The notes beneath the pieces were generated by a model. The model worked only from the letters and a program-made list of their open reading frames with translations, did not search any database and had not been told where the DNA came from. The translations under genes were made by a program, and so were the position numbers. 64,000 nucleotides of DNA. Origin: Anaerolineae bacterium. Lineage in GTDB: Bacteria > Chloroflexota > Anaerolineae > CG2-30-64-16. Location: the NCBI GenBank assembly GCA_040766655.1, contig JAXGQB010000006.1:149562-213561 (forward strand), written 5' to 3'. Below are positions 1-64,000 of the stretch, piece after piece; the first letter of the stretch is position 1, and each line of letters opens with the position of its first letter.

Positions 1-3000
1 GCACGGGCATCGGCACCTTCTCCGATCGCCTGCGCGATGCCGTGCGCGGCCTCGGGCCGTTCGACAGCGGCGCGGATCTGCTGACCAAGCAGGGCTTCGC
101 CAACGGCATGTACTACGACAGCAAGGCCACCGTGCCCGGCACGCCGGCCGAGCAGAAGGCAACGCTGTTGCTGCAGACCGACCAGGTGCGCGCGGGCATG
201 GCGGGCAACCTCGCAAGCTACCTGTTTGTAGACCGTAACGGCGACCTGGTGAAGGGCTCGGAGGTGGACTACAACGGCCAGCCCGCAGGGTACACCGCAG
301 ACCCGCAGGAGAACATCTCCTACATCGACAAGCACGACAACCAGACGCTCTATGACATCAACGTCTACGCGCTGCCCGCAGCGACCAGCATGGCCGACCG
401 CGTCCGCGCGGAGGCCGTGGGCCGCAGCACGGTGCTGCTCGGTCAGGGCGTGCCCTTCGTCCATGCCGGCGGCGACCTGCTCCGCTCGAAGTCGCTCGAT
501 CGCGACAGCTACAACTCGGGCGACTGGTTCAACCGGATCGACTGGACCTACCAGGCCAACAACTACGGCGTGGGTCTGCCGCCCGCGTCCGCGAACTCGG
601 TGTCGTGGGACGTGATGCGGCCACTCCTGGCCAACCCGGCCCTCGTGCCGGCGCCTGCTGACATCCAGCTCTCCTCCGCCCTGTACCGCGAGCTGCTGCA
701 GATCCGCTACAGCTCGCCGCTGTTCCGCCTGCCCACGGCCCAGGCGATCCAGCAGAGGCTGGCGTATCTCAATACAGGCCCCGACCAACTGCCCGGCCTG
801 ATCGTGATGCAGCTCTCCGACCGGCTCGCCCCGGACATCGACCCGAATCACGAGTTGATCGTCGTCCTCATCAATGCCAACGACGAGGCGCAGGCCTTCG
901 CCGGGGCGGATCAGCTGGCTGGGCGGCGCTTGGCGCTGCACCCCGTCCAGGCAAACGGCGTCGATCCCATCGTCAAGACCGCGACTTTCGACCCGAAGAG
1001 CGGCAAATTTACCGTCCCGGCGCGCACGACCGCCGTGTTCGTGGAGGCGCAGCTCGGGGAAGACGCCCTGGTGGCCTTCCCCGGCTCCTACGTCAGCGAG
1101 ATCGGCGGGCAGGACTGGGCGCCCGGGGACGTGACCACGAAGGCGGCCGACGCGAACGGCGACGATGTCTGGACCTTCACCACCACGGCCATCCCGGCCG
1201 GAACCTACGAGTTCAAGGCCACGGTCGGCGGTTCGTGGGACGAGAACTACGGCGTGGGCGGCGTGCCCGATGGCGCGAACGTCAGTTTGACCGCAGGGGG
1301 CGGCGGCGCGGCGGTCACGTTCTACTACGATCGCAGCGACAACTACGTGCTGAGCCGGCCCGATGGCCTCCTGCCCGTCGTCGCGGGCAACTTCGGCGAC
1401 GAGATCGGCGGCGCGGACTGGGCGCCCAGCAACCTCACGACCTGGATGAAGGATCCGGACGGGGACGGCATCTACACTTTCGCCACCGGTGCAATCCCCG
1501 GCGGCAGCTACGAGTTCAAGGTCGCGCTCAACGAGGGGTGGGATGAGGCGTACCCCGGTAGCAACGTGCCGCTCGAAGTGCCTGCAGGCGGCGCGAACGT
1601 CGCCATCACCTTTGACGCGGCCACCAAGGAGGTCGCGGCGGAGGTCACGCCGTTCACCGAGGAGCCGCCGCCCCCCGTCGGCCCCGTGGTGACGTTCCCC
1701 GGCAACTGGCCGGCAGCAGCAGGCCTCGGCGCGGATTGGGCGCCGGACAACCTGCTGACACAGGGCACGGACGATAACAAGGATGGCGTCTACAAGTTCG
1801 TCACCGACAAGATCCCGGCCGGGACGTACGAGTTCAAGGTCACGATCGACAAGTCGTGGGACGAGAACTACGGCGTCGGCGGCCAGCCTGGCGGCGCCAA
1901 TGTGCCTTTCACCGTCGCGGCCAGCGGCGGCACGGTGCACTTCTACTACGATCGCGGCGGCGGCGACAACTGGGTGGCTTCCCGCCCGGACAGCCGCATC
2001 GTCGTCCTCGTGGGCGACCTGATGGACGAGGCCGGCGGCGCAGACTGGTCGCCCGACAACCTCAAGGGGTGGATGAAGGACGCGGACGGCAACGGGGTCT
2101 GTGAGATCACGCTGGTCCTGCCTGCGGGCAGCTACCAGTACAAGGTGGCCGTCAACGAAAGCTGGGACGAGAACTACGGCAAGGACGGCGCGCCCGGCGG
2201 CGACAACATCGCCCTGGTCGTCCCGGAGGGCGGCGCCGCGGTCACCTTCACCTTCAACGACACGACGAAACAGATCCGCGACAGCATCAACAACCCGCCC
2301 AACCCAGGTCTGGACGGCGACGTGTGGTGGGATGGCCTTGGACACGATTCGCGCGATTCGCTCTACCGCACGCCCTGGGGCGCGGTGACGCAGGGGACGC
2401 AGGTTCGCCTCCGCTTCCGCACCTACGCGGGCGACGTGGAAGGCGTGGGCGTGCGCGTGGTGGATTCGATCAACGGCGGAGCGACGACCTACACCATGAC
2501 GAAGGTCGCCACCGTACCCGCGGCGCCGTTCTCCTATGACTTCTGGGAGGTGACGGTGGGCGCGCCGCCCGCCCGCCGGGAGGTGCAGCTCTACACCTTC
2601 GGCGCAGTGGACGGCGACAAGATCGTCTACTACGGCGATGATGCGGCTGCGGACGGCGGCTGGGGCGCGGCCTCGGCCACCCCGCCGGCCAACCCCTACA
2701 ACATATACGTGTATGATGCGGGCTACACAACGCCCGACTGGGCGCGGAACGCGACCATCTACCAGATCTTCCCCGACCGCTTCCGCAACGGGGATGCGAC
2801 CAACGACTCGACCGCGGCCGACTGGTTCTATCCGGCCGAGCGGGGCCACGCCTGGCCCATCGTGCCGTGGAACACCATCGTGCCCGATCCGGAGCCATAC
2901 GATCCCTCCAACGCCTGGTGGAACACGTACAGCTCCACCTTCTACGGCGGCGACCTGCGGGGCGTGATCGACAAGCTCGACTATCTGCAGTCGTTCGGCG

Positions 3001-6000
3001 TCAACACGCTCTACTTCAATCCCATCTTCGACTCGCCGTCGAACCATCGCTACGACGGCCGCGACTACATGACCATCGCGCCGTCGCTGGGCGACCTGGC
3101 GCTCTTCCGGGAGCTGGACGCGGCCACCGAGGCGCGCGGCATGAAGATCGTCCTCGACCTCGTGCCCAACCACGTCTCCTCGGACAGCATCTACTTTGAC
3201 CGGTTCGGGCGCCATCCCGAGGTGGGTGCGTGCGAGTCGGTGGACAGCCCGTATCGCTCGTGGTTCTACTTCAAGCCGGCCAGCCCGGCAGGTTCCGGCG
3301 TCTGCGCGGGCGACACGACCTACGAGGCCTGGTTCGGCGTGGTGACGCTGCCCAAGGTGAACACGACCGACAACGACGCAGTGCGCGAGTTCTGGCTGCG
3401 GGACGCGGACGCGGTCGTCAAGTACTGGCTGGCCCAGGGCGCGGACGGCTACCGGGTGGATGTGGCGAACGAGATCGCACCCTCCTTCTTCGAGGAGTGG
3501 CGGCCCATCCTCCGTGCGGCGGATCCCGAGGTGCAGACGTACTCCGAAACGTGGGGCGAGAGCGACGTGCGGCCCATGGTGTTGGGCGACAAGTTCGACT
3601 CCACGATGAACTACCGCTTCGCCACCGCGCTGCTGTCGTTCCTGCGTGACACGCCCTTCTCCGACGGCGACGGCAACCTGGGCCTGACCCCGCTCAAGCC
3701 GAGCGAGTTCGAGGCCGCGCTGCGTGCGATCCAGGAGGATTATCCGGAGCCAGCGTGGGCCACCGCGATGAACCTGCTGGACAGCCACGATACGAATCGT
3801 GCTGTCATCAAGCTGGACCACGACGGCATCGCGGGCACGGGCGCGGACCGCGTCCCGGTCAACGGCTTCACCGACGGCAAGACCCGGCTCAAGACAGTGG
3901 CACTGCTCCAGTTCACCCTGCCCGGCGCGCCGACCGTGTACTACGGCGACGAGGTGGGCCTGGCGGGCTTCGGCTCAGACGTACCGCGCGACGACCCGTA
4001 CAACCGCCAACCCTACCCCTGGGCCGACGCGGCGGGTTACGGTGCGCTACCCGAGTGGCGCAAGGCGGACGCGGGGCTGCTCGCCGTGTATCAGCAGCTG
4101 GGCACGATGCGCAGCCAGTACAGCTTCCTGCGCACGGGTTCCTTCGATACGCTTCTGACGGACGACGTGGCGAACGTGCTGGCCTACGGCCGCCAGAACG
4201 AGGACGGCGTCGCGGTGGTCATCGTCAACAGGAACAAGACCAGCCAGGTCGTGACCGTGCCCGTGGACGGCTACCTGCCCAACGGGCTGGAACTGACCAA
4301 CGCCCTCGGCAGCCTGTCCGCCACCGTCACCGACGGCGCCATCTCCCTGCCAGTCAACGGCCTGTGGGGCGCGGTGCTGATCCACGAGGGGGCGATCGTC
4401 CCGCCGGCCGCGCCGGAGAAGCTGACCGCGCGCGAGGACACGAGCGCGGTGCACCTGAACTGGCAGAAGGTGAAGGACGCGACCGCGTATCGCATCTACC
4501 GATCCTATCTCTCCGGCGGCGGCTATGGGCTGATCGCGGAGACGACGGACACCAGGTACACCGACGAGACGGTCACCAACGGAATGATGTTCTACTACAT
4601 CGTCCGGGCGGTCCGTGATGGCCTCCAGGGGCCGGCATCCAACGAGGCCAGCGCGATCCCGCACTGGCGCATCAGCGGCCTGCTCATCCAGTGGCCGCCG
4701 GAGATCGTGCACACCCTGGCTGCGGGGCAGCCCACCGAGTCGATCTACGGCCGCGTGCGCGTGAAGTACGAGACCGAGAAGACTGGCGCCATCGAGGGGA
4801 TCATCATGCAGGTGGGCTACGGCCCGGCGCGCTCGCAGCCGGCGACGTGGACCACGTGGCAGCCGATGACGTTCAACAAGGACTACTCCGCGGAGACGGA
4901 GGCCGTCCTGCTGAGGGAGTTCGAGGAATGGATGGGCGCGCTCTATCCGGACACGGCCGGGGAGTTCACCTACCTCGTTCGCGCCAGCGCGACGGCCGGC
5001 CGAGAATGGGTGTACGCCGGCCTGCGCGCCGGGACCAACCGCGGCGGCACGCTGACCGTGCTGCCGTCGCCTGACACGACGCCGCCCGCCGCGCCGACCA
5101 ATCTGCGGGTCACGGGGACCGCTCCCGACAGCATCTCGCTGGCGTGGGATGCGAACAGTGAGCCGGACATCTACGGATACGAGGTCCACAGCAGGCGCCT
5201 CTGCGGGGTTCCCTTCGGGAGCTGGCGCCAGGTGGCCTTCGTGACCGTGGGCACGGCGTATGTGGATCGAGAGGTGATGTCCGACTGCAACTACGAATAC
5301 TACGTCGTGGCCGTCGACACGGGCTACAACCGCTCGCTGCCTTCGAACGGTGTCGAGGCGGTCGCGGAATCGCGCATGGTCAACGTCATCTTCAACGTGA
5401 CCGTGCCCGGCGCCACACCGGCGGACGACATCGTCTACCTGGTGGGCGACCAGGCGGTGCTCGGGCCGTGGAACCCGAGCCTGTTCCCCATGACGAAGGT
5501 GGGCGACAACGCCTGGACCGCGTCGCTCGACCTGCTGGACGGCACGGAGCTGCAGTACAAGTACACGCGTGGCAGCTGGGACACCGTCGAGTGGTGGGAC
5601 ACGATCGTCGACGTGGCAAATCGCGAGCTGACCGTGATGTCGGACGCCGATGGGGAGCAGGTCGTGAATGACGACGTGCCGCTGTGGCGCGATCCGCTGC
5701 CGGTCAGCTCCGTGCCCGCGCCGAATGCCACGGGCGTCAGTCGCACCGCACCGATCACGGTCGTCTTCACCCGGCCGCTCAAGGCGGACGCCCTGACCCC
5801 GGACACGGTGCACCTCCGTGCGGGCGGCCAGGCCGTTGCGGGCGCGATCGCGTTCGACGACGCCACGTCGACGCTCAGCTTCACGCCGGAAGGCCCGCTG
5901 GCAGCCAACACTGCCCACACCTTCACCGTCGAGGCCGGCGTCAGCAGCGACGCGAACGCTCCGCTGCAAAGCGCAGCGGTCATCCCGTTCACGACGGGAG

Positions 6001-6005
6001 AATAG
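1..6005 (+). CDS. Giant multidomain amylopullulanase-like glycoside hydrolase (5' end off-window). Contains the tail of a pullulanase-type GH13 module, 4 carbohydrate-binding-like repeats, a second complete GH13 amylase/neopullulanase-type module, 2 FN3 domains, a CBM20-like domain and an SbsA-type Ig domain
   Basis: Frame 3 is open from nt 3 (TGIGTFSDRLRDAVRG), so the track start at 42 is internal. YIDKHDNQTLYD (~nt 320) matches pullulanase GH13 region IV. The second module shows all four GH13 regions: VLDLVPNHVS (~3150), DGYRVDVANEI (~3440), YSETWGE (~3540), LLDSHDTNR (~3775). FN3-like segments lie at ~4410-4660 and ~5085-5360, and a starch-binding-like LVGDQAVLGPWNP...YKYTRGSWDTVEW at ~5375-5690. 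GC3 is high throughout. Confidence 0.9.
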   Translation, partial: TGIGTFSDRLRDAVRGLGPFDSGADLLTKQGFANGMYYDSKATVPGTPAEQKATLLLQTDQVRAGMAGNLASYLFVDRNGDLVKGSEVDYNGQPAGYTADPQENISYIDKHDNQTLYDINVYALPAATSMADRVRAEAVGRSTVLLGQGVPFVHAGGDLLRSKSLDRDSYNSGDWFNRIDWTYQANNYGVGLPPASANSVSWDVMRPLLANPALVPAPADIQLSSALYRELLQIRYSSPLFRLPTAQAIQQRLAYLNTGPDQLPGLIVMQLSDRLAPDIDPNHELIVVLINANDEAQAFAGADQLAGRRLALHPVQANGVDPIVKTATFDPKSGKFTVPARTTAVFVEAQLGEDALVAFPGSYVSEIGGQDWAPGDVTTKAADANGDDVWTFTTTAIPAGTYEFKATVGGSWDENYGVGGVPDGANVSLTAGGGGAAVTFYYDRSDNYVLSRPDGLLPVVAGNFGDEIGGADWAPSNLTTWMKDPDGDGIYTFATGAIPGGSYEFKVALNEGWDEAYPGSNVPLEVPAGGANVAITFDAATKEVAAEVTPFTEEPPPPVGPVVTFPGNWPAAAGLGADWAPDNLLTQGTDDNKDGVYKFVTDKIPAGTYEFKVTIDKSWDENYGVGGQPGGANVPFTVAASGGTVHFYYDRGGGDNWVASRPDSRIVVLVGDLMDEAGGADWSPDNLKGWMKDADGNGVCEITLVLPAGSYQYKVAVNESWDENYGKDGAPGGDNIALVVPEGGAAVTFTFNDTTKQIRDSINNPPNPGLDGDVWWDGLGHDSRDSLYRTPWGAVTQGTQVRLRFRTYAGDVEGVGVRVVDSINGGATTYTMTKVATVPAAPFSYDFWEVTVGAPPARREVQLYTFGAVDGDKIVYYGDDAAADGGWGAASATPPANPYNIYVYDAGYTTPDWARNATIYQIFPDRFRNGDATNDSTAADWFYPAERGHAWPIVPWNTIVPDPEPYDPSNAWWNTYSSTFYGGDLRGVIDKLDYLQSFGVNTLYFNPIFDSPSNHRYDGRDYMTIAPSLGDLALFRELDAATEARGMKIVLDLVPNHVSSDSIYFDRFGRHPEVGACESVDSPYRSWFYFKPASPAGSGVCAGDTTYEAWFGVVTLPKVNTTDNDAVREFWLRDADAVVKYWLAQGADGYRVDVANEIAPSFFEEWRPILRAADPEVQTYSETWGESDVRPMVLGDKFDSTMNYRFATALLSFLRDTPFSDGDGNLGLTPLKPSEFEAALRAIQEDYPEPAWATAMNLLDSHDTNRAVIKLDHDGIAGTGADRVPVNGFTDGKTRLKTVALLQFTLPGAPTVYYGDEVGLAGFGSDVPRDDPYNRQPYPWADAAGYGALPEWRKADAGLLAVYQQLGTMRSQYSFLRTGSFDTLLTDDVANVLAYGRQNEDGVAVVIVNRNKTSQVVTVPVDGYLPNGLELTNALGSLSATVTDGAISLPVNGLWGAVLIHEGAIVPPAAPEKLTAREDTSAVHLNWQKVKDATAYRIYRSYLSGGGYGLIAETTDTRYTDETVTNGMMFYYIVRAVRDGLQGPASNEASAIPHWRISGLLIQWPPEIVHTLAAGQPTESIYGRVRVKYETEKTGAIEGIIMQVGYGPARSQPATWTTWQPMTFNKDYSAETEAVLLREFEEWMGALYPDTAGEFTYLVRASATAGREWVYAGLRAGTNRGGTLTVLPSPDTTPPAAPTNLRVTGTAPDSISLAWDANSEPDIYGYEVHSRRLCGVPFGSWRQVAFVTVGTAYVDREVMSDCNYEYYVVAVDTGYNRSLPSNGVEAVAESRMVNVIFNVTVPGATPADDIVYLVGDQAVLGPWNPSLFPMTKVGDNAWTASLDLLDGTELQYKYTRGSWDTVEWWDTIVDVANRELTVMSDADGEQVVNDDVPLWRDPLPVSSVPAPNATGVSRTAPITVVFTRPLKADALTPDTVHLRAGGQAVAGAIAFDDATSTLSFTPEGPLAANTAHTFTVEAGVSSDANAPLQSAAVIPFTTGE
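1071..2290 (+). repeat. Four tandem ~95-100-aa intragenic domain repeats (A-B-A-B pattern) inside the amylopullulanase
   Basis: A motif recurs four times: GG(A/Q)DW(A/S)P..NL...D..(D/N)G(V/I)Y.F....IP(A/G)G(T/S)YE(F/Y)K(V/A)....(S/G)WDE(N/A)Y. Boundaries are approximate. Confidence 0.8.
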
Positions 6006-6008
6006 CCC

Positions 6009-6080
6009 TTCGGGCGGCAAGCGCCGCCCGAATCAACAACAGTCGCCGGGGCGTCCGACAGGGCGCCCCGGCCCTTTCTC
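6009..6080 (+). terminator. Two tandem GC-rich hairpins downstream of the amylopullulanase stop
   Basis: Hairpin 1: ttcgggcggc(6009-6018)/gccgcccgaa(6023-6032). Hairpin 2: gccggggcg(6045-6053)/cgccccggc(6064-6072), followed by cctttctc. Confidence 0.55.
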
Positions 6081-6205
6081 GAGCTTCCTCCGAGAAACCC
6101 TTCCGCCGTCCAACTCGTATTGCACAATGTCAGCCATCTGTCGGCTTAACCACCGCGCAGGTGCGCGTCTGTATGGTACAATGGCCCTACGTGGGAGGTG
6201 AATCA

Positions 6206-8194
6206 ATGAAGGGACGCACCCATTTGGCTGGCTCGCGTCTGGCCCTGATCTGGCTGCTCATCATCCTCTTGTTGGCCGTGGCGCCCGTTGCGCTGGCCCA
6301 GGACAAGACGCTCTACTGGCAGCGTTACGATGTCGATATTGCCGTCATGCAGAGCGGCGATTTCCGCGTCACCGAGACGCAGGAACTGGTGTTCACCAGC
6401 GGCACGTTCCGCTTCGGGCAGCGCGAGATCCTGGTCAATCGCTTTAGCGATATCAGGGACATCACGGTGTCGGAGGAGGGCGGCCCGGAGTACCAGTACT
6501 CCGAATCGGACGCGCCCTACACCTACCGCTACTATCAAGACGGCTCGTACGTCAAGGTCCGTTACAACTTTCCCCCCTCCACCGATACGCGACGCACGAT
6601 CGTCATCGACTACACAATCGTGGGCGGCTTGCGCTACTATCCTGACGACGGCGTCGATCAGCTCTTCTGGAAGGCCATCCCTTCGGGTAACCCGTTCCCG
6701 ACCCAGTCGTCGACCATCACGGTGCGCGCGCCCGAGGGGGCAACCTTCACGAACTACGGGATCTACGGCGCGGAGGGCCAGGCGACCTTCGAGTCCGGGC
6801 AGAGCGTGGCATCCATCGTGATAGATGGGCGGGTCGCAGCCGGGCAGGAAGTTGAGGTCGTTGCCGAGTGGCCGCACGGCATCGTGGCGGGCGCGCCGCA
6901 GCCGTGGCAGGCGGAGCTGGACCAGGCGGCCGCAGAGCAAGCCGAGCGCGAGGCATTCCGCAGCCAATGGGGACCGGTCTTCGATCTCGGGTTCCTGGCC
7001 CTGGCGGGGCTCCTGGCTATCGGCGGCCCCGTGCTGCTGTACCTGTGGTGGTATCGCAAGGGGCGCGATGTACCGGTCGGCCTGATTGCCGACTACCTGC
7101 CGGACCCGCCGTCCGACCTGCCTGCGGGGATGGTCGGGACGCTGATCGATGAGCGCGCGGACCTGCAGGACGTCATTGCAACCCTGCTCGACCTTGCCAG
7201 GCGCGGCGTGTTGGAGATCGAGGAAACGCAGGAGCCCGGCTTCCTCGGCATCGGCACCAAGACCGATTTCACCTATCGCCTGAAGTCGCAAGACGTCGAG
7301 CTGCGGCCCTATGAGACGCTGTTCATCAAGGAGTTCTTCGGCCGCAAGACCGAGGTGGAGCTTTCCGACCTTCAGAACAAGTTCTACAGCGCCCTGCCCG
7401 CGCTCCGCACGGCGTTGTACAAGGAAGTGGTCGACGAGAAGTTCTTCACGGGCAACCCTGACACGGTGCGCTCGCAGTATGGCTGCCTGGGCATGGTGGT
7501 GCTGGCCGCGGCGTTCGGCGGCGGTCTCTTCCTGAGCGCGGTGCTCAGTGAGCTCTCCCAGTTCGCGTTCTGCCTGCCCATCAGCCTGGGCATCACCGGC
7601 GTGGGCGCGGTCCTGGTGGCCCGTTATATGCCCAAGCGCACGGCCACCGGTGCGGAGGCGTTCGCGCGCTGGAACGCGTTCAAGCGCTACCTGCAGAACA
7701 TCGAGAAGTACACCAACGTCGAGGAGGCCAGCGCCATCTTCGGCGAGTACCTGCCTTACGCGGTGGCATTCGGTCTCGAGAAGAGTTGGATCGAGAAGTT
7801 CCGGAAGGTCGATGCGCCTCCGCCGACCTGGTGGATCCCCTGGGGCTATCCGCGGCCGTATTACGGCGGCGGGTCCTACACGAGCGGCGGCCCGACCGGC
7901 GCGGGCATCCCGACCAGCATGCCGGGTGGCGGCGGCTTCCCCAGCGAGGGCGGCGGCTCGCGGCCCACGCTGAGCGATATGTCGCGCGGCATGGGCCAGT
8001 CGCTGGCGGGCATGAGCGCGGGGTTGGGCACGATGCTGTCACAGGCCTCGCGGACCTTGACCAGTGCGCCCTCTCAGAGCGGCAAGGGCTGGTCGGGCGG
8101 TGGCGGTGGTGGCGGCTTCTCGGGCGGTGGTTTCTCGGGCGGCGGCGGATTTTCCGGCGGCGGCGGTGGCGGCGGCGGAAGCAGCTTCGGATAA
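6206..8194 (+). CDS. DUF2207-family membrane protein with Gly-rich C-terminal tail
   Basis: ATG at 6206 lies after GGGAGGTG. Signal/TM segment is LIWLLIILLLAVAPVALA. The YWQRYDVDIAVMQSGDFRVTETQELVF N-terminus is typical of DUF2207. Central TM helices are present, and the tail is GGGGGGFSGGGFSGGGGFSGGGG. The track ORF start at 5684 overlaps the upstream gene and was rejected. Confidence 0.8.
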   Translation: MKGRTHLAGSRLALIWLLIILLLAVAPVALAQDKTLYWQRYDVDIAVMQSGDFRVTETQELVFTSGTFRFGQREILVNRFSDIRDITVSEEGGPEYQYSESDAPYTYRYYQDGSYVKVRYNFPPSTDTRRTIVIDYTIVGGLRYYPDDGVDQLFWKAIPSGNPFPTQSSTITVRAPEGATFTNYGIYGAEGQATFESGQSVASIVIDGRVAAGQEVEVVAEWPHGIVAGAPQPWQAELDQAAAEQAEREAFRSQWGPVFDLGFLALAGLLAIGGPVLLYLWWYRKGRDVPVGLIADYLPDPPSDLPAGMVGTLIDERADLQDVIATLLDLARRGVLEIEETQEPGFLGIGTKTDFTYRLKSQDVELRPYETLFIKEFFGRKTEVELSDLQNKFYSALPALRTALYKEVVDEKFFTGNPDTVRSQYGCLGMVVLAAAFGGGLFLSAVLSELSQFAFCLPISLGITGVGAVLVARYMPKRTATGAEAFARWNAFKRYLQNIEKYTNVEEASAIFGEYLPYAVAFGLEKSWIEKFRKVDAPPPTWWIPWGYPRPYYGGGSYTSGGPTGAGIPTSMPGGGGFPSEGGGSRPTLSDMSRGMGQSLAGMSAGLGTMLSQASRTLTSAPSQSGKGWSGGGGGGGFSGGGFSGGGGFSGGGGGGGGSSFG

Positions 8195-8288
8195 CAGACG
8201 GCTCTGCCTCGAGCGTCCTTCGGCTACGCCACTGCGTGGCTCCGCTCAGGATGCTCAAGGCAGGATTGAGGATACAAGGAGGGGTTAC

Positions 8289-8816
8289 ATGCCGGGTCAA
8301 GGTCGGACGATCGGGATCATCCTGATCGCAGTGGCGCTCATCGCGCTGGTTGTGGCGGCGGGGCTTCTCATCGCGCAGGTGACCAGTGGGGAAACAACGG
8401 CCAGCGGCGCGGTTCTGGGCCTGCTCATCGCCCTGGTCGTCTTCGTGCTTCCGCTGGGGGGTGGTGGGTTCTGGCTCCTCACGCGCGGCCGGCAGGAGAG
8501 CGCCGAGTTCGCGGAGCTGGAGAAGCAGAAGAAGATCCTGAACATGGTGTTGGCCCAGGGTAAGGTCACCCTCTCGGATGTGGCCGTCGCACTGAACACC
8601 CCCATCGACAAGGTCGAGGACATGGTGCGCGACCTGGTGGGCAAGAACCTGTTCAGCGGCGCGATCAACTGGGACGGCGGCATTCTCTATTCGAAGCAGG
8701 CCTCCAAGCTGAAGGCCGATCAGAAGTGCCCGAATTGCGGCGGCCAGCTCACCCTGGCCGGCAAGGACATGATCGAGTGCCCGTTCTGCGGCTCGACTGT
8801 GTTTTTGACAAGTTGA
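8289..8816 (+). CDS. Small membrane protein with C-terminal zinc ribbon (possible YdjG-like partner of the SPFH protein)
   Basis: ATG at 8289 lies after CAAGGAGGGG. There are two TM helices (IGIILIAVALIALVVAAGLLI; VLGLLIALVVFVLPLGGGGFWLL). The C-terminus carries CPNCGG...CPFCGS. Confidence 0.7.
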   Translation: MPGQGRTIGIILIAVALIALVVAAGLLIAQVTSGETTASGAVLGLLIALVVFVLPLGGGGFWLLTRGRQESAEFAELEKQKKILNMVLAQGKVTLSDVAVALNTPIDKVEDMVRDLVGKNLFSGAINWDGGILYSKQASKLKADQKCPNCGGQLTLAGKDMIECPFCGSTVFLTS

Positions 8817-8878
8817 AGCCGGCTCGGACATAATCGTCCGGACGGTGTGGCGTGTGATACAACAAGGGAGGGACATGC

Positions 8879-9397
8879 ATGGATCCAGTTCAGAGCGCTA
8901 AGGACGAGATGGGTGGTGTCGAGAGCTTCATCGCGAAGCTGCCGGGCATCAAGGGTTATCGCGAGAAGGAGATCCGCCGGGATGCGGACAAGCAGGTGCG
9001 GGAGAACCTCGCGCGGCGCCTCCAAAGCCGCCGCCGCAAGCTGACGTCCCTGCAGGGCGAGCTGCTCACCTCGGGCGGGATTCTGTGGCTCGACGATGTG
9101 GAGCGCGTTGTCGGCCGGCTGCAGCTGTTCATCGACCGCGTCAAGACTGCGTCATACGGGTACGCGCCGCTCTGGGGCATCGTTCGCGTCAAGGAGGACG
9201 ATCTGGACCGGCTGGTCGCGTTCGATCAGGATCTGTACGGCCAACTGGCGCCCCTGGACGCGGCCATCGGCCAGCTCGAGCAGGCGGTGCAGGGCAACGA
9301 AGGCATCAAGGAAGCGCTTCGCAACATCGGTGACCTGGTTGCAGGTCTGAACGAGACGTTTAACCGCCGCGCGGAAGTGATCCAGAACGCCGAGTGA
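8879..9397 (+). CDS. Hypothetical helical/coiled-coil protein in the SPFH cluster
   Basis: GGGAGGG lies upstream of the ATG. GC3 is high and the gene is co-directional and tightly spaced with its neighbours. No recognisable motif. Confidence 0.6.
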   Translation: MDPVQSAKDEMGGVESFIAKLPGIKGYREKEIRRDADKQVRENLARRLQSRRRKLTSLQGELLTSGGILWLDDVERVVGRLQLFIDRVKTASYGYAPLWGIVRVKEDDLDRLVAFDQDLYGQLAPLDAAIGQLEQAVQGNEGIKEALRNIGDLVAGLNETFNRRAEVIQNAE

Positions 9398-9437
9398 CGG
9401 CGTCCAGCGGTAAGATCTATCACAGGAGGTCATCCTA

Positions 9438-10517
9438 ATGGTCCGAATTTTCGACATCGTTGAGGCGCCCGATCAGGGCCTTAACCAGATGGTCTACCGC
9501 GTGCCGTCCACCGGCAGCGGCGACTTTCGCATCGGCTCGCAGGTTGTGGTGCGCGAGAGCCAGGCTGCTGTGTTCTTCCGCGACGGCAAGGCGCTGGACG
9601 TGTTCGGCCCTGGCCGGCACACCATCACGACCGCGAACATCCCCCTGCTCGTCAATTTGCTCGGTCTTGCCTTCCGCGGGCAAACGCCCTTCAAGGCGGA
9701 AGTCTACTTCGTCAACATGCGCGACTTCATCGACATGAAGTGGGGCACGCCCGAGCCGATTACCCTGCGTGACAAGGAGCTCGGGTACGCCCGCGTGCGC
9801 GCGAACGGCCGCTACTCGATGGCGATCGAGGAGCCCCAGATGTTCGTGGCCAAGATCGTCGGCACGCAGGGGCTCTACACGACGAATCAGATCGAGGACT
9901 ATCTGCGCAGCATCATCATCAGCCGGCTGACGGACATGTTGGGCGAGTTGGGCGCGAGCCTCTTCGACCTGCCCGCCATGTTCGACGAGCTCAGCGCGGG
10001 GATCAAGGCGAAGGTGATCGAGGACTTCGCGCAGCTGGGCATCCAGCTCAAGCAGATGTTCCTGGCAAGCGTGAGTCCCACCGAGGAGACTCAGAAGGCG
10101 ATCGACGAGCGCGCGGCCATGGGCGCGATCGGCGACATGCAGAAGTATCTCCAGTACCAGGCAGCCAAGTCGATGCGCGAGGCGGCTGGTCAGGGCGGCG
10201 GCGGCGAGGCCGGCAGCGCAGCGGGGACCGGCGTGGGCCTGGGCGCAGGCTTCGGCCTGGGCGCAGGCATGGCCGGCATGATCGGGCAGGCGATGTCCGG
10301 CACGTTCCAGGGCGGCGGCGGACAGGCGCAGGCGCCTGCCGGCGGCGGCGCGGTCGTTGTCCCCGAGGTGATGAACCTGGCGGAGGCCGCGGCGTACCTG
10401 CGGGTCAGCGCAGACGACATCCAGGCGCTGATCACCTCCGGCGAGGTGAAGGCGAAGAAGATCGGTTCAGAGTATCGCGTCAGCAAGAAGGCACTGGACG
10501 CGTTCCTGTCCGACTAA
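9438..10517 (+). CDS. SPFH/Band-7 protein of the YdjI / 'virion core protein-like' (COG4260) type, with a Gly-rich linker and a C-terminal excisionase-type HTH
   Basis: AGGAGG precedes the ATG. N-terminal MVYRVP...VVVRESQAAVFFRDGKALDVFGPGRHTITTANIPLL...PFKAEVYFVNMRDFIDMKWGTPEPITLRD matches my recollection of the COG4260 family. The C-terminal LAEAAAYLRVSADDIQALITSGEVKAKKIGSEYRVSKKALDAFL resembles an HTH_17/excisionase motif. Confidence 0.85.
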   Translation: MVRIFDIVEAPDQGLNQMVYRVPSTGSGDFRIGSQVVVRESQAAVFFRDGKALDVFGPGRHTITTANIPLLVNLLGLAFRGQTPFKAEVYFVNMRDFIDMKWGTPEPITLRDKELGYARVRANGRYSMAIEEPQMFVAKIVGTQGLYTTNQIEDYLRSIIISRLTDMLGELGASLFDLPAMFDELSAGIKAKVIEDFAQLGIQLKQMFLASVSPTEETQKAIDERAAMGAIGDMQKYLQYQAAKSMREAAGQGGGGEAGSAAGTGVGLGAGFGLGAGMAGMIGQAMSGTFQGGGGQAQAPAGGGAVVVPEVMNLAEAAAYLRVSADDIQALITSGEVKAKKIGSEYRVSKKALDAFLSD

Positions 10518-10544
10518 GGCAATTCGGAACTCACCATGAAATGG

Positions 10545-10576
10545 CCCGCCTGGCGATTGTCAGGCGGGTTATTTTT
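10545..10576. terminator. Intrinsic terminator between convergent genes
   Basis: Stem cccgcctg(10545-52)/caggcggg(10561-68), followed by ttattttt. Confidence 0.7.
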
Positions 10577-10590
10577 GTGATGAGCCCGTG

Positions 10591-13500
10591 TCACTGCGGC
10601 GGCTGTAATTTGGCCAGGCCGGTTTCGAGACGGGCGCGGGCGGCCAGCATGGTGCGGTCGCACTCGCCCGCTCGGGCAAAGGCAGCCTCGGCCTCGACCG
10701 TTTCTCCGCGGGCCAGGTGCGCTGCGGCCAGGGCGTACTGCGCCACAGGCGAGCGGGGCGTCAGGGCAACTGCTGCCTGCGCCTCTGCCAGCGCCGCGTC
10801 GAGTGCCGCGGCGGCTGCATCCGTGCTCTCCTGCCGGGCCAGGGCCAGGCTGCGACGCACGTGAAGGAGAACCGCTGCTCCGGCCGCGTTCTCGGCCGGC
10901 ATCCCTGCGAGGTAGCGGGGAATCTGAGACAAACCTGCGTCGTACAACGCCAGCGCCGCCGCGGCATCGCCCGCGCGCAGCGCCAGGTCGCCCAGCCCTG
11001 CCGTTGCATCCGCGTTGGCATCATAGGCCGCGAGGGCCTGTTCGAACTCCCCGCGCGCAGCGAAGAGCCGTTCCTGGGCATAGTCGATCTGGCCCAGCGC
11101 GGTGTGGATCAGTGATGTGACATAACCGGCCGGCGCGCTGCCCGCCTCCAGGAGCTTCTGGTATGCTCGCTGCGCGTCGTCCCAGCGGTCCTGGCGGAAG
11201 AGGTGGTCCGCCACGGTCAGCTGCGCCAGCCACTCCTCCGCGGGCAGGGCAGCCAATTCTGTGTAGATGGCTTCGGCATCCTCGTCGCGGCCCTGCGCCT
11301 CGTACAGGCCCGCCAGACGCCCGCGATAGGCCGGCAGCAGGGCCGCTGCTGTCGCCATGGACTGCACGGCGGAGCTGATGCTGCATTGGCGATAGGCCGC
11401 ATCGGCCAGCCCTGCATGGGCCTCGGCGTTCTCCGCGTCGATGGCCAGGGCGGCCCGGTACGCTGCTTCAGCCTTGATCAACTCGCCGCGGCCGGCATAC
11501 AGCCCGCCCAGCCGGACCTGGTATCGGGGCTCCACCGGATCGAGGCTGGCCGCCCGTTCGTACTCGGTAATGGCTGCCGCCGTGTCCCCGGTCTGCTGAT
11601 AAATGGCGGCCAACTGGCCGCGCACCAGCGCATCGTCTTCGATTGCGACGGCACGCTCGAAGGCGTCGATGGCTGCCTCAAACTGGCCCTGCTGCTGGTA
11701 GGCCGCGCCCAGGCTCTGCCAGGCCCACCGGCTTTCGGGATCCAGTGCTGCAGCGGCCCGATAGTGACCGATCGCTTGCTCCACCTGGCCGAGCTGCGTT
11801 CGGGCCATGCCCGCTACAATCCGCGTGCCGGCATCGTCCTGCAGGGTCAGCGCCGCCTCGTAGGCCTCGGCCGCCTCTTGCCAGCGCTGCAAGGCCAGGC
11901 AGACGTCCCCCAGCAGGCCCTGCGCATCGGCCTCGCCGGGCGCCAGGCGCACCAGTGCCTGGGCCGGCGCCAGGGCGGCCTCGGCGTCGTCCAGATCCAG
12001 CTGGACGCGGCCCAACAGGCGCTGCGCCTCGACCATGTCCGGGTTCCGGGCCACGGCTTCCTGCGCGGCACGGGCCGCTGCAGCGGAGTCGTCCAGCTGA
12101 TAGCGCAGGCTGGCTAACACGTACCAGACGTCGGCGTCGGTCGCGTCCAGCGCCAGCGCCGACTCGTAGGACGCGGCGGCCCTGGCCAGGTCCCCCTGGT
12201 CGAAGTACAGCCCGCCCAGCAGCAGATGCGGTGCCGCATCGCACTCTGACAGCCCGGCTGCCGTCTCCTGCGCGGCAATGGCCCCCTGCAAGTCGCCCCG
12301 CTCCGCAAGAACCAGCCCGATGAGCAGCGGCGCCGCGGGGTCCTGCGGCGCCAACGCGGCTGCCTGGCGATATTCGACCAGGGCCCGATCGGACAGGCCC
12401 TGCCAGTAGTAAGCGTTGCCGAGTCCGCGATGCGGTGCGGCCGCTTCGGGCTTAACGGACGCGGCAGACTGGTATGCTGCGATGGCCTCTGCATACTGGC
12501 CGGCGCCCACGCGCACGTCTCCGAGGGTCAGCTGGAGCGTATACTCGTCGCCGGTCTCGCCGGCCAGCGCGGACTGGAGCAAGGCCGCGGCCTGATGGCT
12601 CGCCTCGGCGGAGTCGGCATCGTGGCCCAGCGCCGTGTGGGCAGCTGCCAGCAGGTGCAGCACCAGGGGATCCTGGTCGCCGCCCTGCGCACTGTGGCGC
12701 AGCGCATCCTGCAGCGCGGCCAGAGCGTCCTCTGCTCGGCCGGCCTCAAGATAGAGGCTGCCGAGCAGGCGGTGGGCTTGAGCGTACTCCGGCTGGAGAC
12801 GGACAGCTGTTTCGGCTTCGGACACAGCCTGCGCCAGACTGTCCGGACCGGCGCAGCCGCCCGCGTAGGCGATGGCCAGGTTGTAGTGCGCCTGCATGAA
12901 CGCAGGGTCGATCTCGATCGCCCTCTTAAGATCCGCGATGGCCTCAGCCTCCCGGCCCAAGGCGTGCAGCGTGACGGATCGCTCGAAGTAGACCCGCTCC
13001 ATGCCGTCCAGCGCGGCGCCTCCGGCGGGTGCGTTGGCCAGGGATCTGTCGAAGAGGGCCAGCGCGTCGTCGTGCTGGCCCTCGGCAAGGAGGCCCGTGG
13101 CAAGAATCGCCGCCACCACGTAGGTGATCTGCTCTGCGCCGTGGGCAGCGAACAACTCGAGGTCGGTCGTCGCCAGGGGTGCGCGGGTCAGGTTGGAGAG
13201 GTCGCTCACCCGGGAGGGCGTAGCGGGCGCGGCCCCGAGCCCGGCCCCGAGCCCGGCCGGACGCACCGTGTTCAGCACGAGCCGCGGGATGCTCGCTTCT
13301 GCCTCTGCCACCGGCTCGCGCAGCAGCTCCACGTGTGGGGTGACGCCGAAATCGTCGTAGGCGCCCCAGATGACCATCGCGGCCTGCCGCTTGCGGCCCG
13401 CGCCCCGGGCCGTCTCTGCATCGGAATAGGTCTCCAGCGAACGCTCGATCGAGACACCGGCCTCGATGCCGCTCAATTGGTCGACCAGCTCTGAGCCGAT

Positions 13501-14079
13501 GCGCTGGGCGAAATCGCCCTTCCTTGCCGCACGAGTGCCATCGAAATCTGCGATGAGCACCAGAAAGCCATCCGGCGGCCGCAGCGTCCGGTAGGCCGAC
13601 AGGCCTCCCCAGCCCAGCCCGACCAACACGATGGCCAACAGCAGCGCGATGGCCTGGCGCCGCCGTCGGCGCACGGGTGTGCGCAGCGCGATCCTCGCCG
13701 AGAGCAGCGCACCGCCGGCCAGCAGCGCCGCGATCAGGAACGGCAGCGCTCGCCCCAACATGGCAACGGGGCGGGAGATCAGGTCGACCGCACCGATTAG
13801 AAGCTGCAGGCTTGCCAGCAAGATCCCGAACGCACCCATGGCTGCAGCCAGCCGGCCGCGCAGCTCGGCGGGCGTCTTCTCTACGTCAGTGACCTGCTTG
13901 CCGACCAGGGGTGCGAAGATGCCGGCCACCTTGAGCAGGCCGGCCAGCCAGCCGCCTCCGCCATCGGGTTTCGGAGGAGGGGCCTGCGGGGTGGGGGGCG
14001 GCCCGACAGGAGCCGCAGATGTGTGCGCTGCGGTCTCCGGGTCGTTTGCGTCCTTCGTAGGGTCGGCTTGGCCGGACAT
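10591..14079 (-). CDS. Large membrane-anchored TPR-repeat protein
   Basis: Start was moved to MSGQADPT (ATG ending at 14079), 7 nt after AAGGAGG. TM helices lie near the N-terminus, followed by >20 TPR-like A..Y..AL..(D/N)P units. Confidence 0.85.
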   Translation of the reverse strand: MSGQADPTKDANDPETAAHTSAAPVGPPPTPQAPPPKPDGGGGWLAGLLKVAGIFAPLVGKQVTDVEKTPAELRGRLAAAMGAFGILLASLQLLIGAVDLISRPVAMLGRALPFLIAALLAGGALLSARIALRTPVRRRRRQAIALLLAIVLVGLGWGGLSAYRTLRPPDGFLVLIADFDGTRAARKGDFAQRIGSELVDQLSGIEAGVSIERSLETYSDAETARGAGRKRQAAMVIWGAYDDFGVTPHVELLREPVAEAEASIPRLVLNTVRPAGLGAGLGAAPATPSRVSDLSNLTRAPLATTDLELFAAHGAEQITYVVAAILATGLLAEGQHDDALALFDRSLANAPAGGAALDGMERVYFERSVTLHALGREAEAIADLKRAIEIDPAFMQAHYNLAIAYAGGCAGPDSLAQAVSEAETAVRLQPEYAQAHRLLGSLYLEAGRAEDALAALQDALRHSAQGGDQDPLVLHLLAAAHTALGHDADSAEASHQAAALLQSALAGETGDEYTLQLTLGDVRVGAGQYAEAIAAYQSAASVKPEAAAPHRGLGNAYYWQGLSDRALVEYRQAAALAPQDPAAPLLIGLVLAERGDLQGAIAAQETAAGLSECDAAPHLLLGGLYFDQGDLARAAASYESALALDATDADVWYVLASLRYQLDDSAAAARAAQEAVARNPDMVEAQRLLGRVQLDLDDAEAALAPAQALVRLAPGEADAQGLLGDVCLALQRWQEAAEAYEAALTLQDDAGTRIVAGMARTQLGQVEQAIGHYRAAAALDPESRWAWQSLGAAYQQQGQFEAAIDAFERAVAIEDDALVRGQLAAIYQQTGDTAAAITEYERAASLDPVEPRYQVRLGGLYAGRGELIKAEAAYRAALAIDAENAEAHAGLADAAYRQCSISSAVQSMATAAALLPAYRGRLAGLYEAQGRDEDAEAIYTELAALPAEEWLAQLTVADHLFRQDRWDDAQRAYQKLLEAGSAPAGYVTSLIHTALGQIDYAQERLFAARGEFEQALAAYDANADATAGLGDLALRAGDAAAALALYDAGLSQIPRYLAGMPAENAAGAAVLLHVRRSLALARQESTDAAAAALDAALAEAQAAVALTPRSPVAQYALAAAHLARGETVEAEAAFARAGECDRTMLAARARLETGLAKLQPPQ

Positions 14080-14359
14080 GGTTGGCACGCCTCCTTTGTC
14101 GGGTGGCGACAGAGCGAGGACGGCACATCGCCCCTCGGGCAACTCGTCACACGCGTGACTCCATTGTACGCAACTTTGCTGGCCTTACAAGCGCCGTTGG
14201 ATCCGGGCGCATCCATGGCGGTGCGCTGGGACGACGACGTGCTCGTGGCAGGACTATGGGACCTGGCCACGTTCCTGCGCCATGTGTGCGGAACTTGCCC
14301 CTGGCGCATCTCATGCTATGCTGTGGTTGTCAACGATCGCATCTCGATGGAGGGTGCAT

Positions 14360-15286
14360 ATGAGTTACAACGACGTCTGGTCCCTGGCCAGGAAGGCCTG
14401 GCTCGCGCTCACGGCTCACTATGGGCCTGCGATCGACCGTGCGGCAGAGGAGCACGGCATACCACTGGGCGAATGGTACGGCTGGCTCATGGCGGCGCGC
14501 ATCTTCGAGCCCGATCCCGTCTCATCAACCCGCCTCAAGATCCGCTCGGCCTACACCGCCCTGCCCAGGCTGGAGGCAGACCTTGCCAAGGGCGTGCAGC
14601 TGGGACTCCTGGAGCCTGCGGGCCATGGCGCGGCGCTGCCCGGCGCTGGTGGTGAGTATTACCTGACCCGGCAGGGTCATCGAGCGGTTCAGCATCTCAT
14701 CGATACGGCGTACGCCGCCATGGCGGACCTGCGTCCTCTGCCGGACGACGACCTGCAGCGGCTGGCAGGGCTGCTATGGCAGTTGGTCGAGGCCAGCCTG
14801 GCCGCGCCCGAGCCGCCGGGAAAGTGGTGTCTCCGCATCGCCCGCCATTTCGACCCCGGCGCGGGCGCGCCGGTGGTGGTGCGCATCGATCAGTATCTCA
14901 GCGATCTCAAAGCCTATCGCGACGATGCTTTCCTGGCCGCCTGGCGCCCTCACGGCGTGACGGGGCAGGCGTGGGAGGCGTTCACCCTGCTCTGGCGCGG
15001 CGCAGCGGCCACCCCTGACGAATTACTCGCCAGGCTGCCGTACCGGGGCTTCGGCCGCGGGGACTATGTTGACGCGCTGCAGGAGCTCATCGCGCGCGGC
15101 TGGGTGGCGGAGGACCAGGGGGTCTATTCCGTCACCGGGCCCGGCCTGGAGCTTCGCGAGGCCACCGAGGCGACCGCGGACCGCTATTTCTACGCGGCCT
15201 GGCAGCGCGTGAGCGACGCGGAGATCGACGAGCTTCGGGAACTGCTCGTGCGCTTTCGCGACGCGCTTGCTCCTGCACAGGTATGA
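14360..15286 (+). CDS. Hypothetical protein, possibly two MarR-like winged-helix modules
   Basis: ATG at 14360 lies after GGAGGG. YYLTRQGHRAVQHL and YSVTGPGLELREATEA resemble wHTH wing segments. The family call is weak. Confidence 0.55.
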   Translation: MSYNDVWSLARKAWLALTAHYGPAIDRAAEEHGIPLGEWYGWLMAARIFEPDPVSSTRLKIRSAYTALPRLEADLAKGVQLGLLEPAGHGAALPGAGGEYYLTRQGHRAVQHLIDTAYAAMADLRPLPDDDLQRLAGLLWQLVEASLAAPEPPGKWCLRIARHFDPGAGAPVVVRIDQYLSDLKAYRDDAFLAAWRPHGVTGQAWEAFTLLWRGAAATPDELLARLPYRGFGRGDYVDALQELIARGWVAEDQGVYSVTGPGLELREATEATADRYFYAAWQRVSDAEIDELRELLVRFRDALAPAQV

Positions 15287-15687
15287 CGGCCGACCAGTCG
15301 GCCGACCAGTCGTCTGACCAGTCGTCTGACCATGCGTTGGACGAGTTCTTCGCGGGGCGGGACGAGTCACGCCGCATCTTCGAGGCCGTGCGCCTGGCAA
15401 TAGCCGCCTTCGGACCCGCCGAGCTGCGCGTGACGAGGAGCCAGATCGCGTTCCGGCGGCGCACCGGCTTCGCGTACGTGTGGATGCCGGGCATGTATCT
15501 GCGGCACGCGGAAGTGCCGCTGGTGCTGACCGTGGGTTTGCGCCGGCACGACAACTCGCGGCGCTGGAAGCAGGTCGTCGAGCCTGCGCCTGGTCGCTTC
15601 ACGCACCATCTTGAACTGCGATCCCCTGCGGAGGTCGACGCGGAGGTGTCGTGTTGGTTGCAGGAGGCGTGGGAGGGCGGAGGCTGA
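15283..15687 (+). CDS. DUF5655-like small protein with N-terminal (A/S)DQS repeat
   Basis: An ATGA start/stop overlap links it to the upstream gene. The core FEAVRLAIAAFGPAELRVTRSQIAFRRRTGFAYVW resembles DUF5655 as I recall it. Confidence 0.6.
   Translation: MTADQSADQSSDQSSDHALDEFFAGRDESRRIFEAVRLAIAAFGPAELRVTRSQIAFRRRTGFAYVWMPGMYLRHAEVPLVLTVGLRRHDNSRRWKQVVEPAPGRFTHHLELRSPAEVDAEVSCWLQEAWEGGG
15289..15336 (+). repeat. 12-bp tandem repeat x4 (gccgaccagtcg / tctgaccagtcg)
   Basis: Four units read directly at 15289, 15301, 15313 and 15325; the last is degenerate. They encode ADQS-ADQS-SDQS-SDHA. Confidence 0.9.
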
Positions 15688-15742
15688 CCCACTCGTCCGC
15701 CAATCGGGCCAAGACGTGGGGTCAATAGTGTCCAAATCGGTG

Positions 15743-15790
15743 TATAATGAGTGCCTGGCGACGCCGCGCGGGCGTCGTCAGGCGTCGTGA
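15743..15790 (+). promoter_or_regulatory. Perfect TATAAT -10 box followed by a leader hairpin with a duplicated 3' arm
   Basis: TATAAT lies at 15743-15748. The 5' arm cctggcgacgcc (15754-65) can pair with ggcgtcgtcagg (15771-82). The 3' arm is directly repeated (ggcgtcgtca / ggcgtcgtga), just upstream of the SD GGGAGGG. Confidence 0.35.
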
Positions 15791-15812
15791 CACCAGGGAG
15801 GGTGAGCAGATC

Positions 15813-16229
15813 ATGGATCGTCATCGCCGTCTCCTTAAGATCCTGGCCGTAGTGGGCGCCATTTTGGCGTGGTTTCCCCTGTTTGCGACCGTCGCGACAT
15901 CTATCATCGGAAGTATCTCGGCCCGGACGTTCCTCTTCGACTTCCTGATGCCGGCAGAACTCGGTCTTTTCGCCTTTGCCGGCGGCCTGCTGCTCCTGCT
16001 GGTCGCGCTCCTTGCGCGCTCCCGGCGCCTTCTGATCGGCGGCAGCCTTGTCGCAGCATTCGTCCTGCTGGTCGGGGGCCAGGCGTTGGCCGTTGCCACG
16101 GGGCTCGCGTCCGGTGCGCGGGAGGCCTCGGGCTGGCCCTGGATCCTGGTCATCGCATCGCTGGCCCTCTATGCGCTGGCGGTCCTGGTGTTGGCTGTGG
16201 CCGGGGTGCAGTTGGTTCGGGATCTGTAG
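15813..16229 (+). CDS. Small 4-TM membrane protein
   Basis: ATG at 15813 lies after GGGAGGGTGAG. The protein has four hydrophobic helices and no family motif. Confidence 0.6.
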   Translation: MDRHRRLLKILAVVGAILAWFPLFATVATSIIGSISARTFLFDFLMPAELGLFAFAGGLLLLLVALLARSRRLLIGGSLVAAFVLLVGGQALAVATGLASGAREASGWPWILVIASLALYALAVLVLAVAGVQLVRDL

Positions 16230-16258
16230 TCCCGATGGCGTAGTGGAAAGGCCGGTAG

Positions 16259-17362
16259 ATGACGACGACGGACGTGACGGTGATCGAGGAGACGCGCACG
16301 CGCGAGAAGCCGCGCGCCAAGCGCCATCCGCGGCTTGCGGTCGACAAGGCGGCACTGAAAAAGCTGCGCCTGGTCGCAGTGGCCTACTCACACGTGAAGA
16401 GCGCGTGGTTTCCCACCCCGGAGGCCTACGAGGCCGAGGTGGAGGTGGAACAGCGCGCGAAGGATGTCGTGCTGGCCCTGAAGAAGCTCGGGGTGAAGGC
16501 CAAGGCCTACCGGGCCGATCGCTACTTCATGGCGAAGCTGCTGGTCGACCAGCCAGACCTCGTCCTGAACTTGGTCGACACGCTGCGCGGCAGCGACGCG
16601 CTGCAGACCTCCATCCCGGGCGCGTTGGAGTTGACCGGCATTCCATACACCGGCGCCGGCATGCGCGGCCTCGTGGTGGGGAACGACCGCAACCTGGTCA
16701 AGGAGCTGTTTGACGCGAACAACATCCCAACGCCGGACTTTCAGTTCGTCACGCGCCGCGGCACGCCCATCCGCGAAGACCTCGGTCTTCCCCTCATCGT
16801 CAAGCTCAACGAAAGCGGCGGCAGCGTCGGCATCGACAATGCAGCCGTGAAGGAGAGCTATGAGGATGCCCAACAGCAGGCCACATTCCTGATCGAGACC
16901 TACAAGATGCCGGTCGTGGTGGAGCGGTTCATCGAAGGCCCCGAGATCACGGCCGTCGCGTTCGACGACGGAGTGCGCACGCACGTTTTTTGCGGTGAAA
17001 AGGTGTTCAAGGAGAGCGAGGACCGCAAGTATCTCTTCACCAGCTTCGAGAGCTACAACGACGCGGACTGCTATCACTACACCGAGGCCGATCCTGAGGT
17101 GGTCGAAGCCGTCACCGGGCACGTGGTGCGCGCATTTGAGGTGCTGCGCTGCCGGGACTATGCCAAATTTGATGTGCGCATCGACGCCACGACATGGATA
17201 CCCTACTTCACCGATGCCAACCCCAACACCGCCTTCGGCCCCGGTCCGGGTCTCCCGATGACCGAGGTGCTGGCACTTCACGGCGTGAAGTTCCAGAAGG
17301 TACTCGCGAGCCTGATGAGCAAACATGCCCGCCGTATCCACAGCCCAGCGAAGACCCTGTAA
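16259..17362 (+). CDS. ATP-grasp enzyme of the D-alanine--D-alanine ligase family
   Basis: Ddl-like layout: LRLVAVAYSH..., GIPYTGAG, K..LF....IPTP.F, LPLIVKLNESGGSVGID, ERFIEGPEITAV. Confidence 0.75.
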   Translation: MTTTDVTVIEETRTREKPRAKRHPRLAVDKAALKKLRLVAVAYSHVKSAWFPTPEAYEAEVEVEQRAKDVVLALKKLGVKAKAYRADRYFMAKLLVDQPDLVLNLVDTLRGSDALQTSIPGALELTGIPYTGAGMRGLVVGNDRNLVKELFDANNIPTPDFQFVTRRGTPIREDLGLPLIVKLNESGGSVGIDNAAVKESYEDAQQQATFLIETYKMPVVVERFIEGPEITAVAFDDGVRTHVFCGEKVFKESEDRKYLFTSFESYNDADCYHYTEADPEVVEAVTGHVVRAFEVLRCRDYAKFDVRIDATTWIPYFTDANPNTAFGPGPGLPMTEVLALHGVKFQKVLASLMSKHARRIHSPAKTL

Positions 17363-17954
17363 GCCGCTGGCACTGCCGCGCATCTGCCAGATATCTGAAT
17401 ATCACTGCGGCCCAGCCGTGCTGCAGATTCTCCTCAGCCAGTGTGGGGTGTCTGCAGACCAGCAGCGCCTGACCGAGCTGGCCGACATGGCTGCAACGAT
17501 CGCGGCCTATGGCGCGCGCGTCGATCAACTCGCGCGCGCGGTGGCGTGGCTGCGCGAGGGCGTGCGCCTGTGGTTCAAGACGAACGCCACGGAAGACGAC
17601 CTGGTCGCGGTCGTGTGCCGCCGGGGCTGGGCGGCCGGCGTGGAGTGGCAAGGGCTCTTCGAGGAGAGCGAGGAGGATGAGGATTTCGCAGAGGGCGACT
17701 ACGGCCACTACAGCGTCGTGACGCGCATCGATCGCGCGCGCGGACTGATCACGCTGCGCGATCCTTACCCGGATTTCTGTCGTGAGGATCGGGTATTCCC
17801 CCTGGACTGGTTCATCGGCCGCTGGTGGGACGTCAACCTGGCGCCCGCACCGGGGACCGGCCGGCTGCGTCCGATCGAGGACCGGCGGATGTTGTTCGTC
17901 GTTACGGGGAAGCGGGCGCGATTTCCCCGTGCGTTGGGCATGGTCCAGGGATAA
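17325..17954 (+). CDS. C39-like / papain-fold cysteine peptidase-domain protein
   Basis: QISEYHCGPAVLQILL supplies a catalytic-Cys context and GDYGHYSVV a catalytic-His context. The only in-frame start upstream of the Cys is the ATG at 17325, which overlaps the ATP-grasp gene by 38 nt. Confidence 0.6.
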   Translation: MPAVSTAQRRPCKPLALPRICQISEYHCGPAVLQILLSQCGVSADQQRLTELADMAATIAAYGARVDQLARAVAWLREGVRLWFKTNATEDDLVAVVCRRGWAAGVEWQGLFEESEEDEDFAEGDYGHYSVVTRIDRARGLITLRDPYPDFCREDRVFPLDWFIGRWWDVNLAPAPGTGRLRPIEDRRMLFVVTGKRARFPRALGMVQG

Positions 17955-18059
17955 GGGCACTGCCGTTATCACACACCTGCCTTAATGCGCCCTGTAATCT
18001 GCGTGTGCAATAGTGAACCGGTTATTTTGATTCTGTCGGTCGTCATTCAGGAGGACAAG

Positions 18060-18908
18060 ATGGATTGGCTCAGTTTCTTAATTGGCGCGCTTGTTGGTTG
18101 GCTCATCAGCTGGCTCATCGATGTACTACTGTGCCGCCCGCGGCGAAAAGCTGCGGAGGCGGATCTCAGCGCCAGGACGGTCGATCTCGAGCGGGAATCC
18201 GCGGTGCTTCGGGCGCGGCTTGCTGACGGCAGTGACGTGAAGTTCCAGGCGGGCAGGTCAGGGGCCGAGATGGATGCGCTTCGGGTCCAGCTGGCCGGTG
18301 CGACCGACGAACTCGCAGCAACGAAGGAACTGCAGGCAGACCTCGATGGCGCACGCGCTGAGTTGGCGGCACTCCGGGCCGACCTCGCCGGGATGCAGGG
18401 CCTCCAGGTGCGGTTCGACGCCGCCAACGCGGAGATCGCTTCCCTCAAGGCACAGCTCGCAGGAACGGCCGGTGTCCAGGCAGAGTTGGACTCCGTTCGG
18501 GCACAGCTGGCAGCGCGCGTTCCCGACATCGATCTGCCGGACACCGGGTCGACGCTGCGCGCGGGCGCCCAGACATTGGATTTGGACCTCTCTGCACCGG
18601 ATGCTGCGCCTGATGTTGACTTCGTCAGCCCGCTCCCGCTGGTGCAGCCCGACAAACCGGACGATCTCACGGCCATCGAAGGGATCGGCCCCAAGATTAA
18701 CGCGCTCTTCAAGCAGCATGGCATCTTCACCTTCGCACAGCTCGCGGAAGCAAGCCTCGAGCGCCTGCAGGCCATCCTCAGCGCCGGCGGGCCGCGCTTC
18801 GCCATCGCCGATCCGAGCACGTGGGCCGAGCAGGCCCGCATGGCAAGGGACGGCGAATGGGACGCACTCACCCGGTTCCAGGATTCCCTGAAGGGTGGGC
18901 GCGAGTGA
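18060..18908 (+). CDS. Membrane-anchored coiled-coil protein with C-terminal helix-hairpin-helix-like domain
   Basis: ATG at 18060 lies after CAGGAGGACAAG. N-terminal TM is WLSFLIGALVGWLISWLIDVLL. Repeated L.A.LAG.. segments follow. The C-terminus reads DDLTAIEGIGPKINALFKQHGIFTFAQLA...DPSTWAEQARMA. Confidence 0.7.
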   Translation: MDWLSFLIGALVGWLISWLIDVLLCRPRRKAAEADLSARTVDLERESAVLRARLADGSDVKFQAGRSGAEMDALRVQLAGATDELAATKELQADLDGARAELAALRADLAGMQGLQVRFDAANAEIASLKAQLAGTAGVQAELDSVRAQLAARVPDIDLPDTGSTLRAGAQTLDLDLSAPDAAPDVDFVSPLPLVQPDKPDDLTAIEGIGPKINALFKQHGIFTFAQLAEASLERLQAILSAGGPRFAIADPSTWAEQARMARDGEWDALTRFQDSLKGGRE

Positions 18909-18940
18909 GCGAGGCACGAGGAATGAAGGAGGATGCCAGC

Positions 18941-19807
18941 ATGGTAGATTCGGATTGTCGCTTCTGCCGCCTCTACAGGCCGATCGGCGCCTTGCTGCTG
19001 CTATTGGCGATCCTATTGCTGCTGATGCGCGCCTGTAATGCGCCGGCCACAACGCCACCTGTCGCAACAGCCGCGCCTGTAGTGGCCGCGCCTGCGGTGG
19101 ACGTGGTTGCGACGGTTGCGCCCACGGTCGTGCCGCCCACGGTCGTGCCGCCCACGGCTGTACCGCCCACGGTCGTGCCGCCCACGGCCGCGCCGCCCAC
19201 GGCTGTACCGCCCACGGCGATACCCGCGACGGCTGTGCCGCCGACAGCCATGCCACCGACAGCTATGCCGCCGACGGCGATACCCGCGACAGCGGTGCCG
19301 CTCCGGTTGCCCGAGCTGGCATTGCCGGCCGCGGCGGACTTCACTGCGGATGGCGTGACGCTGAGCGGCACGGGCGAGCCGGGCGCGACGGTTGAGATCC
19401 GGGAAGGTACTGTGAGGGTCGGCAGTGCGGTGGTGGGCGCGGATGGCCGATGGACCCTGCTGGCGGAGCTAGCAGAGGGCGCGCACCAGCTGGTGGTGCG
19501 GACGGTCGATGCGGCGGGGGAAATTCTGAATGAGGCGCCCGAGGTCAGTGTCACGGTGCCTCAGGCCCAGCCGGAAGCCGAAACCGGGGAAGAGATCGTC
19601 CTCGGTGCCGCCTACATCGTGAAAGCGGGCGATTGGCTGAGCACCCTGGCGCAGGCGGCGTACGGCGACTGGCGCCTGTATCCGCTGATCGTCGAGGCGA
19701 CCAACGCGAAGGCGGCGGAGGATGCGACGTTTGCCACCATCGATGACTCGAACCTGATCGAGCCGGGGTGGAAGATCTGGATCCCGGCCAAGCCTGCCGG
19801 AAACTGA
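18941..19807 (+). CDS. Secreted/anchored protein with Pro-Thr pentapeptide array, Ig-like domain and C-terminal LysM domain
   Basis: ATG at 18941 lies 7 nt after GAAGGAGGA. The linker is a (V/A)(V/M)PPT array. The Ig-like segment is TADGVTLSGTGEPGATVEI. LysM reads YIVKAGDWLSTLAQAAYGD...IEPGWKIWIP. Confidence 0.8.
   Translation: MVDSDCRFCRLYRPIGALLLLLAILLLLMRACNAPATTPPVATAAPVVAAPAVDVVATVAPTVVPPTVVPPTAVPPTVVPPTAAPPTAVPPTAIPATAVPPTAMPPTAMPPTAIPATAVPLRLPELALPAAADFTADGVTLSGTGEPGATVEIREGTVRVGSAVVGADGRWTLLAELAEGAHQLVVRTVDAAGEILNEAPEVSVTVPQAQPEAETGEEIVLGAAYIVKAGDWLSTLAQAAYGDWRLYPLIVEATNAKAAEDATFATIDDSNLIEPGWKIWIPAKPAGN
19121..19300 (+). repeat. 15-bp tandem repeat x12 (consensus cccacggtcgtgccg) encoding PT(V/A)(V/M)P
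   Basis: Twelve consecutive 15-nt units were read directly, in register with the reading frame. Confidence 0.9.
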
Positions 19808-19854
19808 GCCGAGCGGTCTCCTGAGCGATAGCGCCGTTCAGGAAAGCACGACGA

Positions 19855-19900
19855 GACGGCCCTGAGGGTACCACGTGTGGCCCTCAGGGCCGTCGTTTTT
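19855..19900 (+). terminator. Rho-independent terminator
   Basis: Perfect 14-bp stem gacggccctgaggg(19855-68)/ccctcagggccgtc(19881-94), followed by gttttt. Confidence 0.85.
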
Positions 19901-19986
19901 CGGTGACGGTCACTGGATTGGCGACGGACGGTGGCTCCAGGGGGCCATGTCCTGCGCTGCCGGCCCATCGGGCCCGCCTGTGGCGC

Positions 19987-20658
19987 TTAAGGTTCCAGCT
20001 TGGCGAGCCGTGCCCCAATTTTCGCACCTTCACTTGCCATCAGGGCCAGGAAGACGATCGAGATCAGCGCCAGCAGCACGTCCAGCCAGGTCACCGTGCC
20101 TGCCAGCGGCAGCGTCACCTGCGGAGAGCCGAACAGGAAGAGTGCAATCGAGGCGGCGATGCCCACGACGCGAACCTCCGTGGGGCCGATCTTTGAGGCC
20201 GAGATCCTGAACTCCTGGTTGACGATCATGTTGATGTAGGCCAGCGTCGAGAGCGCCATGTAGCTGATCAGGGCGAACGCGGCAACGCTGAAGTCCGCAA
20301 AAGGCGACAGCCCGATGCCCAGAAACATCAGCATCTCGTCGACCACATCGATCGTGTGATCGATGAAGAATCCGTACCGCGGCCGCTCGTGCTTGCGATA
20401 GCGGGCCAGCGTGCCATCCAGGGAATCCCCGAACCAATTGAGGACGAAGCCAAGAACGGCGAGCCACAGATAAGCGGGGTGGATGCTGGACAAGGCGTAG
20501 CCGAGGAGCACGCCAACAGCTCCCACGACGCCGAGCGCGGTGAGGTGATCCGGTTTCACCCAATCGGGCATGTGGCGCGCCAGCCACAAGAGCACACGAC
20601 GCTCGGGGCGGCTGAGCAGCGATTCCTGTACGCGGGTGTGTTTGGTCGCGACATCCAT
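19987..20658 (-). CDS. CDP-alcohol phosphatidyltransferase family protein
   Basis: Signature DSLDGTLARYRKHERPRYGFFIDHTIDVVDE fits D..DG..AR...G...D...D. The protein has multiple TM helices. Confidence 0.9.
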   Translation of the reverse strand: MDVATKHTRVQESLLSRPERRVLLWLARHMPDWVKPDHLTALGVVGAVGVLLGYALSSIHPAYLWLAVLGFVLNWFGDSLDGTLARYRKHERPRYGFFIDHTIDVVDEMLMFLGIGLSPFADFSVAAFALISYMALSTLAYINMIVNQEFRISASKIGPTEVRVVGIAASIALFLFGSPQVTLPLAGTVTWLDVLLALISIVFLALMASEGAKIGARLAKLEP

Positions 20659-20756
20659 GGGTTAACCCTTGTGAGCGTGATGAAAGAGTTCCTGTCGCCG
20701 GCGAGACGAGCGAGTAGCGGCACGGCGACAGGAGCCAGGGTTCTGGAGAAGGTCAC

Positions 20757-22601
20757 TCATCTCGCGAGCGCATCTGCCAGGTCGAGTAGTCCAAGCTGTT
20801 CGAGCCGGCTGCGCGCGGGGCGTCCGTCGGCGTCCAGTCCGCGCAGGGCATAGAACTCGGCCAACATGAGGTCCATGTCGGGCACCGAACCGGCGGTGGG
20901 GCCCTCTTCGAGCGGCTCCATCAGCCGCGGCGGCAGGCGGTCGTCCGCCGCCGTGGCGCCTAGCAGCAGGTTGATGCCATGCTTGAGCTGCCATAGGCGC
21001 TCGCCAGTCTGCGCAATCTCGGCCACCGTGTACGGGAAGCCCGTCACTGCGGCCAGCGCTTCGGCCATCTGCGTCGCGGTGAAGTTGATGTTGTTGAGCA
21101 TGCAGAAGCTCGCGGCATTCTGCACGGCCGCGACGTCCTGGCCCACAGCCGAGGTGAACGCCTTGCCCTCGCTGGATTGCTCGGGCAGCCCGCCCTCCAC
21201 GCCCAGCTCCGGATAACGCACGCCGCCCATCTCCAGGTAAACGTTGGCTGCGTTGTGGCACGCGCCGCGCGGCGCGGTGGCGTAGCCGATTCCCAGGCCG
21301 TGATAGGCGCGCGGGCTGTGCATGGCGACCTCGAGCCCTTTGACCGTGATCGCGAACGCGGCCGCATCCGGGCCGAGTTGCGCGGCTGCGGCAGCAGAGC
21401 CCTCGGCCAGCAGGTCACCCACGCCGCGGCGGAAGGCGATGTCGTCGATCGCGGCCAGGATGCCCGCCGCGTCCCCCCAGGCCAGGTCGCTGTGGAGGAG
21501 CCCGGCCTCGGTCGCCTCGATCGCAAACGCGATCGTCGCACCGCACGAGATCGTGTCCAGGCCGTAGCGGTTGCAGCGGTCGTTGGCTGCGGCGATCGCG
21601 GCCAGGTCCGAGACCAGGGTCATGGAGCCGAAAGCGGCCACCGATTCGTATTCGGGGCCAGGCCCCTGCGCGACGATGTAGGGCCCGTCTGCCACTGCAA
21701 CCTCGCGCTTGCACGCAACCGAGCATGAATGGCAGGTGCCCGTGCCCGTGAGGATCGTCTCCGCCATGGTGGCGCCGTCGAGCGCCAGGAGCGCGTCGTC
21801 GTCCCATTCGCCCGCGCGCCAATTGTGGAACGGCACATCGCCCATCAGCGAGCCCACGTACATCGCGCCGTTCGTCCCGTAGGCCTGGAACGTCTGCGAC
21901 ATGAGGTTCTCCTGCTGTTTGGCGAGTGCGTCCTCGCGCAGCGGCTTCAGTGCTGCAGGCGCAGCAACCTCGGGCTTGCCGCGGCCCACCGCCACGATTG
22001 CCTTCAGCCGCTTGCTGCCCATCACCGCGCCCATGCCGGTGCGCCCGGCCACGTGGCCCTTGTCGTGCACGACGGCGGCATAGCGCACGAGGTTCTCGCC
22101 CGCCGGCCCGATGCTGACAGTGCGCGCGGCGCGGCCGTGGCTTGCCTTGAGCGCGTCGTCGGTTTCGTAGGTGTCACGGCCCCATAGGTCGGTCGCATCG
22201 CGCAACTCGGCCCGGCCGTCGCTGATGAGCAGGTAGACGGGGCCGGATGCGGCTCCGGTGATGATCAGGCCGTCAAATCCCGCGGCCTTCAGCGCGGGCG
22301 CAAAGAAGCCACCGCAGCTGGCCTCGCCCCACAGCCCGGTCTGCGGTGACCTGGCGCAGATCACGAAGCGGCTGGAGCCGGGGAGGAGGTGGCCGGCCAC
22401 CGGCCCGGTCATGACGATGAGCGGGTTGTCAGCGTCGAGCGGCTCAGGGTAGGGCGGCGCGCTGAAGCGGTCCAGGTAGAGCCGGGCAGCCAACCCGCTG
22501 CCGCCGATGTAAATGCGCGCGAGATCGGGCTGCAACGCGATTTCGTGCGTCGCGCGCGAGGCCAGATCGACCTGGAGTAACTTGCCCGTGTAGCCGTACA
22601 T
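20757..22601 (-). CDS. aor: Aldehyde:ferredoxin oxidoreductase family (tungstopterin/4Fe-4S type)
   Basis: Start MYGYTGKLLQVDL follows GGAGAG and is the typical AOR N-terminus. The Cys cluster is GTGTCHSCSVACKRE. Length is ~614 aa. Confidence 0.9.
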   Translation of the reverse strand: MYGYTGKLLQVDLASRATHEIALQPDLARIYIGGSGLAARLYLDRFSAPPYPEPLDADNPLIVMTGPVAGHLLPGSSRFVICARSPQTGLWGEASCGGFFAPALKAAGFDGLIITGAASGPVYLLISDGRAELRDATDLWGRDTYETDDALKASHGRAARTVSIGPAGENLVRYAAVVHDKGHVAGRTGMGAVMGSKRLKAIVAVGRGKPEVAAPAALKPLREDALAKQQENLMSQTFQAYGTNGAMYVGSLMGDVPFHNWRAGEWDDDALLALDGATMAETILTGTGTCHSCSVACKREVAVADGPYIVAQGPGPEYESVAAFGSMTLVSDLAAIAAANDRCNRYGLDTISCGATIAFAIEATEAGLLHSDLAWGDAAGILAAIDDIAFRRGVGDLLAEGSAAAAAQLGPDAAAFAITVKGLEVAMHSPRAYHGLGIGYATAPRGACHNAANVYLEMGGVRYPELGVEGGLPEQSSEGKAFTSAVGQDVAAVQNAASFCMLNNINFTATQMAEALAAVTGFPYTVAEIAQTGERLWQLKHGINLLLGATAADDRLPPRLMEPLEEGPTAGSVPDMDLMLAEFYALRGLDADGRPARSRLEQLGLLDLADALAR

Positions 22602-22652
22602 GTGGTGCTCTCCTACCAAGAGACTGGCGACCGCGTCGCAGGCCCCGCGCGC

Positions 22653-23060
22653 CTAGATCAGGTGGCCCAGCCCTTTGGCGCGCAAGATCTCCGGATACTG
22701 TTTGTATGCGGGCGTGATGACGGGCAGCAGTTTCATGATCGCCGGGATGGGGCCCTTGGCCGTCATGGCGCCCCGGCTGAGGGCCGCCACGAGGTTCAGC
22801 TTGCCGAGCCAGAACTGGTGCGCGGTGTCGGCCGACATGGACATGTCGACGATCGGCTCGCGAATGTGCGGGCCGCAGGAAAGCGAGATGGGGTCCTCGC
22901 TGCCGTCGATGGTGATCTCGCCGTCCGGGTTGGTGTACTTGAAGCGGATGATCAGCCCCGATTTGCGGAACGCGGCGGACGCCTTCGGGTCCTGCCGCAG
23001 GAAGTCCAGGACTGCGCCGATGCAGTCATACATCTGTTCTGTGTCCTTGAAGACTGGCAT
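22653..23060 (-). CDS. SCP2 (sterol-carrier-protein-2-like) lipid-binding domain protein
   Basis: 135 aa; the ...SMSADTAHQFWLGKLNLVAALSRGAMTAKGPI... C-terminal pattern is typical of SCP2. Confidence 0.75.
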   Translation of the reverse strand: MPVFKDTEQMYDCIGAVLDFLRQDPKASAAFRKSGLIIRFKYTNPDGEITIDGSEDPISLSCGPHIREPIVDMSMSADTAHQFWLGKLNLVAALSRGAMTAKGPIPAIMKLLPVITPAYKQYPEILRAKGLGHLI

Positions 23061-23079
23061 GTGAGTTTCCTTTCATCTT

Positions 23080-23129
23080 AGGTGCCCGGCACTTTTGACG
23101 ATCCGAAGGATCGCAAGTGCCGGGCACCT
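23080..23129. other. 50-nt near-perfect intercistronic hairpin between the Fe-ADH and SCP2 genes
   Basis: Outer arms are aggtgcccggcactt(23080-94)/aagtgccgggcacct(23115-29), 15 bp and perfect. Inner arms are gatcc/ggatc. Confidence 0.8.
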
Positions 23130-23138
23130 TATCGGAGA

Positions 23139-24302
23139 TCAGTACGCGGCTTCGTAGAGGGCGAGGACTTCTTCCTCTCCCGCGTACACCGGATTGGTCA
23201 TCATCATGGCATCGCCCTGCGAGTCTTCGGCCATTTGCGCCAGCCCCTCGCGCGGCACGCCGACCTCCGACAGGCGGGCGGGCAGGCCACAGTCTGCCGC
23301 GAGCTGGCGCACAGCCGCGATGCCAGCGGCTGCCGCAGTCTCGACGTCCATGCCGGCCGTGTCGACACCCAGGCCGGCCGCCACCTCTGCCAGCCGGTCG
23401 GCACAGGCGGGCAGGTTGTACTCCATCCCGTAGGGCAGCAGGATGCTGTTGGCGATGCCGTGGGGCACGCCGTAGCGACCGCCACACGGGTGCGCCATCG
23501 CGTGCACGATGCCCAGCAGCGCGTTGCTGAACGCGATGCCCGCCATGTTGGCGGCCAGCAGCATGTTGCCGCGCGCCTCCAGGTCGTCGCCGTGCTGCAC
23601 GGCCTGGCGCAGGTTGGCCGCGATCAGCCTGATCGCGCCGAAGGCCAGCGCGTCGCTCAGCGGCTGCGCGCCGGTGGAGATGACGGACTCGATGGCATGG
23701 GTGAGTGCGTCCATGCCCGTGGCCGCGGTCAGGCCCGGCGGCAGGGAAACGGTGAGCTCCGGGTCGAGGATCGCCAGGTCGGGCATCATGAAGGGACTGT
23801 TGAACTCCAGCTTAAGACCCTGGGCCTCGTCGCGGATCACCGCGGCGATGGTGACCTCGCTGCCGGTGCCCGCGGTGGTGGGGATGGCGATGAGGGGCCG
23901 CAGCGGGCGGGTGAGGAGTCCCGCGCCTTCGTAGTCCAGCAGGCTGCCGCCTTCGCTCAGCAGCACGTTCATCCCCTTCGCGGTGTCCATCACGCTGCCG
24001 CCGCCCAGCGCGATCAGGAGATCGCAGCCGGCCGCACGCGCGAAGTCCGCGCCGTGTTCGACGACCTGCACCTCGGAGTTGGGCGGCACGTCATCGAAGA
24101 TCCCGCCGAGCGTCACGCCCGACCCCTCCAGGCCGTCGATGACCCGCTGCACCAGCCCGGCCTCGCGCAGGACCTTGTCGGTGACGATGACCACGCATGA
24201 GCCGCCGAGTTTGCCCGTCTCAAAGCCGATCTCGCGCACGCTGTTGGGGCCGTAGAGGATGCGCGGCCGCACGTAGAATTCGAAGAGCTGTGGGAGCACC
24301 AC
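23139..24302 (-). CDS. Iron-containing (group III) alcohol dehydrogenase
   Basis: GGGSVMDTAKG and HAMAHPCGGRYGVPHG motifs are present. Start was placed at the GTG 5 nt after AAGGAGGA, ending at 24302; the track start at 24341 is less likely. Confidence 0.9.
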   Translation of the reverse strand: MVLPQLFEFYVRPRILYGPNSVREIGFETGKLGGSCVVIVTDKVLREAGLVQRVIDGLEGSGVTLGGIFDDVPPNSEVQVVEHGADFARAAGCDLLIALGGGSVMDTAKGMNVLLSEGGSLLDYEGAGLLTRPLRPLIAIPTTAGTGSEVTIAAVIRDEAQGLKLEFNSPFMMPDLAILDPELTVSLPPGLTAATGMDALTHAIESVISTGAQPLSDALAFGAIRLIAANLRQAVQHGDDLEARGNMLLAANMAGIAFSNALLGIVHAMAHPCGGRYGVPHGIANSILLPYGMEYNLPACADRLAEVAAGLGVDTAGMDVETAAAAGIAAVRQLAADCGLPARLSEVGVPREGLAQMAEDSQGDAMMMTNPVYAGEEEVLALYEAAY

Positions 24303-24357
24303 GATGTCCTCCTTGACACAACGGGGCGAGCAATACGTCACATGGAGTAATGCTGGT

Positions 24358-24386
24358 ACTCTATCACAGAATCAGGCTGCCCTCAA
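24358..24386 (-). promoter_or_regulatory. Candidate sigma-70-type promoter for the ADH-SCP2-AOR operon
   Basis: On the minus strand: TTGAGG (24381-86), a 17-nt spacer, then TAGAGT (24358-63). This lies ~55 nt upstream of the ADH start. Confidence 0.4.
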
Positions 24387-24419
24387 GCGGGCCGTTGCGA
24401 GTTGCGATGGCGACGTGAT

Positions 24420-25253
24420 TTACTCGAAGAGGCTGGCCTTGACCGGTCCAGCCTCGGGTTCCGGCCAGGCCTGGGAGAACGATTCGTGCCGCATCAACTC
24501 TTTCACCATGGCCTCCGGCAACTGGCGGAACAGGTTCGCAGGGCCGAACTGCGTCCGGTGGCAGTGCAGGGCGGACCACTTCGCCTCGACCGTCTCGCCG
24601 ACGTCGATCACGGCGGTCACGGCCTCGTCGGGCCAGCCATGGTCGCCGCCGTTCTCCAGCCAACCGTAATCGCTCATGTCCCGACCCAGCGCTGTCAGCT
24701 GTTCCCACATGTGGGTGAAGAACGAACGCGGGATGGCGGTGTAGTACAGCCGCGCGGCCTGCCATGCCGGGCCGGCCTCGGGGTAACGGCCCGCGTCGGC
24801 GGCCGCGTGGAAGGCGGCGACGGTGTGCTTGTGGATGGCGATGTGGTCCGGGTGGCCGTAGCCGCCGTTTGGCTCGAAGGTGACCACGATCTCGGGCCTG
24901 ACCTGGCGGATGATGCGCACGAGCTGCGGCACGACCTCCTCCGCGGGCGCGTTGATGAATGCCCTGGGATGCTGGTTCTCCGGCGAGCCGGCCATTCCCG
25001 AATCGCGGTAATCCAGGAAGATGAGCTCGGCCACGCCCATCGTCTCGGCCGCGCAGCGCAGCTCGCTCTCGCGCACCGCGCCCAGTGTCTGGGGCGTGGC
25101 GTCGACGCCCTCCGCGATCTCGCCGGCTTCCCCCCGGGTCGCGCACACGAGCGTCGTCCTCACGCCCGCCTGCGCGTAGTGTGCCAGCGTGCCGCCCGTT
25201 CCGAAGGCCTCGTCATCGGGATGTGCAAACAGTGCCAAAAGCGAATGGTCCAT
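24420..25253 (-). CDS. PIG-L/LmbE-family N-acetylglucosaminyl deacetylase
   Basis: ATG ending at 25253 follows GGAGGAGCC. Motifs are LFAHPDDEAFGTGG and GYGHPDHIAIH. The 163-codon upstream extension in the track was rejected. Confidence 0.9.
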   Translation of the reverse strand: MDHSLLALFAHPDDEAFGTGGTLAHYAQAGVRTTLVCATRGEAGEIAEGVDATPQTLGAVRESELRCAAETMGVAELIFLDYRDSGMAGSPENQHPRAFINAPAEEVVPQLVRIIRQVRPEIVVTFEPNGGYGHPDHIAIHKHTVAAFHAAADAGRYPEAGPAWQAARLYYTAIPRSFFTHMWEQLTALGRDMSDYGWLENGGDHGWPDEAVTAVIDVGETVEAKWSALHCHRTQFGPANLFRQLPEAMVKELMRHESFSQAWPEPEAGPVKASLFE

Positions 25254-25264
25254 GGCTCCTCCGA

Positions 25265-26452
25265 TCAGCTCCCTGCATTCTTGACGTACTTGTCGAAGAA
25301 AGCAAGCGAGCGTTGCATGGCGACGTTGAAGTTTGCCGAGATATTGTGGTTGTCGCCCTGGTATTCGTGGTACTCGACCGCCACGCCCGCGTTCTCGATC
25401 ATCTTCGCGACATCGCGCGAGAACTGCACCGGCACCTCGACGTCCCCGGTGGCATGTTGGAGCTGCACCGGACCGGACAGATCCGCCGCATACTCGGCCG
25501 GCGAGATCGAGGCCCAGAAGGCCGGATTCTCGTCGGGCGTGCCGTACTTGTCGAAGAACTCCTGGCGCCAGCGCCGCGCGCGCTCCGGGATGTTCAGCGG
25601 GGGCGCACTGGCGGGCCGCCGCCAGTTGTTGATGATGTCGTAATAGGGCGCGACGACGCCGGCCCAGATCACGCCGGCCTTCACGTCCCCGGTGGTGACC
25701 ATGGCGCGCAGCGTGAGGTGACCGCCCATCGAGTGACCCCACATGCCGATGCGCCCGGCGTCGACAGCCGCGTACTGCTTCAGAGAGGCGACCGCGTTCA
25801 GGACGTCGATCGTGTAGTCCGGGTAACCGTACCCGCCGCGGGCCTCACCCTCCGAATTGCCGTGGCCGCGGAAGTCGGGCCGGAACACGATGTAGCCGTT
25901 GCGTGCGAAACCATCGACGTAAGCCACGTAGCGCTCCGTCGTGCGGTACTGCTCGGGCGGGATGTAGCCGTGATTGAACACGATGGCCGGCCAGCCCCCC
26001 GCCGGCGGCTCGCCGTTCGGCACGGTGAGCAGGGCGTAGATCTTTAGCCCCTCCGAGAGATACGACGCGAGGTAGCGCTGGTAGTTGCCCCCGGGCTGCA
26101 GCGTCTCCTCGATCGTGATCTCGCTGCCGGGGTACTCCGCCTGACGCATGGCCTCGATGGCCAGCGGTTCCATCGGCGTCGGCGACGGTGTTACGGTGGG
26201 CGTCGGGGTCGCCGTTGCCGTAGCCGTAGCCGTTGCCGTCGCGGTCGCCGTCCGAGTCGCTGTCGGAGTCGGGGTCAGGGTTGCCGTGGCGACAGGCGTG
26301 GTTGCCGCATTCGCGACAGCCGTAGCAGTCACATGCGCGATCGCCGCGGGCGTGACCGTTGGGGGTGCGGGCGTGCTATTCGTGCAGGCGCTGAATGCAG
26401 TCATCACTGCCGCGCCTATCACTATCCGGGCAATGCGCCTCATCTTCTTCAT
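25265..26452 (-). CDS. Lipoprotein alpha/beta hydrolase (S9 prolyl-oligopeptidase / dienelactone-hydrolase-like)
   Basis: Signal plus lipobox is MKKMRRIARIVIGAAVMTAFSAC. A Thr/Ala/Pro linker follows. The nucleophile elbow is GMWGHSMGGH. Confidence 0.85.
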   Translation of the reverse strand: MKKMRRIARIVIGAAVMTAFSACTNSTPAPPTVTPAAIAHVTATAVANAATTPVATATLTPTPTATRTATATATATATATATPTPTVTPSPTPMEPLAIEAMRQAEYPGSEITIEETLQPGGNYQRYLASYLSEGLKIYALLTVPNGEPPAGGWPAIVFNHGYIPPEQYRTTERYVAYVDGFARNGYIVFRPDFRGHGNSEGEARGGYGYPDYTIDVLNAVASLKQYAAVDAGRIGMWGHSMGGHLTLRAMVTTGDVKAGVIWAGVVAPYYDIINNWRRPASAPPLNIPERARRWRQEFFDKYGTPDENPAFWASISPAEYAADLSGPVQLQHATGDVEVPVQFSRDVAKMIENAGVAVEYHEYQGDNHNISANFNVAMQRSLAFFDKYVKNAGS

Positions 26453-26658
26453 GTTCGATCCAACTTCCGTTACAGGGTGCCGGGCGGCCAGCCGAGTGTA
26501 CGCGCGTGGCCGACCGGACCCCGGCATTCTACAGGCTCTGGTCCTCTCGTTCTGTAAGCCGCCCCGCATGCCCCCATGCGTAGCCCTGCCGTTGGGGGCC
26601 CCTGTGGCGTTTTATGCGATTTTGCTATATGATCCCCACGCACATCAAGGAGGCTGGC

Positions 26659-27468
26659 ATGAGTTGGTTTCGGGACCTCTTTAAGCCGCGGCCGGACAAT
26701 TTCACCCGGCTGCTGATCGATCAGGCCGCGTGCGTCGTCGACGGGCTCGATGCGCTGGCAGCGTATGTGGCCGCGGCCGAGGCAAAGCCGGCTGACGCGC
26801 GGCCAGCCGCGGCCAAGGCTACTGACGGCAAGGCGGTCGATGCGAAGGCAGGCGATGCCCGAACTTTGGGCGGCAAGGCGGTCGGTCCGAAGGCAGCGGA
26901 TGCCAGCGCCATCGATAAGGAAGTCCCGGATACGGGCATCGTGCAGCGCCAGACGCCGCGTGAGAGGGCGGTCGAGGTCGTACGCCAATGCGAGGAAGAT
27001 GCGGACGAGGTGCGCCGCATCCTGCTCAACGAGCTGAACCGGACCTTCGTCACCCCGATGGATCGCGAGGACATTTCCGCGCTGTCCCGTGCGATCGACG
27101 ATATCATGGACTACGCCTGGACGACGGTGCAGGAGATGGAGATGCTGCACGTGATGCCGACCCCGCACCTGCGGCGGATGGTCGGACTGTTGCGCGAGGC
27201 CGCGCACGAGGTGCACCTGGCCATGCAGCGCATCAAGGAGCATCCCGGGGTGGCGGCCGAGCACGCGCAGCGTGCCAAGGCGCTGGAGAACCGGGTGGAG
27301 CATGTCTACCGCGAGGCGCTCGCGGAGCTGTTCGATGGGCCGGCCGGACCGAAACGCGTCATCATGATCCTGAAGATGCGCGAAGTGTACCGGCACCTCT
27401 CCAACGCCGCGGATCGCGGCGACGAGGCAGCCAACATCATCAGCGATATCGTCGTCAAGATGACGTGA
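26659..27468 (+). CDS. DUF47 (PhoU-like, TIGR00153-type) protein with a low-complexity insertion
   Basis: ATG at 26659 lies after AAGGAGG. Family motifs are FVTPMDREDISALSRAIDDIMDY and LKMREVYRHLSNAADRGDEAANIISDIVVK. A ~65-aa A/K/D-rich insert follows DALAAYVAA. Confidence 0.85.
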   Translation: MSWFRDLFKPRPDNFTRLLIDQAACVVDGLDALAAYVAAAEAKPADARPAAAKATDGKAVDAKAGDARTLGGKAVGPKAADASAIDKEVPDTGIVQRQTPRERAVEVVRQCEEDADEVRRILLNELNRTFVTPMDREDISALSRAIDDIMDYAWTTVQEMEMLHVMPTPHLRRMVGLLREAAHEVHLAMQRIKEHPGVAAEHAQRAKALENRVEHVYREALAELFDGPAGPKRVIMILKMREVYRHLSNAADRGDEAANIISDIVVKMT

Positions 27469-27500
27469 GTGCGTCCTTCGACTGCGCTCGATCCGGTGTG

Positions 27501-27530
27501 CCAACCTTCGGTGTGCCAACCGAAGGTTGG
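27501..27530 (+). terminator. Hairpin downstream of the DUF47 gene
   Basis: Stem ccaaccttcgg(27501-11)/ccgaaggttgg(27520-30). There is no U-tract. ggtgtgccaacc is directly repeated. Confidence 0.4.
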
Positions 27531-27631
27531 CCTTACACTCAGGATGCGTCTGCTTCCGGCTTAGGGCCCGTTTACGGGTCGTGATATAATTCATCTACCT
27601 GACTTCTGCCTCGCGAAAGGAGCGCACCGGT

Positions 27632-28132
27632 ATGACCAACAATGGCTTCGATGAGCCGCTTGAGGAGTATGAGGACATCGACGAAGACGAGCTTTTTTAC
27701 GAGTTGGACGACGACCGTCGCGCTGAACTGAACGAGATGGTCGGCCTGAAGGTGCTCGGTATCGAGCTCTGGGAGGAGTCCATCGTCGATGAGGAGGAAG
27801 ACCAGCCGCCTGCCGCGGAAGAGCGCGTGTTTGTCGACTGCGATCTCTACCTGGAAGACAACGTGGCGATCGAACTCTACGTCGCCTCGGTCTATCCGGA
27901 TCCCGACGGCGAGCCCGTGATCGGGGTGGATGCCATCTTCGCCGCAGTCGGCCGCCTGGCGGACGATCACCTGGAGCTGATTGACTTCGGGGACGCGGAT
28001 GAGGAAGAGGGCGGCCTTGCGCTGGCCTTCGGAATCGGCGACGAGGTGAAGACCGTGCTGGTGGCCCAGGCGTGGATGGTGAGCGACTGGGAACCCGATG
28101 AGGACGAAGAAGCTGAGGACGAAGAGGACTGA
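27632..28132 (+). CDS. Hyper-acidic hypothetical protein
   Basis: GAAAGGAG precedes the ATG. Roughly one third of the residues are D/E and there are very few K/R. GC3 is high. Confidence 0.65.
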   Translation: MTNNGFDEPLEEYEDIDEDELFYELDDDRRAELNEMVGLKVLGIELWEESIVDEEEDQPPAAEERVFVDCDLYLEDNVAIELYVASVYPDPDGEPVIGVDAIFAAVGRLADDHLELIDFGDADEEEGGLALAFGIGDEVKTVLVAQAWMVSDWEPDEDEEAEDEED

Positions 28133-28135
28133 GTT

Positions 28136-28816
28136 TTGGCGGCCATTCGTCTTGCGGTTCTCGACGTCGACGGCACTCTGAAACAGGCTGAGTCGCCCTA
28201 TCAGTACATACACCGGCGGCTTGGGGTGGCGCACCTGGCGGCTCCGAACCGCGAGCAGGCCATGTCCGGGCAGATCTCCTACGGAGAGTGGCTGCGGCGG
28301 GACGTGGCCCTGTGGAAGGGCCAGCCTGTCGCCGAAGTGAGTCGCCTGCTCGCAGACAACCCGTTCCTCCCTGGTGCGCGGGAGTTTCTGCGCGCGCTCA
28401 AGGAGGCCGGTGTCACGGTTGCCCTGGTGACCGCCGGCTTCACCCTCAACACGGACCCGATCGTCGCCGAATTCGGCATCGAGCACGTTCTCGCGAACGA
28501 GTTGGTTCAGGAGGACGGCCACCTCGCGGGCCTTGCCATCAACCGGGTGCCGGAGGGGGGCAAGGCCGCGTATGCGTGCGCGCTGATGGCGCGGCTCGGT
28601 GTCCTGCCTGAGGAGACGCTGGCGGCCGGCGACACGCGCGGGGACCTGGAGCTGTTCGACTGCGCGGGCGTGCGCATCGCGGTCAATCCCCGCTGCCCCG
28701 AGTTGCGGGCCCGCGCCCACGCGGTCTTCGAGCCGGACCTCCGCCCATCCGTCGATTGGCTGATCGCGAACGGCCATCTGCCCCGGTCGGAAACCCCTGA
28801 CGATGGACGCGCTTGA
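28136..28816 (+). CDS. HAD-superfamily hydrolase (subfamily IB / SerB-like)
   Basis: TTG start. Motif I is LAVLDVDGTL. It also carries VALVTAGF and a late AAGDTRGDLELF. Confidence 0.8.
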   Translation: MAAIRLAVLDVDGTLKQAESPYQYIHRRLGVAHLAAPNREQAMSGQISYGEWLRRDVALWKGQPVAEVSRLLADNPFLPGAREFLRALKEAGVTVALVTAGFTLNTDPIVAEFGIEHVLANELVQEDGHLAGLAINRVPEGGKAAYACALMARLGVLPEETLAAGDTRGDLELFDCAGVRIAVNPRCPELRARAHAVFEPDLRPSVDWLIANGHLPRSETPDDGRA

Positions 28817-29126
28817 CTGGTCTGCGGTGGCCCGCGGCGCGCTGTGGATCGGCGGCCTCGGCTGCTCGCTGGCAGCGCTGAGTCATGTCCGTTGGGCCGC
28901 GCAACGCAGGGGCGTGTCGCTGCGTACAGCGTTGGGGTGGGATGCGTTCCTGGTACCGTTCTGGTCCGGCCTCGTCCTGTTCAGCATCGGACTGGCCTGG
29001 GGCGCGGAGGCAGGCTGGCAGCGCTGGGCCTGGATCGGGCTCGCACTCCTGTTTGCCTGGCAGGCGCTGTTGTCCGCGCGAGCCGAGCAGCGGGCGAATG
29101 TTGAACCTGATGCGAAGGAGAATTGA
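28803..29126 (+). CDS. Small Trp-rich membrane protein
   Basis: Overlaps the HAD stop by 14 nt. Three hydrophobic helices, high GC3, weak SD. Confidence 0.5.
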   Translation: MDALDWSAVARGALWIGGLGCSLAALSHVRWAAQRRGVSLRTALGWDAFLVPFWSGLVLFSIGLAWGAEAGWQRWAWIGLALLFAWQALLSARAEQRANVEPDAKEN

Positions 29127-29131
29127 GACCC

Positions 29132-29983
29132 ATGAAACGAGTCACTGAGGCGGTCGGGTGGGGTTCGTTCCTGTTCGTCGCAGGCGTGTTCCTGCTGTTG
29201 AAGAATCTGGGTGTGTTTCGCGAATGGGGCGAGCTCATCTGGGGCGCGCTCTTTGCAGTGGCAGGCCTCGGCTTCCTGATTTGGTTCATCTTCGGCCCCG
29301 CACATTGGTGGCGGGCGATCCCCGCGTTCACCCTGTTGGGCATCGGCGGCGGGATCATCATGTCCTGGCGCAACATCGAGCTGGGCGCCTGGAGCGCGGC
29401 GCTGGTACTCTTCGGCATGGCGCTGGGCTTCTGGGCGATCCTGCTGGTGCGCAGGGAACACTGGTGGTCGCTCGTGCCCGCGGGTGTGCTGACGACGGTC
29501 GGCGTCCTGCTGGGGCTGTGGGATCAACTGAGCCAGATGGGGCGGCTCGCGGTGCTGTTTATGGGCATCGGCGTGATGTTCCTGCTGCTGTACGCCATCC
29601 GCTACGACGAGCACGACGCGCGCTGGGCCTCGGTGCCTGCGGGCGCGCTGCTGCTGCTCGGCGTCGTGACCCTGATCAACGCGTTGTCGCTGCCCGCCTG
29701 GCTGGTCTCCTGGTGGCCGATCGCGCTGGTCGTCGGCGGCCTGCTGCTGGCGATCCTGGGCTTTGCTGCGCGTAAGCCCGTCCCCCTGGCGCCCGCGGCC
29801 GTACCCGAGATGGGCACGTTCGAGGACATGCCGCCCGCGCCCGGTGCGTCGGTCGTCACCGACCTGCCCCCTGTTGAGGCGCCGCTGGTCACTACGCCGC
29901 ACGTCCTTCCCCCGCCCGCGCCTGCTGCGGAAGGCGACATCGACATCTACGAGGTGATCAAGGAGCAGCCCCCGCAGGAGTGA
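29132..29983 (+). CDS. Polytopic membrane protein with Pro-rich C-terminal tail
   Basis: ATG at 29132 lies after AAGGAGA. Repeated W(W)..(I/V)PA..LL.(I/V)G helices are present. Confidence 0.65.
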   Translation: MKRVTEAVGWGSFLFVAGVFLLLKNLGVFREWGELIWGALFAVAGLGFLIWFIFGPAHWWRAIPAFTLLGIGGGIIMSWRNIELGAWSAALVLFGMALGFWAILLVRREHWWSLVPAGVLTTVGVLLGLWDQLSQMGRLAVLFMGIGVMFLLLYAIRYDEHDARWASVPAGALLLLGVVTLINALSLPAWLVSWWPIALVVGGLLLAILGFAARKPVPLAPAAVPEMGTFEDMPPAPGASVVTDLPPVEAPLVTTPHVLPPPAPAAEGDIDIYEVIKEQPPQE

Positions 29984-29991
29984 GGCGCGCC

Positions 29992-30900
29992 ATGCTACGG
30001 CAGAGGACAGAGCTGGATGTGCGGGATGAACGCCTGACGGCGATCTTTGCGGAGGACGCGCTGCTCGAAGCGTTGACGAGCGGCTACCTGTTCCTCGAAG
30101 GTCCGGTGTGGTTGCCGGCCCAGCGCGCCCTGATCTTCAGCGACATCCCCGGGGACACGATGTATCGCTGGGACGAAGCCAACGGCGCGGCCGTCTACCG
30201 GCAGCCCAGCCGCAAGGCCAACGGCAACACGTGCGACCAGCAGGGACGCATCCTGACCTGCGAACACGCGACGGGCCGGGTGGTGCGCCAGGAAGGGGAT
30301 GGCAGCCTGACCGTGCTGGCCTCGCACTACGACGGGCTGGAGCTGAACAGCCCCAACGATATCGTGGTGCGCAGCGACGGCGCGATCTACTTCACCGATC
30401 CCACTTTCGGGCGCCGGCCCACGCGCGCCGGCGCGTCGCTGCCACGGCGTCAGCCGTGCCAGGGCGTCTATCGCCTGGATGGGGAGACCGGCGGACTGAC
30501 GCGCGTTGCCGATGACTTCGACCAGCCGAACGGGCTCTGCTTCGCACCGGACGAGCGGCGCCTCTTCGTGAACGACTCCCCGCGCGGGCACATCCGCGTC
30601 TACGACGTCGCTGAGGACGGCGGGCTCGCCGGGGGCGCGGTTTGGGCCGAGGTGCGCGGCGAGGGGCCCGGCCTGCCGGATGGGATGAAGTTCGACGCCG
30701 CAGGGAACCTGTACTGCGCCGGGCCGGGCGGCATCTACGTCTTCGACGAGCGTGCGGCATGGCTCGGCACACTGCGGCTGCCCGAACATGCCGCCAACTT
30801 CTGCTGGGGCGGCGACGACCTGTGCGACCTGTTCATCTGTGCATCGACGACGCTCTACCGGGTGCGCGTGCAGACGCCCGGACGCCTGACCGGAGGATGA
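29992..30900 (+). CDS. SMP-30/gluconolactonase/LRE-family beta-propeller protein
   Basis: FLEGPVWLPAQRALIFSDIPGDTMYRW, NSPNDIVVRSDGAIYFTDP, PNGLCFAPDERRLFV, PDGMKFDAAGNLY. Confidence 0.85.
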   Translation: MLRQRTELDVRDERLTAIFAEDALLEALTSGYLFLEGPVWLPAQRALIFSDIPGDTMYRWDEANGAAVYRQPSRKANGNTCDQQGRILTCEHATGRVVRQEGDGSLTVLASHYDGLELNSPNDIVVRSDGAIYFTDPTFGRRPTRAGASLPRRQPCQGVYRLDGETGGLTRVADDFDQPNGLCFAPDERRLFVNDSPRGHIRVYDVAEDGGLAGGAVWAEVRGEGPGLPDGMKFDAAGNLYCAGPGGIYVFDERAAWLGTLRLPEHAANFCWGGDDLCDLFICASTTLYRVRVQTPGRLTGG

Positions 30901-31064
30901 TCGGCTGCAGATCGTCTGTGCTGCAGACCCTTCAGGGGGAACTGATCGTGTGGACACCGGCCCCGCTGCGTCTGGGCGATTCGCGACGTGACGTGCGGTA
31001 CACCGTGGCGCAAGCCGACGGCGAGAGGCCGGTCTGCTAAGGGCCTGCGTGAGTTCGTGATATC

Positions 31065-31099
31065 AAAACGGGTTGGCAGACGATCGCCAACCCGTTTTT
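31065..31099. terminator. Bidirectional intrinsic terminator between convergent genes
   Basis: Stem aaaacgggttggc(31065-77)/gccaacccgtttt(31086-98). An A-tract lies 5' and a T-tract 3'. Confidence 0.8.
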
Positions 31100-31131
31100 C
31101 GTGCCTTATCGGCTTCCGGCGGCGCCCCGGT

Positions 31132-32823
31132 TCAGTCCACCGGGCACAGCTGCTGTGCGGTGAAGCTGGGGTTGGCGTAGCCCCAGTCGGCCAGGAACTG
31201 CCAGGCAGACGTGTCAACTTCGGCGGCCCGGTTCGTGTCGCGGCATGCCTGGATCACGCTGCCCGTGGTGCGATAGGAGGTCATGAACGCGGTGGCCGCT
31301 GCGCGCAGGCCGGGATGCTGGACCTGTGTCACCAGCTTGACGCTCTCGGTCGCGTTGCCCGCGGCCACGTGCGCCACAATCAGCCGGAAGCGCGCGAAAT
31401 CCTGCAGCGTGCTGACCTCATCCTCGATCGCCCCGCAGGCCTCGGCCGAGTTGTCCACCAGCGCGGCCTCGTACGCCTCGATGGCGGCGTCGAAGCCCTC
31501 TTCCGGCCACGTGTCGAAGGCTGCGTTCGCGTCGAGGATGCGATGGTAGAGGCAGGCCGACGCATCGTATTCGTGCGAAAGCAGCGCGTACGCGGCGCCG
31601 CCGACCGACGCGTAGGTTTCGGTCCAGGGGCGCTGCGGTCCTGCGCTCAGCGACTCGATGACGCCGCCGTGCAGGGTGATCTCCTTGCCCTGGCCTTCGT
31701 CGCTCAGGTCCTCGAAGGCATATTCCGGGCCGGCCATCGTCGGCATGCCGTCGATCCAGTCGACATAGGACTCGCCATCCCAGGAAAGGACGGAGAGGGT
31801 GCCGAAGCAGGTGTGCGTTCCGCAGGCCGTCTCGCTGTAGGCAAGGTCCGGCAGGCCATCTTCGTTCAGGTCGCTCGCGTCCAGCAGTTCGACGCGGCTT
31901 GTGGATGCGACGGTCAGCGTCGATGTGTAGGCTTGGGCGGTCTTGTGGTACACTAGCAGCAGTCCGGCAGGACTCGTCCGGCCCGCGGACGCGTCGTAGA
32001 GCGTCACGATCAGTGCCTCGGGCTGGCCTGCATCACGCGGCGCCAGGAGCACGTTTCCACCATCCGGAACGGCGACGGGACAGCCGGAAAGCCAGCCGTC
32101 GAGTTCTTCGACGGGGTCGGCGGCGTCGTCGATCATGGCGGAGATGACCGCCGGGTAGTCCGTCAATGCTTCGGGACAGTCGGACGGCGCCGGTGGCAGG
32201 CCGGTCGCTTCGGCGGTGGCGGACGCCTCAGGGGACGCGGCCGGCGAAGCGGCGGCGGTTGCCGTCGGGGTGGACGTTGGAGCTTCGGTAGGCGGGGTTC
32301 CTGGCGGCGGCGTTGCCGGGACCGGCGTCGCTGAGGCAGGCGCCGTCGCAGCAGGGGCGTCCGGCGCGGGCACCCACAGACGCTGGCCGACGTACAGCCA
32401 GCCCTGCTGGTTCATCAGGGCGGAGTTCGCCTGTTGCAGCGCCTGCACGGGCACACCGGTGGCGCGTGACACCGAGTTCCAGGTGTCGCCGGATTTGACC
32501 TGGTACCAGTACCCTTTCGATGGCGCGGGCGTAGCGGTGGGTCCGGCCCCGGGCACGCAGAGCTTCTCGCCCAGCAGCACCCAGTTGTTGGTCCGCACGG
32601 CCTGCGGGTTGGCGGCCTTGAGCTCGGCGACGGTCACACTCACCTTGCGGGAGATGACCGACCAGGTGTCGCCGGTGACGACGGTGTAGTAGTAGCCGCT
32701 GCATGAGCCTGTCTGCGCGGCGCTGCTCGCCTGGGAGATGCTCGCCGGCGAGATTGCCAGCGCCAGGGCCAGCAGGACGAGTGCGGCCACGTAACGCGGC
32801 ATGGCTGTGGTAAACTGTGTCAT
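31132..32823 (-). CDS. Secreted protein with two N-terminal LysM domains and a large C-terminal domain of unknown function
   Basis: Start MTQF follows GGAAGGAGA. LysM 1 is YYTVVTGDTWSVISRKVSV...LGEKLCVP. LysM 2 is WYQVKSGDTWNSVSRATGV...VGQRLWVP. Confidence 0.8.
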   Translation of the reverse strand: MTQFTTAMPRYVAALVLLALALAISPASISQASSAAQTGSCSGYYYTVVTGDTWSVISRKVSVTVAELKAANPQAVRTNNWVLLGEKLCVPGAGPTATPAPSKGYWYQVKSGDTWNSVSRATGVPVQALQQANSALMNQQGWLYVGQRLWVPAPDAPAATAPASATPVPATPPPGTPPTEAPTSTPTATAAASPAASPEASATAEATGLPPAPSDCPEALTDYPAVISAMIDDAADPVEELDGWLSGCPVAVPDGGNVLLAPRDAGQPEALIVTLYDASAGRTSPAGLLLVYHKTAQAYTSTLTVASTSRVELLDASDLNEDGLPDLAYSETACGTHTCFGTLSVLSWDGESYVDWIDGMPTMAGPEYAFEDLSDEGQGKEITLHGGVIESLSAGPQRPWTETYASVGGAAYALLSHEYDASACLYHRILDANAAFDTWPEEGFDAAIEAYEAALVDNSAEACGAIEDEVSTLQDFARFRLIVAHVAAGNATESVKLVTQVQHPGLRAAATAFMTSYRTTGSVIQACRDTNRAAEVDTSAWQFLADWGYANPSFTAQQLCPVD

Positions 32824-32957
32824 AGGAGTCTCCTTCCGGTCGGCCAGTCGTGATAACCAACGATCCAAGGCTATCACAGATGCGGCTTCCTACAGGAAGT
32901 ATACATCTATGTGCAAATAAATCAAGCTAACTTTCATCGGACTTCTGAGGAGGATGC

Positions 32958-33287
32958 ATGGCCAGGCAGGTTGTGGTATACATGTCACCGTGGTGCTCGA
33001 GCAGCAAGGACGCTCAGAACGCGCTGGCGGAGTGGGAGGTTCCCGCCACCTTCGTCAACATCAAGGAAGATCGCGCGGCTGCGGCGCGGGTGCGCGGGTG
33101 GGTCGGATTCGAGAGCGTGCCCACGATCGTCATCGCGGAGGAAGGCAGCGTGGAGCCGTACGAGGCGCCCGAGCCGCTGGCCGCGGGCAAGAGCCCGCGC
33201 GGCGTCGACCGCGGCACCCTGATCACCGAGGCCACCCGGCCGCAGCTGCGTGACTGGTTGATCAAGCACGGCGTGCTGGCCGGCTAG
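32958..33287 (+). CDS. Glutaredoxin/thioredoxin-fold protein (monothiol WCSSS motif)
   Basis: GAGGAGG precedes the ATG. VVVYMSPWCSSSKDA and the cis-Pro context SVPTIVI are present. Confidence 0.7.
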   Translation: MARQVVVYMSPWCSSSKDAQNALAEWEVPATFVNIKEDRAAAARVRGWVGFESVPTIVIAEEGSVEPYEAPEPLAAGKSPRGVDRGTLITEATRPQLRDWLIKHGVLAG

Positions 33288-33330
33288 GCGGACAAAGCAC
33301 TCCCTTCAACTCTGACTGAAAGGACCATCG

Positions 33331-33927
33331 ATGAAAAAGGTGCCCTACAGCCGTGCTGAAGTCCTCATCCTACTTCTCGTAACGCTTGTCGTGACGGCCT
33401 TGGCCGCGTTGGGCATGCGCGCCTATCAGAACCGGGACAATCGCTGGGTGCGCATCGTCTCTCCCTCCGGGGAGAAGGCCGTCGAGATCGTGGCGGTGAC
33501 GCGCCTGCTGCAGCCCTACGTGCGGACGCAGGAAGGCAACATCCACTTCTGCACGGGCAGCGCCTGGAACGACACCTGCAACCGCGTCGATGCCGCCCAG
33601 GTTCCCGTCAACCGGGTGCCCGCGCGCTGGCTCTCGTGCCCGCCGGAGCTTCCGACGCTGCCCCCCTTGCCCGGCGAGGTCGTCCACGCGCTCGAAGTGG
33701 GGCAGTGCCAGGAAGGGCGCACGTACAGCAAGCTCGTCATCCTGGACGACGGTTCGATCTGGCAGTGGAAGCGCACCTTCTCGTGGGTGAACGGCTTCGC
33801 GCTGGCGTCCGTCATCTCGTATGGCATCCTGTTCGGTGCGCTGCTGGGCCTGGTGGCCGTGCACTCGCGGCGGGCGCTGGCCGGACCCATCCCGCCGCCG
33901 AAAGCCGGCTCAAAGTCGGGAAAGTAG
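33331..33927 (+). CDS. Hypothetical membrane-anchored protein
   Basis: N- and C-terminal TM helices and high GC3. No family motif. Confidence 0.55.
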   Translation: MKKVPYSRAEVLILLLVTLVVTALAALGMRAYQNRDNRWVRIVSPSGEKAVEIVAVTRLLQPYVRTQEGNIHFCTGSAWNDTCNRVDAAQVPVNRVPARWLSCPPELPTLPPLPGEVVHALEVGQCQEGRTYSKLVILDDGSIWQWKRTFSWVNGFALASVISYGILFGALLGLVAVHSRRALAGPIPPPKAGSKSGK

Positions 33928-33983
33928 AGACTGAGCCCCGGAAGTTGCCTGAGCCCGGGGCCTATGCTAATATCGGGCGACAC

Positions 33984-34057
33984 GCCCCCGTAGCTCAGGT
34001 GGATAGAGCGAGGCACTCCTAACGCCTAGGCCGAGCGTTCGAGTCGCTCCGGGGGTA
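33984..34057 (+). tRNA. tRNA-Arg (anticodon CCU)
   Basis: Folded by hand. Acceptor GCCCCCG/CGGGGGU; D-arm GCUC-AGGUGGAUA-GAGC; anticodon loop CU-CCU-AA; 5-nt variable loop; T-arm GAGCG-UUCGAGU-CGCUC; discriminator A. No encoded CCA. Confidence 0.9.
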
Positions 34058-34077
34058 CTGAAAACAGGAGGGTGTCC

Positions 34078-34827
34078 ATGATCAAACTGCTATTGCTTCG
34101 TCACGGTGAGAGTGTCTGGAACAAGGAAAACCTCTACACGGGCTGGACCGACGTCGATCTGTCGGAGAAGGGCGTGCTCGAGGCGCAGGAAGCCGGCCGG
34201 CTGATGAAGGCGGAGGGGTTCGAGTTCGACCTGGCCTATACCTCGGTCCTCAAGCGCGCCATCCGCACCCTGTCGATCGCGCTGGAAGAGATGGATCAGG
34301 TGTGGCTGCCGGTCATCAAGACCTGGCGCCTCAACGAGCGGCATTACGGCGCGCTCCAGGGGCTCAACAAGGCCCAGACCGCGGAGCAGTTCGGCGAGAA
34401 GCAGGTGAAGATCTGGCGGCGCTCCTACGACGTGCAGCCGCCGGCCCTGACGCGCGATGACCCGCGCTGGCCCGGACACGATCGCCGCTACTCCGACGTG
34501 CCGGTGGAGGATCTGCCCCTGGCCGAATGTCTCAAGGACACCGTCGCGCGTTTCCTGCCGTGGTGGCACAGCGAGGCGGTTCCGACGCTGAAGGCGGGCA
34601 AGCGCATCATCATCGCGGCGCACGGCAACAGCCTGCGCGCGCTGGTGAAGTACCTCGACAATATTTCCGACCAGGACATCGTCGAGCTGAACATCCCGAC
34701 GGGCATCCCGCTCGTCTACGAGCTGGACGATGATCTGAAGCCCATCCGCAGCTACTACCTCGGTGATGCGGCGGCAGCCGCGGCCGCGGCGGCCGCGGTG
34801 GCGGCCCAGGGCGCGACAAAAAAGTAG
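34078..34827 (+). CDS. gpmA: 2,3-bisphosphoglycerate-dependent phosphoglycerate mutase
   Basis: ATG at 34078 lies 6 nt after [44 protein letters not shown] and [11 protein letters not shown] are present. Confidence 0.95.
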
Positions 34828-34851
34828 GCGTCCGACACGGCGAAACAGGAG

Positions 34852-34892
34852 AAACCAGGTCGTCGCACTGCGCGATGACCTGGTTTTGTGTT
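34852..34892 (+). terminator. Rho-independent terminator after gpmA
   Basis: Stem aaaccaggtcgtcgc / gcgatgacctggttt (one G-U pair), followed by tgtgttt. Confidence 0.75.
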
Positions 34893-34972
34893 TAAAGGCT
34901 CGGACGAATGCTTGCAGAAACGGCCTGATCTGGCTATAATGGCACGGTGTCCTTGTCAAGGAGGGCAAGACC

Positions 34973-35761
34973 GTGACATTGAGCCAGGAGGCGCGGACCG
35001 AGCGTTACGAGGGCGGGCGCAAGACAGCGGCGCCGATGCAGGTCGTCCGGGAAGGCGTGGTGCGCCTGCACGTCAACGGAGAAGAGTGGGCCAGCTTGAT
35101 GGCCACCCCCGAGGAGCTCGACCTCCTCGCCCTGGGTTTTCTTGCCAACGAGGGCATCATCCAGGGAATGGGGGACGTCCGGCGGGTCGTGGTGTGTCCG
35201 AGCAGGACGTGCGTCGAGGTCTGGCTGCGCAGGGTTGACATCGAGCGACCGGCGCGCAGCACGGTGACCAGCGGGTGCGGCGGAGGGATCACCTTTGCCG
35301 ACCTGACGGCTGAGGCGACGCCCCTGACCGCGGACACGCGCGTGACGGCCCGCCAGCTGGGCAGGCTGATGTTTCAGCTGCAGGAGCGGGAGCGGACGCG
35401 AGGCGTCCATACGTCGGCCCTGGCCGATGGCGATGCCTTGCTCTTGATCTGCGAAGACGTGGGCCGGCACAACACGCTGGACAAGATCCGGGGCCGGTGC
35501 CTGGCGGAGGGGATTGCGACCGAGGGCAGGATTCTGCTGGCATCCGGGCGCATCAGCGCCGAGATGCTGAACAAGGCGGCCCGCATGCAGACGCCGGTCG
35601 TGGCCAGCCGGAGCTCGCCGACCACGCTGGCACTGGCGCTGGCTGAGGCGTGGAATATCACGGTCGTCGGATATGTGCGTCGCAACAGCCTGGTCGTCTA
35701 TACTGGTTTCGGACGCGTGCTACAGGATACTGAGGAGGTGGGGAGTAATGCACACACGTGA
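34973..35761 (+). CDS. fdhD: Formate dehydrogenase accessory sulfurtransferase FdhD
   Basis: GTG start after AAGGAGGG. The EDVGRHNTLDK signature and TSGCGGG are present. Confidence 0.9.
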   Translation: MTLSQEARTERYEGGRKTAAPMQVVREGVVRLHVNGEEWASLMATPEELDLLALGFLANEGIIQGMGDVRRVVVCPSRTCVEVWLRRVDIERPARSTVTSGCGGGITFADLTAEATPLTADTRVTARQLGRLMFQLQERERTRGVHTSALADGDALLLICEDVGRHNTLDKIRGRCLAEGIATEGRILLASGRISAEMLNKAARMQTPVVASRSSPTTLALALAEAWNITVVGYVRRNSLVVYTGFGRVLQDTEEVGSNAHT

Positions 35762-36236
35762 CGACGCCTGGATGGCCCTTGATCGCAATTTCAAGGCGTT
35801 CATGGACTCTCTGGGAAACCTCACCGAAGAGGAACTGACTGCGACTGAAGTCGTCGGAAAATGGTCGGTCAAGGATGTCGTGGCGCATGTCTGGTCGTGG
35901 GTGGAAGAGAGCATCCAAATTGCGAAGCAGTGGAGCGACACTCGTCCCACCAACAACAACGTCGTCTATGACGACAGCTGGAACGAGAAGCAGGTCGACG
36001 ACAAATCTGTTCTTCCGCTGCTCACCGTCGTCGACGGCCTGAACCGCGCGCACATGCGCTTCATCCGCATGCTGGACCTGGAGGAGGACAGCGCTCTGGC
36101 GGAGATTCGCAAGTCGCCCTGGGATGGCACGGAGATGTCGTTGGCGGACTTCTACCACGACACGGCTGCGCACTATGAGGCGCACAGGATCGACCTCAAG
36201 AACTACCAGGAACGATGCCTGGACGGTTGCGACTGA
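35748..36236 (+). CDS. DinB/ClbS-like four-helix-bundle protein
   Basis: ATG at 35748 lies after GGAGGTGGGGAG and overlaps the fdhD end by 14 nt. WSVKDVVAHVWSW and the C-terminal HYEAH are present. Confidence 0.7.
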   Translation: MHTRDDAWMALDRNFKAFMDSLGNLTEEELTATEVVGKWSVKDVVAHVWSWVEESIQIAKQWSDTRPTNNNVVYDDSWNEKQVDDKSVLPLLTVVDGLNRAHMRFIRMLDLEEDSALAEIRKSPWDGTEMSLADFYHDTAAHYEAHRIDLKNYQERCLDGCD

Positions 36237-36272
36237 ACTTCTCCTGACCGCAACGACAAACCACCAGGCTGC

Positions 36273-36304
36273 GAGCCGGTCCCACAAAGGGGCCGGCTCT
36301 TTTT
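36273..36304 (+). terminator. Rho-independent terminator
   Basis: Stem gagccgg(36273-79)/ccggctc(36293-99), followed by ttttt. Confidence 0.7.
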
Positions 36305-36389
36305 CGTCACTGGGGAACCTGTTACAGAGTTTCAACGCGTAGTACGCGATAATGGTTCGCAATAACGTAACCCATGCCGGAGGAATGTA

Positions 36390-37949
36390 ATGAAGAAGCC
36401 GTTTGTGAACGAACCATTGACCGATTTCCGCATCACTGATAACGTGGTGGCGTTTCAGGCAGCCCTGGCGAAGGTCCGGGAGCAGCTGGGGCGCCGCTAT
36501 CCCCTGATCATTGGGGGCGAGAAGGTCTACACGGACGACGTGGTGGAAAGCCGCAACCCGTCCGATCCGTCTCAGATCATCGGCCTGGTGAGCCAGGCCA
36601 CGCCGGAACTCGCGGAGCGCGCGGTGCAGGAAGCTGCCAGGGCGTTCGAGCATTGGCACCGTCTCCCTGCGTCCGAGCGCGCCCGCTACCTGTTCAGCGC
36701 GGCGAAGATCATGCGCGAGCGCAAGCACGAGTTCAGCGCGCTGATGGTGCTGGAGGCCGGCAAGCCATGGGTCGAGGCCGATGCGGACACGGCCGAGGCC
36801 ATCGACTTCATGGAATTTTACGGCCGCGAGATGTTGCGCCTGGGCAAGCCCCATCCCACGCACCCGGAGCCGAACCACGAGACGGAGCTGCACTACATCC
36901 CGCTGGGCGTGGGCGTGGTCATCCCGCCGTGGAACTTCCCCAACGCGATTCTGACCGGCATGACCAGCGCGGCCATCGTGACAGGCAACACGGTCGTCCT
37001 CAAACCGGCCAGCGCCACGCCCGTGATCGGCGCGTGGGTGGCCGAGTTGTTTATCGACGAGCTGCACCTGCCCGCCGGCGTGCTGAATTTCCTGCCCGGC
37101 CCCGGCGGATCGGTGGGCGACGTGCTGGTGGACCACCCGCTCACGCGGTTCGTCGCGTTCACGGGCAGCAAGGAGATCGGCCTGCGCGTCCACCAGCGCG
37201 CGGCCGCGGTGCATCCCGGTCAGAAGTGGCTCAAGCGCACGGTGCTCGAGATGGGCGGCAAGGACGGCATCCTGGTGGACGAGACGGCCGACCTGGACGC
37301 GGCCGCGGCGGGGATTGTGTCGGCCGCGTTCGGCTTCTCGGGCCAGAAGTGCTCCGCGTGCTCCCGCGCGATCGTCGTCGAGTCGGTCTACGACGAGGTG
37401 TTGGCCAAGATCGTCGAGCTGACCGCGCGGGTCGACGTGGGCGATCCGGCCCTCGGCCCCGGCATCGAGATGGGGCCGGTGATCGACGGCAAGGCCCTCG
37501 CGAAGCACCTGGAGTACATCGGGATCGGGAAGGGTGAAGGGCGCCTCGTCGCGGGCGGCGAGGCCGTGCCGAACGACGCGGGCGGCTACTTCCTCCAGCC
37601 GACCGTGATTGCGGACGTCGCGCCCGACGCGCGACTGGCGCAGGAAGAGGTGTTCGGACCGGTGCTGGCCGTGATCAAGGCCAGGGACTTCGTCGACGGG
37701 CTGAACATCGCGAACAACACCGAGTACGGGCTGACCGGCAGCCTCTACTCCATGCGCCGCGACCGGCTCGAATGCGCGCGGCAGGAGTTCCAGGTCGGGA
37801 ACCTGTACCTGAACCGCAAGTGCAGTGGCGCCCTGGTTGGCGTGCACCCGTTCGGCGGGTTCAACATGAGCGGGACCGACTCGAAGGCCGGCGGCACGGA
37901 CTACCTGCAGCTCTTCCTGCAGGCGAAGGTGGTCAGCGAGCGCATCTAG
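36390..37949 (+). CDS. pruA: L-glutamate gamma-semialdehyde (1-pyrroline-5-carboxylate) dehydrogenase
   Basis: GGAGGA precedes the ATG. The N-terminus is FVNEPLTDF. ALDH motifs are VLEMGGKDG and FGFSGQKCSACSR. Length is ~519 aa. Confidence 0.9.
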   Translation: MKKPFVNEPLTDFRITDNVVAFQAALAKVREQLGRRYPLIIGGEKVYTDDVVESRNPSDPSQIIGLVSQATPELAERAVQEAARAFEHWHRLPASERARYLFSAAKIMRERKHEFSALMVLEAGKPWVEADADTAEAIDFMEFYGREMLRLGKPHPTHPEPNHETELHYIPLGVGVVIPPWNFPNAILTGMTSAAIVTGNTVVLKPASATPVIGAWVAELFIDELHLPAGVLNFLPGPGGSVGDVLVDHPLTRFVAFTGSKEIGLRVHQRAAAVHPGQKWLKRTVLEMGGKDGILVDETADLDAAAAGIVSAAFGFSGQKCSACSRAIVVESVYDEVLAKIVELTARVDVGDPALGPGIEMGPVIDGKALAKHLEYIGIGKGEGRLVAGGEAVPNDAGGYFLQPTVIADVAPDARLAQEEVFGPVLAVIKARDFVDGLNIANNTEYGLTGSLYSMRRDRLECARQEFQVGNLYLNRKCSGALVGVHPFGGFNMSGTDSKAGGTDYLQLFLQAKVVSERI

Positions 37950-39211
37950 CGCGGGGAGCTGGCGCGGCCGATGCCGGACATGGCCAGCAGCAGCGCGGCG
38001 AGGAGCGCCAGCGAACCGCCCCAGATGAAGGGCGCGGAGGGTCCGAAGCCCTGCCAGCCGCCGACGCCCTGCCACAACACGCCCGCGATGGCGGACGCAG
38101 GGAAATCGAGGATGCCCAGCGTGGCGTTGTACGTCCCGTAGGCCGTGCCGCGCAGCTCCGCGGGCACCAGGTCCGCCACCAGCGCCTTGGCCGTGCCGTA
38201 CGCCATGCCGTAGTAGAGCCCGTACAGGGCGTAGAGGGCCCAGATGTGCCAGGCGGCCTGCGCGAAGCCGAAGCCGAGGTAGATGACGGCGTAGGCGATC
38301 CACCCGCCGATGATCAGCTTCCGCCGCCCGATGCGGTCGGACAGCGCGCCGGCGGGCGTGGAGATTACCGTGTAGATCAGGTTGAAGGTGATCAGCATGC
38401 CGAGGATGCCCGCCACGCTGAGCCCCCGCTCCTGCGCGCGCAGCACCAGGAACGCGTCGGACGAGTTGCCCAGGTCGAACAGGGCCACGATCAGCATGAA
38501 GATCATGAACGGCCTGCCGAGGCTGCGGAATGCGAACCTGGGCGCCGCGCGCTGCCCCTGAACGGGCACATCGCGCGCCAGGAACGCGAGCGACGCCACC
38601 GCCAGCAGCGCGGGCGCGATGCTGACCAGGACGATAGTGCGGAAGACATCCTCGCCCAGGGCCAGCGCGCCGCGCTGCGCGGCCCAGACGATGCCCAGCG
38701 CGATCAGCAGGCCCAGCATGGCGCCCGCGGTGTCGGCCGCGCGGTGAAAACCGAAGGCCAGGCCGCGATGGCTCTCGTCGATCGAGTCGGCCACCAAGGC
38801 GTCGCGCGGCGCGGTGCGGATGCCCTTGCCCACCCGGTCGGCCCAGCGCGCGCCGGCCACCGCGGCCCACGTGTTGGCGAAATAGAAGAAGGGCTTGGTC
38901 AGCGCGGAGAAGCCGTAGCCGGCCACCGCCAGCCACTTGCGGCCGCCGACGCGATCCGACAGCCAGCCTGAGAAGACCTTCAGCAGGCTGGCGACCGCCT
39001 CCGCCATCCCCTCGATCACGCCGATGATGTTGGTCCTGACGCCGAGGACGTTGGCCAGAAAGAGGGGCAGGATGTTGATGACCATCTCGCTGGAGATGTC
39101 CATCAGGAAGCTCGTCAGGCTGACGGCCCACACGTTGCGCGGCAGCTGGCGGATGCCCATCGTGGCCGGTGGCGTCGTCTCACTTGTGACCGGTGATCTC
39201 GTAGACATCAT
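37946..39211 (-). CDS. MFS transporter
   Basis: About 12 TM helices. The loop 2-3 motif is GWLSDRVGGRK. The stop overlaps the pruA stop by 4 nt (convergent). The start could alternatively be the internal MGIRQL. Confidence 0.85.
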   Translation of the reverse strand: MMSTRSPVTSETTPPATMGIRQLPRNVWAVSLTSFLMDISSEMVINILPLFLANVLGVRTNIIGVIEGMAEAVASLLKVFSGWLSDRVGGRKWLAVAGYGFSALTKPFFYFANTWAAVAGARWADRVGKGIRTAPRDALVADSIDESHRGLAFGFHRAADTAGAMLGLLIALGIVWAAQRGALALGEDVFRTIVLVSIAPALLAVASLAFLARDVPVQGQRAAPRFAFRSLGRPFMIFMLIVALFDLGNSSDAFLVLRAQERGLSVAGILGMLITFNLIYTVISTPAGALSDRIGRRKLIIGGWIAYAVIYLGFGFAQAAWHIWALYALYGLYYGMAYGTAKALVADLVPAELRGTAYGTYNATLGILDFPASAIAGVLWQGVGGWQGFGPSAPFIWGGSLALLAALLLAMSGIGRASSPR

Positions 39212-39259
39212 GCCTCGCCTGTTCTCGGAAGATGTTGGTCGGGCCCGGCGCGCGCCGGC

Positions 39260-40447
39260 CTATCCTGCGACGTTCACGCCGATCAGGGCGCCGACGCCGA
39301 AGGTAATCGCGGCCGCGGCCAGGCCGAACGCGACCTGGCGCAGCCCGGAGTAGAGTGCGTTGCGGCCCGTCATCAGGGTGATCGCTGCACCGACCACAAA
39401 GAGGCCGATCGTGCTGGCGACGGCACTGGCCACGATGCCGGTGGTCCCGGACCAGAAGAGGTAGGGGAACACGGGGATGATCGCGCCGAGCGCGAAGAGC
39501 ACGAACGAAGTGATGGCCGCGGTCCATGCCGAGCCGCCCAGCTCGGCCGGATCGATGTTGAGCTCCTCGCGCGCGAGAGTGTCGAGCGCGGTGGTCTCGT
39601 CCGAGAGCAGGCGTTCGGCCATCTGCCGGGCCGAGTCAGCGGGCACGCCCTTGGCCTGATAGATCAGCGCCAGCTCCGCCTTCTCCTCCTCGGGCATCTC
39701 GGCCAATTCCTCGCGTTCGATGTCGATCTGGTGCTGGTACAGCTCGCGCGAGCTCTGGACTGACAGCCACTCGCCCAGCGCCATGGAGAGCGCGCCGGAC
39801 AGCAGCCCGGCGAACCCGGTGAGCAGGATGGTTCGGTTGCCCACCCCCGCGCCGGCCACGCCCATGACGAGGCTGAAGACGGACACCAGGCCGTCGTTGG
39901 CGCCCAGCACGCCGGCGCGCAGCGCGTTCCCGCCGGCCCCGCGGTGGCGTCCCTCGAACCGGGCCACTGCGCTGCCCTCCAGGCCCGCCGTGTTCCGGGA
40001 GAGTTGGCGGAAGATGCGTGCGTGGGAGCGCTCGTGCCGCGGCAGGCCGGCCGCCTCCGCGTCGGGCTGGCCGTCATACTCGCCCCCGGCCTGTTGCTCG
40101 ATGCCTGCGATCGTCGGCAGGACGAAGCCTGCGCCGAAGCGGGCCGCGAGGCTGCGCAGGATGCGGGTGCGCCAGGAGAGCCGGAAGGGAGGCACAGTCG
40201 CGCCCGCGTCGCGCAGCTTGTCCTCCCAGAAGGCCACGTGTTGGCGCTCCGATTCGGCCAGCCGGCGGTAGACCGCGGCCAGGTCTGCGTTGGGCTCGGT
40301 CTCGGCCAGCCGTTCGTAGAGCAGGGTCGTGTTGCGCTCCGCCGCGAGGTTGCTGAGGTAACGCCGGACATCGTGCGAGGTGGCCGGCGTCTTGGCCGAT
40401 GCCGGCGCCTTTCCCGGCTGGGGTTGGCTGTTCGTTGGGTCGCTCAT
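39260..40447 (-). CDS. Membrane-bound ferritin-like / VIT1-CCC1 family iron transporter (MbfA-like)
   Basis: The N-terminal ferritin/rubrerythrin-like ERNTTLLYERLAE...ESERQHVAFWEDKL is fused to the VIT domain LRAGVLGANDGLVSVFSLVMGVAGA. Start was placed at ATG (MSDP), 9 nt after GAAGG. Confidence 0.85.
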   Translation of the reverse strand: MSDPTNSQPQPGKAPASAKTPATSHDVRRYLSNLAAERNTTLLYERLAETEPNADLAAVYRRLAESERQHVAFWEDKLRDAGATVPPFRLSWRTRILRSLAARFGAGFVLPTIAGIEQQAGGEYDGQPDAEAAGLPRHERSHARIFRQLSRNTAGLEGSAVARFEGRHRGAGGNALRAGVLGANDGLVSVFSLVMGVAGAGVGNRTILLTGFAGLLSGALSMALGEWLSVQSSRELYQHQIDIEREELAEMPEEEKAELALIYQAKGVPADSARQMAERLLSDETTALDTLAREELNIDPAELGGSAWTAAITSFVLFALGAIIPVFPYLFWSGTTGIVASAVASTIGLFVVGAAITLMTGRNALYSGLRQVAFGLAAAAITFGVGALIGVNVAG

Positions 40448-40863
40448 GATGTTCACCTTCTTTGCTGCGCGCCATTATCGCGCCGCGCGCGGAGAGGGTG
40501 AAATGGGCGCGTGTGCGGGCGCGAGCAGGTCAGCCCCTCCACTTACGTTCCCGCCATGCCTATGAGGCTATCAAAACTCGGGCTGTCATTTGCCAGCTGC
40601 GATCGCGCTGCAGCAGCGGTCGTTCGCTGCTGAATGCCCTTTGCCATCACCATTGACTCTGTGCTACACTCCGCACAACATAAACGCCCCGGGCTGCTGG
40701 TGCGACCGGGGCACGGCCCCATCAGCGCAGACGAGGCACTGGCAGGTGAACGTTGACAGGTTGGGCCGTCCGCGGCGTGTCTTGATGCGGGCGGCTCATC
40801 GCGTTCGGTGCTTCGCCGCAAAGCAACGGACGCCTCGTCCCTGCCGGGCGAAGGTAGGCGGAA

Positions 40864-42006
40864 ATGATCGATCCCCAGAGCCACACAACCCTGAAGCAGG
40901 CCATTGCCGAGCAGTTGGCCACTGACCGGGCGGTTCTCGACCGTCTGCGGTTGGAGATAAGGCCACTGCGCGAGCAGGTGCGACGCATCCAGCCGCGGGT
41001 GACCACCTCCATATCTCTCGTGGGCACTGATGGTGGCAACAACCACCTGCAGTTCGATCCCTTCCTGGTGCAGATCATCCGCGTGGTGGATTCCAGCAAC
41101 AACGAGTACTGCCTGGAAGCCGTGACGCCGACCACCAGTGTCACGGCCTTGAGCGCCAGGCAGTTCGCCGGCCGGGGAGGCAAGCCCACCGCGCTCGGCA
41201 AGATGATGGCATACCTGGGTGTGAGCAGCCTCCCTCAGCTTAGCCACATGATCCGCACCAACGAGACCGACCGGCCCGTAAGTCCGAGTTGGGTGCAGGT
41301 ATACCGGGAGTTGGTGGAGTGGGCGATCCTCTTCAGCATCGTGCGCGAGAAGGATTTTGGCACCGATACGCTGATCGTCTTTGACGGGCTTCTCCGTAGC
41401 AAGGTTTTCGCCGGTGACCTTTTCGGCAAGTACCTCAAGGGACTGGAAGAAGGTATCCATGCGCATCGTCGAAACCACCGCAAGCTCTACCTGGCTGGGG
41501 TTGCCAAGCATAGTCAGGTTCTGGCGCGCTATCGCCTGGCGATGAGTTTGGAGGGCATCCTGACCGGCACCTATCCCGCCTACGTCGAAGTTCCGCGCGA
41601 TCTGGAGGAGAAGGCGTACGTGTGGAGCGAATACGCGCGCGGGGATGACCGGGCGATCGAAGGAGCGGAAATCAATCGTTTTGTCGGCGGCAAGATGTTC
41701 TTCGTGAAGTTCGGCAACGGCGCGCGAGATCCTATCTGGCCGGTGGATCTGTACTATCCGCAGCGCACGGAGGCGCCGACCATCCTGGGCAGCCTGCTAG
41801 CGGACGCCATCAACGGTTTTCCTACACCGTTCTATCCTCTTTGTTTGCAGCGCGCACATGAGAACGCCGCTATGGTCGATTTCGATTTCGACATCTTACA
41901 AGACAGTGTCTACGACGCGATTCGTTCGATTCTGGGCACTGAAGGGTCTGCTGTGGATGTATTCAGGTTGCAGGACGCCGACCCTGCTGCGCGTCGTTAT
42001 TCTTAG
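40864..42006 (+). CDS. nurA: NurA-domain 5'-3' nuclease
   Basis: ISLVGTDGGNN supplies the catalytic Asp context. LIVFDGLL, YLAGVAKHSQV and FYPLCLQRAHENA match the conserved NurA blocks as I recall them. Confidence 0.75.
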   Translation: MIDPQSHTTLKQAIAEQLATDRAVLDRLRLEIRPLREQVRRIQPRVTTSISLVGTDGGNNHLQFDPFLVQIIRVVDSSNNEYCLEAVTPTTSVTALSARQFAGRGGKPTALGKMMAYLGVSSLPQLSHMIRTNETDRPVSPSWVQVYRELVEWAILFSIVREKDFGTDTLIVFDGLLRSKVFAGDLFGKYLKGLEEGIHAHRRNHRKLYLAGVAKHSQVLARYRLAMSLEGILTGTYPAYVEVPRDLEEKAYVWSEYARGDDRAIEGAEINRFVGGKMFFVKFGNGARDPIWPVDLYYPQRTEAPTILGSLLADAINGFPTPFYPLCLQRAHENAAMVDFDFDILQDSVYDAIRSILGTEGSAVDVFRLQDADPAARRYS

Positions 42007-42017
42007 GAGTCTATGCC

Positions 42018-44141
42018 ATGCCGCACATTGACCTCTTCAGGAGGGAACAGATCATTGGCGTCTTCCGCGGCTTCCGCGAAGGCGGCCTGGAGTTCCATGC
42101 TGAGCTGGTGTTGCCGTATAGAAGCGACTTCCAGAACATCCCGATGCATGGGCAGTTCCTCCTGGTGCAGCTGGAGACCCCCGACGAGGCAGTATTGGGT
42201 CGCATCGCTGCGTTCTCCTCGGAAGGCAAACTCTCATCGGGTGTTGGCGAGGATTTCAACATCCGGGCCGTGCGGGAGGACCGGCCGATACCGGAAGACC
42301 TGCGGGAGCAGTATCTGAAGTACAGGGTCAACATTCGGGTACTGGGCGTGCTGCGCAACAAGGCTCATGGTGGCTTGACGTTTGTGCCTTCGCAACGCCG
42401 CCTACCGCACGTGGGCAGCCCGGTTGCTTTCCCGTCGCCTGAGGTTCTGGAAGAGATTGCCGGACATAACCTCCCCGGCGCGCCGATCGGCTATTTCGCC
42501 CTGGGTGAGTACATTTACACGCGCGGCGGCCAGCAGATTGAGATCACGGACTGGATGCAATGTAAAGAGCCCGAAGTCCTCATCAAGTTCCCGGTTGATA
42601 ACCTGGTCTCACGTCGCTCCTTCGTTTTTGCGCGCGCGGGCTTCGGCAAGTCCAATCTCAACAAGCTTCTGTTCAGTAAGCTGTACGAGACTACACCCAC
42701 GGTAACCAAACGCGGTGATAGACGGGTGCCCGTCGGCACCGTGATCTTCGATCCGGATGGCGAGTACTTCTGGCCGGATGACCGGGGCAGGCCGGGCCTG
42801 TGCGATGTACCTGCGCTGCGGGACAAGCTGGTCGTCTTCACCTCGCGGCGCAGCAGCAGCCCGTTCTATCAGTCCTTTGTCGCCGGCGGCATCAAGCTGG
42901 ACATCCGTCGGATGAAACCATCCGACGTGATCTCGATCGCGCTATCTCCCGAACGCCAGGAGCAACAGAACGTACGCAAGCTGCGTGGTCTGGACGTGAC
43001 CCGGTGGGTCCGGTTGGTCAACCTGATCGACGAACACGGCAACCAGGCACCGGTTGAAGAGATAAACGAACTGCTCGGTCTGGAGCAGCGGCAAGAGGTG
43101 GAGGCTTACGCCGCGCGTGCCAACATGACCGCCATCGTCAGGATGCTGCATGATAAGGGCAGCCAGTTGATGGACCTGCTGATTCATTCACTGTCAGAGG
43201 GCAAGCTTTGTGTGGTTGATGTCTCCCAGATGCGCGGCGGGCAGGCCATGATGCTGTCGGGTTTGATCCTGCGACGCATCTTCGACCGCAACCAGGAGGA
43301 GTTCACCGCGGCTGAGCCGAAGACCATCCCCACCATTGCTGTGATCGAGGAAGCCCAGTCGGTCCTGAACGAGCGCGCCCTGTCGGCCGAGCCGTTCATC
43401 ACCTGGGTCAAGGAGGGGCGCAAGTATGACCTGGGCGCCCTGCTGATCACCCAGCAGCCTGGCAGCATTCCGGTGGAAATACTTAGCCAGGGCGACAACT
43501 GGTTCATCTTCCATCTGCTATCGTCGGCAGATCTCTTAACGCTACAGCGCGCCAACGCCCACTTCAGTGAAGACTTGTTGAGCGTCCTGCTCAACGAGCC
43601 GATCGCAGGCCAGGGTGTGTTCTGGAGTTCCGGAGGCGGCAAGCCCTATCCGGTCCCGATCCGCGTGCTATCGTTCGAGCGGCTGTTCAAACCCCTCGAT
43701 CCGGACTACGATCAACCCGCTGCCGACACCTATGCTGCGAGACTGCGCGATGAGTTCGAGGCGAAGCTCGTCGGCGCTGAACTAATGGTGCGACCTGCAG
43801 CCACTGATATCGAGGCCGAGCAGGATGGCAGCGGGGCTGATGTCCAAGGTCAGCCTGATGAGAGGGACGTCCTGCAGGTATATAAGGATCGCGCTATTCA
43901 GGCGCTCCAGCGCGACGAGAACATGATGGGACGCGTGACCAGCAGCGAGGGCGTGGCTTGGGGCACGATGAAGAGGTTCTTCGAGGATCAACTGCCGGTC
44001 GAGATGGACGACCGCGGGCAGATTGCCTATGGGCTGGTGCGGGAGGCGATGGATCGCATCTTCGGCAGACAGAACGAAGCCTGGCACTCTTACAAGCACC
44101 CGACCCGCAACACGGCATACGTCAAGACGGGCAAGGGGTAG
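42018..44141 (+). CDS. herA: HerA/FtsK-superfamily hexameric ATPase (DUF87) with extra ~150-aa C-terminal domain
   Basis: Starts 11 nt after the nurA stop, behind AGGAG. The N-terminal barrel-like segment is GQFLLVQLETPDEAVLGRI. Walker A is ARAGFGKSNL, Walker B KLCVVDVSQM, and the sensor block ALLITQQPGSIP. Confidence 0.85.
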   Translation: MPHIDLFRREQIIGVFRGFREGGLEFHAELVLPYRSDFQNIPMHGQFLLVQLETPDEAVLGRIAAFSSEGKLSSGVGEDFNIRAVREDRPIPEDLREQYLKYRVNIRVLGVLRNKAHGGLTFVPSQRRLPHVGSPVAFPSPEVLEEIAGHNLPGAPIGYFALGEYIYTRGGQQIEITDWMQCKEPEVLIKFPVDNLVSRRSFVFARAGFGKSNLNKLLFSKLYETTPTVTKRGDRRVPVGTVIFDPDGEYFWPDDRGRPGLCDVPALRDKLVVFTSRRSSSPFYQSFVAGGIKLDIRRMKPSDVISIALSPERQEQQNVRKLRGLDVTRWVRLVNLIDEHGNQAPVEEINELLGLEQRQEVEAYAARANMTAIVRMLHDKGSQLMDLLIHSLSEGKLCVVDVSQMRGGQAMMLSGLILRRIFDRNQEEFTAAEPKTIPTIAVIEEAQSVLNERALSAEPFITWVKEGRKYDLGALLITQQPGSIPVEILSQGDNWFIFHLLSSADLLTLQRANAHFSEDLLSVLLNEPIAGQGVFWSSGGGKPYPVPIRVLSFERLFKPLDPDYDQPAADTYAARLRDEFEAKLVGAELMVRPAATDIEAEQDGSGADVQGQPDERDVLQVYKDRAIQALQRDENMMGRVTSSEGVAWGTMKRFFEDQLPVEMDDRGQIAYGLVREAMDRIFGRQNEAWHSYKHPTRNTAYVKTGKG

Positions 44142-44149
44142 GCTGGGAG

Positions 44150-45301
44150 ATGCTGTACGGCAACAACGACCGGGCGCTGAACGGAATCTGCCCGTACTTC
44201 ACGATGTTCCCGGTGGACTTCCCCCGCTCGCTGTTGGCTGCCCGGGGCGAGCGGGATGGCTGGGTGTTTGATCCGTTCTGCGGACGCGGCACAACCAATT
44301 TTGCTGCTCGGCTGTCGAACCTGCCATCGATTGGCATGGATAGCAGCCCGGTCGCCGTTGCCATCGCGCAAGCCAAACTGGCCAACACATCGCCACGCGA
44401 GATCTTGGGGGCTGCGGTTGAGTTGCTTGACGAGGTTGATCAGCCTGTCGACGTGCCTGAAGGCGAGTTCTGGGAGTGGGCATTCTCGCCAGACGTGCTT
44501 GTCGTGGTCTGCCGGCTGAGAGAGGGTCTGATGCGCGACTGCCGCAGTGATGCCCGCAAGGCTCTGCGAGCGATCCTGATGGGCGCCCTGCATGGTCCCA
44601 CGCCAAAGTACAAAGCCTCATACTTCTCCAACCAGTCGCCCCGCACCTATGCGCCCAAGCCGGGGTATGCAGTGCGCTTCTGGAAGGTGCGCGATCTGAA
44701 GCCACGGTCGGTGGATGTGCTGGCCATCGTTCACGAGCGGTCACAACGTTACTTCGGTGCCAAACTCCCTCGGGGCAAGGGCTGGATTCTCGCGGGCGAT
44801 AGCCGGGACCCCGCTGCCGTAGAGGCGGCGGTGCAGGGTCGTGCGTTGCGATGGGTGATTACGTCTCCGCCCTACTATGGCTTACGGACGTACATCCCCG
44901 ATCAGTGGTTGCGCCAATGGTTCGTGGGTGGACCCGCTGAGGTCGATTACTCATCCGATGGACAAATCCGCCACGCAAGTCCGGGTATATTCAGCCAGGA
45001 GCTAAGAACCGTGTGGCGAAACGTGGCTCGGGTATGCCGCGCTGATGCCGAACTCGTGATTCGTTTCGGCGGGATCCGCGATCGCAAGGCCGAGCCGCTG
45101 CCGCTGCTGTTGGAGTCCTTAGTGGGATCGGGTTGGGAGGTGCGGAGCATCACATCGGCTGGCTCCGCATCGCAGGGGCGACGGCAGGCCGAGAGTTTTG
45201 CCCGCACCAAGCAACCACCCTTCGAAGAACACGATGTCCTGGCGGTTCTGGCGGACGAATCAGTTTCGAGTTGGCAGAGCCAAGCGGAGGGAATGCACTG
45301 A
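44150..45301 (+). CDS. N4/N6 DNA methyltransferase with permuted motif order (motif I N-terminal, SPPY motif IV ~200 aa downstream)
   Basis: ATG lies 8 nt after the herA stop. VFDPFCGRGTT (residues ~39-49, the AdoMet FxGxG block) and WVITSPPYYG (residues ~236-244, catalytic (S/D)PPY) are present. The track ORF start at 43958 overlaps herA and was rejected. Confidence 0.8.
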   Translation: MLYGNNDRALNGICPYFTMFPVDFPRSLLAARGERDGWVFDPFCGRGTTNFAARLSNLPSIGMDSSPVAVAIAQAKLANTSPREILGAAVELLDEVDQPVDVPEGEFWEWAFSPDVLVVVCRLREGLMRDCRSDARKALRAILMGALHGPTPKYKASYFSNQSPRTYAPKPGYAVRFWKVRDLKPRSVDVLAIVHERSQRYFGAKLPRGKGWILAGDSRDPAAVEAAVQGRALRWVITSPPYYGLRTYIPDQWLRQWFVGGPAEVDYSSDGQIRHASPGIFSQELRTVWRNVARVCRADAELVIRFGGIRDRKAEPLPLLLESLVGSGWEVRSITSAGSASQGRRQAESFARTKQPPFEEHDVLAVLADESVSSWQSQAEGMH

Positions 45302-45406
45302 TCGAGGCGAGGGTCGCGTTGGACGAAGCCGAACGCACGACCCCCGCTTTACGATATCCCTACTGGCGCGTAGGCCGACGGAGCAGGGTCCAGGAGTGGT
45401 GTACTG

Positions 45407-45571
45407 ATGGATGACGAGGTCGGGTCTGACTGGCAGACGCAGGCGCCGGCGGCCGGCTTCGAACACCTCGGTGAGCACCGCGAGCCGTATTGGGATATCT
45501 TCCCCAGCCTCAAGCCCGAGCTGAGAGCACGCATCCCGATGACGTTCTCCATGGTCGCGCGGCGACCCTGA
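45407..45571 (+). CDS. Possible 54-aa small protein downstream of the methyltransferase
   Basis: ATG at 45407 lies 11 nt after CAGGAG. Host-like high GC3. Below the ORF-track size cutoff. No motif. Confidence 0.35.
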   Translation: MDDEVGSDWQTQAPAAGFEHLGEHREPYWDIFPSLKPELRARIPMTFSMVARRP

Positions 45572-45601
45572 TTGACCATCCCCAATTGTAGTCCGCGCTC
45601 C

Positions 45602-45645
45602 TTACAGATACCTAATACTATTAGTATATTCTAACACCATTAGGT
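45602..45645 (+). promoter_or_regulatory. AT-rich promoter/operator upstream of the TetR gene
   Basis: TTACAG (45602-07), 17 nt, then TATATT (45625-30). A perfect 13-nt palindrome CTAATACTATTAG (45612-24) sits in the spacer. An outer inverted repeat ACCTAAT (45610-16)/ATTAGGT (45639-45) flanks it. Confidence 0.55.
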
Positions 45646-45664
45646 AACTGGAGGAGCGTACGGC

Positions 45665-46297
45665 ATGAAGTCCCGGCGACAGCAGCGCAACCACGAGACG
45701 ATGGTCGAGGAGATCCTGGCGACCGCGCGCGCGATCATGCGGGAGGAAGGGGCGGCGGCGCTGACGCTGCACGAACTGGCGCGGCGGATGGAGATGCGCC
45801 CCCCGTCCCTCTATAACTACTTCGCAGGCAAGGCCGACCTCTACGACGCGCTTTTCCGCCTCGGCTTCGGCCTGTACGACGACTACATGCAGGAGCGGTT
45901 AGCCGGCGCGGCGAGCTGGCAGGACGAGATCCGGCGCTACCTGTCGGGCTACATGGCGTTCGCGCTGGAGAACCCCGAACTGTATCAGTTGTGCTTCGAG
46001 CGCCCCGTGCCCGGTTTCATGCCCACGACGGAGAGCCTCGAGCTGAGCCAGCAGATCCTGCAGCGCGGTTACGACCGCGTGGGGCGGTGGCGCGAACAGA
46101 TAAGCTCGACGCTGTCGAACCAGCAGATCGCCGACCTCGTGATCGCCATGATGCACGGCCTGACCGCGCTGCACATGGCGAACCAACCGGGGCTGCCCGT
46201 GGGCGAAGGTCGGTTCGGCGGCCTGATCGGGGCCGCCGTCGCGCTGTTCGACGCGGCCTGGTCCACACCCATGACTTCACAAGGAGCAAAGCCATGA
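45665..46297 (+). CDS. TetR/AcrR-family transcriptional regulator
   Basis: N-terminal HTH TLHELARRMEMRPPSLYNYFAGKADLYDALF. GGAGGA precedes the ATG. Confidence 0.9.
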   Translation: MKSRRQQRNHETMVEEILATARAIMREEGAAALTLHELARRMEMRPPSLYNYFAGKADLYDALFRLGFGLYDDYMQERLAGAASWQDEIRRYLSGYMAFALENPELYQLCFERPVPGFMPTTESLELSQQILQRGYDRVGRWREQISSTLSNQQIADLVIAMMHGLTALHMANQPGLPVGEGRFGGLIGAAVALFDAAWSTPMTSQGAKP

Positions 46298-47112
46298 CCG
46301 TTGCAGCGACACTCGACGATGCCGCCCTGATCCCGTACGTCACCTCAGACGAGGCAGAGCGGCTGGGGCGGGAGGAACTTCGCCGCCTGCTGGAGCTGGT
46401 AGAATCTTTGGACGAGCAGGATTGGCACCGGCCAACGGCGTGCACGCTATGGAGCGTTCGCGATATGCTGGCACACCAGGCCGTCGCGTATGCCAGTGGC
46501 ACGGGCTATCGCGAGCTGGTGCACCAATACATGGCGGCCATACCCATGCTGGGTGGGATGAGCGAAGACGCGGTGAATCGGCGCCAGCTGGCCGACCGGG
46601 CAGACAGGTCGCCCGAAGAACTGATTGCCGAGCTCAGGGAGACGGGCGACGGGGCGGTCAGGAACTGGGCCCACCGGTTCCGGTTCTTCAAGCTGTTCGG
46701 CATCCCTCACCCGGGACCGGGATGGCTGAGCATGCGCCACCTGATGCTGGTGATCCACAGCCGGGACACGTGGATCCACCGCCTGGACATCTGCCGTGCG
46801 ACAGGCCGGCCGTTCCGGCAGACGGCCGCTCACGACGGGCGCATCGTGGCCCTGGTCGTCCGCGACCTGGCCGGCTCCCTCGCGCGCACCCTGGGCGGGC
46901 AGGCCATGGCCCTGGAGCTGACGGGGCCGGCCGGCGGGGCGTGGCGAGTCGGCCGGGGGGTTCCTGCTGCCACCGTTCGCATGGACGCGGTGGACTTCAA
47001 CATCTATGCCTCGGGACGGTTCACCCACGACGAGGCGGTCGGGCGAGCGACGTTCACGGGCGACGCCGAACTTACGCAGCGGGCCTTCCGTCACTTCGCG
47101 GTCTTGTATTAG
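46294..47112 (+). CDS. Maleylpyruvate-isomerase-type (mycothiol-dependent family, DinB_2-like) protein
   Basis: An ATGA overlap links it to the TetR stop. WHRPTACTLWSVRDMLAHQA matches the TIGR03083-type N-terminal motif. Confidence 0.7.
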   Translation: MTVAATLDDAALIPYVTSDEAERLGREELRRLLELVESLDEQDWHRPTACTLWSVRDMLAHQAVAYASGTGYRELVHQYMAAIPMLGGMSEDAVNRRQLADRADRSPEELIAELRETGDGAVRNWAHRFRFFKLFGIPHPGPGWLSMRHLMLVIHSRDTWIHRLDICRATGRPFRQTAAHDGRIVALVVRDLAGSLARTLGGQAMALELTGPAGGAWRVGRGVPAATVRMDAVDFNIYASGRFTHDEAVGRATFTGDAELTQRAFRHFAVLY

Positions 47113-47187
47113 ATATGATCGAAAGAACTGGGGTGCGCGTCGCGAGCCACCCATCGCGTCGCCGCACCCCGCCTGCCCGCCGCGCGG

Positions 47188-48642
47188 TCACTGCGGCATA
47201 TAGACGGCGAACTCCCCCACGAATGCGATGAGGCTGGCGCGGCCGGCCTCGTCCAGCGCGACCCGCGTCCCCAAGCCGTACAAGGACAGCGCGAAGCCGT
47301 CCGGCGTCACCAGCTGCTCCCGCCCCGTCCCGATCGACGCGTACCTGTCCACGAGGTCGCGGAGCCGCGCGGCCTGGTCGTCCGTGAGGGACCCGCTCGA
47401 GCCGCTGTTATCCCGCAGGTTGGTGCTGACGAAGCGCCACGAGCCGTCTGGATAGCGATAGACGTAGAACTGCCACTCCCCCTTGCGGCCGGAGAGGTAG
47501 AGCAGCTGCCGGTCGCGCAGGCCGTCCGGCGCGTCGAGGCTCACGTGGCGCAGGTCGGCCGACAGGCGGTAGGCCACGCTGAAGGGCTCCCGGCCGCGGT
47601 ACCCGACCAGCACCCGCCAGCCCGTCCGCGACTCACCGCACCCGTCGCGCGGAAATGCCTCGCAGTCGTCGAAGGTCGTCTCCTCGAACTGCGCGGGCGT
47701 GTACGGGTAGAGCCACTGCACGAGCCCCAGCCGCGCAGACAGGTCTCCCGATGTCAGCTGCTCCTGGGGACTGGGTGGATGGTTGGTCCAGGTGGTGCGG
47801 GTCGGCGCGGGCGTCGGGGTGATGTCCAGGTGCTCCGCGGAGCGGTAAACGAAGCGGAACGCGTCCACGGCCACGTTGCCGGTGACCGAGGTGCCCACGC
47901 TCAGCGATCCGCCCGGCTCCATGTAGTAGATGCCGAGGGATACCCAGCGGCCCACGTCCTCCTTCAGGTTGACGGCCGTCTGCGGCGGCGCGTAGAATCC
48001 CCGGCTGAACGGGTACACCATCACGGTGGTCAGGTAGGCCTGATCGTGGTTCGGGTCGCCGCAGCCCCAGGCGTAGATCTCGTAGGAGCCGGCCAGCGGC
48101 AGCTCGGGCGTGATGTAGGCGATGTTATGGCCGGGCGGCGCCCAGTGACACCCGCCCCCGTACGACGCGCCCCCGTCGCCCGTGAACCATGCGCCGCTGT
48201 AGCCGAAGCCATCGCCGCCGTCGTCGACGATGATGTCGATCACGGGGAGGGGTGCTGGCGATGGCGACGCGGGCGTAACGGTGGGTGCAGAGCGAACCCC
48301 GGGCGCTGGAGCGGTGGCCTGCGGCGTCGCAGACGGCGATGGCGGCAGCCCGGTGGGCAGGGCCGCGGTGTTCGACGGCAGGGGCGCAACGGTGGGAGCC
48401 TCCGACGGGAGCGCGGTTGGCGAAGCCAGGGCAGTGGGCTGTGGCGTCGCGGTGGCGGCCGGGGGCGCGGGTGTGGGGGTCGAGGAAGGCGTGACGGCCT
48501 CCAGCGACCGCGCGATGGCCGCGGTGGCAGAGGGCCGAGCCGGCGTGCCGGGCAATGCGGCGCATCCGCCCAACGCAATGCCGGTCGCCAGGGCCAGGGC
48601 GGCAAAGCGGGCCTTCCGTTGCAGTGCGGTGCGATAGATCAT
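47188..48642 (-). CDS. Lipoprotein of unknown function with Pro/Thr/Ala-rich linker
   Basis: Start MIYRT... carries the lipobox LGGC (ATGIALGGCAALPG). The long PT-rich linker is followed by two globular regions with no recognised motif. Confidence 0.65.
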   Translation of the reverse strand: MIYRTALQRKARFAALALATGIALGGCAALPGTPARPSATAAIARSLEAVTPSSTPTPAPPAATATPQPTALASPTALPSEAPTVAPLPSNTAALPTGLPPSPSATPQATAPAPGVRSAPTVTPASPSPAPLPVIDIIVDDGGDGFGYSGAWFTGDGGASYGGGCHWAPPGHNIAYITPELPLAGSYEIYAWGCGDPNHDQAYLTTVMVYPFSRGFYAPPQTAVNLKEDVGRWVSLGIYYMEPGGSLSVGTSVTGNVAVDAFRFVYRSAEHLDITPTPAPTRTTWTNHPPSPQEQLTSGDLSARLGLVQWLYPYTPAQFEETTFDDCEAFPRDGCGESRTGWRVLVGYRGREPFSVAYRLSADLRHVSLDAPDGLRDRQLLYLSGRKGEWQFYVYRYPDGSWRFVSTNLRDNSGSSGSLTDDQAARLRDLVDRYASIGTGREQLVTPDGFALSLYGLGTRVALDEAGRASLIAFVGEFAVYMPQ

Positions 48643-48729
48643 GGCGAACCCCCCACCCGGATGGTCGCTTCTGAGAGTATCCACGACCGTCCCCTTCGCC
48701 GCCCACGGATACGCCGTCACCCCCTGTGC

Positions 48730-49596
48730 CTACTCCGCGCTCTTGTCGAGCAAATAGCGGAAGAACTCGCTGTCGGAGGGGATAACCAACCTGTCGCCCG
48801 TTTTCAGGATGGTGCCGTATGCCTCGAGCCGCCGGGAAAACGCGTAGAACTCCGGATCCTGCGCTAACGCTTCCGCATAGATGCGAATTGCCTCGGCTTC
48901 ACCCTCGCCCCGCAGCTGCTGCGCCAGCTGCTCGCCCTCGGCCACAGTCACTGTTCTGCTGCGGTCGGCCTGGGCCCGGATGATGTTGCCCTGCTCTTCA
49001 CCCTCAGCGCGGACCAGCGCCGACTCGCGCTGTCGCTCTGCACGCATCCGGTCGAACACGCTCTGCTCCACCTCTTTTGGGAGATCGGCTCGCTTGGTGC
49101 GCACGTCGACGACCGATATGCCGAACTCGACGGCCTTATCTCTGGTCGATTGCGCGACCCGTTCCTCGATCGCCTCCCGCTGATTGGCGATGACGTCCAC
49201 AAACTGCACAGAAGCAAGCTCGCGACGCAGCTCGGAGAAGACGATATCATCGAGCCTGGCCCGGGCGCCGGCCTCTGAGCGCACTGCCTGGAAGAAGATC
49301 AACGGATCGCTGATGCGCCAGCGCGTTACGTGGTCAACCACCAACCGCTTCTTATCGGCGGTCAGGTACTCCTGAGGGGGCGCATCACTGGAGAGTACTC
49401 GTTCTTCAAACAGAATCACGTTTTGGACGAAGGGCCGCTTGAAATGCAGCCCCGGCTGCTGGACGATCGCCACGGGTTCCCCAAACTGCAGGACGATCGC
49501 CTGCTGCGTCTCATCGACGATGTAGACGCTGGACGTCAACAGGATCGCGCCCACAAACAGGAGCGCAATGAGGAGCGTAGGAAGTCTGCGACGCAT
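48730..49596 (-). CDS. hflC: FtsH protease modulator HflC
   Basis: Start MRRRLPTLL overlaps the hflK stop. SPFH core is VYIVDETQQAIVLQFGEP...GLHFKRPF...; the coiled-coil tail is RAERQRESALVRAEGEE. Confidence 0.9.
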   Translation of the reverse strand: MRRRLPTLLIALLFVGAILLTSSVYIVDETQQAIVLQFGEPVAIVQQPGLHFKRPFVQNVILFEERVLSSDAPPQEYLTADKKRLVVDHVTRWRISDPLIFFQAVRSEAGARARLDDIVFSELRRELASVQFVDVIANQREAIEERVAQSTRDKAVEFGISVVDVRTKRADLPKEVEQSVFDRMRAERQRESALVRAEGEEQGNIIRAQADRSRTVTVAEGEQLAQQLRGEGEAEAIRIYAEALAQDPEFYAFSRRLEAYGTILKTGDRLVIPSDSEFFRYLLDKSAE

Positions 49597-49597
49597 C

Positions 49598-50659
49598 TCA
49601 ATCACCCCCTTGCGGAGTTGCAGCAGGCGTTGGCGCCGCTGTCGGTTCGCTGACCGGTGCATCGACCGGCGCACTTGTGGTGAGATCGGTCAGCGGCAGG
49701 AACGGGAGCACCTGGCCCCCCACAGCTTCCTTGTCCAACAACGTCAACTGCACCTTACTCAGCACGCTTTCCAGCGCCTCGATCTGCAGCCGCTCGCGGC
49801 TCACCTCCGGCGCCAACTGGTAGGCCTGCAGGACAGAAAGGAACCGCTGGGCATCACCGGTCGCACGCAGCACAGCACGATCCTTAAACCCCGTAGCCTC
49901 TTCGATCAAGCGCTGCTTCTCGCCGCGAGCGCGCGGCACGACGTCATTTTGGTAGGCCTGGGCTTCGTTGATACGTCGCTCCTTGTCCGCCTTGGCGCGC
50001 ACCACCTCCTGAAAGGCATCGCGCACCTCTGTAGGCGGATCTGCTACCTGCAAGCGCACGTCGGTCACCAGGATGCCGGTGCCATAATCACCCAGCAAAC
50101 GGGACAGGAACACGCGCGTATCATCCTGCACCTTTGCCCGTTCCTCGGTAATCACGGAATCGATCGACATCTGTCCGACTGCGCTGCGCAGGGCCACCTC
50201 GGCGCTGGTTACCAGGATATCCTCAGGGTTCTGCGTATTGAAGACGAACTCACGGGAGTTGCCAACACGATACTGGATCAGTAGCTCCACCTGGACAATG
50301 TTTTCGTCCCTGGTCAGCATCAGCGCCTCATCGAGCCGCTCCTCCTTGCCGCCTTGCTGGTCGGTGCGAAACCCGATCTCCGCGCGGCGGATGCTCTGCA
50401 CATCCACGATCGTCACGCTCTGAAATGGCGACGGAGCACGATAGTTGAGGCCAGGCCCCGTGATATTGGAGAATCGGCCAAATGTACGTACGACCCCCTC
50501 CTCCCCGGGCTGGATGACGTACACGCCAGAGAGCAGCCACGCAACCAGGAGCACGATCGGGATGATGAGGTAGATGGAACGCTGGAACCGGGACAGTCTT
50601 CGGAGCACGTCTTCGAGAGGATTCTCATCACCGAAGGACGCGTTGGGCCTGTAAGCCAC
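49598..50659 (-). CDS. hflK: FtsH protease modulator HflK
   Basis: GTG start after AAAGGG. GVYVIQPGEEGVVRTFGRF...GLNYR.P.P and ...ERRINEAQAYQNDVVPRARGE are present. Confidence 0.9.
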   Translation of the reverse strand: MAYRPNASFGDENPLEDVLRRLSRFQRSIYLIIPIVLLVAWLLSGVYVIQPGEEGVVRTFGRFSNITGPGLNYRAPSPFQSVTIVDVQSIRRAEIGFRTDQQGGKEERLDEALMLTRDENIVQVELLIQYRVGNSREFVFNTQNPEDILVTSAEVALRSAVGQMSIDSVITEERAKVQDDTRVFLSRLLGDYGTGILVTDVRLQVADPPTEVRDAFQEVVRAKADKERRINEAQAYQNDVVPRARGEKQRLIEEATGFKDRAVLRATGDAQRFLSVLQAYQLAPEVSRERLQIEALESVLSKVQLTLLDKEAVGGQVLPFLPLTDLTTSAPVDAPVSEPTAAPTPAATPQGGD

Positions 50660-50937
50660 TATGGTTACCCTTTCTGTTCTGTACTGTGCGAGACATGGGC
50701 AAAATTATGTCAGGATTAGCTTACCATAAGAATGCGCTTGAGAGAAACCGGGACACCTACCCCGCAAGCGTGGTGCAAGCGGCGGGCCCGGTAATCTTAA
50801 GAATTCGCTGCTGCGCGCGACTCGACGCGCTGCGCCTACCCTTTCATGATACACTGAAGAGGCCTCGCGCACGGCGGGCTCTCACCCCGGTCGCCGCATC
50901 TTGCGGCCGGCTCGCAGCAGAAAGGAGACACCTTGAC

Positions 50938-52527
50938 GTGAGAAGGAGAACGCTGGTGATCCGCTTGTCGCTTGTGGCCGCAGTCATGCTGTTGGTGGTC
51001 ACACTCCCAGCAGCAGCAGGTCCCGTCCTCCCAGAGGGCGAGAAGAATGCAACGCTGGACAACACCGCTGCCCACATTGCAGAGAGCCTCAGAACGCTTG
51101 ACCTGGAGGTCCGGGAGGGCTACTTCCAGATGTGGGGCGCCGATGAGTGCCTGCCGACCTACGAGCTGATGGGCACCTGCTACTTCAACAATCCGGCAGC
51201 GCCCTATGTGTTCCCGGTCGTGCCTTACTGGCCGGACGAATTCGTCGACCCGGCAACCAGGGGGGCCTTCGGGGAGACCAAGGAGGGCTACGGCACGACC
51301 TACCGTCTCGACCCGCACGAGGCGATCCTCATATTCGGCTACATGCCACCGCCGGCACACTACTTCGGCCTCTACACCTACACGTATACCCACAAGGGCA
51401 CGTACGACACGGACAACGAAACCTACACCTTCCTTTCGTCGCTCGACGCGCAGGACGTGTTCTTTCACGAGGTGCCACTCAACCCGAAGCGCATCGGCTT
51501 CATGAACAGCCTGAGCGACAGCATCAATAACGTGATGATCGAGCGACAGTTGCAGGTGGATGAAAGTTGGGGGCAGTTCGTCTACTTCATCATCACGCCG
51601 GATGGCCACATGGAGCGCGAGCTCCGCAAGGGCCTCGTCAAGCTTGGCGTCGATGAGAGCGCGGTCTTTACCCAGCGCATTCCCCGAAACGTTCGCACCG
51701 GCCTGAACAAGAATGCCGACGACTTCATGTCGCCATTCCGCTATTCGATGCCCCTCGATGGGGGCGGCGTCGGCACTGATTCGTATGAATGGCGGCACAG
51801 CCCGACGCTCCGGCTGTTGCGCGTGCGCGACACGTCTCCGGGCTACCGCAAGGAGACGTTCCCGGCCTGGGGACCCGACAGCCCTGAGCCGAGGACGGCG
51901 GTTTCCGAGGAGTACCTGCGCGACGATCTGACGAAGCTGGTGCATGCGGTCGCAACGGCTTGGGAGCAGCCCTGTGAAGATGCCGACTGCACCGGCCGGT
52001 ACAGTCCCTTCGGTGACCTCCAGAGCCCGCCGATCAACCTACTCGGGCCCCTGTGCGCCCAAATCGGTATGGACTGTGCCGGGGATGCGCAGGACGCCAG
52101 CTACGGCTTCTTCCCCGGCCCCACGTTCGACGATGGCGAGGTGTGGGCGGTGATCGGGACGTTGGGCACGGAGACCGGTAACGCCACCTATGTCGGCCTG
52201 GGCCTCAACAATTTCCGCCTGAGGCTGGGGGCAAAGAACGTCGAGTACACGAGGCTCGAGGGGAGCGCCGCGTTCTACGACGACGGCATCGGCAACCTCG
52301 ACAAGCTCTTTGTCTACTACTTCGCGCGCAGTTGCGAGGACATCCAACTGTTGACGCACGGTTACTGCACGGCCGTGGAAGACAGCCCGCTGGTGCTTCC
52401 GCCGGGAGACAGGGCCGCGTTCACCGAGCGCGACTACATCGTGCCGGGCACCCAGCGCGGGCCAGACTCCACCAAGCTGTTGCCTTCACGCGCGCTGAAG
52501 CTGGCGCGGCCTGACGCGACGCCGTGA
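50938..52527 (+). CDS. Secreted hypothetical protein (~529 aa)
   Basis: GTG at 50938 lies 9 nt after AAAGGAGA. The signal peptide is LVIRLSLVAAVMLLVVTLPAAAG. No family recognised. Confidence 0.6.
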   Translation: MRRRTLVIRLSLVAAVMLLVVTLPAAAGPVLPEGEKNATLDNTAAHIAESLRTLDLEVREGYFQMWGADECLPTYELMGTCYFNNPAAPYVFPVVPYWPDEFVDPATRGAFGETKEGYGTTYRLDPHEAILIFGYMPPPAHYFGLYTYTYTHKGTYDTDNETYTFLSSLDAQDVFFHEVPLNPKRIGFMNSLSDSINNVMIERQLQVDESWGQFVYFIITPDGHMERELRKGLVKLGVDESAVFTQRIPRNVRTGLNKNADDFMSPFRYSMPLDGGGVGTDSYEWRHSPTLRLLRVRDTSPGYRKETFPAWGPDSPEPRTAVSEEYLRDDLTKLVHAVATAWEQPCEDADCTGRYSPFGDLQSPPINLLGPLCAQIGMDCAGDAQDASYGFFPGPTFDDGEVWAVIGTLGTETGNATYVGLGLNNFRLRLGAKNVEYTRLEGSAAFYDDGIGNLDKLFVYYFARSCEDIQLLTHGYCTAVEDSPLVLPPGDRAAFTERDYIVPGTQRGPDSTKLLPSRALKLARPDATP

Positions 52528-52530
52528 GTC

Positions 52531-52575
52531 CGTGGGTATCGCCGTGCGCGCAAGGCGCGCACGGCGATACCCACG
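52531..52575. terminator. Perfect 20-bp GC-rich hairpin 4 nt after the stop codon (no U-tract)
   Basis: Stem cgtgggtatcgccgtgcgcg(52531-50)/cgcgcacggcgatacccacg(52556-75), loop caagg. Confidence 0.55.
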
Positions 52576-52664
52576 GTAACCGGACAAGAAAAACACCTCG
52601 CAGTCGATAAGAGACCACGAGGTGTCATTGGGTGATTGTGGCGAACCACAACAAAGGTATCAGG

Positions 52665-52736
52665 TGGCGACGCTGAGACTCGAACTCAGGACCCAGCGAT
52701 TATGAGCCGCTTGCTCTGCCTCTGAGCTACGTCGCC
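52665..52736 (-). tRNA. tRNA with CAU anticodon (elongator Met or Ile2; not initiator-like)
   Basis: Folded by hand. Acceptor GGCGACG/CGUCGCC; D-arm GCUC-AGAGGCA-GAGC; anticodon arm AGCGG-CUCAUAA-UCGCU; variable loop GGGUC; T-arm CUGAG-UUCGAGU-CUCAG; discriminator A. G1-C72 is paired and the GGG/CCC anticodon-stem signature is absent, which argues against tRNA-fMet. Confidence 0.85.
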
Positions 52737-53233
52737 TTCTTCTACCACAACATCTAGGGGTCTATCCAATAACCAACACTACAGATTGTGGTCGGCTGTC
52801 CGATATCCAAGACGCCCGTTTGGACGAATCGCTGGGTCATCTCGGCTGACAAACCCCCTGGCCCGCAGTTGCGCGTGGGCCGGCGGTAGTCACGCGCCCC
52901 CTGGCCTCGACGCCTCAACCGGCGAGCCACCAAGCCAGCGGTGTTACCAGCACCGCTGACCTTTTCAATTTGATTATACCCAGAAATCAACGCTCCCGCA
53001 AAACCCTTATCACTGATGCGTGAACCAGGACCCAGTAGGGCCCCATGTGGTAGCGTTCACCTGTGGCAGTGGTCCCGAACACATTCTCGTCGGAAGCATC
53101 ATCGATCATTCGCCCAGCAGCCTCAGCAGCACCGGTCCGAGCTTCAACCTTTCGGCGGACATCGAAGCACAGACGACCCATCACCGTAGCGGATTGCCTG
53201 ACCCAAACCCCTCAGCCCAGTCACCTGTAATCC

Positions 53234-53364
53234 GAGCAATTGCTCGCCAGCTTGGCAAGACGCAAGATCAGCCAACTAGACAAACTTGTCAAGTTGGCAA
53301 ACTATTGTCAAATGTCAGAACATACACATTTAGACTTGACAGCATCGTCCCCCTCTGATATGAT
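53234..53364 (+). promoter_or_regulatory. Operator array plus near-consensus sigma-70 promoter upstream of the RHH gene
   Basis: TTGACA (53336-41), 17 nt, then TATGAT (53359-64). Four TTG(G/T)CAA boxes lie upstream at 53252, 53286, 53294 and 53305. There is also a perfect 12-nt palindrome GAGCAATTGCTC (53234-45). Confidence 0.65.
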
Positions 53365-53424
53365 GTGCTCAATGGCTGCTGAATGAGGGGCTACGGCGCA
53401 GCCAAGAGGAAGTCTAAGGAGGTC

Positions 53425-53715
53425 ATGATGTCTCGAAACATACGGTTGGTCGTTCGACTGGCCAATGACGAGGAATATGCGCTGAGGCGCTTCGCACAGG
53501 AGTCCAAATTGCCACTTGCGACGTTGGTTCGGGCGCTTCTGCTCCGCGAGGCGGAGCGTCATAGTGCCGAACGGGCTGGTGCCGGTCTCGGTGGGCTCGC
53601 GGAGGATGCTGTTCGATCAGGGGACATTTCGGTGTCAGATCACCATCCAATCGCGACGACGAAGCGTTCTCAGCACCACTCTGGCAGTGGGATGGTCGAG
53701 CCTTGGTCTGCGTAA
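53425..53715 (+). CDS. Ribbon-helix-helix (CopG/Arc/MetJ-type) DNA-binding protein
   Basis: ATG lies after TAAGGAGG. IRLVVRLANDEEYALRRFAQESKLPLATLVRALLL is a beta-strand plus two helices, typical of RHH. Confidence 0.7.
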   Translation: MMSRNIRLVVRLANDEEYALRRFAQESKLPLATLVRALLLREAERHSAERAGAGLGGLAEDAVRSGDISVSDHHPIATTKRSQHHSGSGMVEPWSA

Positions 53716-53757
53716 GGCGGTCCGCCTTTGTGACCTTGGGCGTTCAGGGGTAGTGCC

Positions 53758-55173
53758 ATGGCCGGCAGCAAGGCCCTGTACGATCCAGACGCGGAAGAAC
53801 GCCTACTCGCGACTGCGCTTACCGATTTCGCGAATTTCGCGCGCGATGTGCAGCCGGAAGACTTCCACAACAAACTCCATGGGCAAATCTGGGCTGTAGG
53901 GCAAGAACTGATTGACCTGGGAGACTATCCTCAGGGAGTGAACGTGCCCACGGCCGCTAGTATCGGCGATGCACTAGAGCGCCGTGGTGTCGACGTTGGT
54001 TTGCTGATAGCACATCTGCAGGCGCTCGACGTCAACCCTGTCGATGCATCAGTCTTTGCTCGCCAAGTGAGGGACCTCGCGGCGCGGCGGCGGGCCGATA
54101 ATCGGCTTCAAGCAGCACTCCGAGCGACCCATTACTCGAACGGCACATGGCGTGATGAGATCGTGCGCGCCATAGACGGGCTGTCGCAGGACCTGACGCA
54201 GGCGAGTCCACAGGCAGACACCCCGGCCAGCCACATCTCGCTGTTGACGGCAGCGGAGGCCCTTCAACCCAGACCACCGCGCAAGTGGTTGGTCGAGAAG
54301 CTATTCCTGCCTGGCAGCGTCAACGTGATGTTCGCTCCCCCTGGCACGGGCAAAACGTATTGTTTTGCTGACCTGAGTGTTTGTGTAGCCCTCGGCTCAC
54401 CCTGGCTTGGATTGGCGACACAGCAGGGTGCGGTATTGATCATCGACGAGGAATCGGGGACGCGACGCATCCTTGACCGGTTTGCAGAAGCGCTGCGTGG
54501 TCATCTAGCCGACGCATCGACGCCAGTCTACATCGCGTCCCTCGTCGGATTCAACTTCCGTGAAAATGAGTCATTGGCGACCCTGGATGAACTCATCCGG
54601 AAAGTTGGCGCTCGCCTCGTCGTCATTGATGCATTGGCCGATGTAATGTTGGGCGGCGATGAGAACGCTGTCAAAGACACCCAACCCGTCTTTCACGGTT
54701 TGCGCACCGTCGCAGAGGCAACCGGCGCAGCGGTGCTCGTGGTACACCATAGCAACCGGGGGGGCGCTTATCGGGGGTCGTCGGCCATTCCTGGCGCTGT
54801 CGACGTGATGCTCGAACTCACCCGGCGTAACGATTCGCAACTGGTTGACATTGCCACCGTGAAGAATCGCGACGGCGAACCCATCACCTTGTCGGCCATG
54901 ATGCGCTGGAGCGATGGGATATTCGACCTGATACCTGCACCGACCGTCGGGCCACGCGAGACTTTCAGCAAAGCCGAGCGATATGTGCTGCGGTACCTGG
55001 AAGAACACGGTGCAGACACCGTCAAGAACATCATGGACCACGCGGACACATGTGCTTCCACCACGGCGCGACAAGCCATCTATCTGCTGGCCGAGAAGAA
55101 CAAGGTGTGGCGTTGTGATGGCGGCAGCGGCACACAATCAGCAACCTACTGTCTCGTTGGTGATGCCAAATGA
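53758..55173 (+). CDS. Replicative-helicase-like protein: DnaB N-terminal-like domain + RepA/AAA_25 RecA-fold ATPase + C-terminal wHTH
   Basis: The N-terminus DPDAEERLLATALTD......VQPEDFHNKLHGQIW is DnaB-N-like. Walker A is MFAPPGTGKTY, Walker B AVLIIDEE / LVVIDALAD. LVVHHSNRGG is typical of RepA-like ATPases. Confidence 0.8.
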   Translation: MAGSKALYDPDAEERLLATALTDFANFARDVQPEDFHNKLHGQIWAVGQELIDLGDYPQGVNVPTAASIGDALERRGVDVGLLIAHLQALDVNPVDASVFARQVRDLAARRRADNRLQAALRATHYSNGTWRDEIVRAIDGLSQDLTQASPQADTPASHISLLTAAEALQPRPPRKWLVEKLFLPGSVNVMFAPPGTGKTYCFADLSVCVALGSPWLGLATQQGAVLIIDEESGTRRILDRFAEALRGHLADASTPVYIASLVGFNFRENESLATLDELIRKVGARLVVIDALADVMLGGDENAVKDTQPVFHGLRTVAEATGAAVLVVHHSNRGGAYRGSSAIPGAVDVMLELTRRNDSQLVDIATVKNRDGEPITLSAMMRWSDGIFDLIPAPTVGPRETFSKAERYVLRYLEEHGADTVKNIMDHADTCASTTARQAIYLLAEKNKVWRCDGGSGTQSATYCLVGDAK

Positions 55174-55176
55174 GCA

Positions 55177-55266
55177 CTTGTAGTCTTGTAGCACTTGTCA
55201 TGAAACTTGTAGCGATTACAAGTCAGCTTGTAGTACTTGTAATCCCCCCCTTAAGGGGGATTACAA
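55177..55266. repeat. Iteron-like array of CTTGTA(G) heptamers plus a 12-bp-stem hairpin; candidate replication origin
   Basis: CTTGTA(G) occurs at 55177, 55185, 55194 (variant CTTGTC), 55206, 55227 and 55236. One inverted copy (TACAAG) lies at 55217. The hairpin is ttgtaatccccc/gggggattacaa (55238-55266). Confidence 0.7.
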
Positions 55267-55328
55267 CTTCAAGCACGACAACGATCACAAACTGGATGCG
55301 CCATAGGTTCTTTGTTGCGGAGGGTGTC

Positions 55329-55661
55329 ATGGGTTGTGTTGGTCCTTTGGACTGTGCGCTCGAATGGCTGAATGAAGTGGATGAAAATTATGGATCAACG
55401 TCAAATGTGGGCCGGACCGATGAATTGCAGAATCCCTCTTGCGGGACTGACACGGTGGCAGAGAATCCACCACTCATCCTAATCTGGTGGCAGGACCGTG
55501 GGCACGCCGATGAATCCGATTACCACAAGGCGACCTTCGCTTCGCTTGAGGAGGCTGAGCTTGCACTCCAGATGGTTGAGCAGGACATAACGTGCAACGG
55601 GATCATCCCCTGTTGGCGGGAAGGCAGGGCGGACCCGCGGTGGGATTTCCTGCCATTTTAG
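55329..55661 (+). CDS. Hypothetical protein (110 aa)
   Basis: ATG at 55329 lies 5 nt after GGAGGG. The upstream part of track ORF 55170 is translation of the iteron array and was rejected. Confidence 0.5.
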   Translation: MGCVGPLDCALEWLNEVDENYGSTSNVGRTDELQNPSCGTDTVAENPPLILIWWQDRGHADESDYHKATFASLEEAELALQMVEQDITCNGIIPCWREGRADPRWDFLPF

Positions 55662-55694
55662 GCGGGCTGTGCCACAGTTTCGGCGGAGGAGGCA

Positions 55695-55943
55695 ATGACC
55701 ATCAGTCAGCGAACGCAGCGTGTTGTGGTGCTGTCTACCTCTTTGCCCTGCTGCGCGTTCGCCGCCTGGGGCTACTGCGATGAACCGGCAACCGAGGCTC
55801 TGGCGGAACTGCGCGTATTGGCGACAGGGCACGAGTGGATAATGAAGCCCTACTGCCCGAAGCATATGCGCGCGCATGAACCCAAGCGCAAACGCGCGCG
55901 GGCCGCGCGCACACCCGCGGCCCGCGGCACGGCGGGCGGCTGA
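55695..55943 (+). CDS. Small Cys-rich hypothetical protein with basic tail
   Basis: GGAGGAGG precedes the ATG. The tail is KRKRARAAR. Confidence 0.5.
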   Translation: MTISQRTQRVVVLSTSLPCCAFAAWGYCDEPATEALAELRVLATGHEWIMKPYCPKHMRAHEPKRKRARAARTPAARGTAGG

Positions 55944-56097
55944 TCATGCGCAAAGGTGCCGCCGGCTGTCCCTGCTGGACGAGGCGCGGGCTGGCCCTGA
56001 TTGAATGCCCCGTAGGGCTTCGTATCGGAGCACCGGAAACAGCGTTGGGCCAGGGCGCAATCGCTGACGCCCTACCTCACCCTGCCGAGGAATCGCG

Positions 56098-56628
56098 ATG
56101 ACAACTACACGATGCGCCTGGTCCGCCCCCGTCTCCAACTCCGAGGCGTATAGGCGGGCCGGCGGCCGGCGGCGCTACAATGCGATGCGCCGAGCCGCGG
56201 CATTGGTTCGGTCCCTGGAGGCCTTGGCCCTGCACCGTGCTGGTTGCTCCAAGGCCGATATCGCGAGCCGGCTGCTAGTTTCCAGATCAACGGTCCAGTG
56301 CTACTTTCGCCGCTGGACCGGCCCCCGCCAGCGCCTATGCCCGGTCTGCCGGCGGGTGTGGAGCCACGGGCCGGAACCCCTCGCCGCCTCACCTGTGGCA
56401 TGCGATCTGGATCACGGCCAACCGGACGGAGGACCGGCCGCCCGTATTGAGCTCGTGGTGCAACTGCTCCAGGCAGGCCACACTCAGGCCGAGGTCGCTC
56501 GGCGGTTGGGCGTATCGCCGGCGACGACCTGCCGCGACGTTCGCAGGTTATGGAACGAACTGATCGAGACGGGTTGCTGCCCGGTCTGTGGCGCAGCTAT
56601 TGGCGGTGCGGCTGAGCGCGCACGGTGA
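56098..56628 (+). CDS. Protein with two helix-turn-helix modules and CxxC pairs
   Basis: The HTH units are GCSKADIASRLLVSRSTVQCYFRRW and GHTQAEVARRLGVSPATTCRDVRRL. CPVC occurs twice. Confidence 0.6.
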   Translation: MTTTRCAWSAPVSNSEAYRRAGGRRRYNAMRRAAALVRSLEALALHRAGCSKADIASRLLVSRSTVQCYFRRWTGPRQRLCPVCRRVWSHGPEPLAASPVACDLDHGQPDGGPAARIELVVQLLQAGHTQAEVARRLGVSPATTCRDVRRLWNELIETGCCPVCGAAIGGAAERAR

Positions 56629-56787
56629 AACGGGGTGCGGACTTATTCCGCAGTGACCCCATGGGCTCCACTGCTGCACACTGAGCGCGGGAATGAAAAT
56701 GCGTACCTTGACGAGGCGAAGCACGAATCGCCGCTGATTTCCGGAAATCGTCCACGGTGTTTCGCGGCCTCCCACAAACTCGGTGAC

Positions 56788-56816
56788 TTGGCGAACTTAT
56801 CACGGTGTGATAGATT
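56788..56816 (+). promoter_or_regulatory. Candidate promoter with palindromic operator in the spacer
   Basis: TTGGCG (56788-93), 17 nt, then TAGATT (56811-16). The palindrome TATCACGGTGTGATA (56798-56812) overlaps the -10 box. Confidence 0.4.
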
Positions 56817-56923
56817 ACGCCTAGACGCAATCCTCAGTGTTCAGGGCCATGATGGATGGTCCGGCACACATCGGCGAGATCAAGCGCCTACACCGACGCA
56901 TCATCAACAGCATTTGATAGGAG

Positions 56924-58006
56924 ATGAGCACCGTGAGGCAGATATTCCTCTGTGTCCTGATCGTCACCCTGGCTGTGGGTTGTGCGGGCACGCCGACTGC
57001 CCAACCAGCAAATACGCCCGACGGTGCTGCCACGGAGACCGCCATCGCCCGCAACATCTATGCGACGCTGACGGCTGCCCCGACCGCAGCCCCTACCATG
57101 ACGGCTACGACAGCGCCTACGGCAACACAGGTGCCACCAAGGCCGGCTCCCACGGCTTCAGCTACAATGCCGCCGACCCCGACCCCCGAACCCCGGCCGA
57201 CTGACACGCCGACGCCAGAACCTTCACCTACATCGGTTGGTCCGGTAGCTGTGGTGCAGTCGGCATCCATTAACGTGCGGGCCGGCCCTGGCACCGGGCA
57301 CGCGGCCATCACCGCTGGCAGAAAGGGCGATCTACTCCCGGTAACTGGTCGCAACGCTGATGGCTCGTGGCTGGAGATCACTCTGCCCGATGGACGCAGC
57401 GGCTGGATCGCGGCGACTTTGGTCCAACTCAACGTTTCCACCGGCGAGGTGGCAGTGGCGAAGACTATTCCAACCCCACCGGTCGCCCCAACCTCTGCCC
57501 CCGGCGCGATTGCGAAACCCGCGGCCGGCCGGCGCGATCTTGAGGTGACCTTCCTCAACCCGCACTACGATTGCCAACAGACCGAATGGCAGTACACTGG
57601 CGACGACAACGAACACCATCCCCTATGGGGCTATCGGTCGTTTCAGGTTGACATGTACATCAAGAACAATTCCCAGACATCGATTGAGCCACCCTGGAGG
57701 CCGAAGCGCTGGATTATTACGGACGGCCAAAAAGATGTGATGAACGGCCTACGATGGCAATGGGTGAGCAGAAGCAGTGGGTTTTATCCGCAGCCGGCGA
57801 TCCAGCCAGGGCAAAGCGCGGGGTGGACCTTCCTCGCGTTTCCGATAGATCGCAATCAATGGGTCAAGGCGGTCGAGTTCGAGTGGAACGGACAGGTCTA
57901 CCGCCAAGACTTTGACTTGGGGCCATACGGTAACAACCACAACTACAGAGACTGCGGCGACCCTGCGCCGCACACCGACCGCCCTACACCGACGCCTCGG
58001 CCATAG
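56924..58006 (+). CDS. Lipoprotein with bacterial SH3 domain and C-terminal domain of unknown function
   Basis: Lipobox is LAVGCAG, followed by a PT-rich linker. The SH3_3-like segment is ASINVRAGPGTGHAAITAGRKGDLLPVTGRNADGSWLEITLPDGRSGWIA. Confidence 0.7.
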   Translation: MSTVRQIFLCVLIVTLAVGCAGTPTAQPANTPDGAATETAIARNIYATLTAAPTAAPTMTATTAPTATQVPPRPAPTASATMPPTPTPEPRPTDTPTPEPSPTSVGPVAVVQSASINVRAGPGTGHAAITAGRKGDLLPVTGRNADGSWLEITLPDGRSGWIAATLVQLNVSTGEVAVAKTIPTPPVAPTSAPGAIAKPAAGRRDLEVTFLNPHYDCQQTEWQYTGDDNEHHPLWGYRSFQVDMYIKNNSQTSIEPPWRPKRWIITDGQKDVMNGLRWQWVSRSSGFYPQPAIQPGQSAGWTFLAFPIDRNQWVKAVEFEWNGQVYRQDFDLGPYGNNHNYRDCGDPAPHTDRPTPTPRP

Positions 58007-58023
58007 TAGTCAAAGGTACAAAG

Positions 58024-59112
58024 ATGCAAACAGTTTTCAGTCACGTTGTCCAGAAGCGGCTCTCCCAGGAGAACGAGAATGTTGCGACCGAGGCGCTTTC
58101 TTTCGTCCTACAATCGCACGAGCTCGCTCACAACGGAATGATGAAGCTCCTGCGCGGAATCGACCCGCAGATGCCCCGTCTCTGGTTTCGCACCCAGCAG
58201 GCTGAGGGTAAGGGTCGCCCCGACATGCTGGGATGCGATGATGCCGGTGAGCCGCATCTCTTCATCGAGAACAAGTTTTGGGCCGGTTTGACAGAGAACC
58301 AGCCCGTGTCTTACCTTCGCAGACTGGTTGAGTGCCCTATGGCCACCATTCTGCTGGTCATCGGTCCTGAGGCTCGCCAGGAGATGCTGTGGCGCGAATT
58401 CCGCCGCAGACTCGCGGATGATGATATCTCGATCTCAGCAGACTCGATGAGCGGCATCTTTCGCGTCGCGACGACCAGCATCGGCCCGAAGCTCGTGCTG
58501 ACGTCCTGGCGGGTGCTGCTCGATGCCCTGGAGACCGAAGCCACTGATGACAAGGCTGCCAGGAGTGATCTTCTTCAGTTGCAGGCGCTGTGTGCAGCAG
58601 CGGACATCGAAGCGTTTCTCCCGATGTCCGCACAGGAAGCGACGGACCAACGCACGCCTGCCCTGATCCTGCAGTTGAGCAGCGTTGTGCAGGCTGTGGT
58701 TGACCGTGCTGTCAGCCAGGGCATTCTGAATCTCCGGGGAACCGCTCCTCAGGCTTCGGCGGAACGAATCGGTCGCTATGCCTACTTCGGGGCTGAGCGA
58801 CGGGCCGGCCTGTGGTTCGGAATCCACTTCGTGCTTTGGAAGACGCATGGCGTGACACCGCTTTGGATGGTCTTCTCGCCAAGTGAGTTCGGGCGTGCGC
58901 CTGAAGTACAGGCCATCCTCGAACCCTGGGCAGCACAACGGGGAGTCTTTGTGACCCGTTACGGGGACGGTCACTTCGTGGTTGCTCTCGACATCGAGTA
59001 CGGCGAGGACAAAGCTGGAGTCGTCGCAGGTATCGTGGCTCGGCTGGGGGAGATGGCGGTCCGGCTGGCCGTGTTGAAGCCTGGCCCCCAGGGAGAGATA
59101 AACAACGGGTGA
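58024..59112 (+). CDS. PD-(D/E)xK-nuclease-like protein (N-terminal domain) with unknown C-terminal domain
   Basis: ENVATEAL...GRPDMLGCDDAGEPHLFIENKFWA fits the E...PD...(D/E)xK arrangement. Confidence 0.55.
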   Translation: MQTVFSHVVQKRLSQENENVATEALSFVLQSHELAHNGMMKLLRGIDPQMPRLWFRTQQAEGKGRPDMLGCDDAGEPHLFIENKFWAGLTENQPVSYLRRLVECPMATILLVIGPEARQEMLWREFRRRLADDDISISADSMSGIFRVATTSIGPKLVLTSWRVLLDALETEATDDKAARSDLLQLQALCAAADIEAFLPMSAQEATDQRTPALILQLSSVVQAVVDRAVSQGILNLRGTAPQASAERIGRYAYFGAERRAGLWFGIHFVLWKTHGVTPLWMVFSPSEFGRAPEVQAILEPWAAQRGVFVTRYGDGHFVVALDIEYGEDKAGVVAGIVARLGEMAVRLAVLKPGPQGEINNG

Positions 59113-59626
59113 TTCGGCTGCATTCTCCGAAGTCCTGCGCGAGTTCATCACCAGACTGGCAAAGTAGTTGGGCAAGTGTGCTGTTGAGCGGCACGGTGAC
59201 GCATTCCCTTCTCAGCCAGCCTTGGTTCACAAGACAACATACCCTTGCCGGATTGGCCAACGTCGATGGCAACGAGATTTCTGGATCAGGGTGAACAACA
59301 TGTCGAAAATCCTCTTCGGTCTGCTGGAACTGATTCTGCGTCTGTTCGGCTGGAAGCGCCTGGACGTGAAGGACGTCGCGCGCGATCTGGGGATCGCGCG
59401 ACCTCCCACGAAGACCCCGCCAGGGGACCCAGACTAGCGCGTAACCCGCGGTCGTGATGGCGCGTCGCCGGCGCTGCCGCTGAGGTTGGTAATGGCTGCG
59501 CTGGTGGCCGGAGGCGTGACAACCGCCGATCCGCGCAGGGAGTTGGCGAGGTCACGTGTTTGCCCTCTGGGTCAGGGGTATTCCTGGTCAGAGAATTCGC
59601 GAATCGATTGGAGGGAGGACAGCATC

Positions 59627-61165
59627 ATGAAGAACATGGCCCTAGTCCTCGTTGTCGTGTTGATGGTCGCGGGTTGTCGCGGTGCGCCAGCACCAGACAC
59701 GCAGGCGACGGTGGACCGAGCGGTGCAAGCGACACTGACCGCCCGTGCCCCAGACAGCGTGCCTGCGCCGGCCACGGCACCTGCGCCCACCAATACGCCT
59801 GCGCCCTCTGTGGAACCGACAATTGCGCCAACGGCCACAGAACCCCCCGCTTCGCTGACCGATTCATCGAAGGAGGAGGCGCTTGACACTTACAAGTTGC
59901 TGGTCGCCATCCAGGCCGAGGTCAATCTGCTGGATGAGACGGCGCGCCGCGTTGCATCTGGTGAACTGGAGGGCACGGACAGTTTCTCGTCCGTGATGGC
60001 TGTAGCTCTGATAATTCAGGCCGTCGATGAGGGAATCGCCGAATACGCTCCCCCCGCCATAGTGAAGCCCTCCTGGGAGGCCGCGGTATCTATCCATCAG
60101 ACGACCCGCTCTCTAGTCACTAGCTGGTTCAACCAGGAAATCAACGCAGATGCAGTGATCTCAGAAATCGCGTCCCCACTGGCCGACATCGACGCGGTGC
60201 TCTCGGATGTGGACGACCTACTGGAAACCGTCTATGCACTAGATAGGGCCGAACTGGATGGACTTCGCGATGAACTGGTTAGAGGTATGAGGGACATCCT
60301 GAATACACCGACCCCGCCTCCCGACAGCGCAAGCGGCCCTGCGGAGGTGACTAGCGACGTCAGCTACACGGAGGGCGACTACCTCTACATCATCGGCGAG
60401 GTAGAGAACACCAGCAACACCCCCATGGAGTACGTCAAGCTCGTGGCTACGCTGTATGACGACAAGGACAGCGTCGTCGGGACTGAATCGACCTACACCA
60501 TTTTGGACGTGATTCCTCCAGGGGGCAGGTCGCCGTTTGAGATGATGACCAGCGACTGGGACGGCATGACCCGCTACAAGCTCCAGGTGCAGTCCTCTGA
60601 AGGCGACCTGCCGGAAACATTGGTCAGCGTGGTCAGCCACCGGCAGCGCATCGACGGCGATTACTACCACATCGTTGGTGAGGTCAAGAACGAAGGTGGA
60701 GCGCCAGTGGAGTATGTCAAGGTCATCGCCACCTTATACGACGAAGCTGACAAGGTGGTGGGCGTGACCTATTCGTATGCCATATTGGATGCAGTGCCTG
60801 CCGCCGGCAAATCGCCTTTTGAATTGACCACGGACCGCTGGGCAGGCGCGGTTCGCTACGAGATTCAGGCCCAGGCCAGTCCAGGGGAGTTGGGGCGGCA
60901 GGGCATCTCGGTTAAGAGTCACACGTCGAGCAGCAACGGCGACTACGTGTCCATCGTAGGCGAGGTCCAGAACAGCGGCGACACTGATGCGGAGTACGTG
61001 AAGGTGGTAGTCACATTCTATGACGGTGCCGGCGCAGTCGCCGGCGTGGCATATTCGTACACGGCACTGGATACGATTCCGGCCGGCGCAACGTCTCCAT
61101 TCGAGGTTATGACGCGACAGGATTCTAGCTTCGATCACTATGAAGTTCAGGTCCAGGGGCAGTAG
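59627..61165 (+). CDS. Lipoprotein with three tandem FxLYD-type domains
   Basis: ATG at 59627 lies after GGAGGGAGGA. Lipobox is MVAGC. There are three ~95-aa repeats of GDY..I(I/V)GEV.N....(M/V/A)EYVK(L/V)(V/I)(A/V)T(L/F)YD......G.....Y..LD.(I/V)P.G..SPFE. Confidence 0.8.
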   Translation: MKNMALVLVVVLMVAGCRGAPAPDTQATVDRAVQATLTARAPDSVPAPATAPAPTNTPAPSVEPTIAPTATEPPASLTDSSKEEALDTYKLLVAIQAEVNLLDETARRVASGELEGTDSFSSVMAVALIIQAVDEGIAEYAPPAIVKPSWEAAVSIHQTTRSLVTSWFNQEINADAVISEIASPLADIDAVLSDVDDLLETVYALDRAELDGLRDELVRGMRDILNTPTPPPDSASGPAEVTSDVSYTEGDYLYIIGEVENTSNTPMEYVKLVATLYDDKDSVVGTESTYTILDVIPPGGRSPFEMMTSDWDGMTRYKLQVQSSEGDLPETLVSVVSHRQRIDGDYYHIVGEVKNEGGAPVEYVKVIATLYDEADKVVGVTYSYAILDAVPAAGKSPFELTTDRWAGAVRYEIQAQASPGELGRQGISVKSHTSSSNGDYVSIVGEVQNSGDTDAEYVKVVVTFYDGAGAVAGVAYSYTALDTIPAGATSPFEVMTRQDSSFDHYEVQVQGQ

Positions 61166-61212
61166 TCAGGTCCAATGGAAGCGCCGTTGCCCCTTCAATC
61201 ACGGGAGGAACC

Positions 61213-61437
61213 ATGCCACGAGCAACTCATTGTCTCCTGAACGGTGATACCATGAGCGTTGATCTCGCTTTGACCCTGCGCGACCAAGCCCGTTCGCGCG
61301 GGGCACCAAGACCCGATTTCCGCTGTACGCTCTGTGGGGCCGAGGTCCGCCCGCATCGTGACGGCGGCCATACGACTGCGCATTTCGAGCACCTGGCGAG
61401 CAATCCGGAGTGTCCGCTCAGCGACCCGCCGAGATGA
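61213..61437 (+). CDS. Small zinc-finger-like protein (CoiA-N-terminal-like C..C...HFEH...C pattern)
   Basis: GGGAGGA precedes the ATG. The pattern is FRCTLCGAEVRPHRDGGHTTAHFEHLASNPECP. Confidence 0.5.
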   Translation: MPRATHCLLNGDTMSVDLALTLRDQARSRGAPRPDFRCTLCGAEVRPHRDGGHTTAHFEHLASNPECPLSDPPR

Positions 61438-61795
61438 GGATACCAACCGCAGTTGCTCTCGGTGATCAACATCTAGAACGAGCCGATTCGCAACAGGCAA
61501 TGTATGCGCTCGCGGACATTGCCATCCCTATGGTGACGTGCTAAACTTCGCACAATGCCGTGTTTTTACAACCTCCATCGGCGGTCAGGATTTAGCAGGA
61601 CACCACCACTTGCCTTAAGTTGCGAGTCGCACTTCTCGTCAACCACAAGCTAACCGACGTGAAGAAGCAGCGAATGACTCGCGCAGACGAACGCTTAGGG
61701 AACTGCTTCGGCGAGGGTCGGCAGACCGAGTCATTGTTCCTGCGCTCAGATGCAGGGACTACGCGCGACCATTCGTGAGAGGGAGCAGGAAGCTG

Positions 61796-62266
61796 ATGGC
61801 TGAGTACGAAGACTTCGAACGAGACTTCATCTCCCGCACACTACTTATCCTTGACCAATATGACCGCCAGGCAATACCAGAGAAGGAGCGATTTGAAGTC
61901 ACCCTCCTAATCAACTGCCTATTAGGCTTGCTCGTGCTGCCAAAGGAGTTTTGGTTCGACAAGGTTCCGCGGCTTGATCTCAGCACGTTGGCAGGTTGGA
62001 GCTTCGAGCCGAGGTACGTAATCGAGTGGGGAGACAGGCCCAAGACGCTTGCCAAGGAAGATCACGGAACGCTGCGCGAAATCGTCTACCGCATGCGAAA
62101 CGGAGTCGCTCATTTGCAGATCAAGGCTACAGGGGACGGGCACGACATCACGGCTATCGAGTTTGCGGACTGGAATGGTTTTCGAGCCACGCTTCCTGTG
62201 ACGAGTCTGGCGCTCTTTGTGCGGAAGCTCGCAACGGAGATGCTCAAAGCTGTGGGAACCAGATGA
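61796..62266 (+). CDS. HEPN-domain protein (Rx4H motif; resembles the pEK499_p136-type HEPN family)
   Basis: ATG at 61796 lies after GGGAGCAGGA. RMRNGVAH gives R-x4-H. LINCLLGLLVLPKE is a helix typical of that family as I recall it. Confidence 0.6.
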   Translation: MAEYEDFERDFISRTLLILDQYDRQAIPEKERFEVTLLINCLLGLLVLPKEFWFDKVPRLDLSTLAGWSFEPRYVIEWGDRPKTLAKEDHGTLREIVYRMRNGVAHLQIKATGDGHDITAIEFADWNGFRATLPVTSLALFVRKLATEMLKAVGTR

Positions 62267-63183
62267 TTCGAGCGTTTGACGAGGTAGTGAATTCTACGCC
62301 GGAGTCGCTATGGAAGTGGATTCACAGTGCGATGGCGGAGTATCCCGATCCACTTGTGGTTGAAAACGGCCCCAAGGAGATGTCGCTGCTCTTTCTCGGA
62401 GGACGTGACGTGCCCCCTGATGAGGAAGGCTCGCTGCATCTCTGTTACGAAGTGTTTGGAACCCTGCTCCATGTCTGGGAACGAGACCCGAAGAAGCCAG
62501 ACAAGGTCGTGGAGCGGCAATACCCAGGTGGCACCGAGATACTCACGTATCCTTCAAATATGGCTCAGGACGAAGGGTTGACGGTTGCGTGGTTTGAATT
62601 TCGGGAACTCTCACCAACGCGAGTACAGGTTATCTGCGATTACGTTGACTATCCTGGCTTGCTTGATCGTCTAAATCAGGTGCGGGCTAAGATGGTCGAG
62701 CTAATGAGTGACCAAGCACCGCCGAGGCTAGATGCCACACAGGAAATCCTGCAATTCAGGTCACTCGTCGAAAGGCAGTTGCACCGCGATATCTTCGTTG
62801 CGGGTCAGCCGCAGGAAAGTATCGCGCGGGGGCTTTTGCAGGCGTTCCTGCGAAGCCGTAGCTATCGCGAGGTTGAGGTCCGCGGGGGCCAGTCGGACCT
62901 TCTTGTTTTCACTCGCGAGCAACGATACTTATACGAGACCAAGATTTGGCGCGGCGAGGACTATTACCGACAGGGACTGAGGGAAATTGAGGAGTACATT
63001 ATCGGCGAAGACGACGATGGCGCTCTCCCGTCTGTGTTTTACATTGTGTTCGACCCCACAACAACGCGACGCGCGGAGGCAATCATCGGGAGTGCAGTTG
63101 AAGTCAGTGAGATTGCAGGCAGACCAGTTACGAGCGTTGTCGTGCACATCCGACCGCCACGTCCCAGTAAGAAGATTGCATGA
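62263..63183 (+). CDS. Protein with C-terminal PD-(D/E)xK nuclease-like core
   Basis: An ATGA start/stop overlap links it to the HEPN gene. ESIARGLLQAFL...GGQSDLLVF...YLYETKIW fits E...D...ExK. The track start at 61996 lies inside the HEPN gene and was rejected. Confidence 0.6.
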   Translation: MIRAFDEVVNSTPESLWKWIHSAMAEYPDPLVVENGPKEMSLLFLGGRDVPPDEEGSLHLCYEVFGTLLHVWERDPKKPDKVVERQYPGGTEILTYPSNMAQDEGLTVAWFEFRELSPTRVQVICDYVDYPGLLDRLNQVRAKMVELMSDQAPPRLDATQEILQFRSLVERQLHRDIFVAGQPQESIARGLLQAFLRSRSYREVEVRGGQSDLLVFTREQRYLYETKIWRGEDYYRQGLREIEEYIIGEDDDGALPSVFYIVFDPTTTRRAEAIIGSAVEVSEIAGRPVTSVVVHIRPPRPSKKIA

Positions 63184-63386
63184 AGACTGGCTAGCTTGGT
63201 GGAAGCGACGTCGCGTGTTCTTGTCACCCGACCTTCCCATCTAGGTTCTGGCAACTGCGGAACCGGTGAAAGTGAAAGATCGTGATTGACGATAGTCCGA
63301 CTACGAGATGGGTAACACACAAACCCACGATGGCCCCCAAACCAACGTACTTCGGACACTCCACGCGCTGCTGAGGAGGTTTTACC

Positions 63387-64000
63387 TTGAGCATTACCCC
63401 CGATCCAATCACATGCAGGAAACTCGTCCTGGTAAAGCTGCTATATCAGAACGCGCTGCTTCAGGCGACCTCGCAAAACATGGCGCAGAAGATGTTCGCG
63501 GTCATCGGGTTTGACCTAACAAGTGAGACGGCTGTGAAGGCACTGATTGGCGCGCTGGAAACGCAAAAGCCTCCGGAATATAAATTCGGGGACCTTATGA
63601 AGCAGGCCGATTCACTGCTTCGCGAAAAGGGAATGCCACCTGTCCCTGATCAGGCTTGCGTACTGCATGTGCATTCGCTACGAAATGACGCTCAGCACAA
63701 GGGCAAGTACCCCAGTGGCACCGATGTTAGCGACTGCCGGACCTACACCAGAGACTTTCTTGCGAAGCTATATCAGAATGTATGGAGCATCGACTTCGAA
63801 AAGGTCAGCCTGAGCGACCTTATTGAGAATGTGGGCGCGCGTAGATTTGTTCATGCTGCTGAATCTGCGCTAACCGATCATGACTTCGAAAAGGCGCTCA
63901 TATTCGCTGTATCCGGTCTCTACTACGCGTTGGATAGAGTATCCGATGCGGTCTACACCCGCAGTGATACTGTCGAGCTTCGCAGTTTCGACGCGGCCGC
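63387..64000 (+). CDS. Second HEPN-motif protein, 3' end off-window (not in the ORF track)
   Basis: TTG at 63387 lies 8 nt after GAGGAGG and is preceded by an in-frame TGA at 63372. The frame stays open to nt 64000 by hand translation. VHSLRNDAQHKG gives R-x4-H. Confidence 0.55.
   Translation, partial: MSITPDPITCRKLVLVKLLYQNALLQATSQNMAQKMFAVIGFDLTSETAVKALIGALETQKPPEYKFGDLMKQADSLLREKGMPPVPDQACVLHVHSLRNDAQHKGKYPSGTDVSDCRTYTRDFLAKLYQNVWSIDFEKVSLSDLIENVGARRFVHAAESALTDHDFEKALIFAVSGLYYALDRVSDAVYTRSDTVELRSFDAA

Follow-up and report, generated by a model that had tools for sequence, protein, structure and literature searches.

A Mobile NurA–HerA–Methyltransferase Operon as a Candidate Restriction-Modification-Like Defence Module

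Overview

Three closely packed genes of an Anaerolineae bacterium, encoding a predicted NurA-fold nuclease, a HerA-type ATPase, and a permuted DNA methyltransferase, may constitute a mobile operon that works as a restriction-modification (R-M)-like defence module; the chances for and against this reading seem about even. Behind it stand directly observed features, namely the protein folds and families, the intact predicted catalytic motifs, the operon packing, the conservation of the trio and the co-divergence of its members, its foreign composition, and its recurrent placement among defence and mobile genes.

Gene Organization in the Window

Within the window (the whole stretch of 64,000 nucleotides that was analysed), the trio and its candidate promoter occupy the following positions:

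40641-40670, + strand: candidate sigma-70-like promoter, weak, 9/12 matches with a TG extension, in the 407-nt upstream spacer, from a consensus scan
40864-42006, + strand: g1, predicted NurA-fold nuclease, 380 aa
42018-44141, + strand: g2, HerA/DUF87-type ATPase, 707 aa
44150-45301, + strand: g3, PF01555 methyltransferase, 383 aa, counted from an ATG within a longer TTG ORF

These ORF coordinates agree with an initial annotation of the DNA, which described three co-directional genes with gaps of 11 and 8 nt, bracketed by about 400 and 360 nt of non-coding sequence. The g1/g2 gap (11 nt) and the g2/g3 gap (8 nt) each contain a Shine–Dalgarno-like purine run, the spacers measure 407 nt upstream (40457-40863) and 363 nt downstream (45302-45664), and only g1, g2, and g3 are encoded between 40457 and 45664. 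It is the two short gaps that suggest co-transcription of the trio in the window; the promoter match upstream of g1 should be taken as a weak candidate rather than as proof of function.

The codon composition of the trio is foreign to the window, with a GC of 0.61 and a GC3 (G+C at third codon positions) of 0.71-0.76, against 0.66-0.67 and 0.89-0.92 in the neighbouring genes. The flanking genes are ordinary metabolism genes, and the upstream neighbour is a divergently oriented VIT1 gene. Around the trio, the window holds no convincing direct or inverted repeats, flanking direct repeats included, and no convincing tRNA att site for a mobile element, the nearest tRNAs lying 7 kb off; neither a type IIG enzyme nor an integrase is present in it. 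PADLOC and Pfam find no recognised REase, HsdR, Res, or type IV nuclease in g1-g3, which bears out the initial statement that the trio lacks a restriction component of a known R-M type.

The HerA-Type ATPase

Protein g2 can be divided into a translocase core and a C-terminal extension:

42018-43700, + strand: g2 core, HerA/DUF87-type translocase ATPase, residues 1-561, by DUF87 and TdpA/HerA alignment
42639-42656, + strand: Walker A GFGKSN, residues 208-213, identical in TdpA
43335-43358, + strand: Walker B IAVIEEAQ, residues 440-447, by alignment to TdpA and S. solfataricus HerA
43413-43427, + strand: arginine finger EGRKY, by alignment to TdpA and S. solfataricus HerA
within 43446-43472, + strand: sensor-1 TQQ, inside ITQQPGSIP, residues 477-485
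43701-44141, + strand: C-terminal extension, residues 562-707, 146 aa, beyond the end of the TdpA/HerA alignment (g2 residue ~561)

The assignment of g2 as a HerA-type ATPase is supported by a match to Pfam DUF87 (PF01935) well above the cutoff (6.7e-21, 75.8 bits against 23.2, residues 184-421) and by the alignment of its motifs with those of TdpA and HerA. The best PDB match by sequence is TdpA (3.3e-25), followed by HerA chains, and g2 residues 112-252 align with TdpA 103-230. Walker A, Walker B, the arginine finger, and the ITQQ sensor-1 are invariant in the checked homologues. All the motifs quoted for the three genes in the initial annotation do occur at the places given there, but one had been wrongly interpreted: CVVDVSQ (residues 398-404) is not the Walker B, which falls at IAVIEEAQ once g2 is aligned with TdpA and S. 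solfataricus HerA.

An additional C-terminal domain of about 150 aa had been noticed in g2 from the outset; an extension is indeed present, although its length, measured from the end of TdpA, is 146 aa. It opens with a variable acidic/Pro-rich linker and continues into a conserved ~90-aa domain (nt 43863-44138), after which comes the stop codon; conservation falls to 11-44% across the extension as a whole. Searches of the domain against Pfam and by profile against the PDB gave nothing significant; a borderline match to a telomere-binding protein (E 0.006) and spurious matches to Bcl-xL were rejected. Loci that have no methylase also carry the extension, and therefore the domain is not exclusively methylase-specific.

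The NurA-Fold Nuclease

The sequence blocks VGTDGGNN, VFDGLL, GVAKHS, and LQRAHENA, on which g1 had been called NurA-type, lie at residues 53-60, 172-177, 212-217, and 328-335, respectively. By itself g1 matches nothing in Pfam at E <= 0.1 (so PF09376 NurA is missed), in NCBIfam, in PADLOC, or in a phmmer search of the PDB, and because of this lack of a direct profile match the NurA assignment needed fold and transitive evidence. Both are available. PF09376 is matched by 14 of 47 g1 homologues (26-52% identity, best 6.2e-10), and a g1 family profile has TdpB as its sole PDB match (E 0.003). An AF2 model built from a diverse alignment reached a pLDDT of 88.9 (51 with an alignment of 30 near-identical sequences), and Foldseek ranks TdpB first for it (E 1.8e-11, TM 0.62/0.65), at a sequence identity of ~19-30%. 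Next come four NurA structures (2ygk, 3taz, 3tai, and 1zup), with E-values of 3.8e-6 for S. solfataricus NurA, 8.7e-5 and 1.2e-4 for P. furiosus NurA, and 1e-2 for TM1739; Argonaute PIWI domains rank below them.

The modelled structure thus supports g1 as a NurA-fold (RNase H-like) protein closest to TdpB, and the early NurA-type label stands as regards the fold and the 14 relatives, though not as a direct Pfam match. Residues D56, E152, D174 (D/E), D295, D314, and H332, conserved in 37-46 of the 47 sequences, are candidate metal-binding residues according to column conservation.

The Permuted Methyltransferase

The third protein matches PF01555 above the cutoff (43.7 bits against 26.7) and MTase_II in PADLOC. 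Its catalytic motifs stand in permuted order:

44270-44296, + strand: motif I DPFCGRGTT, residues 41-49, upstream of motif IV
44861-44881, + strand: motif IV TSPPYYG, residues 238-244

A g3 profile aligns with 2zie as two segments whose order is exchanged, query positions 14-73 falling on chain 220-279 and query positions 205-299 on chain 22-97, in full agreement with the initial description of a permuted N4/N6 methyltransferase. Its other PDB matches include cytosine-N4 methyltransferases, DpnA, and CcrM, with no TdpC-named chain among the PDB matches. We infer the kind of methylation from the motif: SPPY suggests that N4-cytosine is methylated. Motifs I and IV are invariant across 28 g3 sequences, so enzymatic methylation is under selection; the conserved core stops near residue 366 (nt ~45246). 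The stretch between the two motifs, where a target-recognition domain is expected, is likewise conserved and not diversifying, which is unusual for R-M systems.

Distribution and Genomic Neighbourhoods

The arrangement of the trio goes far beyond chance, the order g1-g2-g3 being found in 58 of 70 informative loci of other species from about 15 phyla. A member of the g3 family lies directly upstream of the pair in two further loci, bringing its adjacency to 60/70. In the remaining loci (~10/70), g1-g2 with intact predicted catalytic residues has no adjacent g3-type methylase; the pair there is apparently active, judging from these residues, and either it would not be lethal without g3 or other methylases would substitute. 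The association of the three genes holds down to 44-54% g1 identity (L086, L091), and in one locus (L084), which lies in a Tn7-like element, a pair with 52% identity adjoins a non-homologous Dam-type methylase. When pairwise distances are compared among the three proteins, the correlations are r = 0.95, 0.86, and 0.85 (Mantel 0/2000). Since synteny and co-divergence of the methylase hold across phyla, the adjacency is not the lineage-specific accident that the initial annotation had considered as grounds for dismissing the link.

Matches, patchily distributed, numbered 250 among 185,579 species genomes; at least about 250 species carry the system, and relatives in unrelated phyla are ~70% identical. 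Such comparisons support the view of the trio as one horizontally mobile unit. It has no match in 72,556 plasmids, GenBank phages yielded no full-length g2 but only two weak partial matches, and three contigs alone matched in IMG/VR; carriage by sequenced plasmids or phages was rejected on the basis of these collection searches.

The flanking genes differ from locus to locus, with no conserved flanks. Among the neighbours are type I R-M and WYL genes; type III R-M genes, BrxHI, and PglZ (BREX) on both sides of the trio; Tiamat TmtA and a GajB-like helicase; and integrases, recombinases, and IS66. The pair is also combined with DUF3223, DruA, an AAA_15/21 ATPase, or Tiamat, and some divergent relatives belong to replication-like modules of mobile elements (SSB, ThyX, UvrD, DUF3223). 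A survey of gene neighbourhoods, proposed initially, has thus revealed a trio that recurs in defence and mobile contexts with variable flanks. Of the profile and PADLOC searches proposed alongside it, those with DUF87 and PF01555 succeeded, while g1 remained without a NurA match and PADLOC 2.0 did not recognise the trio as a system, returning generic partial HerA and MTase matches only; its HerA models cover just a part of g2 (~1e-15).

The same data bear on the alternative that the initial annotation itself had offered, a housekeeping NurA–HerA pair for double-strand-break repair that happens to sit beside an orphan methyltransferase. The metabolic neighbours in the window would suit such a pair, and for NurA–HerA of archaea and Deinococcus a role in DNA end resection is established (PMC9960219, PMC12977600). 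A repair pair is, however, at odds with the patchy occurrence (250/185,579 species genomes), the ~70% identity across unrelated phyla, the foreign codon composition, the flanks that vary between loci and include defence and mobile genes, and the strict synteny and co-divergence of the methylase. It is strongly disfavoured and has to be regarded as highly improbable. The trio also departs from canonical NurA–HerA in being mobile, methylase-linked, and placed in defence islands, with no mre11/rad50 linkage and with g1 below the Pfam NurA threshold; what they share is the NurA fold, the HerA ATPase core (4d2i), and adjacent, translationally coupled genes.

Relation to Known Systems

The closest relatives with solved structures belong to TdpABC (PDB 8wet, 8wfd, and 8y1k), the subject of An et al. 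(Nat Chem Biol 2025, cited in PMC12914056), TdpA being the nearest solved protein to g2 and TdpB the nearest to g1 by both profile and fold. In thermophiles, phosphorothioate sulfur reportedly blocks translocation by TdpAB and in this way restrains a NurA-fold nuclease and its HerA-like motor; TdpA senses the backbone modification directly. Like TdpABC, the trio is a compact three-gene set that unites a nuclease with a ring translocase and an enzyme modifying DNA, and its TdpA-like and TdpB-like proteins are encoded together, here 11 nt apart. The differences are that a SAM-dependent PF01555 methyltransferase replaces the phosphorothioation enzyme TdpC, that TdpA has no counterpart of the 146-aa extension of g2, and that the trio is spread over mesophilic phyla and not confined to thermophiles. 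With a methyltransferase in the place of TdpC, it does not count as a Tdp member. Searching with a TdpB fragment found no homologous sequences, and a TdpA fragment retrieved only truncated fragments with uninformative neighbours.

The gene order itself has a precedent in the ICEth1 element of T. thermophilus HB27, whose operon TthHB27I / NurA-like TTC1878 / TdtA TTC1879 / putative methylase TTC1880 is headed by a 1106-aa type IIG R-M enzyme in an ICE with an integrase (PMC5365140). Its NurA-like protein (377 aa), HerA-FtsK hexameric ATPase TdtA (568 aa), and PF01555 methylase (410 aa) are encoded by near-abutting, co-transcribed genes (PMC5365140). Compared by published description, this mobile-element operon has the order of the trio and proteins of similar size (377 vs. 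380 aa for the nuclease, 410 vs. 383 aa for the methylase), but TdtA, with only 568 aa and so roughly the size of the g2 core, lacks the C-terminal extension, and the leading type IIG enzyme and ICE context have no equivalent in the window. Both nurA and tdtA are needed for transjugation, i.e., DNA donation (PMC5365140), and the Thermus methylase mutant is viable with only minor effects (PMC7767461); the demonstrated function there is donation, with the methylase nearly dispensable. A literature search that surfaced this operon found no described NurA–HerA–methyltransferase defence system. The architecture, of which the initial annotation was not aware of any description, is nevertheless not unprecedented, since TdpABC and ICEth1 precede it, the latter in a DNA-donation role.

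This precedent raises the question of whether the trio is a machine for DNA mobilization or donation, in which the ring would pump DNA within the cell or out of it, the nuclease would process it, and the methylase would be accessory. The shared order of NurA-like protein, TdtA, and methylase, the need for nurA and tdtA in transjugation, the evident mobility of the trio, and the replication-like modules that house some divergent relatives are in line with it. Against it, the trio in the window and in most loci has no linked ICE genes such as a type IIG enzyme or an integrase, and its flanks are unrelated from locus to locus; the plasmid collection and full-length g2 searches of phages came up empty; and several loci lie inside genuine defence loci (BREX, type I and III R-M, Tiamat). 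A donation role is on the whole improbable.

Among defence systems, HerA is a scaffold in SIR2-HerA and DUF4297-HerA, neither of which has a modification step. A HerA-type hexameric ATPase and a defence-island setting are common to these systems and the trio, and further PDB matches of g2 (8j4u, 8wiv, 8ziq, 9c1m, and 8xau) bear names that fit HerA ATPases of such systems, the system of each not being stated. Here, by contrast, the effector is a NurA-fold nuclease, with no SIR2 or DUF4297 beside g2, and a methyltransferase is present. Types I and III R-M and BREX/DISARM resemble the trio in joining a methyltransferase, an NTP-driven motor, and a nuclease, and in being mobile and found in defence islands, but their motor is an SF2 helicase rather than a HerA/FtsK-class ring, and their nuclease is of the PD-(D/E)xK, HNH, or PLD kind rather than an RNase H-like NurA; in addition, the trio has no specificity subunit, and the part of g3 where target recognition would be expected is not diversifying.

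A Possible Methylation-Linked Restriction Mechanism

By analogy, the best reading of the trio, plausible but unproven, is a methylation-linked variant of the translocase–nuclease restriction logic of TdpAB. Protein g2 would form a HerA/TdpA-type hexameric ring around dsDNA and pump it with ATP, while g1, a NurA/TdpB-fold nuclease, would dock on this ring and degrade the DNA fed through; g3 would mark the host genome. If TdpAB is a guide, g1-g2 may load wherever incoming DNA has a free end or a break and destroy this DNA processively, and host modification would stall or prevent translocation and cleavage, so that self DNA is spared. For a ring that follows the backbone, a base methyl would not be an obvious signal, unlike the backbone modification sensed by TdpA; the ring may read it via the C-terminal domain tethered to g2, or recognition may fall to the methylase as a subunit. 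The formation of a nuclease–motor complex, methylation as the self mark, and the route of methyl reading are what we infer here.

The wording has to stay at plausible because loss of the ICEth1 methylase has minor effects and about ten loci keep the pair without a methylase. Self/non-self discrimination by methylation with HerA-driven degradation by NurA, as proposed initially, thus gains from the synteny and from the TdpAB precedent, but a strict dependence on the methylase is weakened by ICEth1 and by those ~10/70 loci. The same observations lend themselves to a defence system in which methylation is not the self mark: infection cues or free DNA ends would set off the pair, and the methylase would serve as a subunit for DNA recognition or loading, in shielding the element against other restriction systems, or in regulation. 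Intact pairs without g3, the other partners of the pair (DUF3223, DruA, AAA_15/21 ATPase, Tiamat), the conserved region between motifs I and IV of g3, the dispensable Thermus methylase (PMC7767461), and the HerA scaffolds that operate with no modification step all fit such a system. It accords less well with the adjacency of the g3 family to the pair in 60/70 loci, the co-divergence of g3 with the pair, the invariant motifs I and IV, the different methylase family beside a divergent relative (L084), and the fact that the closest solved relative spares self by modification; on balance, it seems rather unlikely.

Carried further, methylation-linked restriction would make the trio a widespread and as yet unnamed R-M class, in which a HerA ring and a NurA nuclease destroy unmethylated DNA, a non-diversifying g3 provides the self mark, and base methylation is read by the ring motor, possibly via the ~90-aa domain of g2, unlike in every known R-M type and in TdpAB. 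This wider proposal is tentative and somewhat more doubtful than probable.

Biological Significance

If the trio restricts unmethylated DNA, methylation-based immunity would acquire a new motor–nuclease chemistry, that of a HerA ring with NurA, and TdpABC, rather than a thermophile curiosity, would represent one branch of a wider modification-gated HerA–NurA family. The sensing of a base methyl by a backbone-tracking ring would then become a mechanistic question of its own, and the compact, highly conserved three-gene cassette lends itself to easy heterologous testing. The profiles of PADLOC 2.0 miss the system despite its presence in at least about 250 species. Finally, the Thermus ICEth1 operon would deserve re-examination, as its nurA-tdtA-methylase core may represent a module for defence or DNA processing that has been co-opted for DNA donation.

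Layout and Composition of the Trio

The window carries three co-directional genes, considered here together as the trio (g1–g2, the nuclease and the motor, are referred to as the pair):

40864–42006, + strand: g1, ORF of 380 aa, predicted NurA-fold nuclease
42018–44141, + strand: g2, ORF of 707 aa, HerA/DUF87 ATPase
44150–45301, + strand: g3, ORF of 383 aa, PF01555 methyltransferase

The gaps g1–g2 and g2–g3 are 11 and 8 nt long, and ahead of each gap a purine-rich Shine–Dalgarno-like run overlaps the stop codon of the preceding gene or directly adjoins it. Non-coding DNA of 407 nt on one side and 363 nt on the other brackets the trio. The close packing described in the initial annotation was reproduced in coordinates, gaps and spacers, and every peptide motif quoted there was found in its place.

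The composition of the trio (GC 0.61; G+C at third codon positions, GC3, 0.71–0.76) is foreign to its surroundings (neighbouring genes: GC 0.66–0.67; GC3 0.89–0.92). The flanks comprise ordinary genes (ALDH, MFS, VIT1, TetR, DinB-like, HflK/C-like), and no att-like repeats were found around the trio in the window. Another sample yielded a contig (L097) that matches window positions 40339–45246 at 99.9% identity and diverges completely beyond (L097:4908). The breakpoint coincides exactly with the end of the conserved g3 core (residue ~366), so that the last ~17 codons and stop of g3 (45246–45301) appear to come from flanking DNA, and 45246 marks the right edge of the transferred segment. Further downstream, GC drops to 0.54–0.62 immediately past tRNA-Met (52663–52736, minus strand); the stretch 52663–64000 may be an integrated element at this tRNA and bears several ORFs without a Pfam match in addition to:

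53758–55173: AAA_25 ATPase
56098–56628: resolvase-type HTH protein

Identity of the Proteins

The nearest solved relatives of g1 and g2 are the nuclease TdpB and the translocase TdpA of TdpABC (PDB 8wet, 8wfd; An et al. 2025, cited in PMC12914056), a DNA phosphorothioation-based system of thermophiles. As a single sequence, g1 has no match in Pfam, NCBIfam, PADLOC or PDB. The sole PDB match of its family profile is TdpB (8wet_G, E 0.003), the alignment spanning the VFDGLL and GVAKHS blocks, and Pfam NurA is matched by 14 of 47 family members (26–86% identity to g1; best 6.2e-10). An AlphaFold model built from a diverse alignment (pLDDT 88.9, pTM 0.86; a shallow alignment gave a pLDDT of only 51 and was set aside) has TdpB as its top Foldseek match in the PDB (E 1.8e-11, TM 0.62/0.65), followed by NurA of S. 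solfataricus, P. furiosus and T. maritima, and then by Argonaute PIWI domains. Together with the conserved residues D56, E152, D174, D295, D314 and H332, these matches make g1 a predicted NurA-fold nuclease of the TdpB kind; the NurA-type assignment made initially thus stands at the level of fold and family profile, not as a direct Pfam match of g1 itself.

g2 matches DUF87/HerA (6.7e-21), and among solved proteins TdpA (3.3e-25) is closest to it. In the residue-level alignment with TdpA, the Walker A GFGKSN is identical, Walker B is placed at IAVIEEAQ (residues 440–447), EGRKY contains the arginine finger and ITQQ the Gln sensor; CVVDVSQ, previously taken for Walker B, falls on an upstream strand and is not that motif. 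Since TdpA ends at g2 residue 561, the C-terminal extension, earlier estimated at ~150 aa, measures 146 aa. In 55 homologues, it consists of a length-variable acidic/proline-rich linker and a conserved ~90-aa domain, which has no significant match in Pfam or PDB.

g3 passes the PF01555 threshold, and its family profile aligns in two segments, in swapped order, with the T. thermophilus methylase 2zie, confirming the circular permutation ascribed to this N4/N6 methyltransferase. Further PDB matches of the profile include cytosine-N4 methyltransferases, DpnA and CcrM; the SPPY motif would favour N4-cytosine methylation. Across 28 sequences, neither motif I (DPFCGRGTT) nor motif IV (TSPPYYG) varies, and much of the stretch that separates the two, in which a target-recognition domain would be expected, is likewise invariant.

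Distribution and Genomic Context

g1 has >3,280 homologues, the best 120 of which, all 69–86% identical to g1, include proteins of unrelated phyla; the family forms only 501 clusters at 50% identity among 1.84 billion representatives. One genome per species was scanned, giving 250 loci, the best 80 of which belong to Chloroflexota, Verrucomicrobiota, Bacteroidota, alpha-, beta-, gamma- and deltaproteobacteria, Nitrospirota, Acidobacteriota, Actinomycetota, Cyanobacteriota, Planctomycetota, Abditibacteriota, Latescibacterota, Gemmatimonadota, Bacillota and Binatia. The order g1-g2-g3 is kept in 58 of 70 loci with enough sequence, the aligned segments being separated by small gaps, and in two more, the g3 family lies directly upstream of the pair. 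The association extends to more distant relatives: the full trio is found at 54% g1 identity (L091), an upstream g3 at 44% (L086), and a methylase of another type beside a 52%-identical pair (L084, described below). Pairwise distances are correlated (r = 0.95 for g1-g2, 0.86 for g1-g3, 0.85 for g2-g3; Mantel 0/2000 permutations). Such synteny and co-divergence indicate that the three genes are inherited and horizontally transferred as one unit, and their adjacency, which the initial annotation had left to be checked, is neither lineage-specific nor accidental.

No conservation beyond the trio was seen across the loci. The commonest Pfam families among 110 immediate neighbours include ResIII, phage integrase, resolvase/recombinase, DNA methylases and WYL, with IS66 transposase and PglZ also present. 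The trio directly follows a type III Mod-Res pair in L006 and a type III-like methyltransferase in L059, where a GajB-like helicase also adjoins, and in a Bacillota MAG (L075:7029-16435; L073), the complete cassette has BrxHI (1500 bits) on one side and PglZ (988 bits) on the other, and so lies within a BREX locus. The pair stands beside type I HsdM/HsdS and a WYL regulator in L041 (WYL also in L058 and L072), and Tiamat TmtA adjoins upstream in L034, L046, L049, L053 and L068 and downstream in L065 (L065:14337-18737). None of 72,556 plasmids carries the module, only 3 of 2.9 million IMG/VR contigs do, and GenBank phages yield no full-length match to g2. These variable flanks, defence and mobile neighbours, and the distribution fit a defence cassette that moves horizontally; the alternative offered initially, a housekeeping repair pair next to an orphan methylase, does not fit this pattern and is very improbable.

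Large TmtA-like proteins (sacsin-type domain and NOV_C) lie beside the pair or trio in ~8 loci, including L006 and L062, often accompanied by a UvrD-PD-(D/E)xK helicase-nuclease; these proteins may belong to a second system that travels along, or serve as an alternative partner. In L084 (418-10187), a 52%-identical pair is cargo of a Tn7-like transposon (TnsA, TnsB, TniB, TniQ). There it is accompanied by an AAA_15/21 ATPase and adjoined by a non-homologous Dam-type (D12) methylase.

An adjacent g3-type methylase is missing in 10 of 70 loci, some of which are flanked by type I methylases, DUF3223 or Tiamat. All nine checked keep intact g1 and g2 catalytic residues. The tenth (L061:10001-13269, Cellvibrionaceae MAG), with g2 split into two overlapping ORFs by an apparent frameshift and a g3-like fragment in opposite orientation 3 kb upstream, resembles a copy in decay. 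DUF3223 takes the methylase place directly downstream of g2 in L055:3549-4295, L058:5359-6105 and L072:7073-7819, and could be an alternative third component.

Known Systems and Possible Function

In TdpABC, TdpC reportedly installs phosphorothioate, the sulfur keeping TdpA from translocating along self DNA and TdpB from cutting it. The trio has a methyltransferase in place of TdpC and is therefore not a Tdp member, yet by analogy it plausibly works like one. In a 5.8-billion-protein collection, no homologue of a 107-aa TdpB fragment was found, and a 195-aa TdpA fragment matched nothing but short or truncated proteins. This may reflect great rarity of the Tdp family proper or, alternatively, a bias of the word index with query length.

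The nurA-herA-methylase order, initially thought undescribed, is already known under another assigned function: by its published description, the mobile element ICEth1 of T. thermophilus HB27 carries a co-transcribed operon of type IIG TthHB27I, a NurA-like protein (377 aa), TdtA (568 aa) and a PF01555 methylase (410 aa), and DNA donation in transjugation requires nurA and tdtA (PMC5365140), while methylase loss has only minor effects (PMC7767461). A similar DNA-donation function of the trio is suggested by gene order, but we regard it as quite unlikely. Literature searches found no description of the trio family as a defence system, and PADLOC 2.0 did not recognise it.

The best explanation, to which we give about even chances, is that the trio would be a methylation-linked variant of TdpAB-type translocase-nuclease restriction logic. 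Gene families, synteny, co-divergence and context partly support the R-M-like interpretation proposed initially; the ICEth1 precedent and several features speak against its strict form. Pairs lacking the methylase keep their catalytic residues in the nine loci checked and retain the g2 C-terminal domain, the g3 region expected for target recognition is conserved rather than diversifying, and a base methyl group is not obviously readable by a backbone-tracking ring. Moreover, distant relatives have other company: a divergent pair sits directly behind a Druantia DruA-like gene (L087:6-3882), and 43%-identical pairs follow DUF3223 on contigs that also bear UvrD, SSB and ThyX (L081–L083). These points leave some room, though rather little, for a defence system whose methylase serves some other purpose. 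The module is compact, occurs widely, carries no annotation and lends itself to experiment.

Follow-up and report, generated by a model that had tools for sequence, protein, structure and literature searches.

The pEK499_p136 family of HEPN proteins has been tied to restriction-modification (R-M) genes, ART, Macro, NamA and Pgl (Anantharaman et al., 2013; PMC3710099). For HEPN genes which are embedded in R-M loci the same authors proposed a role as accessory RNase arm, and HEPN proteins are in addition common as toxins of toxin-antitoxin (TA) systems (PMC3710099). Single HEPN proteins can moreover act as abortive-infection tRNA nucleases, as described for HepS of Gifsy-1 (PMC13043305). The three genes discussed here, termed ORF A, ORF B and ORF C, are situated at the 3′ end of a 64,000 nt stretch of DNA (the window) from an Anaerolineae bacterium, and all three are new members of known superfamilies. 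With a probability of roughly 0.6, they are best explained as stacked, independently acquired nuclease effectors, of which A and B form a lineage-specific operon, in the interior of a genomic island of low G+C that adjoins a tRNA-Met gene.

The G+C content along the window is about 0.67 up to roughly 49 kb and decreases to 0.54-0.62 beyond this point, in agreement with the low-G+C island described in the initial annotation. As the island extends at least 3.4 kb past the window end, the placement of the gene string at the edge of this island, which was also part of that annotation, is inaccurate. The tRNA-Met gene is located at 52663-52736 with an assembly break inside the gene, and no tRNA-derived direct repeats (att sites) were found at the contig tails. 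Restriction genes and IS elements share the island with A, B and C. About 2 kb 3′ of the window end a Mrr type IV restriction enzyme is encoded, which was the only local match to the HMMs of PADLOC-DB v2 (mREase_IV, 3e-86). The defence-like setting that had been supposed for the gene string is thus borne out by the island and by the nearby Mrr, and it is this genomic context which suggests a defence role for A, B and C, none of which matched a PADLOC model. Scans of the region from 61 to 64 kb for promoters, terminators, repeats and Rfam families yielded no signal above chance.

ORF A (61796..62266, plus strand) encodes a protein of 156 aa, reading from ATG 61796 to the TGA ending at 62266, and is preceded by a likely ribosome-binding site, the purine-rich stretch AGGGAGCAGGAAG (61780..61792, plus strand). 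The N-terminus MAEYEDFERDF fits the family consensus MEYxxFERDF, and therefore ATG 61796, and not GTG 61775, was taken as start codon. ORF A matches the Pfam profile PF18736 with an E-value of 1.3e-28 and 100.1 bits, at a gathering cut-off of 26.6, and the alignment is full-length, with residues 1-154 on profile positions 1-150 of 152. A fair share of proteins of comparable length would contain a bare Rx4H motif by chance. The Rx4H motifs at this locus go beyond chance, as they are invariant across the families of both ORF A and ORF C and as ORF A passes the Pfam threshold. In ORF A the motif RNGVAH spans R101 to H106 (nt 62096-62113), with R101 and H106 being invariant in 44 aligned homologues. 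ORF A is hence a HEPN protein of the pEK499_p136 family, as its motif had indicated from the outset, and from its sequence an RNase activity can be predicted. Informative sequence relatives in the PDB were not found. The family also occurs on plasmids, with ORF A being only about 36% identical to the plasmid-borne pEK499_p136 proteins, and no ORF A relatives were present in the phage collection or in IMG/VR.

The surroundings of ORF A and of its homologues bear on the idea that ORF A assists the restriction systems nearby as an RNase arm, that is the Mrr type IV enzyme and others beyond it, with B and C being unrelated passengers. It would fit with this idea that members of the pEK499_p136 family are known from R-M and Pgl operons, that a 48%-identical homologue of ORF A is flanked by genes for a SNF2-PLD helicase and for a MTase-REase of 1588 aa (MmeI/Eco57I-type) and that Mrr is encoded so close to the window end. 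However, three other genes separate ORF A from Mrr, ORF A is coupled to ORF B and not to an R-M gene, and its closest homologue (55% identity) is a solo gene beside metabolic genes, which makes such an accessory function improbable.

ORF A and ORF B share an ATGA start/stop overlap (62263..62266, plus strand), as reported in the initial annotation, and gene callers placed the start of ORF B at this same position on three other contigs. The overlap is consistent with translational coupling of A and B in one operon. It argues for both being expressed together and would be unusual for unrelated cassettes. ORF B (62263-63183, plus strand) encodes 306 aa, and its frame is supported by homologues to the last residues, as they have the C-terminal PPxPSKK in common with it. 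The window sequence at ORF B is 100% identical in three independent Logan assemblies. In the NCBI MAG record 2 nt are missing (window 63069-70), and a truncated product of 278 aa results.

The two parts of ORF B differ strongly in their conservation. Its N-terminal region (aa 1-159; 62263..62739, plus strand), a putative sensor or adaptor, is beta-rich, was modelled with low confidence (pLDDT 32-70) and is lineage-specific; homologues bear TPR, AAA_35/AAA_16, AbiTii or other N-termini instead. The C-terminal domain (aa ~160-306; 62740..63183, plus strand), for which a PD-(D/E)xK nuclease core had been proposed on the basis of the motifs GQSDLLVF and YETKIW, both of which are present, was modelled with a pLDDT of 88-98. 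The AF2 model shows a NERD-like core of alpha-beta-beta-beta-alpha-beta topology (helix 185-195, strands 200-204, 212-216 and 221-228, helix 232-249, strand 257-264), in which E185 is the acidic residue of helix 1, D212 (62896-98) opens strand 2 and E225-T-K227 (E225 at 62935-37, K227 at 62941-43) is located within strand 3. In all 56 sequences of the ORF B family E185, E225 and K227 are unchanged, and at least 90% of the sequences retain D212. The top matches of a Foldseek search against the PDB were mostly PD-(D/E)xK proteins (R.BspD6I, DdmD, EndoMS, BamHI, SfsA, Can2, Avs4) with E-values of 0.05-0.7 and low TM scores, as the poorly modelled N-terminus was part of the query. The NERD profile (PF08378) scored 12.4 bits (E = 0.23) on ORF B, below its gathering score of 22.1, and matched 43 of 56 relatives at E ≤ 1, in all cases below threshold (best 6e-4). 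No Pfam, NCBIfam or PADLOC model reached its threshold on ORF B, a few relatives matched PADLOC AbiTii or PDC-S26/PDC-S54, and sequence relatives in the PDB were uninformative. Taken together, core topology, conserved residues and the sub-threshold NERD matches support the proposed PD-(D/E)xK fold of the C-terminal domain and thereby a predicted nuclease.

The distribution of the ORF B family is sporadic, patchy and rare, with 297 clusters at 50% identity among 1.84 billion representatives; neither the plasmid collection nor IMG/VR contained ORF B. Such a distribution does not fit well with the three genes having housekeeping or other non-conflict functions, for example in RNA processing or DNA repair, or with them being decaying remnants. 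The missing PADLOC matches of A, B and C and one ORF B homologue that adjoins ordinary regulatory genes could be taken in favour of this view. Yet, as the genes share a low-G+C island with restriction genes and IS elements and have retained intact reading frames and catalytic residues, it appears highly improbable.

ORF C, the third gene of the string, starts at TTG 63387, 7 nt downstream of the Shine-Dalgarno sequence GAGGAGG (63373..63379, plus strand), as had been deduced initially, and this start fits the N-termini of its homologues (MxIxxDxIT). Its first 204 of 276 codons lie within the window (63387..64000, plus strand). As the gene runs off the window and open reading frames without a stop codon were not listed, it was missing from the track of open reading frames. 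The proposed extension of the contig recovered the full gene on contig L001 (11123-11953), with 276 aa identical to protein P0057 and an end that would fall at the window-equivalent position 64217. Its LRNDAQH motif, the second Rx4H of the initial annotation, includes R99 to H104 (nt 63681-63698). Among 67 homologues, five of these six residues (R99, N100, A102, Q103, H104) never vary, and D101 is retained in at least 90%.

The AF2 model of ORF C (pLDDT 90.4) is all-alpha, and its N-terminal ~130 aa superpose on HEPN toxins. Foldseek matched the model to HepS, the top PDB match, as well as to HEPN-MNT toxins, the sacsin HEPN domain and 2q00, with probabilities of 0.90-0.98 and TM scores on target of 0.55-0.68, but with E-values of 0.2-1.6. 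No curated HEPN family of Pfam or NCBIfam matched ORF C, the profile search against the PDB gave no matches and the fold search against BFVD no informative ones. Among the 67 relatives, Pfam HEPN (seven), DUF4145 (three) and HepT (one) were matched, always below threshold (E ≥ 0.013). The families of ORF A and ORF C exhibit no profile relation to each other (hhalign). As the Foldseek E-values for both ORF B and ORF C exceed 0.01, the fold calls for these two proteins build on several convergent, individually weak lines of evidence and on motif conservation. For ORF C, motif and structural matches support the assignment as a second HEPN protein, for which nuclease activity is predicted.

Homologues of ORF C are solo genes, in two independent cases located beside DDE transposases, and one in Anabaena sits among TA genes (PIN, DUF433, UPF0175). 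A conserved partner of ORF C was rejected, since the neighbours of its homologues are transposases, TA genes or unrelated open reading frames. The 425-aa gene downstream was likewise rejected as a partner, as no relative of it adjoins any ORF C homologue; it showed no homology to ORF B (hhalign, BLASTP) and had no informative sequence relatives in the PDB. Neither the plasmid collection nor IMG/VR held ORF C. As plasmids carried only the ORF A family and none of the three genes was present in IMG/VR, a phage or plasmid origin was rejected.

The co-inheritance of the three families was analyzed by HMM scans of 57 ORF B loci (a few of them being the same contig twice), seven ORF C loci from four homologues and three ORF A loci. 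Outside the source organism no locus contained more than one of the three families. Since many of the metagenomic loci are short, this absence of partners holds within the flanks available. Of 31 strong loci of ORF B homologues, 25 reach at least 600 nt upstream, and none contains an A-type HEPN gene. Clustering of the neighbours revealed no recurrent family around ORF B homologues, and Pfam searches of ten immediate neighbours (nine upstream, one downstream) returned HicB, GT87 and PLD, but no HEPN. A conserved three-gene module was rejected on the basis of HMM scans of 70 loci and of the neighbour clustering. Of the uncharacterised defence module suggested initially, the defence-like setting and the nuclease domain calls hold, whereas the single, co-inherited HEPN/DNase/HEPN unit is not supported. 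As each family occurs alone elsewhere, the genes look like separate defence genes that lie side by side.

These results also weigh on the possibility that A and B constitute a lineage-specific two-component abortive-infection system, in which a HEPN RNase would act with a PD-(D/E)xK DNase and in which, for example, the orphan N-terminal domain of ORF B would bind or regulate the HEPN dimer. The ATGA coupling as well as the uniqueness of the N-terminal 150 aa of ORF B to the source lineage, with relatives using other N-terminal domains, would be in line with such a system. On enterobacterial plasmids, moreover, pEK499_p136 HEPN genes are tightly followed, after 12 nt, by another conserved gene of 255-260 aa, and the literature ties the family to NamA nucleases and ART enzymes (PMC3710099). 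The pair would then be a fresh instance of an architecture that combines a pEK499_p136 HEPN with a swappable second enzyme. More generally, the pEK499_p136 HEPN could be a front gene translationally coupled to interchangeable second effectors, which may be an ART-like or uncharacterised 255-aa protein in IncF and IncR plasmids, elsewhere NamA nucleases and here a PD-(D/E)xK family not described before, and the N-terminal domain of ORF B may dock onto the HEPN dimer or be gated by it. However, the A-B pair was found in no other organism (57 B loci, three A loci), and both families occur solo elsewhere. A dedicated two-component system is therefore rather unlikely, and the broader idea of a general front gene with A-B as a dual RNase/DNase abortive-infection system is held just as tentatively.

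An addiction module, as likewise proposed in the initial annotation, would require that one protein of A-B or A-B-C neutralises the other and thereby stabilises the island. A small coupled gene pair on a mobile island, the frequent use of HEPN proteins as TA toxins (PMC3710099) and the TA genes around the Anabaena homologue of ORF C would be compatible with this. Nevertheless, A, B and C contain no MNT, HTH or other antitoxin-type domain, and no NTase domain was detected by Pfam in any neighbour from window position 56098 to the contig end. The catalytic motifs are intact in both A and B, and as the two families occur apart, neither depends on the other for neutralisation. With no antitoxin-like partner and each family being found as a solo gene, the addiction module is not upheld and carries little probability.

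The stacked, independently acquired effectors named at the outset are therefore preferred. In the island several nuclease effectors of abortive-infection or restriction type, each a single gene and mobile on its own, would have accumulated, with A and B probably being co-transcribed and translationally coupled in the source lineage only and ORF C presumably being a separate cistron. By analogy to characterised HEPN defence proteins, ORF A would be a small HEPN RNase dimerising into a composite Rx4H active site, which, once triggered, may cleave cellular or phage RNA (tRNA, rRNA or mRNA). ORF B would represent a DNase-type PD-(D/E)xK effector whose N-terminal region can be exchanged, being a lineage-specific domain here and a TPR, a STAND-like ATPase or AbiTii in its relatives. 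In ORF C the N-terminal domain would be the catalytic HEPN and the C-terminal helical domain presumably regulatory or sensing, and the protein would be a counterpart of HepS, Tha and other HEPN defences made of a single protein. The analysis established the gene structures, the families and folds, the conserved catalytic residues, the missing co-inheritance and the defence genes nearby, while we infer the nuclease activities, their substrates and triggers and any physical interaction of A and B. The arrangement of A and B fits the known habit of pEK499_p136 HEPN genes to front variable second enzymes or to reside inside R-M loci.

No new mechanism emerges from these findings, and no open question is settled by them. 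ORFs B and C belong to small families for which Pfam, NCBIfam and PADLOC hold no model, the first a PD-(D/E)xK effector domain with exchangeable putative sensor N-termini and the second a two-domain HEPN protein of ~300 aa. With names for both families, defence islands could be annotated better, above all those of Chloroflexota-like and further environmental lineages. Both can reasonably be regarded as candidate abortive-infection proteins that work as single genes. The tempting three-gene system, being a local juxtaposition, also calls for caution in guilt-by-association discovery of defence systems.

Compared to the known pEK499_p136 family, ORF A is an end-to-end profile match with the invariant Rx4H and is likewise found in a neighbourhood rich in defence and R-M genes. 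Like the HEPN genes of IncF and IncR plasmids it precedes a second enzyme gene. Its downstream partner is, however, a PD-(D/E)xK protein which is unrelated to the 255-260 aa gene of the plasmids (hhalign probability 0.2) and also to the reported NamA and ART partners. With NERD/Mrr-type nucleases (PF08378, PF04471) ORF B has the alpha-beta-beta-beta-alpha-beta core and the conserved catalytic residues in common, but it falls below every model threshold, with Foldseek E-values of 0.05 or worse, and only its own small family has the conserved PPxPSKK tail and the ERQ...RSYREV motifs. The fusion of the nuclease to TPR, STAND-ATPase or AbiTii N-termini in its relatives resembles the build of the defence effectors Avs4, DdmD and Can2. 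ORF C, a stand-alone protein, is closest to the single-protein HEPN nucleases HepS (PMC13043305) and Tha (PMC11087260) and to the HepT toxins, with an invariant R-N-x-x-x-H and a HEPN-toxin-like N-terminus. Unlike the genes of HEPN-MNT (HepT/MntA) modules it has no adjacent MNT gene, and it differs from HepS, Tha and HepT by the lack of detectable sequence similarity (no PDB profile match, sub-threshold Pfam HEPN) and by its additional C-terminal helical domain of ~140 aa.

The three adjacent genes close to the end of the window, which the initial annotation had described as a string of HEPN, PD-(D/E)xK and HEPN proteins, could be recovered with the proposed structures. ORF A (ATG 61796 to TGA 62266, forward strand) and ORF B (ATG 62263 to 63183, forward strand) encode proteins of 156 and 306 aa, respectively, and share the predicted ATGA overlap at 62263-62266. 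ORF C starts on the same strand with TTG 63387, 7 nt behind a GAGGAGG (63373-63379), and meets no stop codon before the window ends at base 64000; it is missing from the ORF track because the ORF tool omits ORFs that run off the sequence. Extension by matching contigs yielded the complete ORF C (276 aa; contig L001 of the same organism, 11123-11953) as well as its downstream genes. All motifs were found where they had been placed, namely RNGVAH of ORF A (62096-62113), GQSDLLVF and YETKIW of ORF B with the catalytic-motif residues D212 (62896-62898), E225 (62935-62937) and K227 (62941-62943), and LRNDAQH of ORF C (R99 to H104 at 63681-63698).

The window also matches the NCBI MAG contig JAXGSZ010000008.1 (GCA_040775185.1), in which a 2-nt deletion at window position 63069-63070 causes a frameshift that cuts ORF B to 278 aa. 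As the alignment of ORF B homologues extends to the last residues of the 306-aa product, including a conserved PPxPSKK tail, the frame in the window is correct. Compared with L001, the MAG record further differs by about 420 mismatches and indels over 55500-59500. As three independent Logan short-read assemblies agree with 52710-64000 of the window at 100% identity, the public record appears to be locally error-ridden, or else to represent a strain variant.

Over its full length, ORF A matches the Pfam family PF18736 ("HEPN pEK499 p136"; E=1.3e-28, 100 bits with a cut-off of 26.6) and thus, on sequence grounds, belongs to an already known family. R101 and H106 are conserved without exception among 44 aligned homologues, and the N-terminus agrees with the family consensus, which identifies ATG 61796 as the start. 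The closest homologue (55% identity) is a solo gene adjoined by metabolic genes. A 48%-identical homologue is located between a PLD-SNF2 helicase and a 1588-aa MmeI/Eco57I-type enzyme, and the family has been described in operons with restriction-modification genes, ART, Macro, NamA-like nucleases and Pgl components (Anantharaman et al., PMC3710099). A role as restriction-modification accessory is regarded as less likely, and so is a housekeeping reading of the three ORFs. ORF A had no match in the annotated phage collection. Its family is frequent on conjugative plasmids of enterobacteria (725 records, about 36% identity to ORF A), where a conserved gene of 255-260 aa follows 12 nt downstream. 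The two genes seem to form an uncharacterised unit, present on hundreds of clinical plasmids. In IncF and IncR representatives (L077 4001-5293, L078 4001-5278) the second, hypothetical protein carries a WFHGTR motif, and DUF4238 and DUF3800 genes are found nearby; a relationship of this protein to ORF B was considered and rejected. In the window itself, a 74-aa Cys/His-rich ORF (61213-61437, forward strand) precedes ORF A at a distance of 358 nt and has sub-threshold matches to DUF7830, DUF7828 and the CoiA_N zinc ribbon (best E=4.9e-5).

Searches of ORF B against Pfam, NCBIfam and PADLOC gave nothing significant. Over the C-terminal ~150 residues ORF B is 50-60% identical to about 50 proteins with quite different N-termini, and among 56 sequences E185, E225 and K227 are invariant and D212 and E203 at least 90% conserved. 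In the AlphaFold2 model, residues 1-159 are poor and residues 160-306 (pLDDT 88-98) are predicted to form a helix, a strand, a strand opening with D212, a strand with E225-x-K227, a helix and a strand, an order that is the canonical PD-(D/E)xK core. Foldseek against the PDB returned weak E-values (0.05 or worse) in a list dominated by PD-(D/E)xK nucleases (R.BspD6I, DdmD, EndoMS, BamHI, SfsA, Can2, Avs4 and bunyaviral cap-snatching endonucleases). The NERD model matched 43 of the 56 family members below threshold (best 6e-4), and remote members match NERD or Mrr_cat. Together with the conserved residues, this agrees with the proposed nuclease C-terminus. An exhaustive profile search found 297 clusters at 50% identity among 1.84 billion representatives; the family is therefore small. 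Its N-terminal regions include TPR repeats, AAA_35/AAA_16 (STAND-type) ATPases and AbiTii, the pattern expected of an effector domain on interchangeable sensors.

For ORF C, a family of at least 186 unannotated proteins of about 300 aa was found, and 67 of its members all carry R99, N100, A102, Q103 and H104. The model (pLDDT 90.4) is all-helical except for one hairpin, and Foldseek matched its N-terminal ~130 residues to HEPN toxins, sacsin HEPN and further HEPN structures (probabilities 0.90-0.98), with HepS as the top match. This supports ORF C as a second HEPN protein. Sub-threshold Pfam matches in the family (HEPN, DUF4145, HepT-like) all belong to the HEPN clan; hhalign detected no relation to the ORF A family. 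The homologues are solo genes, with toxin-antitoxin genes around one of them; a toxin-antitoxin reading of the three ORFs is also judged less likely. In two unrelated loci (L021/L022 4643-5836 and L071/L072 3083-3913) they stand divergent to adjoining DDE_Tnp_1 transposase genes, a hint that this HEPN family may be carried as cargo of IS elements or transposons. A 69-aa Cys/His-rich ORF lies about 640 nt downstream of the homologue in L021-L023.

Homologue loci were collected for ORF B (nine from species-representative genomes, 44 from metagenomes, plus long contigs), ORF A and ORF C, and the three family HMMs were run over six-frame ORFs of all loci fetched by then. The families co-occur only on contigs of this organism. 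By this evidence they do not form one co-inherited system, and the initial annotation had itself named missing co-inheritance as speaking against its single module. The A-B-C arrangement is, judging from these loci, probably a local juxtaposition. The main rival, a true lineage-specific two-enzyme system of ORF A and ORF B, would continue the theme of a pEK499_p136 HEPN plus a variable second enzyme. It appears improbable. No A-type HEPN precedes ORF B homologues in the 25 of 31 strong loci whose upstream flank extends for at least 600 nt, Pfam identified no HEPN in ten immediate neighbours (nine upstream, one downstream), and clustering of all neighbours revealed no recurrent partner.

The region is typical of mobile defence islands with low G+C; over the final ~15 kb of the window the G+C-content drops from about 0.67 to 0.54-0.62. 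Downstream of ORF C, just past the window end, lies a gene for a 425-aa protein (L004 11078-12355), for which Pfam gave a weak DUF1054 match alone (E=8.5e-4). It carries "LPDAWIYGPGFAVLIESKV", a putative PD-ExK-like motif. About 2 kb beyond the window follows an Mrr_N/Mrr_cat type IV restriction enzyme (PADLOC mREase_IV, 3e-86), behind which IS21 (IstB) fragments are found in a noisy sister assembly (L001 13875-14792; L002 13317-13703). If the 425-aa protein is a nuclease, the order of the island would be HEPN, PD-ExK, HEPN, PD-ExK, Mrr. A short ORF after Mrr is cut off by the contig end; the IS21 fragments probably cause the breaks of several assemblies at this point. Upstream are an AAA_25 protein, an HTH protein, and several genes without assigned function. 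A 362-aa ORF (58024-59112, forward strand) carries "PDMLGCDDAGEPHLFIENKFW", a possible PD-(D/E)xK signature, and has no Pfam match. As the island adjoins a tRNA-Met (52663-52736, reverse strand) and short-read contig L075 begins inside it at 52710, an integration site or a population polymorphism is suggested. No tRNA-derived repeats were found at other contig ends, no integrase was seen in the parts of the island examined, and none of the three families occurred on the viral contigs searched.

The most likely reading, with a probability of about 0.6, is that ORF A, ORF B and ORF C are nuclease effectors which are independent of one another and lie stacked in one defence island. ORF B and ORF C are unannotated families inside well-known superfamilies and fair candidates for experimental defence screens. 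Nuclease activities, triggers and interactions are those we infer: ORF B would act as a DNase whose N-terminal region is specific to the lineage, co-expressed here with ORF A through the ATGA overlap, and ORF A and ORF C would be HEPN RNases cleaving tRNA or other RNA once triggered, by analogy to HepS, Tha and PrrC-type enzymes (PMC13043305).
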